64,000 nt of DNA from Diploschistes diacapsis (GCA_023645945.1 JALAIB010000001.1:1-64000); one strand, 5' to 3'; counted from the stretch's first letter, positions 1 to 64,000 are shown. The notes: generated by a model not told the origin, from the letters alone. Program-made: numbers and translations.

Positions 1-307
1 GTTCAAGGCTATCTTCTCGGCGGGTGGGAGGAAGGCGGTTGCGAAGGGGAAGGCGATTCTTCTGGAGCGTGATGCGAAGGGGGTGTTGAGGGCTTGGGTG
101 GAGGGGAAGAACGATAAGGCGAAGGGGGAGGGTGAGGCGTTTGAAAGGATGGGGGAGTTGCAGGATGAGAGAGTCAGTCGGTTAATATGGATGGGGTATT
201 TAGCTGGTGATAACGTTGCGAGTCCGGCGGCAAGGCGGAGCGTTGTGGATGGTATAATTGAGGCGGTCAGCAGACCTGTGGGAACCTTTGAGACACAAGT
301 GGTATAG
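1..307 (+). CDS. Chalcone-isomerase-fold mitochondrial protein (Aim18/Aim46-like), 3' end only
   Basis: Open frame from the window edge to TAG at 305-307. C-terminus ERVSRLIWMGYLAGDNVASPAARRSVVDGI resembles fungal Aim18-like proteins (recall). Confidence 0.6.
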   Translation, partial: FKAIFSAGGRKAVAKGKAILLERDAKGVLRAWVEGKNDKAKGEGEAFERMGELQDERVSRLIWMGYLAGDNVASPAARRSVVDGIIEAVSRPVGTFETQVV

Positions 308-714
308 GCAGAGACAGATATGGGAGGGGTTCGGTGGAAGATATTCTAACATACGGGAGGACGCATGCAGGGGGGGTGGCTTTCTTGTATCATACAGTAA
401 GGGCACTTCGCCACTCTCCAGTCCAAAAAAGCATTGTAAATCAATCTGCTACATTCACGTAGTTGGAGTTGCTCCGGGTTTCGACTGAACGAATGATGGC
501 TCTCTAGGTAAAGATGGAGCAGCTTTACTCCAAAGAAGGAGCTTGGCTTCAAGGACAATAGATTACGCACAGATGAAGCAAGCCGATCTTCACGCTGAAT
601 GCACTCAAAGCTCTCGCATCCATGAGATGAACAGTTTCTTGCAATCGCTATTCATATCTTCATCATACCAATGCGCAGGTATTCGACTATTGGTAGTGGA
701 AGTTCGATCAGCCC

Positions 715-1081
715 CTAACAAGCTCCAACTTCTTGCAGCATAGCAGGTAGCTGGCTCTTCCTTGACTGTAGCTCCGAGTTTCCACCAATGTGCTTCTGGC
801 CAATGAAGATATTGGGCACAGTGCGCTGGGAGGACATCTCAGCAAGAGCCGACTGCAGGGCCTGGCCATCATCTAGAAATCCATGTCAGACTCCTGCTTC
901 CTTGCAGCGGGGAAGAGCAACTCAGCGCACCGATCTGGTCCAGCTCGACGACCTCGTACTTTGCTCCCATTTCACTGAGGAGCTGCTTTGTGGCGCGGCA
1001 GTAAGGACAGTAGGACTTGCTGAACACGGCGACCGGGTTGTCGTCGATGATCTTCTGGGCTTTTTCCTTGGCGGCGGACAT
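715..1081 (-). CDS. GRX1: Dithiol glutaredoxin; exons 1081-931 and 872-715
   Basis: FSKSYCPYC active site. After the GT-AG intron (930-873) the frame gives QRTVPNIFIGQKHIGGNSE. Confidence 0.95.
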
Positions 1082-1973
1082 GGTGCCGGGCGACAGGCTC
1101 CGTGAGGAGAAGAGCTTGCGTAGGAAGGAAATGGTGGCGATGGATATACGATTAACTATTGAGTGTTCAATGTGTGCAAAGTGGCTCTGGACGGATCTGT
1201 AGTTCGGAGAAGAAGGGTCAAGGTGTTTTGGATGTTATATGATTGACTTGGGAAAGGAGGGCTGATGTATAATGACGTTGGGAACTTTTGCCCGCGCATA
1301 TATCTATATATATTTGGTTATCAATGGCGAATTGTCACTCTAGTAGCTAAGAACCTACAATGCCGCCAAAGTTATTCGATACTTATGCTTTCCCTTCTGA
1401 TATACAAGCTTCATCTACTGTCAAATACGGTAGCTAAAACACCTGCTCCAACAAATCCCGCCATTCGGCTTAGGTCTTTTCTTTTGGCCACAGAACCTCC
1501 GTCTCGGCGCCCTGGCAACGCTGAGAAATCAGATTGGCATCCAGGCTACAGAAAAGGAAAGCTACTGTCTTCTTTGATCATCGGGGATGAATAATCCCAA
1601 TACCTGGTCCAACGATCTGAGTCTGACCTGCTGGAATTATGCGGATGTAGGTACTCATAGGAGCCAGCCCTAAGATTCAACCTTTCTTGAGTTTTTGTAT
1701 ACATGCAGATCAGTATTTTCACGACTCGGCGCAAAGAGTCCATGATAGCTAAAAGGATGGCTAACGAACGAGTTCCCTTCATGACATCACCGCGAGCCGG
1801 AAAGGTAGGTTGAATCTTAGCTTCAAGCTCATCTGCATTCCTGTCCTCAGTTCTTTGATCCTGTTTCCCCCCTTAACAGCTACCGTTACTGCTTTTGATT
1901 TTGCGCGTTATCTTTTAATCGTCATTATATGGCTGTGGAGCACTTATAGCACCCCTTATCGTCCTGTTCTAGA

Positions 1974-3969
1974 ATGCCAGCACAAGCACGAGTGATATAT
2001 TGGTTCCGCACGGATCTTCGTTTGCATGATTCCCCAGCCCTCAAGGAAGCACTGGATCTCAAGCCAGAATGTCTCTGGCCCATCTGGTGCTGGGACCCTC
2101 ATTATATGTATCGCGTCCGGGTCGGCCCCAACAGATGGAAATTCCTGTATGCATGAGCTTGTTGAGCTTATGCTTGCACTGACATTGCATTCTAGTACGG
2201 AGTGTCAAGCAGACCTCTCGGCCTCTATCACGAAGCTGAATCCCCAGTCCAAGCTGTACCTGATGCGAGAAGCGCCACAAACCTTGTTGCCGAAGCTCTT
2301 CAAGGCATGGAAGCCCACACACCTTGTTTTCGAAAAGGATACAGACCCATACGCCAAGGAGCGCGATGCCGAGGTGCAGGCGCTGGCCAAAGAAGCTTGT
2401 GTGCAAGTCATTATGGGTCAAGGGAGAACGCTGTACGATTCAGATGAATTAGTAAAGGCCAATGGTGGCAAGCCAACTATGAGCATAACCCAAGTTGAGC
2501 ATGCGGGCTCAAAGATTGGGGAAATCCCCAGACCGATTCCCGCCCCAAATTCTTTACCTGATCCTGGTGATACCCAGCTGAACTTCGAGCAAGAGCAGCC
2601 TTCGCACGACTCTGACATCAATTCTATGCAAAGAAACTCCAATGACAAATCCTATTCAACGCTTGCGGGGCCCAATGGCGACTTTGCAGTGCCCACCATG
2701 GAAGAGCTAGGCCTTGAGCCAGCGAGTGCTAAGCACAGGGGCGGCGAAACCGTTGCGCTCAAGATCCTTGATGAAGTCACATCAAATGAAGAGTATACGG
2801 CAACATTTGAGAAGCCAAAGACCGCGCCTACTGCTTTTAATCCACAGGCAACCACACTATTGAGCCCCTACCTCCACTTCGGCGCTCTAAGCTGTAGAGA
2901 GTTCTACTGGCGCGCCCAGAATATTGTCGACAAATGGAAAGGCAAAGCTTCGCAACCTCCGACAAGTTTAACCGGCCAGCTTCTCTTTCGCGACATGTAT
3001 TTCGGCGCACAAGCCAGACTTGGGGTTTACTTTGGACAAACTGTCGGCAATGACCACTGCAAGTTTATCCCCTGGCATCTGCGCAGCAAAATAGACGATG
3101 CAACAGGCCTTTCCACAAAAGAATATATCAAGGACAGCGAACAAGCAGAGACGTGGTTCCGTCGCTGGAAGTTCGGTATCACGGGTTTCCCATGGATTGA
3201 CGCCGCCATGCGCCAGCTAAGGCAGGAAGGCTGGATCCATCACTTAGCTCGACACGCTGTGGCGTGCTTTTTGACGCGCGGCGGGTGCTACATCGACTGG
3301 GAAAGGGGCGCGGAGGTGTTCGAGGAGTGGCTGATCGACCACGAGCCGGCGTGCAATATAGGCAACTGGCAGTGGCTTTCGTGCACGGCGTTCTATTCGC
3401 AGTTCTACAGGTGCTACTCGCCCATTGCGTTCCCGCAAAAGACTGACAAGAGCGGGAACTTCGTAAGGCACTACGTGCCTGAGCTGAAGGACTTCCCAGC
3501 AAAGTATATATACGAGCCATGGAAGGCGTCAATCCAGGACCAGAGGAAGGCAGGCTGTCGCGTTCAGGGGGATGGCACGGAGGCGGAGGTGGACGGCATG
3601 ACGGCTTATCCGAAGCCAATGTTTGATTTTGCAGAAAGGAGGGAGATTTGCATCCAGAGTATGAAGAATGCGTATCACATAAACCTGCACGGTAACGACC
3701 CTAAGGTCATGGACGGTTCGTGGAAGATGCTTTTCGAGGACAGCGCCGAGGGACCGACGGAAGGGAAGAGCGCTAAAGAGGCTTACCGTAAGAGGATAGA
3801 GACCGGCAAGGAGTGGGAGATGGAAGATGAGGATTTGCATGTGCATTTCGGAGGTGCAAAGGGGGATGTCGCGGATGGGGACAAGGAAAAGGGTGGCGCG
3901 AAGAGGAAGAGAGGCGAGAGCAAGGGAACGATGGACAGGTTTGTGTCTAGGATGAAAGCGAAGAAGTGA
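1974..3969 (+). CDS. (6-4) photolyase / cryptochrome-family protein; intron ~2149-2195
   Basis: N-terminal YWFRTDLRLHDSPAL, LSPYLHFGALS, TGFPWIDAAMRQL, and the WIHHLARHAVACFLTRG His motif of the (6-4) photolyase/animal CRY clade. Confidence 0.93.
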
Positions 3970-4620
3970 AGGACCGGGAATCCTGAGTACCCCTCAATGG
4001 GCGCATGTAGTATATCTGAGTGTTCATTGACTACACCATCTGCGCAAGCAAGGCGTTGGAGGCACACACAATGATAGAGTCGACTCTGTGAAATAAGCGC
4101 TCAGGGGTGACGAGCCTTCTCTGATAATAGCAGACTTGTTTTTGAAAGCAATTTCCCACGATCAAGCAGTAATGCTTTTGTGTATGACTGGCACTCCTAG
4201 GCAAGACGATCCAAGTCGGACGCTATCTAGACCTTAAAGCATCCTACAAGACGTATAAGCACTCTAACCCAAGGTCAGGATTAGATTGTTTTCTTATGAA
4301 CCCCCAGTAAATGAGATATCACAGTGTAAAGAGGATTCCTGTAACGCTACAAATCTAAAGTAGAAACGGCCGCATTTTCTCCGCCATCCGATAGGGGCCT
4401 CTGCTCTTATCTGCAACAGGTGAGTGATCTCATGCTTATTATCTCGAAACGAGCCCACACTTGAAGCGGGGACGCCTGGAGAAGTAAACAGACCGAAAGG
4501 GTCCAAGGCTAGAGAGTGTAATGGCATGCAATTATTACAAGTACATGCACTAAAGCATAGTCATATCCCCAACCTAACCCTCTAATTCCTTCAGAAGCAG
4601 TAATCTGCAAGACGTTCAGT

Positions 4621-5469
4621 ATGGCCGACGCTACTTCCTCACCCACAATCAAGCTCTACACGGCGCAGACGCCAAATGGTGTCAAGATCTCCATCACTCT
4701 CGAAGAGCTGGGACTTCCATATGAAGTCCACAAGATCGATATATCCAAGCATGAGCAAAAGGAGCCGTGGTTTCTCGAGATCAATCCTAACGGACGCATT
4801 CCGGCTTTGACGGATACCTTCAATGGCACAGAGACAATCCGGCTCTTCGAGTCTGGGTCGATCATGCAGTACCTCATCGAGAGATACGATACCCAGCACA
4901 AGATCAGCTTTCCGAGAGGAACGCGGGAAGCATATGAGATGAACAACTGGCTTTTCTTCCTGAATGCCGGACTTGGACCTATGCAGGTAAGTTGGATAGT
5001 CCTACCTTGATACCTTTGTAGCTACAATGCCATTATGGTTCGCGGTTCCAGAAACTCATATTTGTCCCAGGGTCAAGCAAATCACTTCTTTCGGTACGCG
5101 CCAGAGAAGATAGAATACGGCATCAACCGGTATCAGAACGAGACACGGCGATTGTACGGTGTACTTGACAAGCATCTCGAAAAGTCGTCATCAGGATATA
5201 TAGTGGGTGACAAGTGTACCATTGCCGACATTGCGCACTGGGGCTGGGTAGCGGCGTCCGGATGGGCTGGCATTGATTTGAATGAGTTCAAGAGCCTTAA
5301 AGTCTGGGAAGAGAAATTGTTGAAAAGACCGGCCTTTGCGAAAGGCGAAAACGTGCCAGAACCGAACAAGTTAAGGCAAGTGGCCAATGATCCTGATGCT
5401 GCTGCCAAGGAGGCGGCCAACCAAAGCAAGTGGATCATGGAAGGCCAAAAGAGGGATTCAAGTAAGTAG
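4621..5469 (+). CDS. Glutathione S-transferase (Ure2/GST-II-like); intron 4987-5070
   Basis: TPNGVK, INPNGRIPAL, FESGSI, GLGPMQ|GQANHF, RYQNETRRLYGVLD, TIADIA. Confidence 0.93.
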
Positions 5470-5574
5470 ACTCACAACGCTATGCCATGGTGGTGTTGAG
5501 GCCAACCAAGTACTTGTACTGTCATCCCAGGACTTTAGCATGATAGCAGAATCGTAGTGTTGTCCACCAAGCTG

Positions 5575-6083
5575 TCAACCTTCTTGCCATCGGTGCCCAC
5601 AGTCCACACACTGATAAGATCAGCATATCAGGACCACATCAGGTCTGGATACAAACAGACTTTGTAGAAAATTGTCATGGGCTCATCAGCGCTCCGAGTC
5701 TGGACCTGGAAAAAATAGGCCTGCGACCCATCACAACCCTCCGCTGTGCATTGAGCTAGAAACTCATTAACAACAACGAACAAGCACGGGTTTGACGATC
5801 GTACCACTTGTCCTGTCAACGTTTTCCCAAGCTGCATTACCTCCCAGGACATCGTCGACTTCCTTCTTGTTCTTCATGATCTTGCGTTCGAATAGTGGGG
5901 AGTCATCTTTAATGGGACTTTGATAAGTGCATGTACGGCATTCTATTCGGTATCTTCCCAAAGGATCATCTAGACTCCTGGGACCCAGTGTGACCCTCAA
6001 CATGTTATTGCATGTCGGACAGACTGTGTCAAGGTTAGGCGCACAACTAGAACCAATAATCTTACAAACTCACAGAGCAGCAT
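5575..6083 (-). CDS. RPC11: RNA polymerase III subunit C11 (TFIIS-like), 4 exons
   Basis: MLL.CPTCNNML...CRTC, EVDDVLGG, AYFFQVQTRSADEPMTIFYK|CVDCGHRWQEG*. Confidence 0.92.
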
Positions 6084-6468
6084 CTTGGACCGGACTTGAT
6101 TGCGATGTCTTCAGGGAGGTTAGCAAAGCAAGAGAAGAGCAGTCGAGACCTAGTTAAACGGATCAGAAGAAGTGCGAGCACGCGGAGGAAAGATACAACA
6201 TAAATATGCGAGCGGAGAAAATCCCGCTGCACACATTTCTAAAAGGACAGGAGCGGGGGACGATCGCTCTCGGTTTGCAGAGAGGGGCTAGAAACGTGTA
6301 ATTGTTCAGGCGCTGATAAACAACTCTTGCGACTCATTTGAATAAAGCTGGAAAAGTGTATTGTTACCTGAACCTAGTTCTGCATGACGACTGACCAGGC
6401 AACACCCCTTTGTACTTTATACCTTACTGCCCAGTCGCCCTGAGATTGATCACCAAAGAGTACAGACC

Positions 6469-7167
6469 ATGGCGGATGAGGTATGACCCTCAAGACTTTC
6501 GTAATCTTGAACGGGATTGACTCTGCCATTAGGGCGCATCCCCTAGAGAGCTTTTGCTAGAGGCTTGCCGGCGCAACAATGTCGGTCTCCTGAACGAAGT
6601 CCTCGACGCTCAGCCATCAAAGGACAGCATAGCAGACCTTCTCAACAACTCAAAAGATGGCATAGGGAACTACTGTTTACATGTCGCGGCTTTCTACGGT
6701 AGCTGTAAGTCAGTACGACCTCGTGTTGGCGGCTTGTTCTCCCGAGGCTGCAGCTGATACTATCTTCCGCTGTAGATGAGGTGCTGGATCACCTGTTGGA
6801 TCAGGAAGGCCTCGAGGTTGACCCTCTGGACCGTATGGATGGAGACACGCCACTCCACAAAGCGGTGCGCTTCGTCAACAAGTTGGACAAGAACGAATGG
6901 CACTCGGGCGCGGCGTTTGTGGAGCTACTGGTTGACGCTGGAGCTGATCCAAGGTAAGCAATGAATGATATAGCATGGCCGCTCGGCAGCTTACGGTAAG
7001 AACGAAGAATACGCAACAAAGGGAAGTTAAAAGCCTTCGATCTGGTCGACCCTTTAAACCAAGAGCTACGTACAACACTACAAAAAGCAGAGTATGCGAT
7101 GACTCTGGGTGACGATGTTGCAGATGAAGATGAGGTTGGCGATGGTCCACCCAGTGATAGTGACTAG
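6469..7167 (+). CDS. Small ankyrin-repeat protein, 4 exons
   Basis: MADE|GASPRELLLEACRRNN, GNYCLHVAAFYGS, DGDTPLHKAV, LVDAGADPR|IRNK, acidic tail. Confidence 0.85.
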
Positions 7168-7355
7168 GAAATTTGCAGTCTCCACATCAGCATTGCATGA
7201 ATGCATAGCGATGGCGTTCGAACGGAATAGAGCGGGAGTCACGGATCACTCAATCAGGGCATGGGTCAAGCTTCCAAAGCCTGGGTTGTAACGGGCACCT
7301 AAGCATGCCAATCCAAAGGAAAGAAACCAGGCAACATGTTCCAGTCTCCAATCCT

Positions 7356-8662
7356 CTAATCTTCTTCCTCTTCGTCTTCCTCCTCGTCTTGTTCGCCTTC
7401 GCCAGCCTCGTCCTCCAATTCATCCTCTTCCCCTTCAGCTTCATCGTCTACAAAGCCGGACGAACGTCGACCTGGCCGGCGCGTTTGTGGTGTGTGGGCG
7501 ACTCCACCCCTCCCATTACCCCTTCTGGATGCCCCATTTACCTGTCTTGTCCGTGAACCTTCCACCTCATTTTCTGCCTCTGCCTCTGCCCCTGCGTCTC
7601 GCTCTCTCTCCTCCCCTTCATTCGGATTCCATTCCTCTCCATCCCTGTCGACATCCCCACCTTGTTTCTTAGTCTTCCTCTTGAAAGTGCCAGCACCCAG
7701 ACTCTTCTCTAGCTTGTCCTCCAATTCCTCCATTTCAATATCCCTCTTACCATAGACTGTTTTTACCAAGGCTGCGGCTCCCTTCTCGCCAACTTCAACC
7801 TTGCCCCTAGGCCCCACAACATAGTCAATAATCTCTTCTCCGCCTGGTTCTCTTTCCTTAATTTTAACGATATAATTCTGCTTCTCCATTTTCTTCAGCA
7901 CATTCTCCGTCTTTTCTCCGTTAAGGACATAATTGTCCGCATTACAACGTTTGAGATACCGCTCAAGCTTGCCCTCGCTGATTCTTGAACCGTCGGACAG
8001 ATAGATGACGCTCACGATGAAACTATAAAGCCCAATATAACCCGATTCAGCGCCAACACTAGGGACTTTTGGCGGATGGAGAATAATGGGTGTACGATAC
8101 GCCGAGGGTAGGGTCGAAGTTAGCACATAAGCTTTGGAAGATGCCGAATTGCCTTGGGAATTGCCGTTCGTTCGCTGTGCCGCGCGCTTTTGGGCGATTG
8201 TCACTTTTTCCTTATTTGGAAGTTCGGTCATGGTCATGCCAAACACACGCCGCAGGCGCTCTTGTGCCGTTTCGAAGATGATCTTAAACGTTCGGGAATT
8301 GCTGGGTGCCAACACTATGTAGCTACTTAGCTCTGATCTTGCCAGTAACTGTAAAAGGCATACCTTTGGCGGTAATATCTGTACGGCGCAGTGGTTGCCT
8401 TGTATACTCACTTGCCAGCGCGAGACGGACTAGATTCTTGACCGTCTGGTCGAACGTACCAGCTGTAAGGTCGCCGTCATAATCTTTATCAAGTCCTCCA
8501 TCCGAGGCTGCTTCGGACGCGTCGGGGCTTGCCTCCTCCCTTCGCTGGCGTACGGCTGATGGTAAAGGTGATGCTTCTAGTTCCTAGAAGAAACGTCATC
8601 TTCAACACAGTACAGCCATCACGTTAAATCCATACAGCCCTCCTTTTGAGTATTCTAGGCAT
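7356..8662 (-). CDS. NSE3: MAGE-domain protein, Smc5/6 subunit Nse3
   Basis: QTVKNLVRLALASEY, FETAQERLRRVFGMTMTELP, AYVLTSTLP, YVVGPRGKVEVG, acidic tail. Several short introns in the 5' part. Confidence 0.85.
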
Positions 8663-8819
8663 ATTTATGTCCTTTTATAATCGACCTTTGCGAGTTACTG
8701 TAGAAGTAATGAAGCTCGGATGGCAACCGCATGTAACGTGAGGCTGACGCGTAAATTCTGTGGAGACGATTTTTCTCCTTGGGGATAGCGGACCTCGATC
8801 CGGTTTCGTCTTAACAATG

Positions 8820-9320
8820 CTACTTTAAGAAACCGCTACCTCAGTACTTATAATTACATTTTTATATTCCGCGCACTGGTCGTGGAACAAAGATAACATC
8901 CTTAATGGTTTATTTGTTTATGTTTAGAACGCGGCCACTTTGGATTATTATTTAATAACTTTTCGATCTTATTCGACTCTATCCTTATTTTTACGTGTAT
9001 AGAACCATTAAAAACAAAATAAAAACGATATTGATAATAATTTATAATGTGTATAAAGATCGTAGTGTTTTTAAAATCGAAAATGATGAAGAATAAAACC
9101 GATTAATTAATATAAAAAAACAAATCGCGATTTTCTGCTTCTTCATACTTCCATCGAGTAATATCAATAGTTTAGTTAGTTTAAATGTTAAGTTAATGAT
9201 CAAGTTAAAGTAAAACAATTATATAAAAAATGCTTCCACCTAAAACGAGTTGATTTTTATAAAACACTGGATTTAGAAGCTGGAAAATGAGACTTAAACA
9301 TTATTGTCCTTTGCTAAAAT
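8820..9320. other. AT-rich island, possible RIP-degraded repeat relic
   Basis: Abruptly AT-rich and TpA-rich with no ORF, between the NSE3 5' region and the TEF1 3' end. Confidence 0.45.
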
Positions 9321-9567
9321 AGGGTGAGCTTTATATCACGTCCAGATTGGATTGAAGAATTTTGGGTTGGATCGTTACGGTCACAGTCTCTACTTTGTAT
9401 CAAGGAGCTTCGACAAAGGCATCAGGAAAAGCTTAGCATTTGCATCTGCATTTTGTCTATCGCTCAGCTACCTTCATCATATTACTATTGTAACAGTATC
9501 CGCTAAGCGCCCCCTCTTAACCACTTTATTACACGTCTTCATCAACATCAACACCGTGGCAGCGGGT

Positions 9568-11495
<1,928 letters not shown>

Positions 11496-12398
11496 CTAAT
11501 GTGAAGAGGTCTGAAGACTTGTCAGTGAAGTGGTTTCTTAGGATGGTGGGATTTTTCTCACATGCTCGGACGAAGAGAAGAAAAATAAGAAAGATGAGAC
11601 AGTGGGGATATTTATGGGAAAGTTACTAGTGTGTGCCACTTCTAAGCGAGCACCTCCTCGAGCCTTACCGTGAATCATTGTCACGACAGACCTGACTCAT
11701 TATACCTTCCTTTACGAACCGACTATTAGAGATTTCCCATTGATCGGATACAGTCTGCATTACAATGCATACTACGAGTAGAATAATCGGTAGTAAATAC
11801 ACAGGGAATGATTTACTATAAGAGTCCTTGTTTGTATGATTCGATGGACAGGTTAGCAGTAGTTTTTAATCGCGACAGAGCTGCAGTGTCACACAGCGGA
11901 GCATCAACAGCACGGTACGCATCGCTAACCGGCCCAAATCTCCCCTCAAAATGGGTATGAAAAAAGGGTAAGACTTGCGCTCAGATATATTGCCTAAAAC
12001 CCCCCTCATGTCTACTGCTATCATGGGCTACTAAGTAGTGGGTATTACGTGCATGGTAGAAACGGGACTACTAGGCTCGCTGGGCTCATGTTATGTCATA
12101 CTCCGGGTCAGAATCTGCTTGGCTCGACGCGGATATTACCAGCGGAGATAAAAAAGATAAAGATAACTAGAGCAGGATCACGTGAGTGCTAAGATGGCTA
12201 AATGTTGACAGTTGAGCTTAGTAAGCACTTTCTCAGCTAACCTATATTCGGTCTAGCTTCTCGCACACGGTAAAATTGCCCTAGCAGGCGCACTGAGTAA
12301 CTAAATTCAAATCTACGGTCGCAGCAATATCAACCTGCGCAACGACAAAATATCAGCATCACTTGAGATCTTTCAATTTCAAGCGACAGTGGGCTAAG

Positions 12399-13373
12399 AT
12401 GTCGACGTTTGAGCCTGTCGTAAGCTAACCCATCTCCCTCTATAATCCGTTGTGCACTTGTCCATTATACAGTAGGGCGCAAGAAAGTTGACCTTTGCGA
12501 ATCGATTTCTTGCTGGGGGTGGTCACTATCATTGGCCTATGCCATCTCTTAAGCTCTACGGGACTGACGGGTATCTCTACTAGGTGGTAATTGATGGCAG
12601 TGGCCATCTCCTGGGGAGACTGGCGAGCATAATTGCGAAGCAGCTTCTCAATGGGCAGAAGGTCGTCGTGGTCCGTTGCGAAGCACTGAACATCTCGGGG
12701 GAGTTCTTTCGCGCCAAACGTGAGAGCCCTTATTATCTTTTAATTGAAAACTCTCAGAACCGTGCGGAATGTGCAACGGGAACGCTAACACAAGTCGGTG
12801 GATAGTCAAGTATCTCAGTTACCTACGCAAGATGACTCGTTATAACCCGACCCGGGGCGGTATGCATTGAACTAACACCTGCAAGGCTCGAAACGTGATA
12901 TCTGATCATCCATTAGGCCCCTTCCACTTCCGGGCACCCTCTCGCATCCTCTACAAGACCGTGCGTGGCATGATCCCTCACAAAACCGCACGCGGTACAG
13001 CGGCTATGGAACGCTTAAAAGTCTTCGAGGGAGTACCTCCACCTTACGATAAGAAAAAGAAGATGGTTGTTCCTCGAGCGCTGCGCGTCTTGCGGTTGAA
13101 GCCTGGAAGGAAATACTGCACGGTTGGTCGCTTAAGTCACGAGGTGGGCTGGAAGTACAAGGATGTTGTTGAGAGGTCAGCGATACACGAGGGGACAATA
13201 GTAATATTTCGTTATTGGCTAACCATGGCTTTAGGCTGGAGGAGAGGCGCAAGGCCAAGGGTGCCGCGTACTATGAGCGCAAGAAGGCTATCCGGAAGCA
13301 GATGGCGGCTGGAGTGCGAAATGCGAAGGTGGATGACAAGACAAAGAAGGAGCTTGCGCAGTACGGATACTAG
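12399..13373 (+). CDS. RPL16: 60S ribosomal protein uL13 (L16), 5 exons
   Basis: [61 protein letters not shown]. Confidence 0.97.
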
Positions 13374-13912
13374 GTTGCAAGGGTTGATCATCACGAGGCG
13401 TTTGGCCCTGTTACGAAGCTAATGCGTTGCCCTATTTCATGTGGGCTGCCTGTTCTGATAGTGCTTCGATCAACTTTCAAGCAAGCTACTGCTGTATCAA
13501 ACATGCTGACTCACTCGATCCAAGAATGCTGGGAGAAAGCTGACATTGAGAAATGACAGGCTCAAAGGGCAAAACAAAGGCTCAAAGAATCGGCATTGTT
13601 GCTCGTTAGTGAGCCAAGGTCATTGTACTGAGAAGATGCAAGGCTATTGTGTCTGGTTCTTCTGAGTTCTTGATGAAGGATACATGACAATGAGGACAGT
13701 GCTGGCATGGCTCTTTCGGTGACTTTGCAACTTTTAAATAAATAGGCCCAGTAGCCATCTCATCTAGACACCATTCAGCTTATCGACCTTCTATTCTTAA
13801 GCCCCTCCAAAAACGGGAATCCTCGTTTCGCTACACATCATTTCCGATTCTTTCTGCGACGTGGAAAAGACAGCCCGAGAAAAGCAGTCGATCGAAGTTG
13901 GATCACAAGACT

Positions 13913-14584
13913 ATGCACCCTTCATTGGATTCTCCTACCTACCGTCAGGCCGCACGGACCCACAACCGCTCCCAGCATGCTCGCGGCCGATTCCCTGTTT
14001 TCACCAGCGATATGGTTGGCTGTGAAGTGCGCCAACCCACTCACCTATCCCATGAACCTCTTTCTATGCCCATGCAACCATGTGCTGCGATCCTGCACAA
14101 CGACAAGCTCGAGCTGCAGCCTGGCGAGACCTCTCCGATGATGCCCCTGTCACCTCTGCCGCCGAAGCTGGATGAGGGTAGGTCTCTTCGATGCCGCGCT
14201 AACGCTGTTTCTAGCCCTCGTCGCAAACCGCATGTACGCGTCGACAGGGCTCTTCCCCTCCGCCCGCGTGATGAGGAGGACGACGACGAAGTGGTGGTCC
14301 GCTATGCGCGGGCTGGGGTTACCGGGCAGGCGAGGAGCGTCATGATCTTGAAATCTCCGCCGCCGCCTCTTGCGTACTCCCAACAGAACGCGAGTCCTGC
14401 GCACCCCGCTGGGAATCAGTCGCGGTCCGCTATCATGGCTTACAAGCGGGCGGGAGAGAATCCTGAGGATGGCAAAGCTCAGACGTCGAGCGAGCAGTCC
14501 GGATGGACTTTCTGCCTCGGTGAGCTGTTCTCGCTTTGCAGTTCGAGCAGCAACGAGACTGGAGTGAAGCGAGAAGGTAAGTAG
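13913..14584 (+). CDS. Hypothetical Pro/Ser-rich protein
   Basis: Uninterrupted ~223-codon ORF from the first ATG, with a TATA-like tttaaataa ~170 nt upstream. No recognisable domain. Confidence 0.45.
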   Translation: MHPSLDSPTYRQAARTHNRSQHARGRFPVFTSDMVGCEVRQPTHLSHEPLSMPMQPCAAILHNDKLELQPGETSPMMPLSPLPPKLDEGRSLRCRANAVSSPRRKPHVRVDRALPLRPRDEEDDDEVVVRYARAGVTGQARSVMILKSPPPPLAYSQQNASPAHPAGNQSRSAIMAYKRAGENPEDGKAQTSSEQSGWTFCLGELFSLCSSSSNETGVKREGK

Positions 14585-15470
14585 GTGGGATGAAGCTCAG
14601 ATGATGCAGATAATGAGGAGAATGTAGCATATGTGTAATAATATCATAATAGGCTTTTAAATGGATACTTCGGGCCTTTCGAATGGCAAAAGTGAGAAGT
14701 CGGGAGTCGTCAACGGATAGTCTTACAAGGGAGTCCGTCAGACAGGAAGAAAGCTGCAGTGCAATCTCTGGAGTCTGTTATCAGAGAACGAAGTATCTAT
14801 TCCCTGACAGACCATTCATCTATGCCAGCGAACACCATCATGTGAGATGACACAAGAATTTCAGTTTGATATGGAGTTGGCTCAACAGCGTAGCTGCGCC
14901 TTGTTTCGAGTCTGCTGTCGATTGGTTCGCTTGGAGAGCTTCCCACAATTGGTACGTTGCATGGACACACTTTAACAACACTCCTCAGTCATGTTCTTCT
15001 CATGATCTGTGGCCAGATTGTCTCAAATGCGAGATCCAACACCTTGGTAAGTCGTATTTGTGGGGTGTCGGGGGGAATCTAAGCCTCAAATAGAGTTTCA
15101 GTATTCGCAACGTTATGAAGAATGCCTTCTACCATGAAATTAATATCAGGTACATCACAGCGACTGGATACAGAGACAGACAATCCTGCTTTCGAGTTCT
15201 CCTCGAGGTTACATTGCAGAGTCTCAGCGAGACCTTGGAGAATTACTCCGTATTATACCTCCTCCGTACCTACTTTGTACAGGAACCATCTACCGCAATG
15301 GGTCAGCGAGACAACTTAAAGAGCGAGGTAAGGGCAGGGGGTTTCCTCTTTCATGTGTTTAAAGAACTTTCAGATTAAGAACAATGCCCATCCTCAATAG
15401 CTTTCTACGATAGCGATTGATCATCCCTTGTTCGTTCATTCTCATATCCCAGAAATAAATCCAAGAAAAA

Positions 15471-16391
15471 ATGAAATTCTTTCTTTGCGCCGGTTATATC
15501 ACCATTCCTGCTGCAGCAGGTTATCTTGTTTCCCGAGATCCTTTTGACGAAGGTGATTTATACGTTCGGGAAACAGACTTCCCTCGCAGCTTATACAACA
15601 GCCTCTGGGCTCGTTCAAGGCTCTGTGACCCCGAAGAGCTATGGGAACGTGACCTGGACCTATCCGATCTCCACATCCGCACCGATCCGCCAACACGTCA
15701 AGTGATGCAACTAACACATCAAGGCAGTGGTGGCCCATCACAACCACCCACCCCACATCATGATAGTAGTCCGACGCGCCAAGACAGCGGTGGTTCGTTC
15801 CACTCAGCCTCGTCGATGGTCGATAATGGCTGGCATTTGGTCGATAAGCCGACCGGACGCGGCCGGACGTGGAGCCAGAACGGCGGGCCCGAAGGCGACA
15901 AGCGCCAGTCGAGGCTCAAGGCCGCCAAGGAGCAGGTGAAAATGGGTGCAAAGATCATAGGAGCCGCTCCGACCACCATGACGACAGCCGGCCAGACCGC
16001 CGGAGGTCTGATCACCTCGGCCGGCATTCTCGCCAATAGCCATCCCGCCATCGTCGGGGGAACCGCCTTGTCGGCTCTATCCGGAGTGGCGGCCAATGTC
16101 TACACTGCCAAGAAAGCGATGGACAAGTTCAACCACCCCGGAGTCAAGGACAAGGGGGGTAAGAAGAACAAGAAGAAAGGGAAGAGGGCCCTGGACGAAT
16201 ACACCGATATATGGCTGCAGGGGAGGAGTCTTGGCCTCGAGCAACGCGATCTGGATACCTTACTGATGGCGCGTGCGATCCAGCTAAGTCTGGCACAGCA
16301 ATTACCACGAGCCAGGGCGAGCCGCATGATTGAGGCGAGATGGGCAGACCCGGAGCCGGAAGCATGGTTTGACACCGATTTTGAGATCTGA
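15471..16391 (+). CDS. Secreted precursor protein with multiple LxxR/KR processing sites
   Basis: Intronless 306-aa ORF with an MKFFLC...AAAG signal peptide, repeated LxxR-D/E motifs, KKNKKKGKR, and C-terminal ARWADPEPEA. Confidence 0.75.
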   Translation: MKFFLCAGYITIPAAAGYLVSRDPFDEGDLYVRETDFPRSLYNSLWARSRLCDPEELWERDLDLSDLHIRTDPPTRQVMQLTHQGSGGPSQPPTPHHDSSPTRQDSGGSFHSASSMVDNGWHLVDKPTGRGRTWSQNGGPEGDKRQSRLKAAKEQVKMGAKIIGAAPTTMTTAGQTAGGLITSAGILANSHPAIVGGTALSALSGVAANVYTAKKAMDKFNHPGVKDKGGKKNKKKGKRALDEYTDIWLQGRSLGLEQRDLDTLLMARAIQLSLAQQLPRARASRMIEARWADPEPEAWFDTDFEI

Positions 16392-16808
16392 AGCCTGGCG
16401 CTTTTTTGGCCCGTTATTTGTTTGGAATACTGTGAAGTCATGAACCGGAAAGAACAACTGATGAGAGCGCATGGAATGTTTTTGTACAAATCTATGCTGG
16501 CCACTTGTAGTCAACGGTTACAATTCTATTTGTCCTAGAATTCAAACCAGGGAATCAGCAAATGTCCCAATTTTATTTGGCCTTGAAGAATGATTGAGCA
16601 CAGCGGTGCTGCAACCAGTATATTGTATAATTCAAGGGTACGGCCACTTGTCTCGCAACAAGCGCCTACTTCAACGGCTTGTGGAGTAGGTAATGCCTTA
16701 TAAAGCCCAGCACAAGCAGGAAACAGTCCCCACAGTATACCTTCGATCGATGAAAGCTCCAACAAACTTACGCTAGCCTGCAATTAAGATAAAATTAAAG
16801 CCCATCAC

Positions 16809-19248
16809 TCAACGAGAGATTGTAGCCACAACTTCCCTGACAGCTCCGTACCACAACGTAAACTCGGCGTTCCACAGGGATAACGTCTCGTCGTCGAGTC
16901 GTGAGATTTCCTTCTTCTCTTCGTCGATAGATTCTGAGTAGCCATGCAACTCGAGCTTCAATTCCTGTCTGCGACCACCAGACTTTCCTGCCTCTATCGT
17001 TGACAGCACGAGAGGAAAACCCTGGAAGAGACTTTCCATGTCTGAGCAGACGGATAGGGAGAGAAATGAGTATTGTACGTCCTTCCCAATCTGGGTCCCT
17101 CCATTCGCTGTGTGACTAGGGAGATTGAGCGCAAGCCTGTGCGGTGTCTTTAGTCTATCGTTGCCCCAGATGTTGAGATTGCTGTTGGCAAGGAAGGTAA
17201 GTATGGCGGGGTCATAGTTCTCCGGCTTGGCGGAAAAGGAAGTCTGGGAGGTAAAACGGACGTCGGTGCCTTGCACAGGGAGGAGAAGGTCTTTGACACG
17301 GATATTATGGCGGAGGTGCGCGCTGGCAAGTTTTGTGGTTTGGTGCTGACCATCCAAACGCACCTCAAGTTCTAGTAACGGGAAACGCTCGAGGTCGGGC
17401 TTCAGAAGTATGCGGATGTAGTTGAATAACGTCGGAGCATCTTTCACAAGCTGATCCATGGTTGCAACGATGCTGGGAATATTGGGAATGAAAGTCCGAC
17501 GGTGTTGCTTTATCGAATTTAAGGCAGTTTCAACCCTTTGGACGCGACCACCGCCTGCAAGTCTTACTCGGTTCTCAAAGTCAGTTAGAGTCTGAAGAGC
17601 GTGCACAATACTACCAAAGCTTGCTGAGACAGTTTGCTCTGGGCGCGAGTCCCAGTAATCACTTGCCAGTGCCGTCCATATATTACGGAACCTATCCTTT
17701 AGATCCTGGACAATTATGGATTCTGCAGCTGGCATTGCTAGTTGTTGCAGATTGACTGGGGTCCGTGGATGCAAGCGTTTCTCCCTCCACCGATACCACC
17801 TCTCCTCTCGCTCGCAGAATGTCAAACCGGACTCTGCATTAACGGGCACAAGAACGGGTGCAATGTTCTTAGGGTAGTGTTGAGAATCAGGTGGTTTCCG
17901 CTCAAAATACTCGCGCACCTGCGTAGCAAAGCGGCGCACATCTTCAAGACTCGATGATTGAGACGTTAGGTAGACGACATCGATCTTTCAGATTCAGCTC
18001 AATACTAGAAACAGAGAATCAAAGCCTACCGTCTGATCTCCCTTTGCAACGATCTTTGTGTTGGTTAGCTTCTCCATCGAGTCCCAAAGTGACCGACGCT
18101 TCGGCTCCAGCACTCGGACCCTCGAGCCAAGGTCGATCGTTTCTACCCTAACGCTCTCTAAGCAAACAGCTATGGCCTGCAGAGCCAAACGACAAACTTC
18201 GTAGACACCATAAGTGCGGACGAATCCAAATGTAGGTGCCACATCAATCTTGACACCCGAGGTTTCTGAGATCTTTGCAAAGATATCTGAAGAATATTAG
18301 AATTCGCTCATATGATCGGGGCAAAGACCCACTATTCTTGAGTAGAACGTCCAAAGTACCGACATTCATTGCAAGATCTACAGAGCCAGGGCGAGCCTTT
18401 TCCTCCCATGTCCTCAGATTCCAGCATCTGCGTAAGATCCTTTCGACTAGCCTCGCTTTGTAGGTCTGGCGAAACGTCCCTTCCGCAGTCTGAGTTTCAG
18501 GCATAATAAGAGCGTCTTTTTCATCCTTCTGCGCGAACTTTGGGTCGAGACGCCTTCCGGCTTCTTCTGGAAAGTCCCCAGCATACCACCTAGACCGAGT
18601 ATAAGTTTGTCCCTTGAACAAAGCATTGAGATCGTCAGGCTCTATCGTTGTCGCTGTGCCGGTGGCTTGAATGTAAGCCTGCAACTGGCTTGCTTTGAAG
18701 CCGTTGAGTAAAGTGTCACCAACAGTTCGACACTCTTCCAAGTAAGGATCTTCAGCTGGTCCGATTTGTTCCATAAAAGCCTTGCGCAGCTGCTGTATAT
18801 TTTCCACGGCCTCTTCCGTGGTAGATGTACCAGATTGTGTTGTTGCATCTTTCAAAAAATCCTCCAGAAATTCTCTGTTTAAAGGTTCGTTCCGAGCAGG
18901 CGGTAGGTCCTTGGGGCGATGAGGTTTGTCTCGTACGACACGAATGACCGCCGGTTCTCCTAGTGCTTTGATGGGTAGGGAAATCTTGTCTTCATGAAGA
19001 TTCAGATGTCGGAATCTTGGACCAATACGCCGATTGTGAGAGTCCTGCACATACACGAGTTCCTTCAAGGTGGTAATTGGGGGCTGATGGCCGACTCTGT
19101 GTATTCGCTTTTGCTGGTAGCTTCGTGAAAACTCGCGAGGCTTTATGTTTTGAGGTAGTTCTAGTTGCAGCTGCATACAGCGTGTGACTTTCACTTCGCA
19201 GGCCCAACAAATGATCCCTTTGCGCCCAAGATTCATGGAATTGAACAT
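16809..19248 (-). CDS. Mitochondrial inner-membrane-bound regulator (Sls1-like), 3 exons
   Basis: Basic N-terminus. GFKASQLQAYI and KARLVERILRRCWNL resemble fungal SLS-domain proteins (recall). ORFs 18244-19248 and 16809-17939 are joined via short introns. Confidence 0.6.
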
Positions 19249-19421
19249 GGGAGCTCAAACATTGGAGTGCATTAAGCATGCTAGGGTTGCTAGCATGCTG
19301 TACGAGAGAGTGCAGAATAAATCCGTTAAGTCCGCAATATAACTGGGCGTCAACAACTCGAACTATCATTCAAGGTCCCACATAGTATCATAATTCTATT
19401 AAACCAGAACCCATTCTCCTA

Positions 19422-20751
19422 ATGCCAACCATGTCAGTTTTAGCCCCCGTGATAAACGGTTCAACGATGTTGAGATCAGCAGTTGAACCGAGTCACTTAA
19501 ACCACGTGCGCATAAAGACAGGCTGCTCTACCATAGATCTTGCCCTCGCCAGCAACCTCAATGGCGGCGAGGTCGTATCAATAGCTGGAGAAGTTGCGAG
19601 CGAGAAAAATGTAGTGGGTGCTCAAGACAATACCATAAGACCTTGATTGAGGTTATCAGGTAGCACTCAACTCCATCGCTGAAGATCTTATTGCAAATGA
19701 CTTACACGAGATCGCCTTTATTGACACATACGGCTCTTTCGATGCACAGAATCTCTTGCATATCCTGCAGAGCAAGTTGCAAAAACATGCTGCTCATCGG
19801 AATCCGAATATAGCTTTCGAAGGCGACAAAGACCAAGATTTGTCTACACAAGCTATCTCCATGCTGGACCGAGTACACCTGATGCGAGTGTTTGACTGGT
19901 CAGGCCTGGAGGAAGCAGTCGAGGAGATTAGTCACATCTGCACATCATACGGTCTAGAAGTGACTGAAGCAAGTCAGACAAGACTGGTAGGGGAGGTGGC
20001 TGATTCCGAGGATAAGGACAAAAATTTCAAAGATGCATGCTCAATCAAGGGAGCATTGCGATCGAGCAGTCGTGAATCGAGGATGGTAAGTATGCTTGTT
20101 GTTGACCAAATAGCCAATGTGCTGGGTGCGGAGCTCTTAAGAAACCACGTCCAAGGTATGCATCTCCTAACACAAGAGTCTATCGTTTCACCGTACCATC
20201 TTGCCATCTGTGAACCGCCCGCTGATCGACTTGCTGGATGAGCTCGAACATCATGGGCTGCTTTGAAAACTCTTAACGTAACCGTTCCCTGAATACATTC
20301 GTGGATTTGACACCAGGCTATTCCATTGTTTTATCTCATGCTCATCACTTCTTTAGGCCAAGCACAACTCGCAAGCTTTGGTCAATCTTTGAGGCGTTTG
20401 GTAGAAAACTGGAAGGTCTGCGTCCTTTTGATTAACGGAGTAGTAGGAGCTGGGCATGCTGCGCCAAGATATCCTACAGGTGGCAACGGCAGATCATCGA
20501 TTTTCGAAATGATAACTGCGCAGCCTGCACTTGGTAAGAGCTATGCAGCTTTAGTGGATCTTTCCCTCTACTCTTCCAGAGTCCCAAACGAGATACTACA
20601 AACCCAGGAACGTTTCGACCAAAAGTCTCAAATCAGCATCCTGGAAGTACTGCAGGATCGCAAGGGCCGTCGCGGAGGGAATTGGGCTCTTTTCCGCACT
20701 GATGGCACCTTATTGATTCCATGGGAGGATCGGCCTCTAACTGGAAACTAG
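19422..20751 (+). CDS. Rad51 paralogue (RAD51D-like RecA fold, degenerate Walker A)
   Basis: IKTGCSTIDLAL..GEVVSIAGE, IAFIDTYGSFD, LDRVHLMRVFD, MLVVDQI, PALGKSYAALVD. Introns ~19611-19659 and ~20156-20356. Confidence 0.7.
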
Positions 20752-20774
20752 AATCCTGCCAAATTCCGCAGCAT

Positions 20775-22150
20775 TCAATCAATTGGAGCTCGGATTTCCC
20801 AGCTCCTCAAGTCTTCCCTAACGTCAATTTCGGACACTTCGTTTGGTTGCCTTTTCGCGTTATGTTTCCGGTCATCTGAACTATTAGATGGTGTTGTATT
20901 TTCGGGGGTCACACGCCTAGAATCGCTACCATTGGATTGGCTTTTGTCACTATTGACAGCGCGTCCTCCACGAGTACCATATCTTAGATCGCTGCTTTGG
21001 CCACGCTGCGCGTTCCTACTCTTACCAGGGACTTGTAGATGCTCCACATCGCTTGTATCGTGCTCGTCGTTGGTAAGAGAGTCCTGCGTCGCCATGGAGC
21101 TTTCCCTATAGCGTCCCCAGCCATCGCCACCAGCAAAAATATCTTCGATGCACTCATCTGCAGGGAGCTCCTGCGAGGAGAAGGCTGCTACAAGAGTCTT
21201 ACGATAAATAGCCTGTTGCTCATTCTTTTCACGAAATAGTTTCGCCGGCATGGTTGGAAGATGGCCAATGTCGGATGGCTGACTTTGCTCTTGGTTCATG
21301 ATACCAGTGATATCACTAAAGATGTTATTTTCCGGTAGTGGAGGACTACCATCGTTAGCGCTTCACTACGGTGTATCGGATGCGCATACGTCGTAAAATT
21401 CCGGTCTCCCTCTATTAGCTTTATGAATATGGAAACCTAGAGAATTAGCCAGAACGCATGCAGGTCTGTTTCGAACGCTCGTACGTGGAGTGTGCTATTG
21501 ATCTTGCTGTCTTGCAAAAGGTACCTCCGCTTAACCGCCTTCTCGTCCTCGTAATCACCTTCGGCATATTCGGCGAGATCCAACTTGCGCGTGCCCAGCG
21601 TTATCCTCTCGGACTTGGGCCCAGAATGATACTCCTGGATGACCTCGAAGAAGATCTCTGTATGCTGAAGCAGTCCGTTCCTATCCGCTGTCATGCGGAG
21701 CTGCAGTGTCTTTTCGTAATTCCAAGTAACTTTATGGTCTTTTATAGGTGCCCTATGTGTCTTGCCGCGGTGCTCAGCAGCGGTGGAATGTGGGAGATGC
21801 CACTTCACGAAAGACATGCCGGTTACGAGAGGCACGTTGTTGAGGTCAAGAATCTGGTCAATGATAAGATCGCATGTTCGCAGAGAACACTACGTACATT
21901 ACCACCAAAGCTAGCTCGAATTTGGGCTGCAATGCTCAGCATACTGCATGTGGGCTCCGTAGGGATCTCACCTTGCGATTTTTTGGAACTACGGCGGAAG
22001 TGATAAGCGACTGTGAGGCATCAAAGAAGCGAGCGCCTTTAGAGGGCATGGTCGTCTGAAGAAGTTCATAGAGTGACAGATGAAGTGCAGGTAGTCACAG
22101 CCTTATAATAATGTTTTTTAAGTGAAGTTCCACTTACTGACGGCTTGCGT
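20775..22150 (-). CDS. NT-C2 (EEIG1/EHBP1 N-terminal C2) domain protein; probable ACG start
   Basis: Spliced IPKNRK|PKFELALV|ILDLNNVPLVTGMSFVKWHL, DHKVTWNYE, LDLAEYA, RRYLLQDSKINSTL, IEDIFAGGDGW. Confidence 0.8.
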
Positions 22151-22372
22151 GGCAGCGATGAAGACCGTTGGTAACCTTGATCATCGTATCTACCGGACTC
22201 ACATGCATATTTGCTGCTTTACTGGTTGCAATCTCAGCACTAGGTTATCTGGGCAGTAATAATTATTCGCATGGGTCCATTTATCGGCGGATGCATAGCA
22301 TGAACGATGTTCCGTAATTGATATTGTCTGCAATCACACTATTGTAGTTGATTGATAAGGATCCCAAAATAT

Positions 22373-23703
22373 ATGGAAAGACCCAGAATTCTGCCCGACG
22401 AGATTGCTTCACTTGTTCTAACCAAGTTCGATTCCTTAGCGGCCAAGAACAAGCCAGTGCAGAGTGCAAATGGACTGGCTAGCTGGGTGCCCCTGAGCGG
22501 CATCGTGTTGACACGCGGTGAGTAAGCTCGAGCACATCTTTCAAAGGGCTAGCGATAATGTTGGGTTCTTCTAGAAGGGAGTGGTTCTGAATGTGTGGCA
22601 CTTGCGTATGTGCATTCAAACTATTACCGAAAGTGCTAAAGAAGAAGGCTCAAAGAACAGGCATGAAATGCCTTCGAGAGTCAAAGGTCTCGTTAGCCCA
22701 AGGAAGAATACTACATGACTCTCACGCGGAGACCCTTGCAATTAGGTGCTTCAATCATTATATTCTCGACGAGTGCGAGAATCTGGTTCGAAATCCTTCA
22801 GCAATATCGCCCTTTATCGTTCGCCAAGGGGAAAGGAATAGTGCGGCTCTAGGATCGTGCCATCCTTTTACTATTAGACCAGAGGTTATGATAAGCATGT
22901 ATTGCTCAGAAGCCCCATGTGGCGATGCGAGCATGGAGCTCATCATGGTAGCTCAGGAAGACCCTACCCCATGGCCGCTGGCTCCAAATGAAGAACTAGC
23001 AAATCAGGCTCTGAAGGGTCGAGGCTCCTTTGCGGAACTGGGCGTTGTTAGGCGTAAACCAGCTCGAGGAGACTGCCCAGCATCATTGTCGAAGTCATGC
23101 TCGGATAAAATGGCACTGAAGCAGTGCACATCGCTCCTTTCTTCACTAGCTTCGGTCATCGTGTCGCCACGGAATGCGTACCTATCATCGCTTATAATCC
23201 CTAGGTCGGAGTACGTACATTCGGCCTTTGAGCGGTCATTCTCTACTGAAGGCCGCATGAAATTGGTCGCGCAATCAAGATGGCCTGGCGATTTCGCCTT
23301 CTCTTCTTTCCATACCCTAGTCACGGACCAACAATTTCAATACTCGAAGCGTTCAATAAAGGAAATCAGCACTTGTCTTAAAAGCTCTAACATCTGCGCG
23401 ATCTGGAATCCACACATTCAAGAGACTTTGATCAACGGAGTTTTGCAAGGCTGGAAGCAGAGCGACCCAAGGTGCGCGAGCTCTATCTCGCGGATGAGGT
23501 TGGTGGGGAAGGCCTTAGCTGTGTATGAAGTTCTTGAGAACGACAGAGCAGGCAGCACAACAGCCCCTTTTGGAACGTATCAAGACTTCAAGAACTCTGA
23601 GCTTGTGAGGGATCGAAGAAGGGTTAAACAGGACTCGATAGCAAGAGCTCTAGTAGGATGGGTGCCCAATGTGCAAGACTCATTCCCTCTTTCACACAAA
23701 TGA
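22373..23703 (+). CDS. TAD1: tRNA-specific adenosine-37 deaminase
   Basis: TGMKCL, LHDSHAE, YCSEAPCGDASM, VRRKPARGD, SKSCSDK (ADAT1 Zn-binding motifs). Two 5' introns. Confidence 0.92.
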
Positions 23704-23751
23704 AAGTTGCAGTCGTTGCTCTGTAAAGTGGGTAGTGAATACCAAACAATT

Positions 23752-24180
23752 TCAGGTATCGGTGTCCATTTCCATCTTGACAAGCCCTGACCCATCGACT
23801 TTCGCTCCCTTAGCAGCCCTTTCCTCCTTCTGTCGGTAGAAAAGCTTTCGCTCTAGCTGTCGTTGGTCGTCCAGTTTCTTCATCTCTCGCTCTGTTTCCT
23901 CATTCTTTTTTCTATCATCTTCAAGTAAAGCAATAACTTTCCCTACAGTCTCCCAGTAAGCCTGATCGATCTGCTCCTTGGTCATGGTCCGCAGAATCGA
24001 AGCTTTGCGGTAGTCAAATGCCTCTTGTTCGCGTGATGATCTAGGTTTTCCAGATATCAGACCGTGGGGGTACGTTGAGGAAAGAAAATCTGGAAGACCG
24101 CGCTTGAGGTATGCATTTGATGGTCCTGTCAAGTTCTCTGCCGTAGGAATGATATCTCCCATTGGGGTGTCTTCCTCCAT
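23752..24180 (-). CDS. Hypothetical coiled-coil protein, 142 aa
   Basis: Intronless ATG-to-stop ORF with a charged coiled-coil segment (EEKLDDQRQLERK-like run). Confidence 0.6.
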   Translation of the reverse strand: MEEDTPMGDIIPTAENLTGPSNAYLKRGLPDFLSSTYPHGLISGKPRSSREQEAFDYRKASILRTMTKEQIDQAYWETVGKVIALLEDDRKKNEETEREMKKLDDQRQLERKLFYRQKEERAAKGAKVDGSGLVKMEMDTDT

Positions 24181-24596
24181 TTTTGAGCACTAGAAAAGAG
24201 CTACTTGAGTGGTGCACCAGCTTAGAATACCAGATATTGAAGCAAGTTCCTGCGAAGTAGATTAGTATTTGCAGTAAGCCCTGCATTCGTACTCATTTGT
24301 CTGAAGCTGTTTATATAGCAGAGTGTTTTCTTGGCAGTAACCAAAATCGGGTGTACACACAATATGTAGCGGAAATTACTAGTGGCGTAATTAATGGCTG
24401 GAGCAGCAAGTAAGTTAGATTTCAATCTTTATATTGTCGAAGCAGCTTAGCTAGCGACTGTAATCTATTAGAATTTACCGTCTCAATAGCCGCTGCCGTT
24501 TTGCTCCGTTGTTGTTGTAGTGGGACATTTCCCCTCCGCTTAGGCCTGAATACCCTGCTGTCAACACTTCAGTATTCGTAATCTTTTAGAACAGAC

Positions 24597-24955
24597 ATGG
24601 TGAGTGCACCAGATCCTTATTTCTAGAACCAAGAGTAACAGTCTCATTAGGCGGACAAACTGCGCACTCAGCAACAACTGGAGCAGCTTCAAGCTCGCTA
24701 CGTTGGTACAGGCCACGCAGATACAACAAAGTTTGAGTGGGCTTCAAATATTCATCGCGACTCTTATGCTTCGTATATCGGTCACCCCCCGTTACTATCA
24801 TACATGGCTATTGGCATGGGTGAGCCCAAAGAAAAGGTTCGAGCACGGATGATAGAGGCAATGATACAGCCGGTCGGAAAGCCTCCAGAGGTATCAACAG
24901 CAGGTCTAAAGGGTCATCCAGAATATGCTGATTGAAGATTCAGGTACAAGACTAA
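24597..24955 (+). CDS. SF3B5: Splicing factor 3B subunit 5 (Ysf3), 3 exons
   Basis: M|ADKLRTQQQLEQLQARYVGTGHADTTKFEWASNIHRDSYASYIGH. Introns 24600-24650 and 24891-24943. Confidence 0.95.
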
Positions 24956-25286
24956 AGGAATGCGTGTTCTTCTCTACCGATTCAGCTCCCAAATGAGATC
25001 AACTGGCTAAAATCTACCGGATGCAAGACGTTGCTTCCTTAAGGGGTCCTCTAAGATCCCATCGCTTTGCCTTCCTAAGACATGACATTACCCAAAGAAA
25101 CACCAGAATCTGCGGAGCCCTTCCCATCCCTTTCCCTAGTCTATCTTTCCTTCGACATCAGGCTAGGCTTCAATGCCTTCCAAAACACACTGACATTTCA
25201 CTGGTCTTCGACCGTCCTCTTTTTAAGGATGAGTCCACAACATTTACCTCGGTGCTTGATGCGTTTGTAAAGCGCTTCTTTGAATC

Positions 25287-26153
25287 TCAACCGTTTCTAC
25301 CGCTTTCGAGTGCGTCATGGTCTGGGCCATTTGGTGTTGCTCTTTCTGAAGGCTGATCAGTATATCTGTCATCCCTGCTATCGTCTGCCGCGATTGCTCG
25401 CTGGGTCAAGAGATTTGCCTGTCGGAGATGTGTTTGAAGCAGGCCAAATGGTTCATCTCGCCGGAAGATGACAAAACATGCCTAGAGAGCTTAAGCACAA
25501 GCATTACCGTCTGGTATTGCTACACACCTTGATCAAAAGCCCAGAGAGGCCAATTGCCAGCCAGATACCCAACACTACCCTTTGCTGTTGTTTCCATGGT
25601 CCTTCACAAGCTTCCCTCATTCCGTAGCTTTCTTCACACGCACCAGCATCGTTGTTGTGAAAGGGCCATGCTCTGTCGCGAGGGGTGTGAAGTCCGCAGC
25701 AGCTGAAGGCTTCCTGGAGGGTCTTGATTGCAAGCGCGTTTTTGGCACCCCAGAAGGCTTGCCAACGGTTATCGATTGAGCATTCCAGCACTTCGGGCTG
25801 TAAAATCGTGACTGCCACTGTAACAAGAATGGTGTCGAACAGGGCTAGGACCACTAGTCCCGTGGAACGAGGAGCGAAACGGATTATGAAGCCTTTGCTG
25901 CTTGAGCGGAAATTGTATATAAGCGCTAGGAAACTGAGTATAGGAAGGACGACGGCAAGCACATTTGGGAAAATCGGCACAGGAAGATATAGGTTGTTTG
26001 CTTTCACCACTGCGACGATTGCCGATATTATCAGTATTATAGTGACCTTTTATGAAATGTTAGTCGGGGAGATATCACTTGTGTTTCCTGAATGGTAATT
26101 GGACTTGCAAGTAGGCCCACTGTCGCTAGAGCAATTTGGATCTTTCCAACCAT
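25287..26153 (-). CDS. Fungal tetraspanin-like protein (Tsp3-type), 3 exons
   Basis: Four hydrophobic segments and LQEAFSCCG..DRAWP..C...C.GPW. First intron is GC-AG (26108-26047). Confidence 0.75.
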
Positions 26154-26513
26154 CCTTCGCTAGTTTTACTTCAATGGTCTTACTAAAGAGCTGACTGAGA
26201 AGAGTAGAAAGTCAAAAAGAAGCTGGGACGAGCAGATAGATGATCAATCACTCTCCGCATTTACAATGTGTGGTGGGGTCAAGAGTAAGCCAGTGATACC
26301 TTATATGAATTAAAGATGCTGGCAATCGTTGGACTCTGCATGTCTTTGTCGTACAGAGTTCCCTGTCTCTTACGCATATTGACACTACATCGTACACACA
26401 TCTAAAAAGTTGTATGCAATTTACCGCAATGAACCTGCCAATGTACTGCTAATGTATGCGCTTCGCTCGTGCTATAGGTTCGTAGATCGTGTTGAAAATC
26501 TAAGCGCATCTTG

Positions 26514-28784
26514 TTACTTCCCAGGGGCATCCTGTCCCTCTTTCTCTACTTTCTCCGACTCGGCAACCGCTTCGACACGAGGATCGTCAGCTTCTTGTAC
26601 CTCTTGCTCTTCCTCGGTCGGAACCTTTTCTGGATCAGGTATTTCTTTGATTGGATGCAATAACATCGGAGGCAAGCAATACGTGCCGTGGTCCTTTTCC
26701 CACTTGGTACAATCAGCAATGTCCTCAGATGCAAGACAACCCACTCACCAGCGCACCTCCAATTCCGTCCACTTCGTGACCCAAGTACCTTCTGTAAAGT
26801 TTAGTCGCAAATTGCGCGCGGTAGTACCATGTCGATGCGTCAAAGTTGTGCTCTCTCTGCAACCCAAACACGCTTTCCCAGCCTCCGCTCCCCTCACCAC
26901 GTGAGTCCATTCCGGAGAACTCATTGATAACCCTCTCAGTATCTCCGTTGTTGAAGATGAAGTTGACAGCATCCGGGGGCCAGTCTCTCTCCATAAAGAC
27001 CGATTGTGGAGCATAGACGGCTTTGAAGCCATGATGTAAAGCAATACTTTGCGGCCAGGTCTCGGAGCTCATGTGGTGCCCCGGCGTTCGACTATTTTCA
27101 TAGTGCATCATGCTGAGCAGCCGATGTGATAGACGGTAAAAGGTAATGATGGTTGTACGTCTTGGCGGTCCCGCTGGGCTGAGGAACAGCGGATAGTTCC
27201 AGTGAACATTGTTCCAGACGTAATGAGTAGGATCAGGATTGAACATTGGCAGCATTGTTATCAAGTCTGCATCTTCACCCACGCCCCAATCAAAGTTATC
27301 ATTCTCTGGGCGATTAGCAGCCGCCGGAGGACTGATGTCGAAAGGCAAAGGTTTTTGATTGGAGGGGGGATAAGGGCCCCAGATTGTGGTATCGTCTTTT
27401 TTCCATGATCTATCGGATTGATACCGCGCTTGGATAGCGTGCGTGAAATTCTCATAGTCGCCATAATAGCTTGGAATGTAGAATCGCAAATTACGTTCCC
27501 ACAGTCCCTTGCGAGGCTGTTTGCGGGACCAGGTGTCAAGGGCTTGCAGTAGTTCGTAATGATGACCTGTGTACCTAACATCCATCTCCCAGTTCCAGTA
27601 ATGGTCGAAATGTGGATACTTTTGAGCAAACCATTGCACTGGAAGCCATTGGCTAAAGTGGACGTTCAAGGACGATTCAGGCACGAGGGGATAGAGCTTG
27701 GGCCAGAGAGCCTCGTTCCACAATATTGTGATATTCCAAAACTCTTTTGGCACCCTTTGCTGCTTGACATTTTCGTATACCTCATTGTTATCGAATATCG
27801 GAAGACTGTTGTCTTTGATCTGCACTAATAGGAAAGCCTCGTATTCGCCCCCAGATGCGAGAGCCAATTCAGAAATGACCGAACGCATCGTTCTAAATAA
27901 GTCTGGATTATACTTCAGGCCATCGTAGGAACGAAAGAGAATGGCGGATCTTTTCGTCTTTGTGCGGGTTTGATTCACAGTAGTGGTAGCTGTGATATTG
28001 TTATAAGAACTTTCGCCCGGCCGCGGGCGAGGCCTCGTATCAAAGCGATCTCGATTCTCGTCAACACACTGCCTTTGGAGCCTTCCCCAGTCGATATCGT
28101 CCCATTTGACAGAAGGTGGTGGGCTCTGTCCAGCAGCAGTCCCAGAGGGATCGGCTCCCAGGCCATAAGGATCAAATCGACCGTGGCGCTCGAAGCAGCT
28201 ATTTTGGTCTATCCCTACAGTGGTCGCAGAGCCTAGTGAAGCTTGCGGGAAACCTTTCGGCCACCCGGAAAAAGCGGTTACAGCGTCATTGTAACTCTGG
28301 TTAAGGCGTCTGCCTCGAGGACCACGGCAGGGCACGTAGTTTCCGGCAAAGTTACTCTTGTAATCCAAGCTGTCATAATCGGGATACGGGTGATAAGTAA
28401 GTTTCACTCGACTACTGCCGGACGACTGGGAAGTCAGATTGTGGATACTGGACGCGTACCGTGATGCAGAACTGGACCGACCTCGTCAGCAACAACTCCA
28501 CGCCATCTTTATCGGCATGATTACCTCTCAAAAGAATCGTAAATCGGATCTAGGGGATCCCATTCTTCTGATGGCTGCCACGTAGCTTTTTTGGAGTGCT
28601 CTGACGATAGCTCTTCCGTATGCTCCTTCAGCACCAATGGATCTGGCGCGGTCCGGAACGCTGATTGCCGGAGAAGAAACAGACATGTGAAGAGCGAGAA
28701 TGCCACGAGGGATATCAAGGTTCGTCTTTTAATAGAAACGCGAGGTTGCGAAGTAGCAGAAGCCTCGCCGTCGAGAAGTCCCAT
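26514..28784 (-). CDS. DUF3405 type-II membrane protein
   Basis: N-terminal TM helix, YVPCRGPRG, RSVISELALASGGEY, YWNWEMDVRYTGH, RLSHRLL, terminal CLPPMLLHPIK. Confidence 0.85.
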
Positions 28785-29537
28785 TCTGTAGTTGATACTT
28801 CCAAAGTATTATGTGGTTACCTAGGCCATACCCTTCAACGGCCGCGAAGAGAAAATCCTGAGTTGAGATGGCATTGGAAATCGTAGCAGATTTCACTACA
28901 ATCTCTGATCCTGCGGAAACATGGCAGAGCTTCCGAAATGTTCGCGTACAGAGCTGCAAGCAAGCGCAGTCTTATCTCCCTTCGGTGTGCTGCAGCTGGT
29001 CTCTGCCACATCAGAATATTAGTTATTCACGCCATAGCCATGCAAGATAAGTGTTATGGCAACAAAGACCGGCTGTGGTATATTTAATTCGTCTCCAGGA
29101 AAGCTGGATATCAAAAAGTGGAAGCACAGTATAAGATACTACTAGTATCCCTATCTTAGTTTCAGGAGTAAGGTTACCTATGCCAACAGCTACGCTGGGC
29201 CAGTCCCAGATCAGGATACATTGTGTGACGGCACACATCGTGGAAAACCGAACTGTGAAGCTGCCAGTGGGCATCATGTTTAAATCATCATTAGGAGCTT
29301 GAATGCTAATATGCTAATTCATTGGTCCATGCGTAGTACCCCGGCGCTAAACTCTATCTAACCTAGTCCATTTTACAATTGGAGGCCTATAAAACTTAAA
29401 ACTCCAAGTTTCAGTTTTTACTTTTTACTGCCTGATCTGTCTACTACCAACCACCACGTTCTCATCTACATCTATTGTCCCATAACTCCGTCGCCAAACC
29501 TCTAATACTCCTTCTTCTGTGAAGGCTGTTCCTGAAG

Positions 29538-31648
29538 ATGGCTTGGCGTAATCAAGGTATCACGGGCTCTAACAATATCCCTTTGGGGAATCGGCGTAGA
29601 TTTGGAGGCGACTCGACTGATACCGATGGTCAATACGCTCCTTCTGAACCTCAGAAGAGAGGCCGCAGTCCAGAGAGAGGTATGTTTTCGAGCTCCATAT
29701 AAAGTCTAATGAGCGTTTTGACTAACTTGCAATAGCTGACCCTTCAGGACCTGGCGAACGACGCCGCAAGAAGAGGAACCGATGGGGAGACGCATCCGAG
29801 AACAAAGCCGGGAACTTGATGAGCTTGCCCACAATGATCAAGGCCAATATGACTAGTGAGCAACTAGAAGCATATACCTTGCATCTGCGCATTCAAGAGA
29901 TCAGTGAAAAGCTTAGGATCAACGATGTTGTTCCTGCAGAAGGCGATAGGTATGGCCCCCCCTCTCTCTGTCAACTTATATAATACTCAAGTTCCTAGAT
30001 CTCCATCGCCGCCTCCACAGTACGACAACTTTGGTCGTCGTGTTAATACTCGCGAGTATCGCTACCGCAAACGTCTGGAGGATGAACGCCACAAACAGAT
30101 CGAGAAGGCGATGCAAATCATCCCAAACTATCATCCTCCTGCCGACTACAGGCGTCCGACGAAGACGCAGGAAAAAGTTTACGTGCCCGTTAACGACTAC
30201 CCAGAGATTAACTTCAGTATGATAACTAACCTCCTAACCTCTTTTCTTTCTGCTCACAAATCTATTTTTCCTCTTTGTTTTGGTGATGCGTGCGGCATCC
30301 CTCGGAGGATGCAGCATGTCTTGATCATTGACCCATACTAATGTAATCTGCACTAATCCTGCTTCATGCGTTTCTAAATTGAACAGCAAAGACTAACACA
30401 TAGCTTCCTTCCTTTCCCAAAGTTGGTCTACTCATCGGTCCTCGTGGCAACACGCTGAAGAAGATGGAAAGTGAATCAGGTGCCAAAATCGCCATTCGCG
30501 GCAAAGGCTCTGTAAAGGAAGGCAAAGGCAGATCTGATGCCGCTCACACTAGCAATCAAGAGGAAGACCTCCACTGCCTGATCATGGCAGATACCGAGGA
30601 CAAGGTTAACAAGGCAAAAAAGTTGATTCACAACGTCATCGAAACGGTAAACCCACCTCTCTTCCACCACATTGCATCAGTACTGGCTGATAACATTAAA
30701 CAGGCTGCTTCCATCCCTGAAGGCGAGAATGAGCTAAAGCGTAATCAACTACGTGAACTAGCGGCACTTAACGGTACTCTCCGTGACGATGAGAACCAAG
30801 CTTGTCAGAACTGCGGTCAGATCGGGCACCGTAAATATGATTGTCCAGAGCAACGAAACTTCACCGCGAACATCATCTGCAGAGTCTGTGGGAACTCAGG
30901 ACATATGGCCAGAGATTGCCCTGACAGAGCTCGTGGAGCAAACTGGCGCAATGATGGACCCAACGGCAATCTCCCAGGCCAGGGCTCAGCAGGGCGTATT
31001 GGCGGTGGCGACGCTGTCGACCGGGAATACGAGGTATGTACTGCCAACTCCCTATTATGAAAAAATAACGCTTACACCAAGCAGTCGCTCATGCAGGAAT
31101 TATCCGGTGGTGGACCTGCTCCCAACGGAGCGCCTCAGCGCATCGAGGCCGGTGCTGGCGGTTATGATAACGATGGTGGCTATGGCGACCGCAATGCGAA
31201 ACCTTGGGAACGAGGACCTACCGGTGGACCTGCTCCGTGGCAGCGCAGTGGAGAGGAACGTGGACGCCGCGACGAATACAGCAGCGGAGGCGCTGCACCT
31301 TGGGAGAGCTTTGGTGGCTACGGTGCTCCACCGGGTGCTCCAGGAAGTATGGCCCCCTGGCAGCAGCAGCAGCAGCAGCAGGCACCTCCTGGCGGATATA
31401 CTTACAGTGGCTATTCTGGTGGCTACGCCGACCCGAGCGGGTATCCCCAGTCTGGCATGGGCCCTCCTCCTGGTCTTAGTGCTCCACCAGGCCTAGGTGG
31501 AATGTACCAGCAGCAGTACGGTGCTAACGGATCAATCGAGACGCCTCCTCCCCCGCCATCTGGGAATGCTCCGCCACCTCCGCCTGGAGATGCTCCTCCT
31601 CCACCTCCTCCCAGTGATCAGCCTCCTCCCCCGCCACATGGCGCATGA
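29538..31648 (+). CDS. MSL5: Branchpoint-bridging protein (SF1/BBP)
   Basis: [33 protein letters not shown] domain [16 protein letters not shown], two CCHC zinc knuckles, Pro-rich tail. Confidence 0.97.
31361..31381 (+). repeat. (CAG)7 microsatellite encoding poly-Gln in MSL5
   Basis: Seven consecutive CAG units. Confidence 0.9.
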
Positions 31649-33091
31649 AAAGTACCTCGGCTAAATATGGGTTTTCCAGGGTGCTGGCCGTTTGACACTA
31701 AACTTGACAGAGTTCTTGATTGAGTTTTGATGCGTGCTTACCGTGTATTTTAGTAACTAGTTATGCTTAATTTGAAAACTATTCGCGAACCTTCTGCATT
31801 CATTATCCAAGCGTTATTAGTAGCTACTCAATATGTTAAGACAGCGTGATGGTGAGACTTTCATGGAACATTGAGAACTGTTCCTGCCGTGGGACTGTGA
31901 CTCTTACAGTATATTCAGTGTCTCTACTGGCTTTTTCCTGGCCTTGCTCCAACGGAGCATAGTGTAGTGCAACAGTACATGGACTGGGGTTTCCGCTCAA
32001 CGCGACACAACACTGATGTGGCCTTCTTGTGTACTGGAGGGCAGTTTTCTGTATGGAAAGGTCTGGTCCTGAGCCTGAGGAAGCGGAGCTGGCGGCTCGT
32101 AATGAACATCAGCACAGATAGAAGGATACAATATCTGTCGCAAAATCTTACTCTCCCTTACAGGTGAATTTCTTTTGCTCAATCTGAGAAAATTTCCTTT
32201 TCCCATGCTAATACTTTGTCTAGGTCATCAAATATAGGATGCTAACAACCCAGTTTCAACACCTACCTATTTTTGTTTGAGAGTCCTGAACGAACAACAA
32301 CAATGCCATCGCATGTCTCAGAGACTCGATTAGTCTGTCTGGCTTTACTAATTTGACATGGTATCTCGACTTTGTCTCAGTACCCTCAGAGCCGTTGCTC
32401 TATCTACCATGTCCTTCTTTCAAGTCAAGGTATAGTACAAAGGTGGGTGAAAGGACTGTACCGTGCTGGTAGTCCCTCATTACCAATAACGTTATGGACG
32501 CCGCCTGCCTTCCCAAGTCCAATTGCTACCGTCCCCTAGACCACGTTGGCTGGGCCATACAGGGTCTTCATCATAATAACGAATCTAACATCCAATGAAT
32601 AATGGTACATCTGTCTATAGCTTCGACCATGAGGAGTGTTCCTCGATCTAGTTGCCACTAAGTTACTCCGCTCTCCCTTTTGCCGGTGATTCTTGTTAAG
32701 CCTTTTCCGTTTGCTCAACCTTATCATAAAAACATGCGGATAGGAACCAATCCTTGTCCAGTCCCTGGCAATAGAACAGTCATATATATTATCCTCACAA
32801 CGGAGAGAACATGCAGACATGTGGAGGAGGGTACAAAAGGAATTTCTTATTGTTCTGTTCTGAGAAAGGGAGTACTCCAGGTCCACGAATGAGTATGGGC
32901 GAATATCCCGAACACTCAATAGACACCTGTAAGCAAGATGAACAAGTGGGAAACAATTCACTATAAACGCTTCATTGACCTCCACTTGGATCTCTATCTG
33001 AACCCATACCTTGATTGCCTACTAAGTCTCGCCACTTCTTCTCACTTTGCGCAGGTTGCTTCATGTTCACCACCAGATCATCATACTCACG

Positions 33092-35481
33092 ATGGTCTCA
33101 TACCGTTCAGTGACGGTAACGCTGGTCTCGATACCGGAAGTGAAGGCTATTCCTGAGTACACACCACCGAATGACCCAACTGTGCCTTCCAGGTCAGAGT
33201 TGGCCGACCCCTTTGTTGACGACGATGTACCAGAAACTCCAGCAACAGCGCACTTTTCAAGTGCCTCGGCCGTCTTCGACAAATGCTCGTCAACTATTCC
33301 CGTCCTCGCTCTCTTGCCGCCGGTAGGGTCTGATCAGTTCTGGGTACACTACCAGGTAGCTCCTCCATACCCACCGAAAGCGCAGTACTTTTTCAAATTG
33401 TTTGTCAATGGACGCCCATTCATTAGCTGGGGTGTGGGACATAAAGAGGGCTTTAGAGGATCGATTTGGTTCGCCCCAGCTGAGGATGGTCAAGCCAACA
33501 CCTTCCACTTCGCAGAGGCCAAGTCTATTGGACAGACAAAGGAGGACTTGACGGAGAGCTCACCACAGTCACCGGGATCCACCTTCTCGCAGGCTACTAT
33601 TGTGCCTTCGGCTGCCATCACGGTGAAGGTCTTTCGAGCGCGAGGGCGTGAATCATGTTCATTACCAGACAGCGAGCATCTGCCACACCCACCTTTCGAG
33701 CCTGGTAGTTCGGTCTAGTAAGTCCACGTTCTCTCGAACAATGTATGATTACAGAACTTTCAGCTAATAGCTGGGTTAGTTTTGTGCCTTCCACCAGACT
33801 TCCTGGGAGACATCCTCACAGGTACTACAGGTATTCGCTCATAGATCCAGTCGATGCACCTTTTGCCACATTCCAATATTTCCTCAAAACGAAAGACGAT
33901 CTCACCAAATTAGGTATTGACTTGAGTGCCCCAACGAATGACAGAAGTCGTCCTTCAACACCATCTACGCTATCCCTAACATCTTTGTCCGCATCAGACT
34001 CCGACACCAGTGCCCACAGCGTCTATGATCAAAGCTCTGCTAGATCATCTTATGATGGCAGTGGGTTCGATGTTTCATTGATGCAAGAATATGGACAGTC
34101 TTCTGCCTTAGGAGAGGGTTTTTCGGCTACGCGAACGTGGCGTCCATTGAGCAGCATCAGTGAGGCGGAGGATGAGTCTCCAGATACAACCCCCAGACAG
34201 CGGCGCTTAGGGATGACCTACAAACCTTCTGTGAAGAATCTGAGATCAGCGGCCCAGCCCATCGTCGATGGCGAAGCAGAAGAGCCCTCGACTCCAGTCC
34301 AAGGTCCCGCTCCTTCCTGGCCTCTAGATAATTCCAGACGTTTGCCAGACCTGCCAGAGGATGAGGTCATTCCCCGTCCTCGTGGAGGTCAGGGATCATC
34401 CCATACTCTACTAGTCACCCGGTTTCCTAAATTCGCGTCATCGTCAACCATAACTTCTACATCATCGCTTCGCTCGATGGTCTCAGACACCCTAAGTGAT
34501 CCCTTTGTCATGCCTGACAGCCCTGTGGGTCGCGGCGATCCTTTGCCACTACTTCAGCTCACGGGGGGACTTCGATCCCATCCAACGAATCATCTACGTG
34601 AGCGAAGCTGGGACTCAAAATCTTCAAGCCTGATGATCCCCGGCACGACTATTCCGCAGTCACGGTCCCGCATAACCTACGCTAGTAGTAGCCTTGGCGG
34701 TGGTCTTCAGCGAAGCGACTCTGTAGTTTCCATCGGCCGTGCAGTATCTCGACCAGGTAACCAACGTCCGCCCACGCCAAACGCTGAAACGCTGGAGCAG
34801 ATTGCGGATGCAGAGAGCACCAGCGATACTGAATATGTTCCCAGGCTCGGCACGCCGCCTGTCTTCTTCTCCCAACAGGTCTGCGCCATGAAGCCAGCAT
34901 CAGAGAACCAAGACCAGACGGTCATTGGCTTCAACACTGCCGAAGCTGTACTTCCCAAGCGTCCCTCAAGCTCGCCGCCCGAGCACACAGGCCTGCCGCG
35001 TCTTTTCCCAGCCAGGAAGAGCAGCTTAACAGGCGTTAGGCCTACCATTAGTGGACTGAGAAAAGTCCTCAGCGGCTCATCTGCAGAATCATCTGCATCT
35101 GCTCCAGCAGACCTTGGATCAAAACCTCATGTACCTTCCAAGCTCATCCGCCAGCACACGCCCTCGCCCCTCTCCTTTGAAGACCCGAGGACGCCACCGA
35201 ATCGGATGCGCGCGAACCTTGCCAAGTTCTTTGGTGCAGAGGTCTATGCTGACTCGGAAGCTCTCGCTTCGACTGTCCGGACTGGAACACCAAAGAGCGA
35301 AAAGCTAAAGCGCAAAGGGAGCTTGTTTGCGATCGGCAAGGACGTGTGGGAGAGCGTTAAGAAGGCGAACGCGAAGAGCAAAGAGCAGCTGAGGGAGATG
35401 AGGGAGTTGGATAGGAAGGAGGAGATGATGCACCTCAATGGCGGTGCACTGATGTTTGCCAGAATGGGAGGGCGCATTTGA
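33092..35481 (+). CDS. Conserved fungal protein: beta-rich N-terminal domain (DUF7918-like) plus long Ser/Pro-rich disordered tail
   Basis: MVSYRSVTVTLVS, FWVHYQV..PP..YFFKLFVNGRPFISWG, RYSLIDPVDAPFATFQY. One intron near 33715-33778. Confidence 0.65.
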
Positions 35482-35771
35482 AGAGTACTTGGAGAGATTC
35501 AGGATGGTACAGTAGGAAGCACCAGCCCTACAGGTAATTGACTTGAGTCCTAGCGATCTTAACTGAAACCTTGTTCCCAGACTTGTTGAGGCCTTTTCAG
35601 CCGCACGGTTTCAAGCTTCGAAGTCCCCTTGGGAATCTACAAAGAGACCTTTCTACGAGAAGAAACGGGAACCTTATAGAACCCGTGGCAATCTGCTCAC
35701 ATGGTTGATCCTATGTAGAGTCATTCATAGATACGATGAAATATCACAACTGCAGATATCTTGTGCAGAGG

Positions 35772-38458
35772 TCACAGTTCGTACTTCTCGTCCTGTCGTG
35801 CAGGGGAAAATCCCTTTGCCACTGTTTCTTCCACCAACCGTAACCTCTGTGGACTACTTTCCTCTTCCAGAAACTGCAAGGCCTCCATTGCCCTTCCACC
35901 GCACGCCCTTTCGAGCGTCAGAAAGGCAAAATGCCCGCCAATGACGGGCCTGGCAAAGAAGTTCGGACCAGGAAAGCCTCCTCGGCCCTCGGTCTCGTAG
36001 AGATCGGTGAATGGGCGATCCGTGACAGTTTCGTTGACCCACTTGGCTACACTCTGCAGGATCTCGGCGCGGACGCTACGACTCGTGACTGCTGCAGCAA
36101 AGAACTCCCAGTCGGATTTGGTGTAGAGGTGGCGGTTGTCAAGAGGCAGACCGTACCTCTGGCGGACAGCATGATACCAATCACTTTGCATCTTGTAGAT
36201 GTGCCGGGGGACAAAACCAGAAGTTGAACCTTCTCCACCGATATCCAACGGAGTTTGTTTGCCCGGTAGTTGGTCTGGAGCCGTTGAGATGGATGCACCT
36301 TCGAGCTGGAAGCAGAGGAGCGAATCCGCATACAAGTTGTAGATGGTGGTCCATGAACCATGCCAATCGTAGGCAAGCTTCGCGTGGGTTCCATCCCTTG
36401 AGATTCCGTAGTCTTCCCACTTTAAGATGTACTCGCGCGCAATGTCGTCGTAGCGCTTTGCATCCTCTGTGGAGTTGATAGTTCTGGCAATACCGCTCAT
36501 TGCTTTGATGCCAATAATGCCCTTGAGCGCTAGATTCGTCTGAAGGGCTAGCCAACCGGCAAAGTCATCTGTGGATACTATTTCGGTTTAGCAGGAATCT
36601 ATGTATTCATGCTTGAAGCTCACGTTGATTTTCCGGCCGCAGGGAGTATTCAACAAGGTAGCCCGTCCATTGCTCCCATAGTGAATAACTTCTCTCAACC
36701 CACTTCTGCGCTTGCTTAAGGCCCTTCGTGGAACCGCCCCAGGAGTCATCAATGAAATTTATGCCGTCTACTGTGCCAAGGTTGGTCAAAGCGAAAGCAC
36801 TATTGTTCGAATTCGAGTCCCTTAATTGGGACTCAGGCGTTGTCCACACAGCCGTTGCGGAGCCGCTTTCGTAGATGAGACTGTTCACTAGCGCGAGTCC
36901 CATGATCAGTATATTTCCGCATTCTTCGACGGGCATATACTCGTCGTTGCCGTCCGGGTGGCCCGTAGCATTGGGGAAATGAGCGCCAAGATCGTGCATC
37001 GCATAAGTGTTCGGATACTGCCCGCTGAGCATGTGTTCGATTAGTGGTTCGAGAAGATATGCGAGCCACCTGGGATTAGTATAGAGGAAGAACGGGAAGG
37101 AAGGGAAAATGACATCGATGGTCTGGAAGTTCCCATTGGAAGAGATTTCCTTGAGAAAAAGTATTGGATTCTCTGGAGTGCCGGAGAAGCTCGTGGCGCC
37201 AAGTACCTGACGGGCGGAAAGCGCTACAATGTCTTCGTAGTCCTCAGCCCCAGAAGCATATGCGTCCTTTCCAAGGGTGCTAGAATAGTGCTCTGCTAGC
37301 CTGGCCGCGCTGGCAAAATCGAAATAGTGAAACTTAAGGAGATCCCATGTTGAAGCGAAATAGCCTTGCCACAATGGCTTCATGAATGTCAGTCCCCGTG
37401 CTGCGGCGTACTGAACTACTGGATCCTGGATATGTGCCATTGTGAAAGTGACGCTGTCGCTTCCTTTGTCTTCTAGCCGGAATGACTTTGAGAAGGCGAA
37501 GATAGGTTCCTCCTCCATAACACGTCGGAAGTTGTAGTCTACTTGGTTCTTCAAAGTCCCAGATTTCGCGAAGCGCCGGCGGACCGAATTGGATGTTCCA
37601 ACCTCATGGTCGACGTCCTAACACAGTCAGATTTGGGCCCAAGGACGGACTCGGATAGCTTACAGAGGGGGCAGTGAAGAAAAACGACCCCCATTCAGAT
37701 CTGTCATTGACCTCGGTGAAAAGCTGCTCGGTTTCCCGCTGTAAGGACAACGTCTTCAGTCCAGGCCCATGTTGGAAGTCTTCTTGGCGGAAGGCCCAAG
37801 TCATTTGACTGCCGCGGTCTCCACTTATCCATTGGCCGTTGACATCGACATAGACATTAATATTGGTATCACCATGTGCGTAAACTGTGAGATAAGAGGC
37901 TGGGATGGCTTGACGTAGCGTAGATGTAGGTGTGATGGGTGATAGGAACGACAGGACGATGTCAATGCCCCCGGAGCCATTGTTGGAGTTTGCGGCCGGG
38001 ATGAAGTAGGTCAAGTTGGTTGTGGAAGCATCGTATTTAGCACCGGAATAAACGGGGAAGGAGACATTGAAGCTGATTTTCGGTCAGTCACATCGAGGGG
38101 ATTGATGGATTGCGGGGTGGGGGCGTGCTCTTTTCCTGTTCCCAACGAGTCTTGCGGTCTACCCAGTAGAGGAAGTACAGTACTGTTACCAGGCACCGAC
38201 GCTAAGACAGAGAAGCCGAGCTGTAATCATAGTCAGTCCGATGGGGTTCCGCCACATATCCAAGTCTCCACGTGCCTCTTCTCCAGTCCAGAACATCGGC
38301 CATCGGCTCCAGGGCGGCTCTCTTGCGTTTTGCAGCCATGTACTCAGATATGGATTCCGAACGATCAGGGGTAAGATTGGAGGCGTAAGAGTCGAGCAAT
38401 GGGCGACAGAGCTAAGGGAGCAGGCCAAGACAGCAACGGTTGTCCAAGACAAGCGCAT
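35772..38458 (-). CDS. gtaA: Secreted glutaminase A (GtaA family), multi-exon
   Basis: Signal peptide, PPILPLIVRNPYLSTW, FLSPITP, KEISSNGNFQTIDVIFP, MHDLGAHFPNATGH, MPVEECGN, YTKSDWE, ARPVIGGHF. Confidence 0.92.
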
Positions 38459-39078
38459 GGCCGTGAGGCGCCGTAAGCGGGCGTAGAATAGCGAAAGATC
38501 GATACAGACAATAGAACTAGCCGTGAATAAAATACAACATAAGTTAGAAGAACGAAGCAAAGATGGGCTATGTACAAGAAGAGCTGCTTTGTAGGACTCT
38601 TGAGCGTAAAGGCATAAAATCGGATACTATTAAACATCGGGAAAGCCAGTTCAGGCCTAGACTCGGATAGGCAAAGGCCACAATGCATTTTCTAGGATCT
38701 CAAGTATCGATAGCAGTTGAAGTATGCCGCAAACCAAAGGCAAACTCAGCTCATGAATGCAAGGAGGCGAGGACGCTCAGATATCAGATCTCGAGATTTC
38801 CGTTAAAAATGGATAGGACTGGAACTGGTACTGCCTCGTGAGGTCCAGCAAACAAGTCATTTACCAAGGTGGATGCGACCAAAAACAGCTCCTGAAAATG
38901 CACGCGGCAAAAGGACTACTGAATAAGGCTTTAGTGAGTTATCCATAGTATACGTGTGTTGTACAATATCTTCTACAACAGAGCTTTTTGCCTCTTGTCA
39001 GTACCGAAACATGTAATGACCTGATCCCGAGGCTCAAAACGACGCCCCAAATCCGAGCATATCACAATCTTTTGTACC

Positions 39079-40737
39079 ATGCCTGATGATCCACAGAAGA
39101 GAGACAACAACCCAGCTCTCGAAAGACCAGTGCCAGATCCAGGCACCCGAGCACAGATTTCTCCAGTCCGCCTAGACGACATCTACCGCTATAGATATCA
39201 TCATGGGGCCAACCTGGGCGGCATCTTCGTTCTCGAGAAGTGGCTTTTCAGCCGAATGTTTGATGAATCTGCACGAGGAGGCAGCGAGCTTGATGCTGTA
39301 CAAGCGTTAGTGTTTTGTTAAAAAGAATAGGACAATCTGAAGTTTCCTAGCTCCCTAGCTAACCGCGGCCTCCCTGCTACGATTGAGAAGTGGGAGAAGC
39401 ACTGGGCTGGTGCACTTACCGACAAAGACGTATCATTCCTCACCTACGACGCTCGCTGCACCACGATCCGGCTTCCCATCGGATACTTTACCCTCGGCCC
39501 GCAGTATTGCGTCAACACCCCTTTCGATGGTGAACCCGCCCAAGTGTACCGTAACGCTTGGTCAAGCGTCCTCGAGACATGCGTGAAACTCGGTTCCGCT
39601 GGGATTGGGGTTTTGATTGACATGCACGCATTACCGGGAGGAGCAAACATGGATTCGCACAGTGGCACATCCAGTTCGATAGCAGGGTTATGGGGGAACG
39701 CCCATAACCTCAACCTGGCCAAACAATCTCTCTTATTTGTGGTTCACGAGATAGCAGCAGGTAAGATTGATAACTGTGTTGGCCTCGAGCTGTGTAATGA
39801 GGCCGCATGGGAGGCAAAGGGAATGTACGACTTCTACAACGACTTGGTAAGGGAGATAAGTGCTATTGACAGTTCGATACCGGTTTACATTAGCGATGCG
39901 TGGAAGCTGGACACCGCTGTGAAGTGGGCTGCCAAACAAAACTCTATCTCGACATCCAATAACCTGGTGGTTGTCGATACGCATAAGTACTACACGTTCG
40001 ATGAGAAGCATCGGTCCAAGAGTCCGCAAGAGATCATCCAGCTCCTGCCAGACGCACTGGGCGCCGCGATTTCTGCGAAGGGGAATGTCCATGCCCAAGG
40101 TGCAGCACCTGTATTTATCGGCGAATGGTCTTGCGTTCTCGATGGGCGCACTTGGAGCAGGGTTGCCGAAGGACAGAAGGATGCCCTTACCCAACAGTTC
40201 GGCCTTAATCAGTGTGAGCAATGGTACGCAAACTCTTGTGGCCATGCCTTCTGGACCTATAAAATGCAATGGATGCCCGGTGGCGGCTGGGGATTCAAGG
40301 CACAGACCCAGACAGGCAGCGTACGAGCCCCTGGTTATATGAGCATCCCATTTGGGAACGTGGAAAAGCATATCATGGATGTTAACTCTCAGTGTGATGG
40401 ACTGAAAGATCAAGCCGTCAAATCGCACTCCGGTTACTGGGACAAGAAATCACCCGGGAAACGCTTCGAGCACTGGCGACATGAAGCTGGATGGGAAGAC
40501 GGCTGGGCCGATGCAGTGTCGTTCTTTAATTTCAGAGCAGCAAATAGACTGGGGAAGGCAGGTACAGATCGCATAGGATGCCTTGACGGCTGGATCAGGA
40601 AACGTATGAGAGAGCTTGGCCAAACTGGTCCGTTGGGATGGGAGTATGAGCACGGCTTTAGGGATGGTGTATCGAAAGCGGAGACTTTGCTCCTAGACCC
40701 CTTGATCGAGAAAAGCATTAGTGTGAACGATTTCTAA
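39079..40737 (+). CDS. Glycoside hydrolase family 5 (exo-1,3-beta-glucanase-like), no signal peptide
   Basis: GANLGGIFVLEKW, IRLPIGYF, IDMHALPGGAN, LCNEA (acid/base), DTHKYY, IGEWS (nucleophile), FWTYK. Intron ~39306-39350. Confidence 0.9.
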
Positions 40738-41186
40738 TTATATAGATATCATGTTCAAGCGATCGATTTAATTAGCTCTACTAACAATCCTCTGAAATAA
40801 GCAATAATCCGCGTAACCTATCTCATTTGAATTGGTCTAATGGGAACTTAGTTAATGTGTTTAACGGTTTATCCGATTACGTCCCCTCTTCGATCATTTT
40901 AAATTATTATTACCGTCACTTTACGGGTTGTATTGTAGATAATGTGTTGAACGTTTATTCAGTTATCCTCCTTACAGATGCCATAGCCACACGTGATCCT
41001 TCCAGATTAGGCTTAGCCCCCCTGGTTGTGTGGTGTCCGACTGACAACGTTGGTTTTTAAGGCCCAGAAGATTATGTACTTCAAGGTCTTTGCTGTTCTT
41101 CTACTACGAATATCCTGACTGCTGGATGTTTGCAAATTACGTTTCTGTTAGCCCTTTTAGGTTTTCCAGATCTTCGCTCCCTCGTC

Positions 41187-42240
41187 CTAGTTCAGGCCCT
41201 GGAAAAACACCACAGGAACAGCACAGTATGTGGCAACAGCGATCGAAACCTCGGCCTTCTCCCTCGTCCACGCGCTAACGAACGCAGCCCAGAGCTGAGA
41301 GTTGAGAAAGCAAAGAGCGCGTTGCGGGATTTCTGGTCCGAAATCGTGGGAAAGAGGACGATGGGCACGATCAGGCACGTACTTGCCAGCGCCGCTACGA
41401 CGGCGTGGCTCACGGTCGCCAGGGCGGAACTGCTGAAGAGCATGATATGGCCGTCGCGGGTCAAGAGGCTTCGTGTCTACGAATAATTAGGATAATGGTT
41501 GCGGGCTGGCAGAAATGCACACGAGCTGGAATGACTCGCCTTGGGTAGAAACTTTTGCCAGGAATACGGCGCCTGGGAAGCTAATCTTGAAAGGCACTGC
41601 TCCAGCGCGTCGCCAGCGGATCCTTCCGAGGATGAGGATGCTTCATGGCTCATATACACGAAGTCTGCTACACCAACTTCGGGGATCTCAAGATAGATGC
41701 GGCTTTCTGAACGAACGAGCGGTTTCTGACCATCGATCCAATTGCGACACTTGAGAAATCTAATTCCGAAGTGGGCTTTAACTTTCGGACGGGATTATAA
41801 CGAAGAAGCGCCTCATCTGCACATTAGCGGGAGCATAGGAGCGGTTTCTGGAAGTCAATTCTTATCGAGAAACAATGGCCGAGTCCTAGCGAGCAATATA
41901 ATGGAAGATGGTAACAAGGATAACGATAATCTTACCGTTGGTTTTTAGCTCCCGTTGAAGCTGCTGCAACAACATTCGCCGATCCTGATTCTCGTCCGCA
42001 CGGCGCGAGCTGAGGTAGGTTTGGATGGGCTCGCTCTTGTCTAGCGCTCCGAGCTGTTCCTCGATCTCTGCCATAACATCGGCTTGGTGGAGAAGAGCTC
42101 GTATGTGAAGGTAATCGAAGCGTTTGGCTACTGCGAAGGCGCCGTCCATGCTCATGAATGTTGTAAGCGATGCGTAGCCCCCCGAGGGTAGTCTTCTAGA
42201 ACTTTGTATATGCCTTAGCTTCGAGTTCTCTCTGCGACAT
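41187..42240 (-). pseudogene. DUF6594-family membrane protein pseudogene
   Basis: EDYPRG/YASLTTFMSMD..KRFDYLHIRALL, SV/RNWIDGQKPLV and a TM tail ..EVSIAVATYCAV.VVF are split by about four frameshifts. Confidence 0.7.
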
Positions 42241-43164
42241 AAGAGTCTCTTCTTATCTTTGCTCGTTCCTTATTGCGGCACTGGTGTTGTTAGTACCATT
42301 CGTGAAATCTGTTTTGGGAGGGTACTGATGGAGAAGTGTTAAGTCAGGGCCTCTTGATGCAAAATTAAATAGAAGAATCTCTTAATGTTCTTTTTCAATG
42401 CCCAACAATGAGGGTGGGGTATTGCCGCTTGAGCGTCGTAAGGCTGTAGCAGCAGAAGCAATAGACTAGCGCCATGAGATCCACTGGGTTGACCAGTATG
42501 AAGACTAATGTGAAAGGCTGCCCTGAAGTGTGGGAGTAGACTCTAACGCTTGATGAAGTAGGATCAAGTGAGTTAAGCTGGAAGTCATCGAATATCGAAT
42601 ATCGTCACAAGTCAATGTTGTTAAGCTTTGGCCACCCTGTCGGGCACTGTACAGGCAGGCACCAGTTCGGCTTACAGTTGCGCGGTTGACACAGCATACA
42701 CTCGCCCTCCCTGTCGCGTAGATGAAAGACCCGAACAAAAAAATCAAGTCTTGTCACGAGCAAGTTTGTTCAGTTGGCAGCTCAGTGTAGTAAGTAGCAA
42801 AATCTCTTAGCGAAATGACAGATAAACCTAGCAAGGGAAAGGAAGCTGCAGGCACTCGTACTGAGGAAAACAAAGGCAAACTGAAAGCAGTACGTTGACT
42901 GATATCTCGATACTGAATCATGAATTAAGAACTGACCGGTACAACAGACAGAAAACAGTACAAAGCAGAACGTACGTCTCTTCTCAAAGCTCAGACAGCT
43001 CTCTCCTTCGCTTTTCTTACCAACCAAGCTGTCTGGACCTGGTTCCCATTTGAACGCAGTGAGCAGGTTTGGGTGGTTCGAGCTGACCTAAGAGCACCAA
43101 TGGGTCCTTATCTTATTGCTGGGTTGAAGCCAAACGATATGTTTATTTTGAAAGGATCCATCGA

Positions 43165-43727
43165 GTGGCACTGAGCTTCCGGATGAAGTGTCTGGGACCC
43201 AGCTTACGCGAGACCCATATACTCACAATCTCATACGAGCTTCCTGGTGCTCTAGAACCAAGAAACAATTCTTTTGGTGAAACGCACTTCGGGCTGGCAG
43301 GCCACGCACCACGCGTCTCAACGCTCACTCCCAATCCAGGTACATGACTGGCAGGCCAATGAGTGCCATGCCGCGCGGCATCTCGTTTATCATCTCGCTT
43401 GTTTTGCGTTGTTGGAGAAGGTAACGCAGAATCGCCGGGGAGTCGAAAGTACGGAATCGCCCCAAAGTGATCAGCCTCATCATCCCAGACCAGATGATAT
43501 CGAACAACAACTCATTAGATGGTACGTTTTCGAGCACCTCGTTCGAAAAAGCAGTATCTTTCTGGAACTGTGAGACAACCATTTGGAAGGGATACGTCTC
43601 GGACCCTGAGCAAGTCAGGCAGCGACTCCTGACGCTAGTGGTGGAGGAGAATCTCGCTCATCGAGCCGGCCTTGCCTATGCAAGGACTGTCAAGTCATGC
43701 CTTAATTTTACGACAGGAGAGCTTTAA
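43165..43727 (+). pseudogene. Fragmented remnant of a fungal kinase-like (HET-s/HeLo-associated) domain gene
   Basis: Fragments KCLG...YELP, RHLVYHLA, IFLEL*, LAHRAGLAYARTVKSCLNF occur in the expected order but in different frames. Confidence 0.35.
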
Positions 43728-44093
43728 GTATCTTGGAAGTAATGTTGTTGGCGTACTTGGTCAGCTCTGTGAAGGATTTCATATGTAGGTACACACTCTC
43801 AGTGCTTTGTGCTCGGGCCGAGACGCCCGAACAGATCGTTGTTCTGGTTGTACCCATCGGCATGGCTCTAAGGAGCAGATTTCGCCACGAGAGAAAGCGT
43901 GTATTTTGTTTGAACTCATCCGAGCAGCGCCGTCGTGTGATGAAGTGCTCTCAGCGCGATTTCGTTTGGTGCACTGGAGCCATGAAGGGACTCTTTGGCT
44001 AAAGCAGTAAGCAGTATCTTCTCCTGAGTCTTTCTTAAAGAATCAAAAACCATGCGATGAGCAGCATGAGCAGTTGTTGTATTACTGTCCAAG

Positions 44094-45947
44094 ATGAAGT
44101 ACTTAGTACATGACTCAAAGTGTATCAACCTGTCTGATGGCTTGGTGATTGCTTCTCTCAGTGGGCTCGCCCTTCATGTCCTCTATTTCAAAAGGTCTGA
44201 ACATCATATGTATGGTACGAGATACTTGCAGTTAGGGACTCTGGTCTTTGTTGGAGCCGTTTTCTGCCTTTCATATGGCTGCTCGTTTACCTTTGGCACT
44301 GCGTTGGAGGTTTCTACAATGTACACATGTGCTTTGCTCGGGGGTCTCCTTACCAGCCTCATGACCTATCGATTGCTGCTACACCCCCTTCGGAGATTTC
44401 CAGGCCCATGGTGGGCACGTGTCACCAGCCTTTGGTTGCCTACCCAGATTCGTAATGCGGATGCGCATAAGAAAATGCTGATTCTGCATCGCAAGTATGG
44501 CTCTTTTGTCCGCATTGGCTCCTCTGATCTTTCAATATCGCTTCCGGCAGGCGTCGAAGCAGTGTATGGTCCAGGTAGCCCTTGCCGCAAAGCATCATGG
44601 TACGATGAAGATTGGCCACGGCAATCGTTGCATACCACACGTAATCACGACTGGCACCGACAGCGTCGACGTACCTGGAGTCTCGCCTTTAGCGATAAGA
44701 CCCTGAGAAGTTATGAACCGCGAATACGCCGCTATAATGAGATGTTCGTGGATCAAATGGACAAGCTTGCTGGGAATCCTGTCGAGATTTCGAAGTGGTT
44801 CAAATACTACAGCTTTGATGTGATGGGAGACTTGGCCTTCAACAAGGACTTTGGGATGCTTGCCACAGGCAAATCTCACTGGGCAGTCTCTTTGCTGAAC
44901 GAGGCATTAGAGCTGCAAGGACTGAAACTCCCAACATGGATATTCCGAATGCTTTTGGCTGTTCCTGGCCTTGCTGGTAACTACTGGAAGTTTATCAGCT
45001 ACTGCGACTCGCAGCTCGATAGTCGAATGAAGGAGTCGGTATCCCTCGATGTCCCAGACGTCATGGCGACATTGCTTGCCGCTGCCAAACACAAACCTGG
45101 CCAGCCGCTTCCGCCTGCGGAAGATCTAGTCCTACGCTCTGATTCGAGAACCATCATTGTCGCTGGCAGCGATACCACCGCCGCTTCACTCACCCATATC
45201 TTTTTCTACTTGGCGAAAGACCAGTTTGTGCTGCGGACTTTGCAATACGAGCTAGACGCTCTCAGGAACGATGCCTCGGACGGTGTTGTTGACAGCCGCA
45301 AACTACATTCTGCCAGTTATCTAAACGCTATCATCAACGAAACGCTCCGGCTACACCCCGTCGTACCCAGCGCGCTTCCGCGTAAGACGCCACCAGAGGG
45401 CATCATGGTAGGCGACGCTTTCGTCCCTGGAGCCATGATCGTCTGGTGCCCGCAGTACGTGATCAGCCGCGACGAGGCCAACTACGTGCGGGCAGAACAA
45501 TTTGTACCGGAGCGTTGGTCCTCGAGCCCGGAGTTGATCAAAGATGCTTCTGGATATGCGCCTTTCTCCACCGGTAATTATCAGTCTTTCTCTTCATCCA
45601 TATACTGCCCATTAAATCTCCAGAGGTTCTGTAGCGCGCGGGTGTGTGTATGTATCTGCGCCATTTGCAAGACACCTTCCCCCTTCCCCATTGTGACTAG
45701 AGGGCGCCTGACCGACCAACAATAACTCTCATTAGGTCCGTATGGCTGTATCGGACGACCGCTTGCTCTAATTCAACTCCGCACGCTGATTGCCAGCATC
45801 CTGACTCGGTTCGACGTCGCTCTTGCCCCGGGCGAGGACGGTACTGGCCTTCTCGAACGGTCACGCGATCAATTCACGACTGTGTCGGCCGACTTGCTGC
45901 TGGTTTTCAAACCGCGCCAAACCCAGGAGTGCACGAGAAATGTTTGA
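44094..45947 (+). CDS. Cytochrome P450 monooxygenase; intron 45574-45736
   Basis: TM anchor, FPGP, AGSDTT, ETLR, PERW, heme motif FST|GPYGCIG. Confidence 0.95.
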
Positions 45948-46343
45948 TATTCGAAAATGGGAGAGAGGCTTCGTGGGTGAGGTATCATCTCGAATGTTCG
46001 GGCGAGAGTGGGAAAGAGAGTATGAAGGAGAAGTTTGAGAATCAGGGCAGCGTCGTCGGGAGCTGTAGATTTTATAAGTAGTAGTGGTCCCAGAGATGAT
46101 GTGAAAATGAGTTTACCTTCTCAATCGTTTTCGTATCTGCGATCTAGTTGTTGGTGCTATTTTCGTAAATCCATACATGAATAGACTATATGAAATGTTG
46201 TAAAAGAAAGTGGACGTTTCTTTTGAGAACTGGGTGGTAGATTGAGTGATATCCATCTCAAAGATATATTAGCCTGGATAAAATATCATTAAAAAGCCTA
46301 TGAAATACCAGAACACGTTGCTTGTGTATGTATTCTCCAACGC

Positions 46344-48125
46344 TCATTCAGACGCTCGCAAGGCCACCAGCCATAAACCCCCTACCAAGGCTCCTACCGC
46401 CCCTATCAACTGCAGCAACCGACTTCCCAGCCATGCTTTCCCACCCGCATCCCCAACCAGTGCTCCTCGCACTCTCACACTCCCGTCCTTCGAGCCCGCC
46501 GCTCCTCTCTTGCCAAGCCCCGGCAGTCCACCCCCATCAGCCCAAGCCATTTTCCCCGCAAATTCACCCCCTCCCCCTTCCACGGCGTCCACGAACTCGA
46601 GCCGCGGCGCCGTCCTGAAGATCTCACCCAGTTGATCCGCAATCGCGCGGTCGCGCTGATAAGGGAGAATCCACGTCGCGAGGATCCGCATTGCCAGGCC
46701 GTCCCAGGCTTGGACGCGCGTCAGCAGCGACGATATGTCGACTATGGGCGCCATGCGGGGGAGCCGTTCGGCTTGATAGGCGGCGAAGAGGCGCGAGAGG
46801 GTGTGGCGCGAGGGCCTGGCGCCGCTGTGGGCGGCTAGCACGCGGTGGAGGTGGTTGGTCAGCACGACGATGGATTCGATGGTTGAGTTGCCTCCGAGGG
46901 CGATGTTGGGTGTCATCTGGAGAGTATGTGAGTTTTGCAAGCAAAGAAAAAAAGGGGAGGGGGAGGCATAGCAAACGCGATGCGGGGTAGAACATGAAAG
47001 AGGAAAAGGAGACGAGGGATTTCTTAGTTGAAGGAGAGATTGTTGGATACGCACTTTATGCACCGCATCGCCCGCTAGGACGATGCGACCGAAATGCCAG
47101 TGTTTGAGGATGCCCTCTTCGACGGGAATGAGAGATCCTCGGATACGTCGCGCCCATAGCTCGCCAAAAACCATGGACTCTGACAGGGGATGGTCGGCGA
47201 CGCGGGCGGCAGCTTCGTCTGCATCAGCTGAGGAGAAACGCTGCTGTGTAGGCCAAGTTACCGGACGCGGCAGACGAAAGAAAACGAAGAAGAAGACCTT
47301 GTCGGGCTGCGTGAGGATGAGAAACGAGTACCCGTTGTTATGCACGCAGGTCATTGTGCAGCTGCCCATCTCTGGTGCGGGTGGACCCATACCAACGAGA
47401 CAGGTCCAGCGGGTTGAAATGGCTGCCGGGAAGCATTTAGCGCACAGAATGGACTCAATGGGTCCTTTAGGGTCCGCTTACATGTTTTTTCCTTTGTCGT
47501 GATGATACCTTGGTTCGATTGATTTGCATGCTGCCACATTAGATCGCGGACAAGGCTATGCACGCCGTCGCAGCCAAGGACCATGTCAGCTTTTTCTACA
47601 GTGCCATCTCTCAGCTTGACCCGGACCTCATCGACATGTTCTTCAATATCAACAACTTCGGCATTGAAGCGTATGCATGACTCGTCCGGAAGGGCGTCGT
47701 AGAGGAGCTGAAGAAAGACACGCCGCTCAAGTAAGAGCACGTCTTGGCCATGGCTAGTTTCTAGTTGGCTGAAACTTCAAGTGTATATAACGGAATCAGA
47801 GAACGAGAAGGTGTACATACTTCTCCTTGATATACTGAAAAAATTTGCTGTCTACGACAACTTTGCCATTGGGCATGCGGTTAACGAATCTTTCCATCAG
47901 TGTACAGGCATCTTTTGCTGCTTGTAAACAGCCAATTTGATGTAATATGCGTGCTCCATGTGGATAGATGGCGATACTTGCGCCTGCCGGCGGTGCCACT
48001 TCACCTCCTTTCTCTAATACGACGTGATCAATACCTGCCTTGCGTAGAGTATGTGCTGCAATGAGTCCTGCAATGCCTGCACCAACGACGACGACTCGAA
48101 AAGAGGTCGACTGTTCTTTGTCCAT
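46344..48125 (-). CDS. FAD-dependent monooxygenase (PaxM/DEP2-type epoxidase), 4 exons
   Basis: VVGAGIAGL, PPAGASI, GCDGVHS, LAGDAVHK|MTPNIALGGN, C-terminal TM segment. Confidence 0.9.
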
Positions 48126-48485
48126 GTCGACAGAAGGTGGAGGTAGATTAAATCGCCCGGACACAAGGCGAGAAACAATGCAGAAGGAAGAGAAGTCACT
48201 TAGTCTCCAGTACGGCTTAAACTTGTATCGGTGTATCACGTATAGGCCAGGCCAGGCCAGGCCGCAAAGCTCATTCTCACGATGTGGGCGAAGTGAGATA
48301 GACAAGGCATTGCAATCTCAGCGTGAAAGTATAGAGAGCTCGAAACCTACCTCTTCGTCACTCAAGTCAATCTCTTGAGAACCATTGAGACCTTTGCGAG
48401 CTCAGGCCAAGTGATTCTCCCTGCCATGGTCTGGATGTTAAAGGCCGAGATCTACTTGAATAAAAGATTCAAGCTCCATTTCGGT

Positions 48486-48517
48486 CCGAAAATCACCGAA
48501 GCCCGAACCACGCCGAA
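48486..48517 (+). promoter_or_regulatory. Four CCGAA direct repeats, candidate Zn2Cys6 binding sites
   Basis: CCGAA at 48486, 48496, 48503 and 48513 in the divergent monooxygenase/methyltransferase promoter. Confidence 0.45.
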
Positions 48518-48856
48518 ACGTACATACTTCTCGCCGTGACGGCTTAAAACAGACTCTGCACACCACGGATGCAGTCAACGTCCATTCGATGGCCTAGCCC
48601 GGAGGAAGATGGGTTACGATCAACGTGGGTTCGGTGTGATAGACCGCGCAGTATTGCCTTGCATCTTTAGTATGCAATATACGTCTAGCAAACCCAGACT
48701 TTGAAGAGACGTCTGAGAAGGCTCGAGCCAACACCGTTCCGACTTAACAGCGCTTTGCAGCTTCGTTTGGGCTGTGATTATCGGATTGCTGCCACTACTC
48801 ATGACCGATGTCAGAGTCCTTCACGCTGGTTCTCAAGAGCTGAAAGATTGGCGAAC

Positions 48857-50006
48857 ATGGCCGCTGCAACTGCTTCACACGAATATGTCCTTGGCCGAGA
48901 TTATTTGGCATCCGCACGGTTCGACTCAACCGTCTCCTTGCTGCCCAGAGCCATTACTAACATCAATCAGTTTGAACCTACAACATGTGAACTCTATTGA
49001 GAGAACTCAAGTATAAAGCACTGACTTGAAAAGTATCTCTGGGTGCAGGAAGTAGGTTATCACCTGCATCCGTCCATTACTCTGAAGCGTGACAATCTGG
49101 CGATTGCGGACGTTGCTACTGGAACCGGGTGGGCGCGCCAGACTCCTTCTTCCCCCAAACTGTGTTGATACGATTGACAGTATATGGATCACCGATCTTG
49201 CACAAAAGCTTCCCAGTTGTACCTTTCAAGGGTTCGACGTAGATCTCGCTCAAGTACCACCCAAGGAGTGGCTTCCCCCGAATGTAAAATTCGATGGACT
49301 CGACCTATTTCAGGCCCTGCCACAGAGTTTTGAAGGCAAATTTGAGTATGCCGCTCATCACAAGGCGGCTGTTCTGGTCTTCTGATCGAACTAGTATCAT
49401 CCATTTGAGACTCCTCATGTGCGTTATCAAGGAGGATCCTAGGCCTGTTTTGCGAACTCTGATCAAGATGTTAAGTAAGACCCAACATGGCACGCAATCT
49501 TTCCATCATTTTCTGACTCATTGCCTTGAAGAACCCGGAGGGTTTCTGCAATGGGGCGAGATGGACCATTCGACGCGTCGGTTTGAAAGAGCAGGCGACG
49601 ACGTCTCTCTCCAAGAGATTACCCGTGCGGGCGAGTATCCAAGCACGCTTGTAGCACAGGATTCAAGGCTAGATCAGAAGTATTACCTCGAGTAGTCGTC
49701 GTGTGGTGCGGCGCTGTAGAGCTTACAGAGCATAGATGGATAACCAGCTTAGGCACACTTTTCGAGAGTGAAGGTCTAGAGCTTGCCGCAAACGATCACC
49801 AATTCCGCGATGTCAGTCGTCTTCCGCCTTATCAAGATGCCGCCTTCATGATGTGGAACGAATTACGAAATAAGATGGGACGACCGTACAGCGACGAGTA
49901 TGACGGTATCCTTGCAGACGCCCAAAGGAAAGTGCAGCAGGCAAAGCGGGGGCTGTCCATCAATATGGAAATTCGTACTGTAGTTGGACGGAAGAGAACA
50001 CTCTAG
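48857..50006 (+). CDS. SAM-dependent methyltransferase (LaeA-like/GliN-like class), multi-exon
   Basis: YVLGRDYLASAR|LNLQH|YLW, IADVATGTG|IW, GFDVD, IIHLRLL, LKPGGFLQWGE. Confidence 0.88.
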
Positions 50007-50282
50007 ATAGTAAAATCTAATTTGTTGCTGGCTTGAATTCGCTCACGGACTCTACCTAGCGATCATCCCAATCTTATGCGGCCTTTAGACATGCTGTGTA
50101 TTTGGAACAAGAGCGGGAAAGATCTTTGTGAGGGTGATTTATCTGCTTTCATCATGATACGTGCTGCATTCACAAGGCATAAGTCCTTCTTTTCTGGTAA
50201 GTGGCAAGTAACGTTCCTAAGCGACGAGTAACGAAGGCAATGCCATGGCATCAACAGCAATAGTAAAAGCTTGTGTTTACCT

Positions 50283-53200
50283 TCAAGCCTCTGGATCTTG
50301 CACGCCCATATTCCCCGCGATTGTTACTGATAACTTTCTGAATGTCAAAGTGGGCGATAGTAGCTGCTGGAACGAGATATCCAGGCCAAATTCCTTGAAG
50401 AGCCAGTTGCGCAGCTCTGATCCAATCATGCTGTCGAGCCCATAGCTGGCAACTGACGTGCCATCCATTTCGAAACTTTCCGCCGGCACCATGAGAATAC
50501 CCGAAGCGCGTTCCATGACATGCTGTGCGATAACCTCAACGGCTACATTGTAGCCCTTGGATAAAGCTTCTTTTAGCGTCTGCTGAAAGTTGCCGTTCCG
50601 CTGAGCCGGTCGTGTTGTACGTGCTATCTCCTCCATCTCAACACGGATCCGACGTAGGCGAGCATCATTATACCAGTAGATATCGTCACTATCGCTGGAG
50701 GCGAGATTCTTAGCGAGTTCGCTAGGGTCGAGACCAAGGATGATCTGCGAGTCAGAGATCTGAGGTACAGTCTGACCTAACTGATGTTTGGAACGGACCA
50801 TTGCAATCTCAAAGCCACGTAACATCTCCTGCTCATCGATGCCGTACATGCCCTTGCGACTCAAGGAAGCGTCAATGTCCTCGTTTTCTGCGACGACGCC
50901 TACGTCGAGCACCATAGGTAGGACTAGGGATGTACCAGCTTGATGCCTGACGTTGCGCTGCCATGCGAGAGAATCAAGGAAGCTGTTAGCGGCGCTGTAA
51001 TTGCACTGGCCAGGGTTACCAAGAGTGGCCGAGATTGAGCTGGTCATAACGAAAAAGTCGAGCTCAATGCCTTCGAAAGCCTTGTCTAAGCATTGGACGC
51101 CGTTTAGCTTGGGTATGATAGCTGCTTGGAAGTCTATAGCGGACATGGTCTCAAACAACCCATCCTGAAATTGAGCCGTTAGGTTTGCTGAATTCCCATC
51201 TTGTAGCACATGGTGCTTACCTTCAATACCATTGCGGCATGGACCACTCCCCTGATCGGTCGTTCTGTCATCAGCATATCTATGACTTCTTTTACTTCGC
51301 TATATTTAGAAGCGTCGGCCCGGATGATCTGAGTGGAAACGCCTGCATCCTCAATAGTCTTGATCACCTCCCTGGCTTCGCTTCGATCGGCTCCAGATCG
51401 CGATATGAAAGCAAAGTGTTTCGCCCCTCGCTCTACCATCCACGTAGTGAGACTTCGACCGAGACCGCCCAAACAACCAACGAGGAGATATGTAGCCTCA
51501 GGAGAGAAGCGATACATGCTCACGTGAGGCTCGCACTGGTAGGATGCATTAGTTGGGACCGTTTCAATCTCAAAAATTTTAGCGAGTTGCTCTTACTTTG
51601 ATCACACTCGTCTCATAGTTATACCAAGCCACTGCATCCTCGGACTGGTAGAAAGTGGCAGGGGAAAGCATCTCGATATCATGAATTGTTGACTTGATGG
51701 TTAGCAGCTCTGGATAGTTGGTTAGTAGCGATAAAGCGACTTTAAGTAATTCGCAAGCGGTTCCGGGATCTTCGCAAGTCAAGTCTAAGATTCGCGTTGC
51801 CATGAAGGATGCGCCGCGGCCAAAAGGAAGACTATCCAAGGCGCTTTCAGTCAATGCTTCGTTGAGGACGAACCGACCTAGAGGTCTAACAGATCTCCAT
51901 ATATCCCTCTCTAATGAAGAGAATTCATGAGCTATGACAATCGAGGGCGAGTCTGTTGCATGGCTCATGAGTTCAATGATGCTTTTGACGTGAGATGCCT
52001 GAATGACACTGCTAGATTTTAGACCAAACTTAGTGATGCATATTTGCTTGTCGTGGTCATTGGTCACTACAATCGTGAGTTTCCAATTGAAGATGCGCGA
52101 AAGACGGATGTATGCAGCCATGGATACCAACGACATAGGTAGAAGCAGCAAAAATTCCTGGCCTCGCAACTTCCCTGCCAAAATGCTGGCATTGAGAGCA
52201 GGATACAAGGGAGCCAGAGTCGCTAGAACATCTTTTGAATCGACGCTGGTTGGAATAGGTGCCCAAACAGAAACTTGTACAACTGTACAGAGGGTCGCTC
52301 TGGTATGTGCTACAACCTCCTTTCCTATAAAGAAGGATCCGACGTTTGGTCCGGCATTGATCACCGTTCCTAAGATGAAAGCACCGGCGTCTGCATTTTC
52401 CAGTGGCTTCGAGAATGTGACTTGGACAGTGATCTCGTTGTCACTCAAAACATTTGATTCGTATGATGTATCCGCGCGAAATACCAGCTGATCCTCTTTG
52501 ATTGAGCCCATAAAAGCAGATCCTGCAGTAAGCTTTCTCTTTTCGTGTCGACTCGACGAAACGCTAATCTGTGCATTCAAGGAGTCATTTGCGATAATTC
52601 GATCGACATGCAGGACACCTTGGTGCAGCCAGTATTCTACATCCCTCCCGGAGTCCTTTGTTGCACAATTGCGTAGAGCAGTAAGTATAGCCCGACTGAC
52701 TTCACTTTCTTCTTCATTTGATTTGTAGTCCAATAGTGCAATCCTAGAAGCAGCTCTCTCTGAACGAATTACTCGGACGAGTCCTTCCAACATACCTGCA
52801 TTTGTTGACTTGCCTTCCCTGACACCTTGTGTGAGCAATAAGATTGACACTGGCGCACACAAAACAACTTGAATTGCTTTGAAGGCATCGGCTGATCCGC
52901 TGGCGAGAACGGTGGAAACTGTGTCAGAGAGTATGACTTGCTGATCCGTTGAAACATCGAAATCTCGTAAAAGTTTCATGCTGACTTCGAAACCTGATAT
53001 GGTGAGGAAATTTATGAGCCTATCGCCAAGCGGAGTTTCATCATTTGCGTAGAGGATCGTCAAGCGACGCGACAGGTCTGTAGCTCCATTCGTGGATGTG
53101 GCGTTGTTGCATATGAGGAGAACACAGTCGTTCGAGTTCAAAGGAAGCGGCGAAATCATCCAGCCGTAGGAAGAGGCATCGTTAGTAAGTTTTTCGCACC

Positions 53201-56200
53201 GCTGTTCAATGGTGTAAATGATCATCCATCCTTGGTGCTTGATGATCTTCTGGACTTTCTCAAAAGTCTCTGCCCGCAATCCAGCTTGTCCAGCGTCTTC
53301 ACGAACAAGTATCAAGTCAGTGGTCTTCGATGCCCAATCACTAAAATCTTCAGATAAGAGGACCGTTGAAATACGAGGTTCAGCGGTCTCAGGTAGTATA
53401 TTGAAGTCATCTTGCTCTTCCTGTAGATAGCCAAGCGTGATCGATACATTCGTAGGTAAGCATTGCAAGAGACCTTCTTCTTCACTCCGGCTGGATTGAC
53501 CAAGAAGTAATACATTCGCCACACCATACTTGTGATCAAGCAAGTCTGCAATTCTGCGGACTGTATCGGTCGCTGAACTATCACAGTATTCAGCCAATTG
53601 CATGAAGCTTAGAGTCGAAATATCTGGTTTCCATGAATTTCGCATATACGGTTGGCGTGGAGTCACTATTGAATTTGCTGCAGGAACCGCAGCTTCGTAA
53701 GCCACGCAACGGAGGCCTTTGATATCCATGATCATGTTTCCGCTTTTGCCACGTAGCTTGGCATGAGTGTTGAAATGGCGTGTCTCGAATGTCTCTGTCC
53801 AAGCAATAGCCTCACCAAAGGAGCCCAGGTCTGCTTCAGGGAACCAGAAGTCGACCTCGTTGACCTTAAGGGGTACTACGCCCCAAGGTATGTCTTTATG
53901 CCGACCAGCATGGATAGAAATGATGATGAGTTGTAGGCATGCATCCACTGTAGCCGGATGGATGATATACCTTGACTCGCCCGGTATCAATCCACTGGTG
54001 TCACGAATCAAGACATCAGCTGCAGCCTCATTATAGTTGTGGTCACTCTTGACTCGATGAAGTTGTTGAAAACTTCCCTTATAATCAAATCCCACACGGG
54101 AGAAAGCATCATACCATCTTTTACCAGGGACACGTTGCGTCAGCTTCGAAACTTTCACGGGTGACTCGTAGTCACAGTCGGATTTTATCAAGTTGACGTT
54201 TGCTGCAATCAGACCTTCACAATGAGTAGTCCAAGAGCCATCAGTCAGCGACTCAACCACGAATTTGTGCCACTTTCCTTCGCTTGGATGCTGATCAATT
54301 CTTTGAAGATGAAGCTCGATTTCGATTCCGATGTCGGTCTCTGGAATTACGAGAGCTGTCTTGATATCCAAATCTCGTATTGTGGCACCATCGAAGTGTA
54401 ATGCGGATGCTTCGTGTCTTTGTCGCAGAGCTTCTATTGCGAGTGCCATGTAACCTGAAGCAGGGAAGATTGCTGCATTGCCCAGCTGGAAACATCAGCG
54501 GCTTCAATTTCACTTTTGTCGTATAATGATAACTTACAGTGTGGTCTCGAAGCCACGGTACATCCCTGTGACGTAGAAAGTTGCGCCAGACGGTATGCTT
54601 ATCGGACAAGCCTATAGCAGCACAGTTAATATCTCGATTTCGTTCATGTACAAGAACTATATTATAGCCACTGCTACCGGAAGAGAGAGCCTAAAATTTG
54701 AATCGAAGTAGTTGAATGAATCAAGGCACATACCAGAAACCTTAGTACCCAAAAGATCATGACGCGCGTGCTTAAGATTCCGCTGCTCCATGCTCGACCG
54801 AGGCTCTGTCCAATAGATTTTCTCGTAATTCCATTGGTATGGAGGAAGGTCCACGAGCAACGAAGGAGCATCACGCATATGGCAAAGAGATGCCCGATTA
54901 GAAAGCTCAATAGAATTGACTGCTTGTAGATCTACTTTGTAGTCCTTGAGGAAGAGAGTGCCAGCAACCGAGAGCAATTGCAATCCGTCATCGCGGCCTC
55001 GGACAAACGAAGGTATGTAAGCAAAATTTTCGAATTCGTTCGCGACGCAAATTTGTTTGAAAGGTGTAGAGAGAGTAGAGTGTGGTCCGATCTCGACGAA
55101 ACAGATGCCAGCTTCATGATCTATATCTTTCATACTGTGGAGGGCAGTAACCGCAGTGTTAAATTGGACAGGATTTCGTAAATTATCGCTCCAGTAACTT
55201 GGGTCCAGATATGTGTCAGAGACTTCGCGGCCAGTGACCGAGGAGATCATACGCCGAGGAGCTCTCCGCCAGATTAGATCCTGCGAACCGAGACGTTCCA
55301 GAGCATTAGACAAGAGCTCATCATAAATAGCGCTGACAGGTGCCATCTGTGGTGAATGATAAGCCTTGCCAGTCTTCAATTCCCTTACGAAGACACCTTC
55401 AGACTTAAGCTTTTTCTGAATTTTGCGTATGGCTTCCACGTCACCACTTAGGGTTGTACTGGTTGGAGAGTTCTCGCAGGCAACCACTACGCTATCCTCT
55501 GACTGAGAAAATAATTTGGATACTTCCCTTGTACCAATACCTACCGCGAGCATGCTGCCTGTTGAGGAATGGCATTTGACTGCGGCTCCCCGGCAGAAAG
55601 CTATCAATATGGCTTCTGGGGCAGATATAAGGCCTGCGGCATACTGGTAAGATTCGTTAGTTCTTATAAGCTCTATGATAGGATGAACGTGTTTTGAATT
55701 AGCCGGGGACTTACAGCGGCCCCTATCTCTCCAGATGAGTGACCGATGCTAACGCACGGTTCGATGTGCCATTCCCCGAACAAGTCCACAAGAGCAATCT
55801 GGATAGCCGTACAAAGAGGCTGGGCTAATTCGGCGTCGTTCATCTGATCTGTATGGCTTTCCCCAAGCAGAACACTTTCCAATCTGAACGGCGATGGCGT
55901 CTCAAGGGTTTCGAGGACTACATCCAACTTACGGATTGTTTCACGAAAGGAAGAAAACGTAAGCATGGCAGATGTTGCCATTCCGATCCATTGCGCCTAA
56001 AAATGATAAGCGATGGTGGTTCTGAAGGATAAAAAGCTTACTCCTTGGCCTGTGAATAGGTACCCAACAGAAGGCGGCTTGTTGGCAGCAGCGCCATACC
56101 TCACCGCGGTTTCCGCAAAGGCTTCAGTCTCTTGGCCTTGTCTTATGACTGTGAAGGCTCGTTGGGCGAATCTATTTCTCCGAGTATTCAGTGTGAAAGC

Positions 56201-58189
56201 TAGGTCCACGGGAAAGTAGCCTTGGGCTAGATACTTGACTAATGGCAGCGACATTGCGTATTAGCGTAGGCTTGTCGTGAGCAGAGAAGCTAAGCAGAAG
56301 AGGCTTCTCAGTGCTATGATCATAATCTGCTTCAACTTTGGTTGCACCATGCTGATATCCAGGGTATAGGGTTTTAGCAGATTCGACAATGACATGTCCA
56401 TTGGTTCCGCCGTAGCCAAAGGAGGATACGCTGGCTCTCTTGCTGGGCAGACCCAGCGGCCATGGCACAGAATTGACATTGACCTTGACATTCCATTCAG
56501 ATTCATGAACTGGTTCTCATTAGTCTTCGAGTCCAAACATTTCGCGTAGCTTAATTTTCAAGACGGAAGATCTGGAAAGCTGCTTACTGTTGGGGTTGAG
56601 CGTTTTGAAATGTGCAACTCCGGGGATAACGCCCTTCTCGGTCATTAAAGCCGCCTGGTTGTTTTAGACGTCGTCAGCTCGCTTTCACTCAACCACGCAT
56701 CGGAACTTCCATTTGCTCACGTACCTTCATAACAGCAAATATACCAGAGGCTGCCTCACTATGTCCAATATTGGGCTTGACCTGGTAACTCCCAACGATT
56801 AACCATGTTTCTCTATCGGAGCATCAAGAAAGCCGAAGCCTTGAACGACTTACCGCTCCTAGAATCAGTGGGTAGCTCTTTGATCGATCATCATTCAGAG
56901 CATTCGCAATTGCTTGCACCTCAATCGGATCTCCCACAGGTGTACCAGTCCCATGTAGCTCCGCATATGTGGTATTCTTCGGGTCCAATCCTGCAGCTTC
57001 GTAGGCTTTACGGACAACTTGCTCCTGGCCTTTGATAGAGGGATGAGTAATGCCCATCCCGGGGATCTTTCCGTTTCTATATGGAAAAGCTCAGTTAGTC
57101 AATTATATTTCGAGTTGGTAGCAAGTCCCTGGCTAATATTTGACTTACGTGTTGACAGCTGTCCCTCGTATAACCCCGCGCACTGGATCACCATTACGAA
57201 TGGCATCCGACAAGCGCTTCAGATACAGTGCTCCTGCTCCTTCAGCGCGACCGTAACTATTAACTAGTTAACACCATTCACACTTCTTTGGGCATCTTAA
57301 CGAAGCTGCTGAGTAGGAAAGAGAAGGCTGTACCCGTCCGCAGCCGCATCGAACGTGTGGCAGGTTGATGTTGGTGATAGTATACCTAATTTTGCTGTAT
57401 TCATGTGTTGATCAACTGTCAATATCAAATTCACGCCGCCTGCGATTGCTGCGTCGCAGTCACGAGCTCGTAAAGCGTGACAGGCGAAATGTATCGCATA
57501 GATTGACGATGAGCAAGCAGTATTGATGGTAAAGCTATACGCTATGGTGGTAAGTAGATATCCTTCTCCCTTACATATTTATTTTGACTTTATCTAACCT
57601 TGGTCCATTGAGGTCGAATGTGTGACCAATCCTGTTACTTATGATGCCTGGGTCAACTCCGGTCGCCGCATAATTGTGACGAAAGTCAGGCTCTTTGGTT
57701 GACATTTGCTGATAGTCGGATGTGAAACTACCAACGAATACGGCGGTATTGCTTCCTGCTATAGACTCAAGGGTAAGACCTGTGGATTCAAAGCATTCGT
57801 AGGAGACTTCAAGCATCTTGCGCTGCTGAGGGTCCAGCCACTGCGCCTCAATAGGCGTTATGCCAAAAACCGTGGGGTCAAAGTTCTCAAGTCGATCATC
57901 TAGGAAGTACCCTCCACGAACATTGAACGATCCAGGGCGCTCGAGATTCTCGTGGTAATGGGCATCCACATTAAAGCGTGTCTCTGGAACTTTGTCCATC
58001 TGCCCAGAACGCTTCTTCACCAACATCTCCCATAGGGACGCAGCGGAGTTGACGCCTCCTGGAAGTCGACATGCTCCCTGGCGTCGGTCAAGTGTCAATA
58101 AGTAAATGGAGAAGCGTACCCATGCCACAGATGGCTATCGGCTCCAACGTGCAGCTCTCGCTACCAGGAGATCTTGTACTATGAGGCAT
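50283..58189 (-). CDS. Reducing iterative type I PKS, KS-AT-DH-(pseudo-MT)-(pseudo-ER)-KR-ACP; DEP5-like
   Basis: [47 protein letters not shown]-x-LG-x4-P, HPATVD; KR GCLGGLG, YSAAN; ACP GLDSM. Confidence 0.93.
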
Positions 58190-58899
58190 CTTGATTACAG
58201 AGCACTGAATGTGAATCTGAGATTAGGTCGAATTTTTTTAGTAACCGGCATGGAAGTCACCTGGGAGGGAGTCATCCAAGTCTGGGAACTTAACCTTTGT
58301 AAGCCTTTTCCAATTCTGTTTGACGACAAAAAGGGTCTTTCTGCATATCTTCCTACTTGTATTGTATACTATCGGCCCCTCACCGCTTGCTTGATAGACC
58401 GAAGCGCTTGAGTTACAATCATTGTGAACTTGTACTATGACGCGAGCTGTATGAATATCGATATTGCCTGCATTACTGATCGACATGTTTTCCTACCATG
58501 TCTAGTGGATATGCAAGCCGGACGTCGTTCGCCGACAGAATCAGCCCATAAGTCGTTGGAGATAGAACGCCAGCTATCATAGGCCGAATTCTACCCGCGA
58601 GCATGCGTAGACCACCGACAGGAGCTATCCCCGCAGACTACGAGATACTCCGAAGTAGGCTCGCCTTCTTCAATCCATGGATATCCAATTCGGAGCCTCG
58701 CACCGAGTATATATGCTAATCCCGCATTATGGAATTTTAGATTCGAAATCGTTGAGGCGTTCAATAAGAGACTATCTACCAGCTCTCAGCAATTTCGATT
58801 GATAGACCGTTGAGAACCTTTGACTTTTTGTAACGAGTTAGGATGTCTTTCTGGACTAACAAAGAAGCCCGGGACCGATCTCCCTGTATCGGAAACAAA

Positions 58900-60058
58900 A
58901 TGGTGGCCGTTGCAATTGAAGTAGTGTACTTTCGCAGCCTTGCTATTTTGGCGATTTGCTTATTGTGGGGTGTGAGCTTATGGAACGGCACTGTGAAGGC
59001 ACTCATTCTGGCTGTATGGTCTGGTAGGTTAACCGACGATACGCCGTTGAAAACAGATTATACAGGAATCTATCCGGTAGATTTTTTGGTCTCTCTGCTG
59101 GTTGCGTTCTTCTTCTACGGGTCAAATGGCCATGACTTGGACTACCAAGTTTTCCTCTTGGAAGCGTACTCTACACTTCAAAGTGCCTTTGTATGGCTCT
59201 ATGTCGAAAGTGCTAGAAAGCAGGCTAAGCCCAGAGCTATTCAAAGGTTAGCGATCCTCATCACACTCATCACTAATGATAAAACTAAATGTTTCAAGCC
59301 CTATGGCCTGGGGTCTCATTTGGCAGGCATTTGGAGCTGCGATTTCGCTGCCCCTTTATTATGCAAGACACTTGAGCTGGATGAAGCAAGTAAACTTGCA
59401 GCCACAGAGTGTTTCGGCAGCTTCCTCTCGGGCTATACCATTTAGCTTCATGCTGGGAGCAATTGTTCCTGCTATCATTGGCATGCTTCCGACTTGGATT
59501 CATCCATCTTCCAGGTCACCTAGGATGCATCAGAATGTACTTGCGATGTGGCAAGCAGATCCGCTTTACGTTTCGATGATTCAACAGCTTTTTGCGGTGA
59601 TGATGCACAAGTACGCTACAATAAATGCAAGGACATCATATGTCTGGACTCAGGGATCTCTCCTACTCGCAGCAGCTTCGTCAACAATTGGGCATCTTTA
59701 TGCAAAATTTTATATCCTAAAATCTGCTCATAGGACCGATCGCTTTGTACGAATGTACGTACCGTGGAGCTGGAATGGCAGTATGACCACACCAGATATT
59801 TTGGTCCACGGTCCTTGGTTGTTTCTGCAGTTTGACCTAATCATCATTAATCTATCAAGTTTGTCATGGGCCTACCTCCTCTGCAAGCTTCATTGTTCTG
59901 TCGTCTCCACCCAACTCGTATTATTTTTCTCCATTCTTTTGGGGACGCTGGTAGTTGGACCAGGCGCCACAGTGTCCTTAGCTTTATGCTGGAGGGAAGC
60001 GCAGCTGAACGAACTCCGAGCTTCAAAAACGACATCGGGCAAATACCATAACCAATGA
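58900..60058 (+). CDS. Integral membrane protein, DEP1 / CtvD-AurD-like; intron ~59246-59298
   Basis: YTGIYPVDFLVSLLVAFF, WLYVES, WQAFGAAISLPLY, FLQFD, GPGAT..WRE, many TM helices. Confidence 0.7.
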
Positions 60059-60946
60059 TTTTCTAGCGAGAAGTTCAAGTGCTGTTCAGCAAATCAGATA
60101 TAGGCTTTGTTGCAATGTTTTGGGACCCATGGCGACGGCTATGATCTAAGCTCAATGTCTACTTGAGCGTCTGGCGATTCTGACGGCCGGAGTCTTTCTA
60201 CATTGCTATTATCTAGCGCGAAACTCTCTGGTCCCTGACAAGACAAGCGCGAATAGGGAACTCTGATTGGGCGCGACTTTTGTGACCTTGGTGTTTTCTC
60301 CTTGCGATCAGGTTATAAATTGATTATCCAACGGGTGAATTTAATTCTTCAGGATGGCGTGGAAAGGGCACGGCCTGGTACCTTCCGGTCCCCGATAGGT
60401 TGCCGTTTAGCGTTATGTATCCAATGCTGGATGATACTTGATAATGTTGTGTTTTCCATCTCTGTTTCAAAGCTCAGTAATAAGCAGTTTTACGCTAATG
60501 CTTTGCTTCATCATAAAAAGTGCTGGCAAAACCTTCGGCGGGCTTTGCCGAATAAAGGCTTGACCGGGCAGCATTGCAGCAGAACCAATCTATCTTTACT
60601 CCGTTTGAACTCTGCCGGCAGTCATTGTACCGTGCCGACTGATCTAAGAGAACGGAGTTTGTGGACCGAGCATGGGTCAGTCTAGAAAGCTGTGCACTTC
60701 GGTAGATTGAGCAACTATAGTTATCTGCGTGCACATGTAGCATGAGATGAGCCGGTATGGGGCGCCTCTTGCACGAAACTGACACGAGTTTAGCACCTAA
60801 GGAATTAGCTTCTTACACCATGAGGATCGAGTTTGATCTCGGCATGCTATTTGTCTTTGTCTAGCGCTGTGACTTCAATTAGAGACTGGCACATACCAGA
60901 GCTTCCTTTCTCTAGAGTACTCAACACTTATCCTTCAGCTGTAAAG

Positions 60947-62861
60947 ATGAGCGGAAATAGCGAGAGGTACGATGTGACCATCATAGGGGCTGGTAAGTTC
61001 GTTATAGCAGAAAAATGCTTCTCCGCGGGTTTTCCATAATTAGAAGCTAGGCTGACTTGTATAGGATGGTATGGGCTAGTGGCTGCTAGAACCTATCTCA
61101 AGCTTCGTCCCGCTGTGAATCTTGTCGTCCTCGATTCCGATTCTACTGTAGGAGGAGTATGGAGCAAGAAACGTCTGTATCCAAACCTGATAGCCCAAGT
61201 CAAATTAGGGCTATTTAACTATACAGACATGGCAATGCCAGGAACCTCTCAGGACAATGAAGTCACTGGCGCCATGATACATGAGTATCTCAAGCGTTAT
61301 GCGGAGGACCATGATATCATTAGACGTATCAGATTCAACACGTTTGTTGAGAGAGCGGCAAAGACCGACCAAGGCTGGAGACTGAGCCTTCGCGATCTTC
61401 AAAGTACGGTGTCTTTCATAGACACAGCAAAGTTGATGGTCTGCACCGGGGTCACCTCTATACCATCAATGCCGACGGTGAAGACACTTGAATCTTCGAT
61501 TCCAATCATTCACTCTCGGGACCTTGGCGTCAAATTTCATGACCTCGGCCAAGACAAGGTACAAACAGTGGTTGTCGTTGGCGCTGCAAAATCTGCTTAT
61601 GATGCTGTCTACTTGATATTGTCCATGGGCAAGCGAGTCATTTGGCTTATTCGACCAACAGGGGCCGGGCCCCTGGCCATCTTGCCCTCAAAACTGCTCG
61701 GCTTGAGTAGTATCGCTGTTGCATCTACTCGGCTAATGACATACCTTAGTCCTTCAATCTTGAATACCGAGGGTCTGCTTTATCGCTTTTTCCAAAGAAC
61801 AGTAATCGGTCGCTGGTGTACAGGCAAGATTTGGGATGTTATAGCATATCTGAGCGACCTCCATGCTGGGTACTCGAAAGATGATCATGTTCGCCAGTTA
61901 AGGCCCGAAGTCGACCGTCAGAGGTTGGAACACTCTACGCTACCACTCAGTGTGAATGCTAATCGAGACAGCATCTTCTGGGCTAACTCTGGTCTTGGAG
62001 TGGTGACGCTTCCCGATTTTTGGTCGAAAATTCATGCAGGCGATGTTCAAGTCATACGCGACTCGATCGAGCTAATAAAGCATGATTCCATCATCCTGGA
62101 ATCCAGTGCTACATTCGCGGCTGATTACATTGTAATGTGTACAGGTTGGGGCGATCACTTTAGCATGTTTGATGCCGAAACCAAGGCCGAGTTAGGCATT
62201 CCCACTCTTGGAGAAAGGCATTCAAAAGACGAGCCGACTGTCGACGTGGAATGGGAGAAATATGACCTTGAAGCAGATCAGACCGTTAATGAGAAGCTCC
62301 CTTTCCTCGCCTCTCCGCCGCAGTGGACCGGTTGGCAAACGAATCACGATCAGGCGCGGAAGCGCTGGCGACTCTATCGGCGCACCATACCTCTTTCGCT
62401 AGCAGAAAAGGGGGACCGTTCCCTTGCAATCATGGGCCAAATCCATACTATACAGACGCCTTTAGTCTCAGAAGTCCAATCCTTCTGGAGCATTCTTTAC
62501 TTGCTGGGAGAACTCGATGTCCCCGACTCTGACACCATGGCACAAGAAATTGCCGAATGGAATGCTTGGACACGAAAGCGCTACCTAAGCCAGGGACAAA
62601 AGTTTCCATACTCGCTCTACGATTTCTTGCCAGTAAGCATGCCCTAACCTCTGTAGTTCTCTCAAACCTAAGCTTCTGATGGTGAAAACAGAGCTGACTG
62701 GACGTTGCCAGTATGTGGAGACCTTGTGCAAAGATCTCGGCATTAATTCGCGGCGAAAGCGTAACATGATCACCGAGCTTTTCCAGCCATACAAGCCAGC
62801 CGATTTTGAGGGTTTCATCGATGAGTATCTAGCGCGAGACACGTCGGACCAAATGAAGTAG
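60947..62861 (+). CDS. Flavin-containing monooxygenase (class B FMO), DEP4-like, 4 exons
   Basis: YDVTIIGAG|WYGL, GGVWS..RLYPNL, CTGVTS, IHS, VGAAKSAYD, MCTGW, RLYR. Confidence 0.88.
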
Positions 62862-63326
62862 GTGCTTCCAGTTTGAGCCTCAAACTTCCGTGGTCGAGCA
62901 GCGAGGAATGAAAATGCCCAATTAGACAGCGGCAGATGCTTCTTTTGAAAACAATGATTCAAAGAGGCGTGTCGGTGAGGATGGCAATGAATCGTGAATG
63001 TGGTCGTATGCAGTGTCCCCAATAGGCAGGCTGCGTGGGCGACCTGAAACTTATCCTGTATCTTGAGATACCACTGAGGGGCAGTAGTGGCATTTCATGA
63101 TCCTTTGTGCAGTTAATGCTTGGCTCGCAGCCAGAATGGACCTCTGATCAAGCATTGTAAGGATGATTAAAGTTCGGCATCTGGGCCGGGGCTGCAGTGA
63201 CTTTCTCTTGCTGAGTTTGAAACTATTTCTTCTCCGTGCGATCAGAGCGTATTAGCCAGGCCCTCTAAACTTTATACGGATTTCTGCTGCACCGAGACGT
63301 TGCTGAGTCTTTTTCCTTTCGGCACC

Positions 63327-64000
63327 ATGTACAATGGCTCGAGAACGAAGAATCCCGGCGGAGCTCACTCTGCAAACGGGAACCAGTCTGGCACGCCCTT
63401 CAAACGCCCTACCACTGCTACCAGCGACAGCGGTGGCGGTGGAGGCAACGAGAACAGCAGTGGCCCCCGACATATAGCGTGTAGGACATGCCGGGACCGA
63501 AAAGTGCGCTGCGATGGTGGACAGCCAGCCTGCGAGAAATGCCGCCGAGCTGGTGAGACATGTGTCTATACTCTACGATCTCGAAAGACAAAGACAGATC
63601 TTCAGGAAAGCATAGAGATGCTTCAAGAACGACTCGGTAAGTTCGTCTCTCATTATCCATCTTTCTATTGTCCTTGCCCGCTAACCCTTGGACAACGCGG
63701 GCAGAATCTGCCCTCGTAACGCGCAACACAGACACCCAGAGTGGAAACTTTTGGCCTGCAACATCTTACTACTCTCTCGCTGATTCCATGCCTCCCAAGT
63801 CGGACCATCTTCAACGGCCATCCTCACCACCAGAACTGATGTCGGACTCTCAACTCGTGGGAAGTTCGCGGCTAGATCTTCCCAACTCAACCATGATCCC
63901 GTACGATTCTATGCCATTTGCTACGAATGCCTCAATTGACTCCAATCTCAATTATACGATACCTTCGGATGGTCCCGGGTTCGCGGGGATGGTGACCACC
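63327..64000 (+). CDS. Zn2Cys6 transcription factor (DEP6-like), 5' part, runs off the window
   Basis: CRTCRDRKVRCDGGQPACEKCRRAGETCVY plus a coiled coil. After the intron (~63637-63704) the frame stays open to the end. Confidence 0.9.

Follow-up and report, generated by a model that had tools for sequence, protein, structure and literature searches.

Which pathway is encoded at the end of a 64,000-nucleotide stretch of Diploschistes diacapsis DNA (hereafter the window), and is it a depudecin-type pathway to which further genes were added? Housekeeping genes lie at 1–41 kb of the window. Seven gene types follow between 44.1 and 64.0 kb in the order cytochrome P450 (+), FAD monooxygenase (−), methyltransferase (+), polyketide synthase (PKS, −), membrane protein (+), flavin-containing monooxygenase (FMO, +), and Zn2Cys6 regulator (+). 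They were located by a Pfam domain search on stop-to-stop reading frames, after which spliced models were built for each gene. The first-pass annotation had described the genes as contiguous and intact. Order and strands stand, while intactness does not: the PKS is frameshifted at 56228–56231 and the regulator is cut by the window end. A single contig of the independent sample X2 carries the entire 20 kb in collinear order at about 1.8% divergence, and 11 of the 12 indels listed relative to the window are non-coding. No promoter motif common to all five intergenic regions was found. The scanned reading frames (40.7–64.0 kb of the window) contain no match to an MFS transporter, which bears out the earlier statement that none is seen and leaves DEP3 of the depudecin cluster without a counterpart there. 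Such a gene could still lie beyond position 64000.

The reducing PKS (50283–58189, minus strand; about 2,386 aa) has the architecture KS-AT-DH-KR-ACP, with about 700 aa lacking a Pfam match between DH and KR. Pfam matches on the minus strand at 50.3–58.1 kb are ketoacyl-synt, KAsynt_C_assoc, Acyl_transf_1, PS-DH, KR, and PP-binding. The model comprises 12 exon blocks, and three further in-frame introns are visible as stops in the translation; all catalytic motifs are present, GLDSM among them. By tblastn, the window covers residues 23–2341 of the 2,347-aa homologue from Talaromyces stipitatus. Neither the 971-aa exon spanning DH to KR nor the first 97 of the 117 PKS homologues contains an ER or cMT Pfam family, and no thioesterase domain is matched in the window PKS. 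The architecture KS-AT-DH-cMT-KR-ACP was considered and rejected, since the 971-aa exon has no methyltransferase-family Pfam match. The PKS model of one relative (P0177) is fused to MFS domains.

In the KS-AT interval, the reading frame switches at 56228–56231 (minus strand), where four nucleotides stand against one codon in relatives, leaving no room for an intron. Both L001, a metagenome contig of 43,256 nt and the closest relative compared at the DNA level, and L002 keep a single reading frame across this site. Run X1, probably the source sample, was also assembled separately; at a depth of 98, this assembly matches the window letter for letter over 44001–64000, so that an assembly slip is unlikely. 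Read from the sequence, the frameshift would truncate the PKS after the KS domain in the sequenced individual. Thus, the pathway may have lost its function recently, and the cluster may be dead in the sequenced genome.

Divergent from the PKS lies the gene for a polytopic membrane protein of the “DEP1-like” family (58900–59246 and 59299–60058, plus strand; two exons, 368 aa, without a Pfam family). Its two pieces gave no Pfam match in stop-to-stop frames, and its identity was settled by the spliced model. We found 138 relatives, which form many clades and include paralogues inside single species. One of them, P0015 from Paramyrothecium, shares 48% identity and is annotated as “Depudecin biosynthesis cluster protein 1”, a name derived from pipeline transfer. 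In the family alignment, 28 columns are invariant and many of these are polar; Asp, His, Arg, Gln, and Glu are among the invariant residues. An AlphaFold model of P0015 (pLDDT 92.8) is all-helical and has no convincing fold match in the PDB. Our searches yielded no assigned function for the DEP1-like protein.

Downstream, the class B, FMO-like flavin-containing monooxygenase (60947–60992 and 61065–62647, plus strand; two exons, 542 aa; FMO-like E 1e-12) carries the motif GAGWYG, and its Atlas neighbours are all FMO-like. The Zn2Cys6 transcription factor (63327–64000, intron 63637–63704, plus strand; Zn_clus E 1e-10) is represented by its N-terminal part. At the other end of the cluster, the P450 (44094–45573 and 45736–45947, plus strand; two exons, 563 aa, Pfam p450 E 3.9e-48) is interrupted by one 162-nt intron, and its spliced model contains the haem motif FSTGPYGCIG. 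A D. diacapsis MAG encodes a protein (P0238) with 100% identity to it, and the protein search retrieved orthologues at 54–72% identity. Between the window and X2, the P450 differs by 11 synonymous and 15 non-synonymous changes (pN/pS 0.43), and both indels within its span are intronic. The adjacent class-A FAD-dependent monooxygenase (48125–46344, minus strand; four exons, 496 aa) matches FAD_binding_3 on three minus-strand exon pieces. Its model shows the motifs GAGIAG and GDAVHKMTPNIALGGN and ends in a glycine-rich C-terminal tail with a hydrophobic stretch at its end.

The methyltransferase, a class-I SAM enzyme (48857–50006, plus strand; 278 aa), was assembled from splice models as seven exons including a 16-nt micro-exon. 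Pfam did not match its four pieces in stop-to-stop frames; the spliced model, with the SAM motif IADVATGTGIW, settled its identity. Full-length alignment gives 141/274 identical residues with P0368 from Polyplosphaeria fusca and 128/274 with P0372, and three of the four homologues scanned match Methyltransf_23/12/25. With the 89-aa last exon as query, a library of 1.84 billion representatives returned only 11 matches, none of them from Paramyrothecium, Stachybotrys, Blastenia, or Pleomassaria. ENA proteins include a methyltransferase fragment (P0369) and an orthologue of the P450 (P0244), each placed on two contigs of which the longer measures 7,342 nt; the two thus seem to share a short ENA contig. 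The methyltransferase is an uncommon partner of the PKS cluster. Its earlier description as an addition to the cluster agrees with the 11 matches and with L001, where no counterpart lies next to the PKS.

How far the remaining genes travel together was assessed across species, with locus tags or accession numbers as a proxy for genomic adjacency. By this measure, all 10 species examined have the PKS gene either directly beside the membrane-protein gene or two genes away from it (Calogaya, Hypoxylon texense, Parahypoxylon, Aspergillus hancockii, Paramyrothecium, Stachybotrys, Talaromyces stipitatus, Penicillium vulpinum, A. steynii, and Aplosporella). The adjacency is directly visible in the DNA of the window, L001, and L002. 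By the same proxy, all five other species examined encode a P450 orthologue (49–59%) at a distance of 1–12 genes from the PKS or the membrane-protein gene. In Blastenia and Pleomassaria it adjoins the homologous PKS; in Paramyrothecium, Stachybotrys, and Hypoxylon FL0543 it lies within 5–12 genes of one or the other. This P450 thus recurs within the cluster family, which weakens the proposal that a depudecin-type cluster had been expanded with it. The named clade closest to the membrane protein of the window (Penicillium, Aspergillus, and Talaromyces) supplies no same-species P450 orthologue among the 120 P450 matches listed.

Four uncharacterised clusters resemble that of the window: Paramyrothecium foliicola KAI9164122-127, Stachybotrys elegans KAH7311404-409, Blastenia crenularia Q9170_004822/3, and Pleomassaria siparia KAF2710675/6. 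Their PKSs match the 971-aa exon over its whole length at 35–44% in the first three and at 50% over 30% of the exon in Pl. siparia. The membrane protein (46–48% where seen) and the P450 (49–59%) all lie within a few genes. Unlike the window, these species yielded no relative of the methyltransferase. L001 retains PKS (−), membrane protein (+), FMO (+), and regulator (+) in the order and orientation of the window, with identities of 56–84%, 60–76%, 77–78%, and 59%, respectively. Unlike the window, it has SDR and GMC oxidoreductase genes after the regulator, no methyltransferase within 1 kb after the PKS stop, and no homologue of the P450, methyltransferase, or FAD monooxygenase anywhere in the 20.7 kb examined. 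Hence, these three genes may form a separate block that was joined only in the lineage of the window. In L002, a FAD-monooxygenase homologue (44–52%) is located 1.4 kb beyond the membrane-protein gene, past an SDR gene.

Taken together, we favour, with a probability of roughly 0.6, an orphan secondary-metabolite cluster of the lichen mycobiont, belonging to a widespread ascomycete family that has at its core a reducing PKS with no ER or cMT match and an adjacent DEP1-like membrane protein. From the gene identities, gene models, conserved linkage, and frameshift described above, we infer every chemical step of the following route. The PKS would produce an unbranched, unsaturated, and hydroxylated chain, whose double bonds would be epoxidised by the FMO and/or the class-A FAD monooxygenase. 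The membrane protein would then process the oxygenated chain, plausibly by epoxide opening, rearrangement, or chain release. One further oxygen may be introduced by the P450, while the methyltransferase is predicted to O-methylate a hydroxyl, enol, or carboxyl group. The Zn2Cys6 factor would activate the cluster genes. Such a route would probably yield an oxygenated and O-methylated polyketide, linear or with an oxygen heterocycle, rather than depudecin itself. We found no product, expression, RNA, or biochemical reports for this cluster or its close relatives.

A bolder extension, which we regard as tentative, is that the conserved trio of PKS, FMO, and DEP1-like protein defines a large unexplored pathway family, in which the membrane protein would represent a new type of catalyst that sits in the membrane and converts epoxidised polyketide chains. 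Its reactions would comprise epoxide opening, ring expansion, or cyclisation, in functional parallel to AurD and DovD, with a structure unrelated to anything solved. In the lichen, the P450 and the rare methyltransferase might then lead to a new O-methylated epoxy or furan polyketide.

The depudecin cluster of Alternaria brassicicola reportedly consists of DEP1–DEP6, of which DEP1 is said to be a membrane protein of unknown function, DEP2 and DEP4 flavin monooxygenases, DEP3 an MFS transporter, DEP5 the PKS, and DEP6 a Zn2Cys6 regulator. DEP5, a reducing PKS, is not known to carry an ER or cMT domain. Five DEP counterparts had been claimed for the window. The gene types of DEP1, DEP2/4, DEP5, and DEP6 are present, yet they match at the family level only, and the PKS/membrane-protein module is common. 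It is unlikely that the window holds a genuine member of the depudecin clade, in which orthologues of DEP1, DEP2, DEP4, DEP5, and DEP6 were joined by the P450 and methyltransferase and which would make an oxidised or methylated depudecin analogue. Agreement with this reading comes from the gene types: a reducing PKS with no ER or cMT match, two flavin monooxygenases, a Zn2Cys6 regulator, and a membrane protein whose relative P0015 carries the DEP1 annotation. The 117 PKS matches, however, include none named DEP5, and no Alternaria protein occurs among them or among the 120 membrane-protein matches listed. PMC8620734 gives DEP orthologues at 50–59% identity across classes, so moderate identity would not exclude orthology. 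Nevertheless, the many clades and within-species paralogues of the membrane-protein family, the recurrence of the P450 as a partner in distant fungi rather than as a local gain, and the lack of an MFS gene in the window argue against it. The cluster is linked to depudecin only loosely, by family-level resemblance rather than by demonstrated orthology. Excerpts of PMC3895014, PMC8620734, and PMC5756342 discuss the A. brassicicola cluster, and “depudecin-like” clusters are routinely reported in fungal genome papers, as seen in excerpts of PMC8620734, PMC10999098, PMC3895014, and PMC5996196.

Quite improbable is a logic as in deoxyverrucosidin, aurovertin, and citreoviridin, in which an alpha-pyrone polyene released by the PKS would be O-methylated at the pyrone by the methyltransferase and then epoxidised in its tail by the FMO, with the membrane protein serving as epoxide hydrolase or expandase and the P450 installing the last epoxide. 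The dov cluster comprises the identical seven gene types including a transmembrane “cyclase”, and aur, ctv, and ast use a PKS, a methyltransferase, an FMO, and a membrane-bound epoxide hydrolase (excerpts of PMC12312803); the missing thioesterase match in the window PKS fits as well. According to the same excerpts, however, DovA, AurA, CtvA, and AstA all contain a cMT, which neither the window PKS nor its first 97 homologues have, and DovD is rare, with less than 41% identity outside Penicillium, whereas the window membrane protein belongs to a large family. Nor do the PKS, membrane-protein, P450, and methyltransferase matches listed include a protein from Penicillium polonicum, Calcarisporium, or Aspergillus terreus.

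Very unlikely, finally, are two unrelated neighbouring blocks, with PKS, membrane protein, FMO, and regulator as the real cluster and P450, FAD monooxygenase, and methyltransferase serving another pathway or none, for although the L001 PKS block, with no methyltransferase-like gene past the PKS stop but with SDR and GMC oxidoreductase genes, and the ENA contig seemingly shared by P450 and methyltransferase would suit it, P450 orthologues near the PKS in four genera (adjoining in Blastenia and Pleomassaria, nearby in Paramyrothecium and Stachybotrys), the FAD-monooxygenase homologue close to the membrane-protein gene in L002, and the mere 280 nt or so between the methyltransferase end and the PKS stop speak against it.

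Lichen fungi are hard to culture, and to our knowledge most of their reducing-PKS clusters lack a known product. As an orphan lichen-fungus cluster of the family with a PKS and a DEP1-like protein, the window cluster is one more of its kind and fairly ordinary. The PKS and DEP1-like pair, often accompanied by an orthologous P450, is found repeatedly in Lecanoromycetes, Sordariomycetes, Eurotiomycetes, and Dothideomycetes, and depudecin appears to be its only characterised case. The lead is therefore the family and not the window copy, whose frameshifted PKS makes it a poor basis for further work; reconstituting one intact relative heterologously could reveal what the DEP1-like protein does.

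Among known systems, the dov/ver cluster of Penicillium polonicum is similar to the window by gene type, with a PKS, methyltransferase, two flavin monooxygenases, P450, membrane protein, and transcription factor making up the seven. In excerpts of PMC12312803, dov, aur, ctv, and ast follow a logic of FMO epoxidation and subsequent action of a membrane enzyme on the epoxide, together with an O-methyltransferase and, in dov, a P450. Unlike the window PKS, those of aur, ctv, ast, and dov are KS-AT-DH-cMT-KR-ACP enzymes that make C-methylated alpha-pyrone polyenes (excerpts of PMC12312803). With the depudecin cluster, the window shares a reducing PKS without ER or cMT match, a membrane protein of the DEP1-annotated family, and a Zn2Cys6 regulator. 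The two flavin monooxygenases of the window, of class A (FAD_binding_3) and class B (FMO-like), are candidate counterparts of DEP2 and DEP4. The window differs from that cluster by its additional P450 and methyltransferase, by showing no MFS gene, and by its gene order. The depudecin cluster appears to be one characterised member of the PKS and membrane-protein family to which we assign the window cluster.

The 20-kb stretch from 44.1 kb onward holds a real biosynthetic gene cluster, which is best classed as an orphan member, a variant, of a widespread family that combines a polyketide synthase (PKS) with a DEP1-like membrane protein. The window DNA is fungal, and ordinary genes fill its first 41 kb (photolyase, GST, MAGE-domain protein, eEF1A, ribosomal protein L13, SLS1, adenosine deaminase, DUF3405, splicing factor 1, glutaminase A, and GH5 hydrolase). 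An N-terminal fragment of DUF6594 (41886-42269, minus strand; residues matching profile positions 1-83 of 238) separates these housekeeping genes from the P450 gene and may represent a broken gene on the left border of the cluster. From 44.1 kb, Pfam matches in stop-to-stop reading frames bear out the gene types expected in the first-pass annotation: p450, FMO-like, and Zn_clus, together with FAD_binding_3 on three pieces of the minus strand and, on the same strand, the PKS domains KS, AT, DH, KR, and ACP. The methyltransferase and the membrane protein gave no Pfam match in these frames.

The P450 gene (44094-45573 and 45736-45947, plus strand) is interrupted by a 162-nt intron, and splicing yields the haem motif FSTGPYGCIG. 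The FAD monooxygenase (48125-46344, minus strand) is encoded by four exons and comprises 496 residues with the motifs GAGIAG and GDAVHK...GGN. The methyltransferase (plus strand) has 278 residues, contains the SAM motif IADVATGTGIW, and is assembled from seven exons separated by introns of 47-57 nt. One of the exons is a 16-nt micro-exon (48971-48986) that encodes RLNLQH between introns of 52 and 47 nt, and that would easily be overlooked by automatic gene callers. At higher coordinates than the PKS, the plus strand carries the membrane protein (58900-59246 and 59299-60058, 368 residues), the FMO (60947-60992 and 61065-62647, 542 residues), whose Atlas neighbours are generic FMO-like clusters only, and the N-terminal part of the transcription factor (from 63327, cut by the window end).

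The PKS spans residues 23-2341 of a Talaromyces homologue of 2,347 residues, and its conceptual translation contains every expected catalytic motif. Neither its 971-residue exon between DH and KR nor the first 97 of its 117 homologues show a Pfam match to a methyltransferase or enoyl-reductase. The closest of the 117 relatives of this exon is 53% identical, followed by Blastenia crenularia at 44%; the former is an ENA entry on a contig of 9,869 nt, and one membrane-protein match has the same source and size.

Between KS and AT, the PKS is frameshifted at 56228-56231 (minus strand), where four nucleotides stand against one codon in every homologue. The gene reads ...NVAAISQV, then the four nucleotides, and then onward in another frame, with the switch at 56229/56230. 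An intron at 56.23 kb would be the alternative, and the local-alignment score failed to separate the models. An intron does not fit into the available space: the candidate GT/GC..AG introns either lose a conserved 14-residue segment or measure only 36-37 nt. Direct alignment favours the frameshift, and by the same approach the PKS of both related metagenome loci, L001 and L002, is read in one frame across the site. A separate public assembly of X1, the sequencing run of the probable source sample, is letter-identical to the window over 44001-64000 at a depth of 98, and on this basis we take the frameshift to be real in this sample. It may mark recent pseudogenisation. The earlier description of contiguous intact genes accordingly holds only in part: the cluster is real and the observation mostly right, but the PKS is frameshifted and the regulator is truncated by the window end.

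The pairing of PKS and membrane protein recurs across species. In ten of ten species checked, locus tags or accession numbers put the two genes next to each other or two positions apart. A metagenome scan yielded the two loci L001 and L002. L001, the closest relative among the DNA examined, carries PKS (minus), membrane protein, FMO, and transcription factor (all plus), ordered as in the window and 56-84% identical. Its transcription factor is followed by an SDR and then a GMC oxidoreductase (17641-20743), and the window's cluster may likewise continue past 64000 with these two genes. The 20.7 kb of L001 examined contain no homologue of the P450, methyltransferase, or FAD monooxygenase, and the 1 kb past the PKS stop holds nothing methyltransferase-like. 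L002 comprises a PKS (minus), a membrane protein (plus), an SDR, and an FAD monooxygenase 44-52% identical to that of the window. Its PKS homologue (2996-9074) is split into numerous short reading frames, of which some abut and share a frame, and may be intron-rich or degraded. The PKS homologue of Penicillium brasilianum is annotated as a 3,287-residue protein with fused MFS domains; the annotation has probably merged two gene models, and the fusion hints that an MFS transporter adjoins the PKS in that species.

The P450 cannot be counted as a novelty of this locus, since its orthologues lie near the PKS or membrane-protein gene in five other fungi. At 49-59% identity, these orthologues adjoin the homologous PKS gene in two of them, Blastenia (Q9170_004822/3) and Pleomassaria (KAF2710675/6). 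In Paramyrothecium and Stachybotrys, the distance to the PKS is five accession numbers, and in Hypoxylon sp. FL0543 the membrane-protein gene is twelve accession numbers away. The cluster family thus has this P450 as a recurring component. It also matches a protein from a Diploschistes diacapsis MAG with 100% identity over 74% of the query.

The methyltransferase aligns end-to-end with homologues from Polyplosphaeria fusca (141/274 identical) and Varicellaria rhodocarpa (128/274), and three of four homologues scanned matched Methyltransf_23/12/25. With the 89-residue last exon as query, only 11 relatives were found among 1.84 billion representatives, from Polyplosphaeria, Ikaeria, Varicellaria, and further contigs. 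One methyltransferase fragment and a 58% P450 orthologue share an ENA record pattern (2 contigs, the longest 7,342 nt), which hints that the P450-to-methyltransferase block occurs elsewhere, too. A search of solved structures with a methyltransferase homologue returned a single weak, generic methyltransferase match (E 0.0022).

At E <= 0.001, the search, which pre-filters candidates by shared words, gave 138 relatives of the DEP1-like membrane protein, the best at 55-61% identity. The best species-named relatives reach 48%, and one of them, from Paramyrothecium foliicola, is annotated as 'Depudecin biosynthesis cluster protein 1'. A Pfam family is absent from all 120 relatives listed of the 138. 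A 58-row tree places the window protein with five sequences (support 99), and this group is nested in a clade of 23 rows that also contains Penicillium, Aspergillus, Talaromyces, and Caloplaca/Calogaya. Two paralogues occur in some single species of Hypoxylon. The Atlas neighbours of the Paramyrothecium protein are clusters lacking a Pfam family, and a DUF2834 row scored only 0.78. The AlphaFold model of the Paramyrothecium protein, built with 52 sequences, is confident (pLDDT 92.8, pTM 0.91) and all-helical. Foldseek against the PDB gave 0 matches at E <= 0.001. Exhaustive VIA-align gave a best Z of 5.1 and no match at Z >= 8; scores of that size arise by chance between bundles of helices. 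From searches with this predicted model, neither a fold assignment nor proof of a new fold follows. The family retains 28 invariant columns, Asp, His, Arg, Gln, and Glu among them, a pattern that would be more in keeping with an enzyme than with a passive membrane component. In the library searched, no paper gave a function to a DEP1 homologue, and neither a characterised homologue nor a reconstituted depudecin pathway was found.

The sequencing runs are labelled lichen metagenome. In X2, an independent one, the whole 20 kb lies collinear on a single contig of 26 kb and has diverged by about 1.8%. Among the differences listed, the P450 shows 11 synonymous and 15 non-synonymous changes (pN/pS 0.43). 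Twelve of the 41 indels are listed, reaching 51572; eleven are intronic or between genes, and the twelfth falls in the glycine-rich run of the FAD-monooxygenase tail. Indel placement and the P450 pN/pS point to moderate constraint on the coding frames. At window position 46573, X2 is one base short in the G-rich run that encodes this C-terminal tail, which would shift the frame of the last ~75 residues relative to the window; the window's frame agrees with L002. Just upstream of the FMO and transcription factor starts (60735-60866 and 63044-63203), stretches are replaced or shortened in X2: 130 nt become 132 other letters, 11 nt become 99, and 75 nt are skipped. Coding regions are only about 1.5-2% diverged, and the two promoters seem to turn over fast.

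A shared promoter motif did not emerge, as no 8-mer occurs in at least four of the five intergenic regions. The word ATCTCGGC is present in three of five (FAD monooxygenase/methyltransferase, upstream of FMO, and FMO-transcription factor), a statistically weak count for a word chosen after the fact. Its window copies lie at 48444, 48894, 51028, 60836, and 62734 and also at 36061, five of six inside the 20-kb cluster, and those of L001 at 1752, 11490, and 19456, one of them upstream of the FMO. The word was set aside as promoter-motif evidence.

Judged by gene types, the pathway would involve epoxidation, processing by the membrane enzyme, P450 oxidation, and O-methylation. The larger prize is family-wide and concerns the role of the DEP1-like protein rather than this cluster.

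The locus had been taken for an expanded depudecin-type cluster. The depudecin cluster reportedly combines the DEP1, DEP2/4, DEP5, and DEP6 gene types with an MFS gene; the window shares these four types but has no MFS gene. None of the 117 PKS relatives is named DEP5, and no Alternaria protein occurs among them or among the 120 membrane-protein relatives listed of 138. On this indirect evidence from the match lists, orthology to the depudecin cluster looks unlikely. 'Depudecin-like' clusters are routine in genome papers (PMC8620734, PMC10999098, PMC3895014, and PMC5996196). The deoxyverrucosidin cluster (PMC12312803) encodes, besides its PKS and methyltransferase, a pair of flavin monooxygenases, a P450, a transmembrane 'cyclase', and a transcription factor, and DovD is there called rare. 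Although the PKS family of that cluster has a cMT domain, which the window's PKS lacks, its seven gene types match those of the window more exactly than do the depudecin genes.
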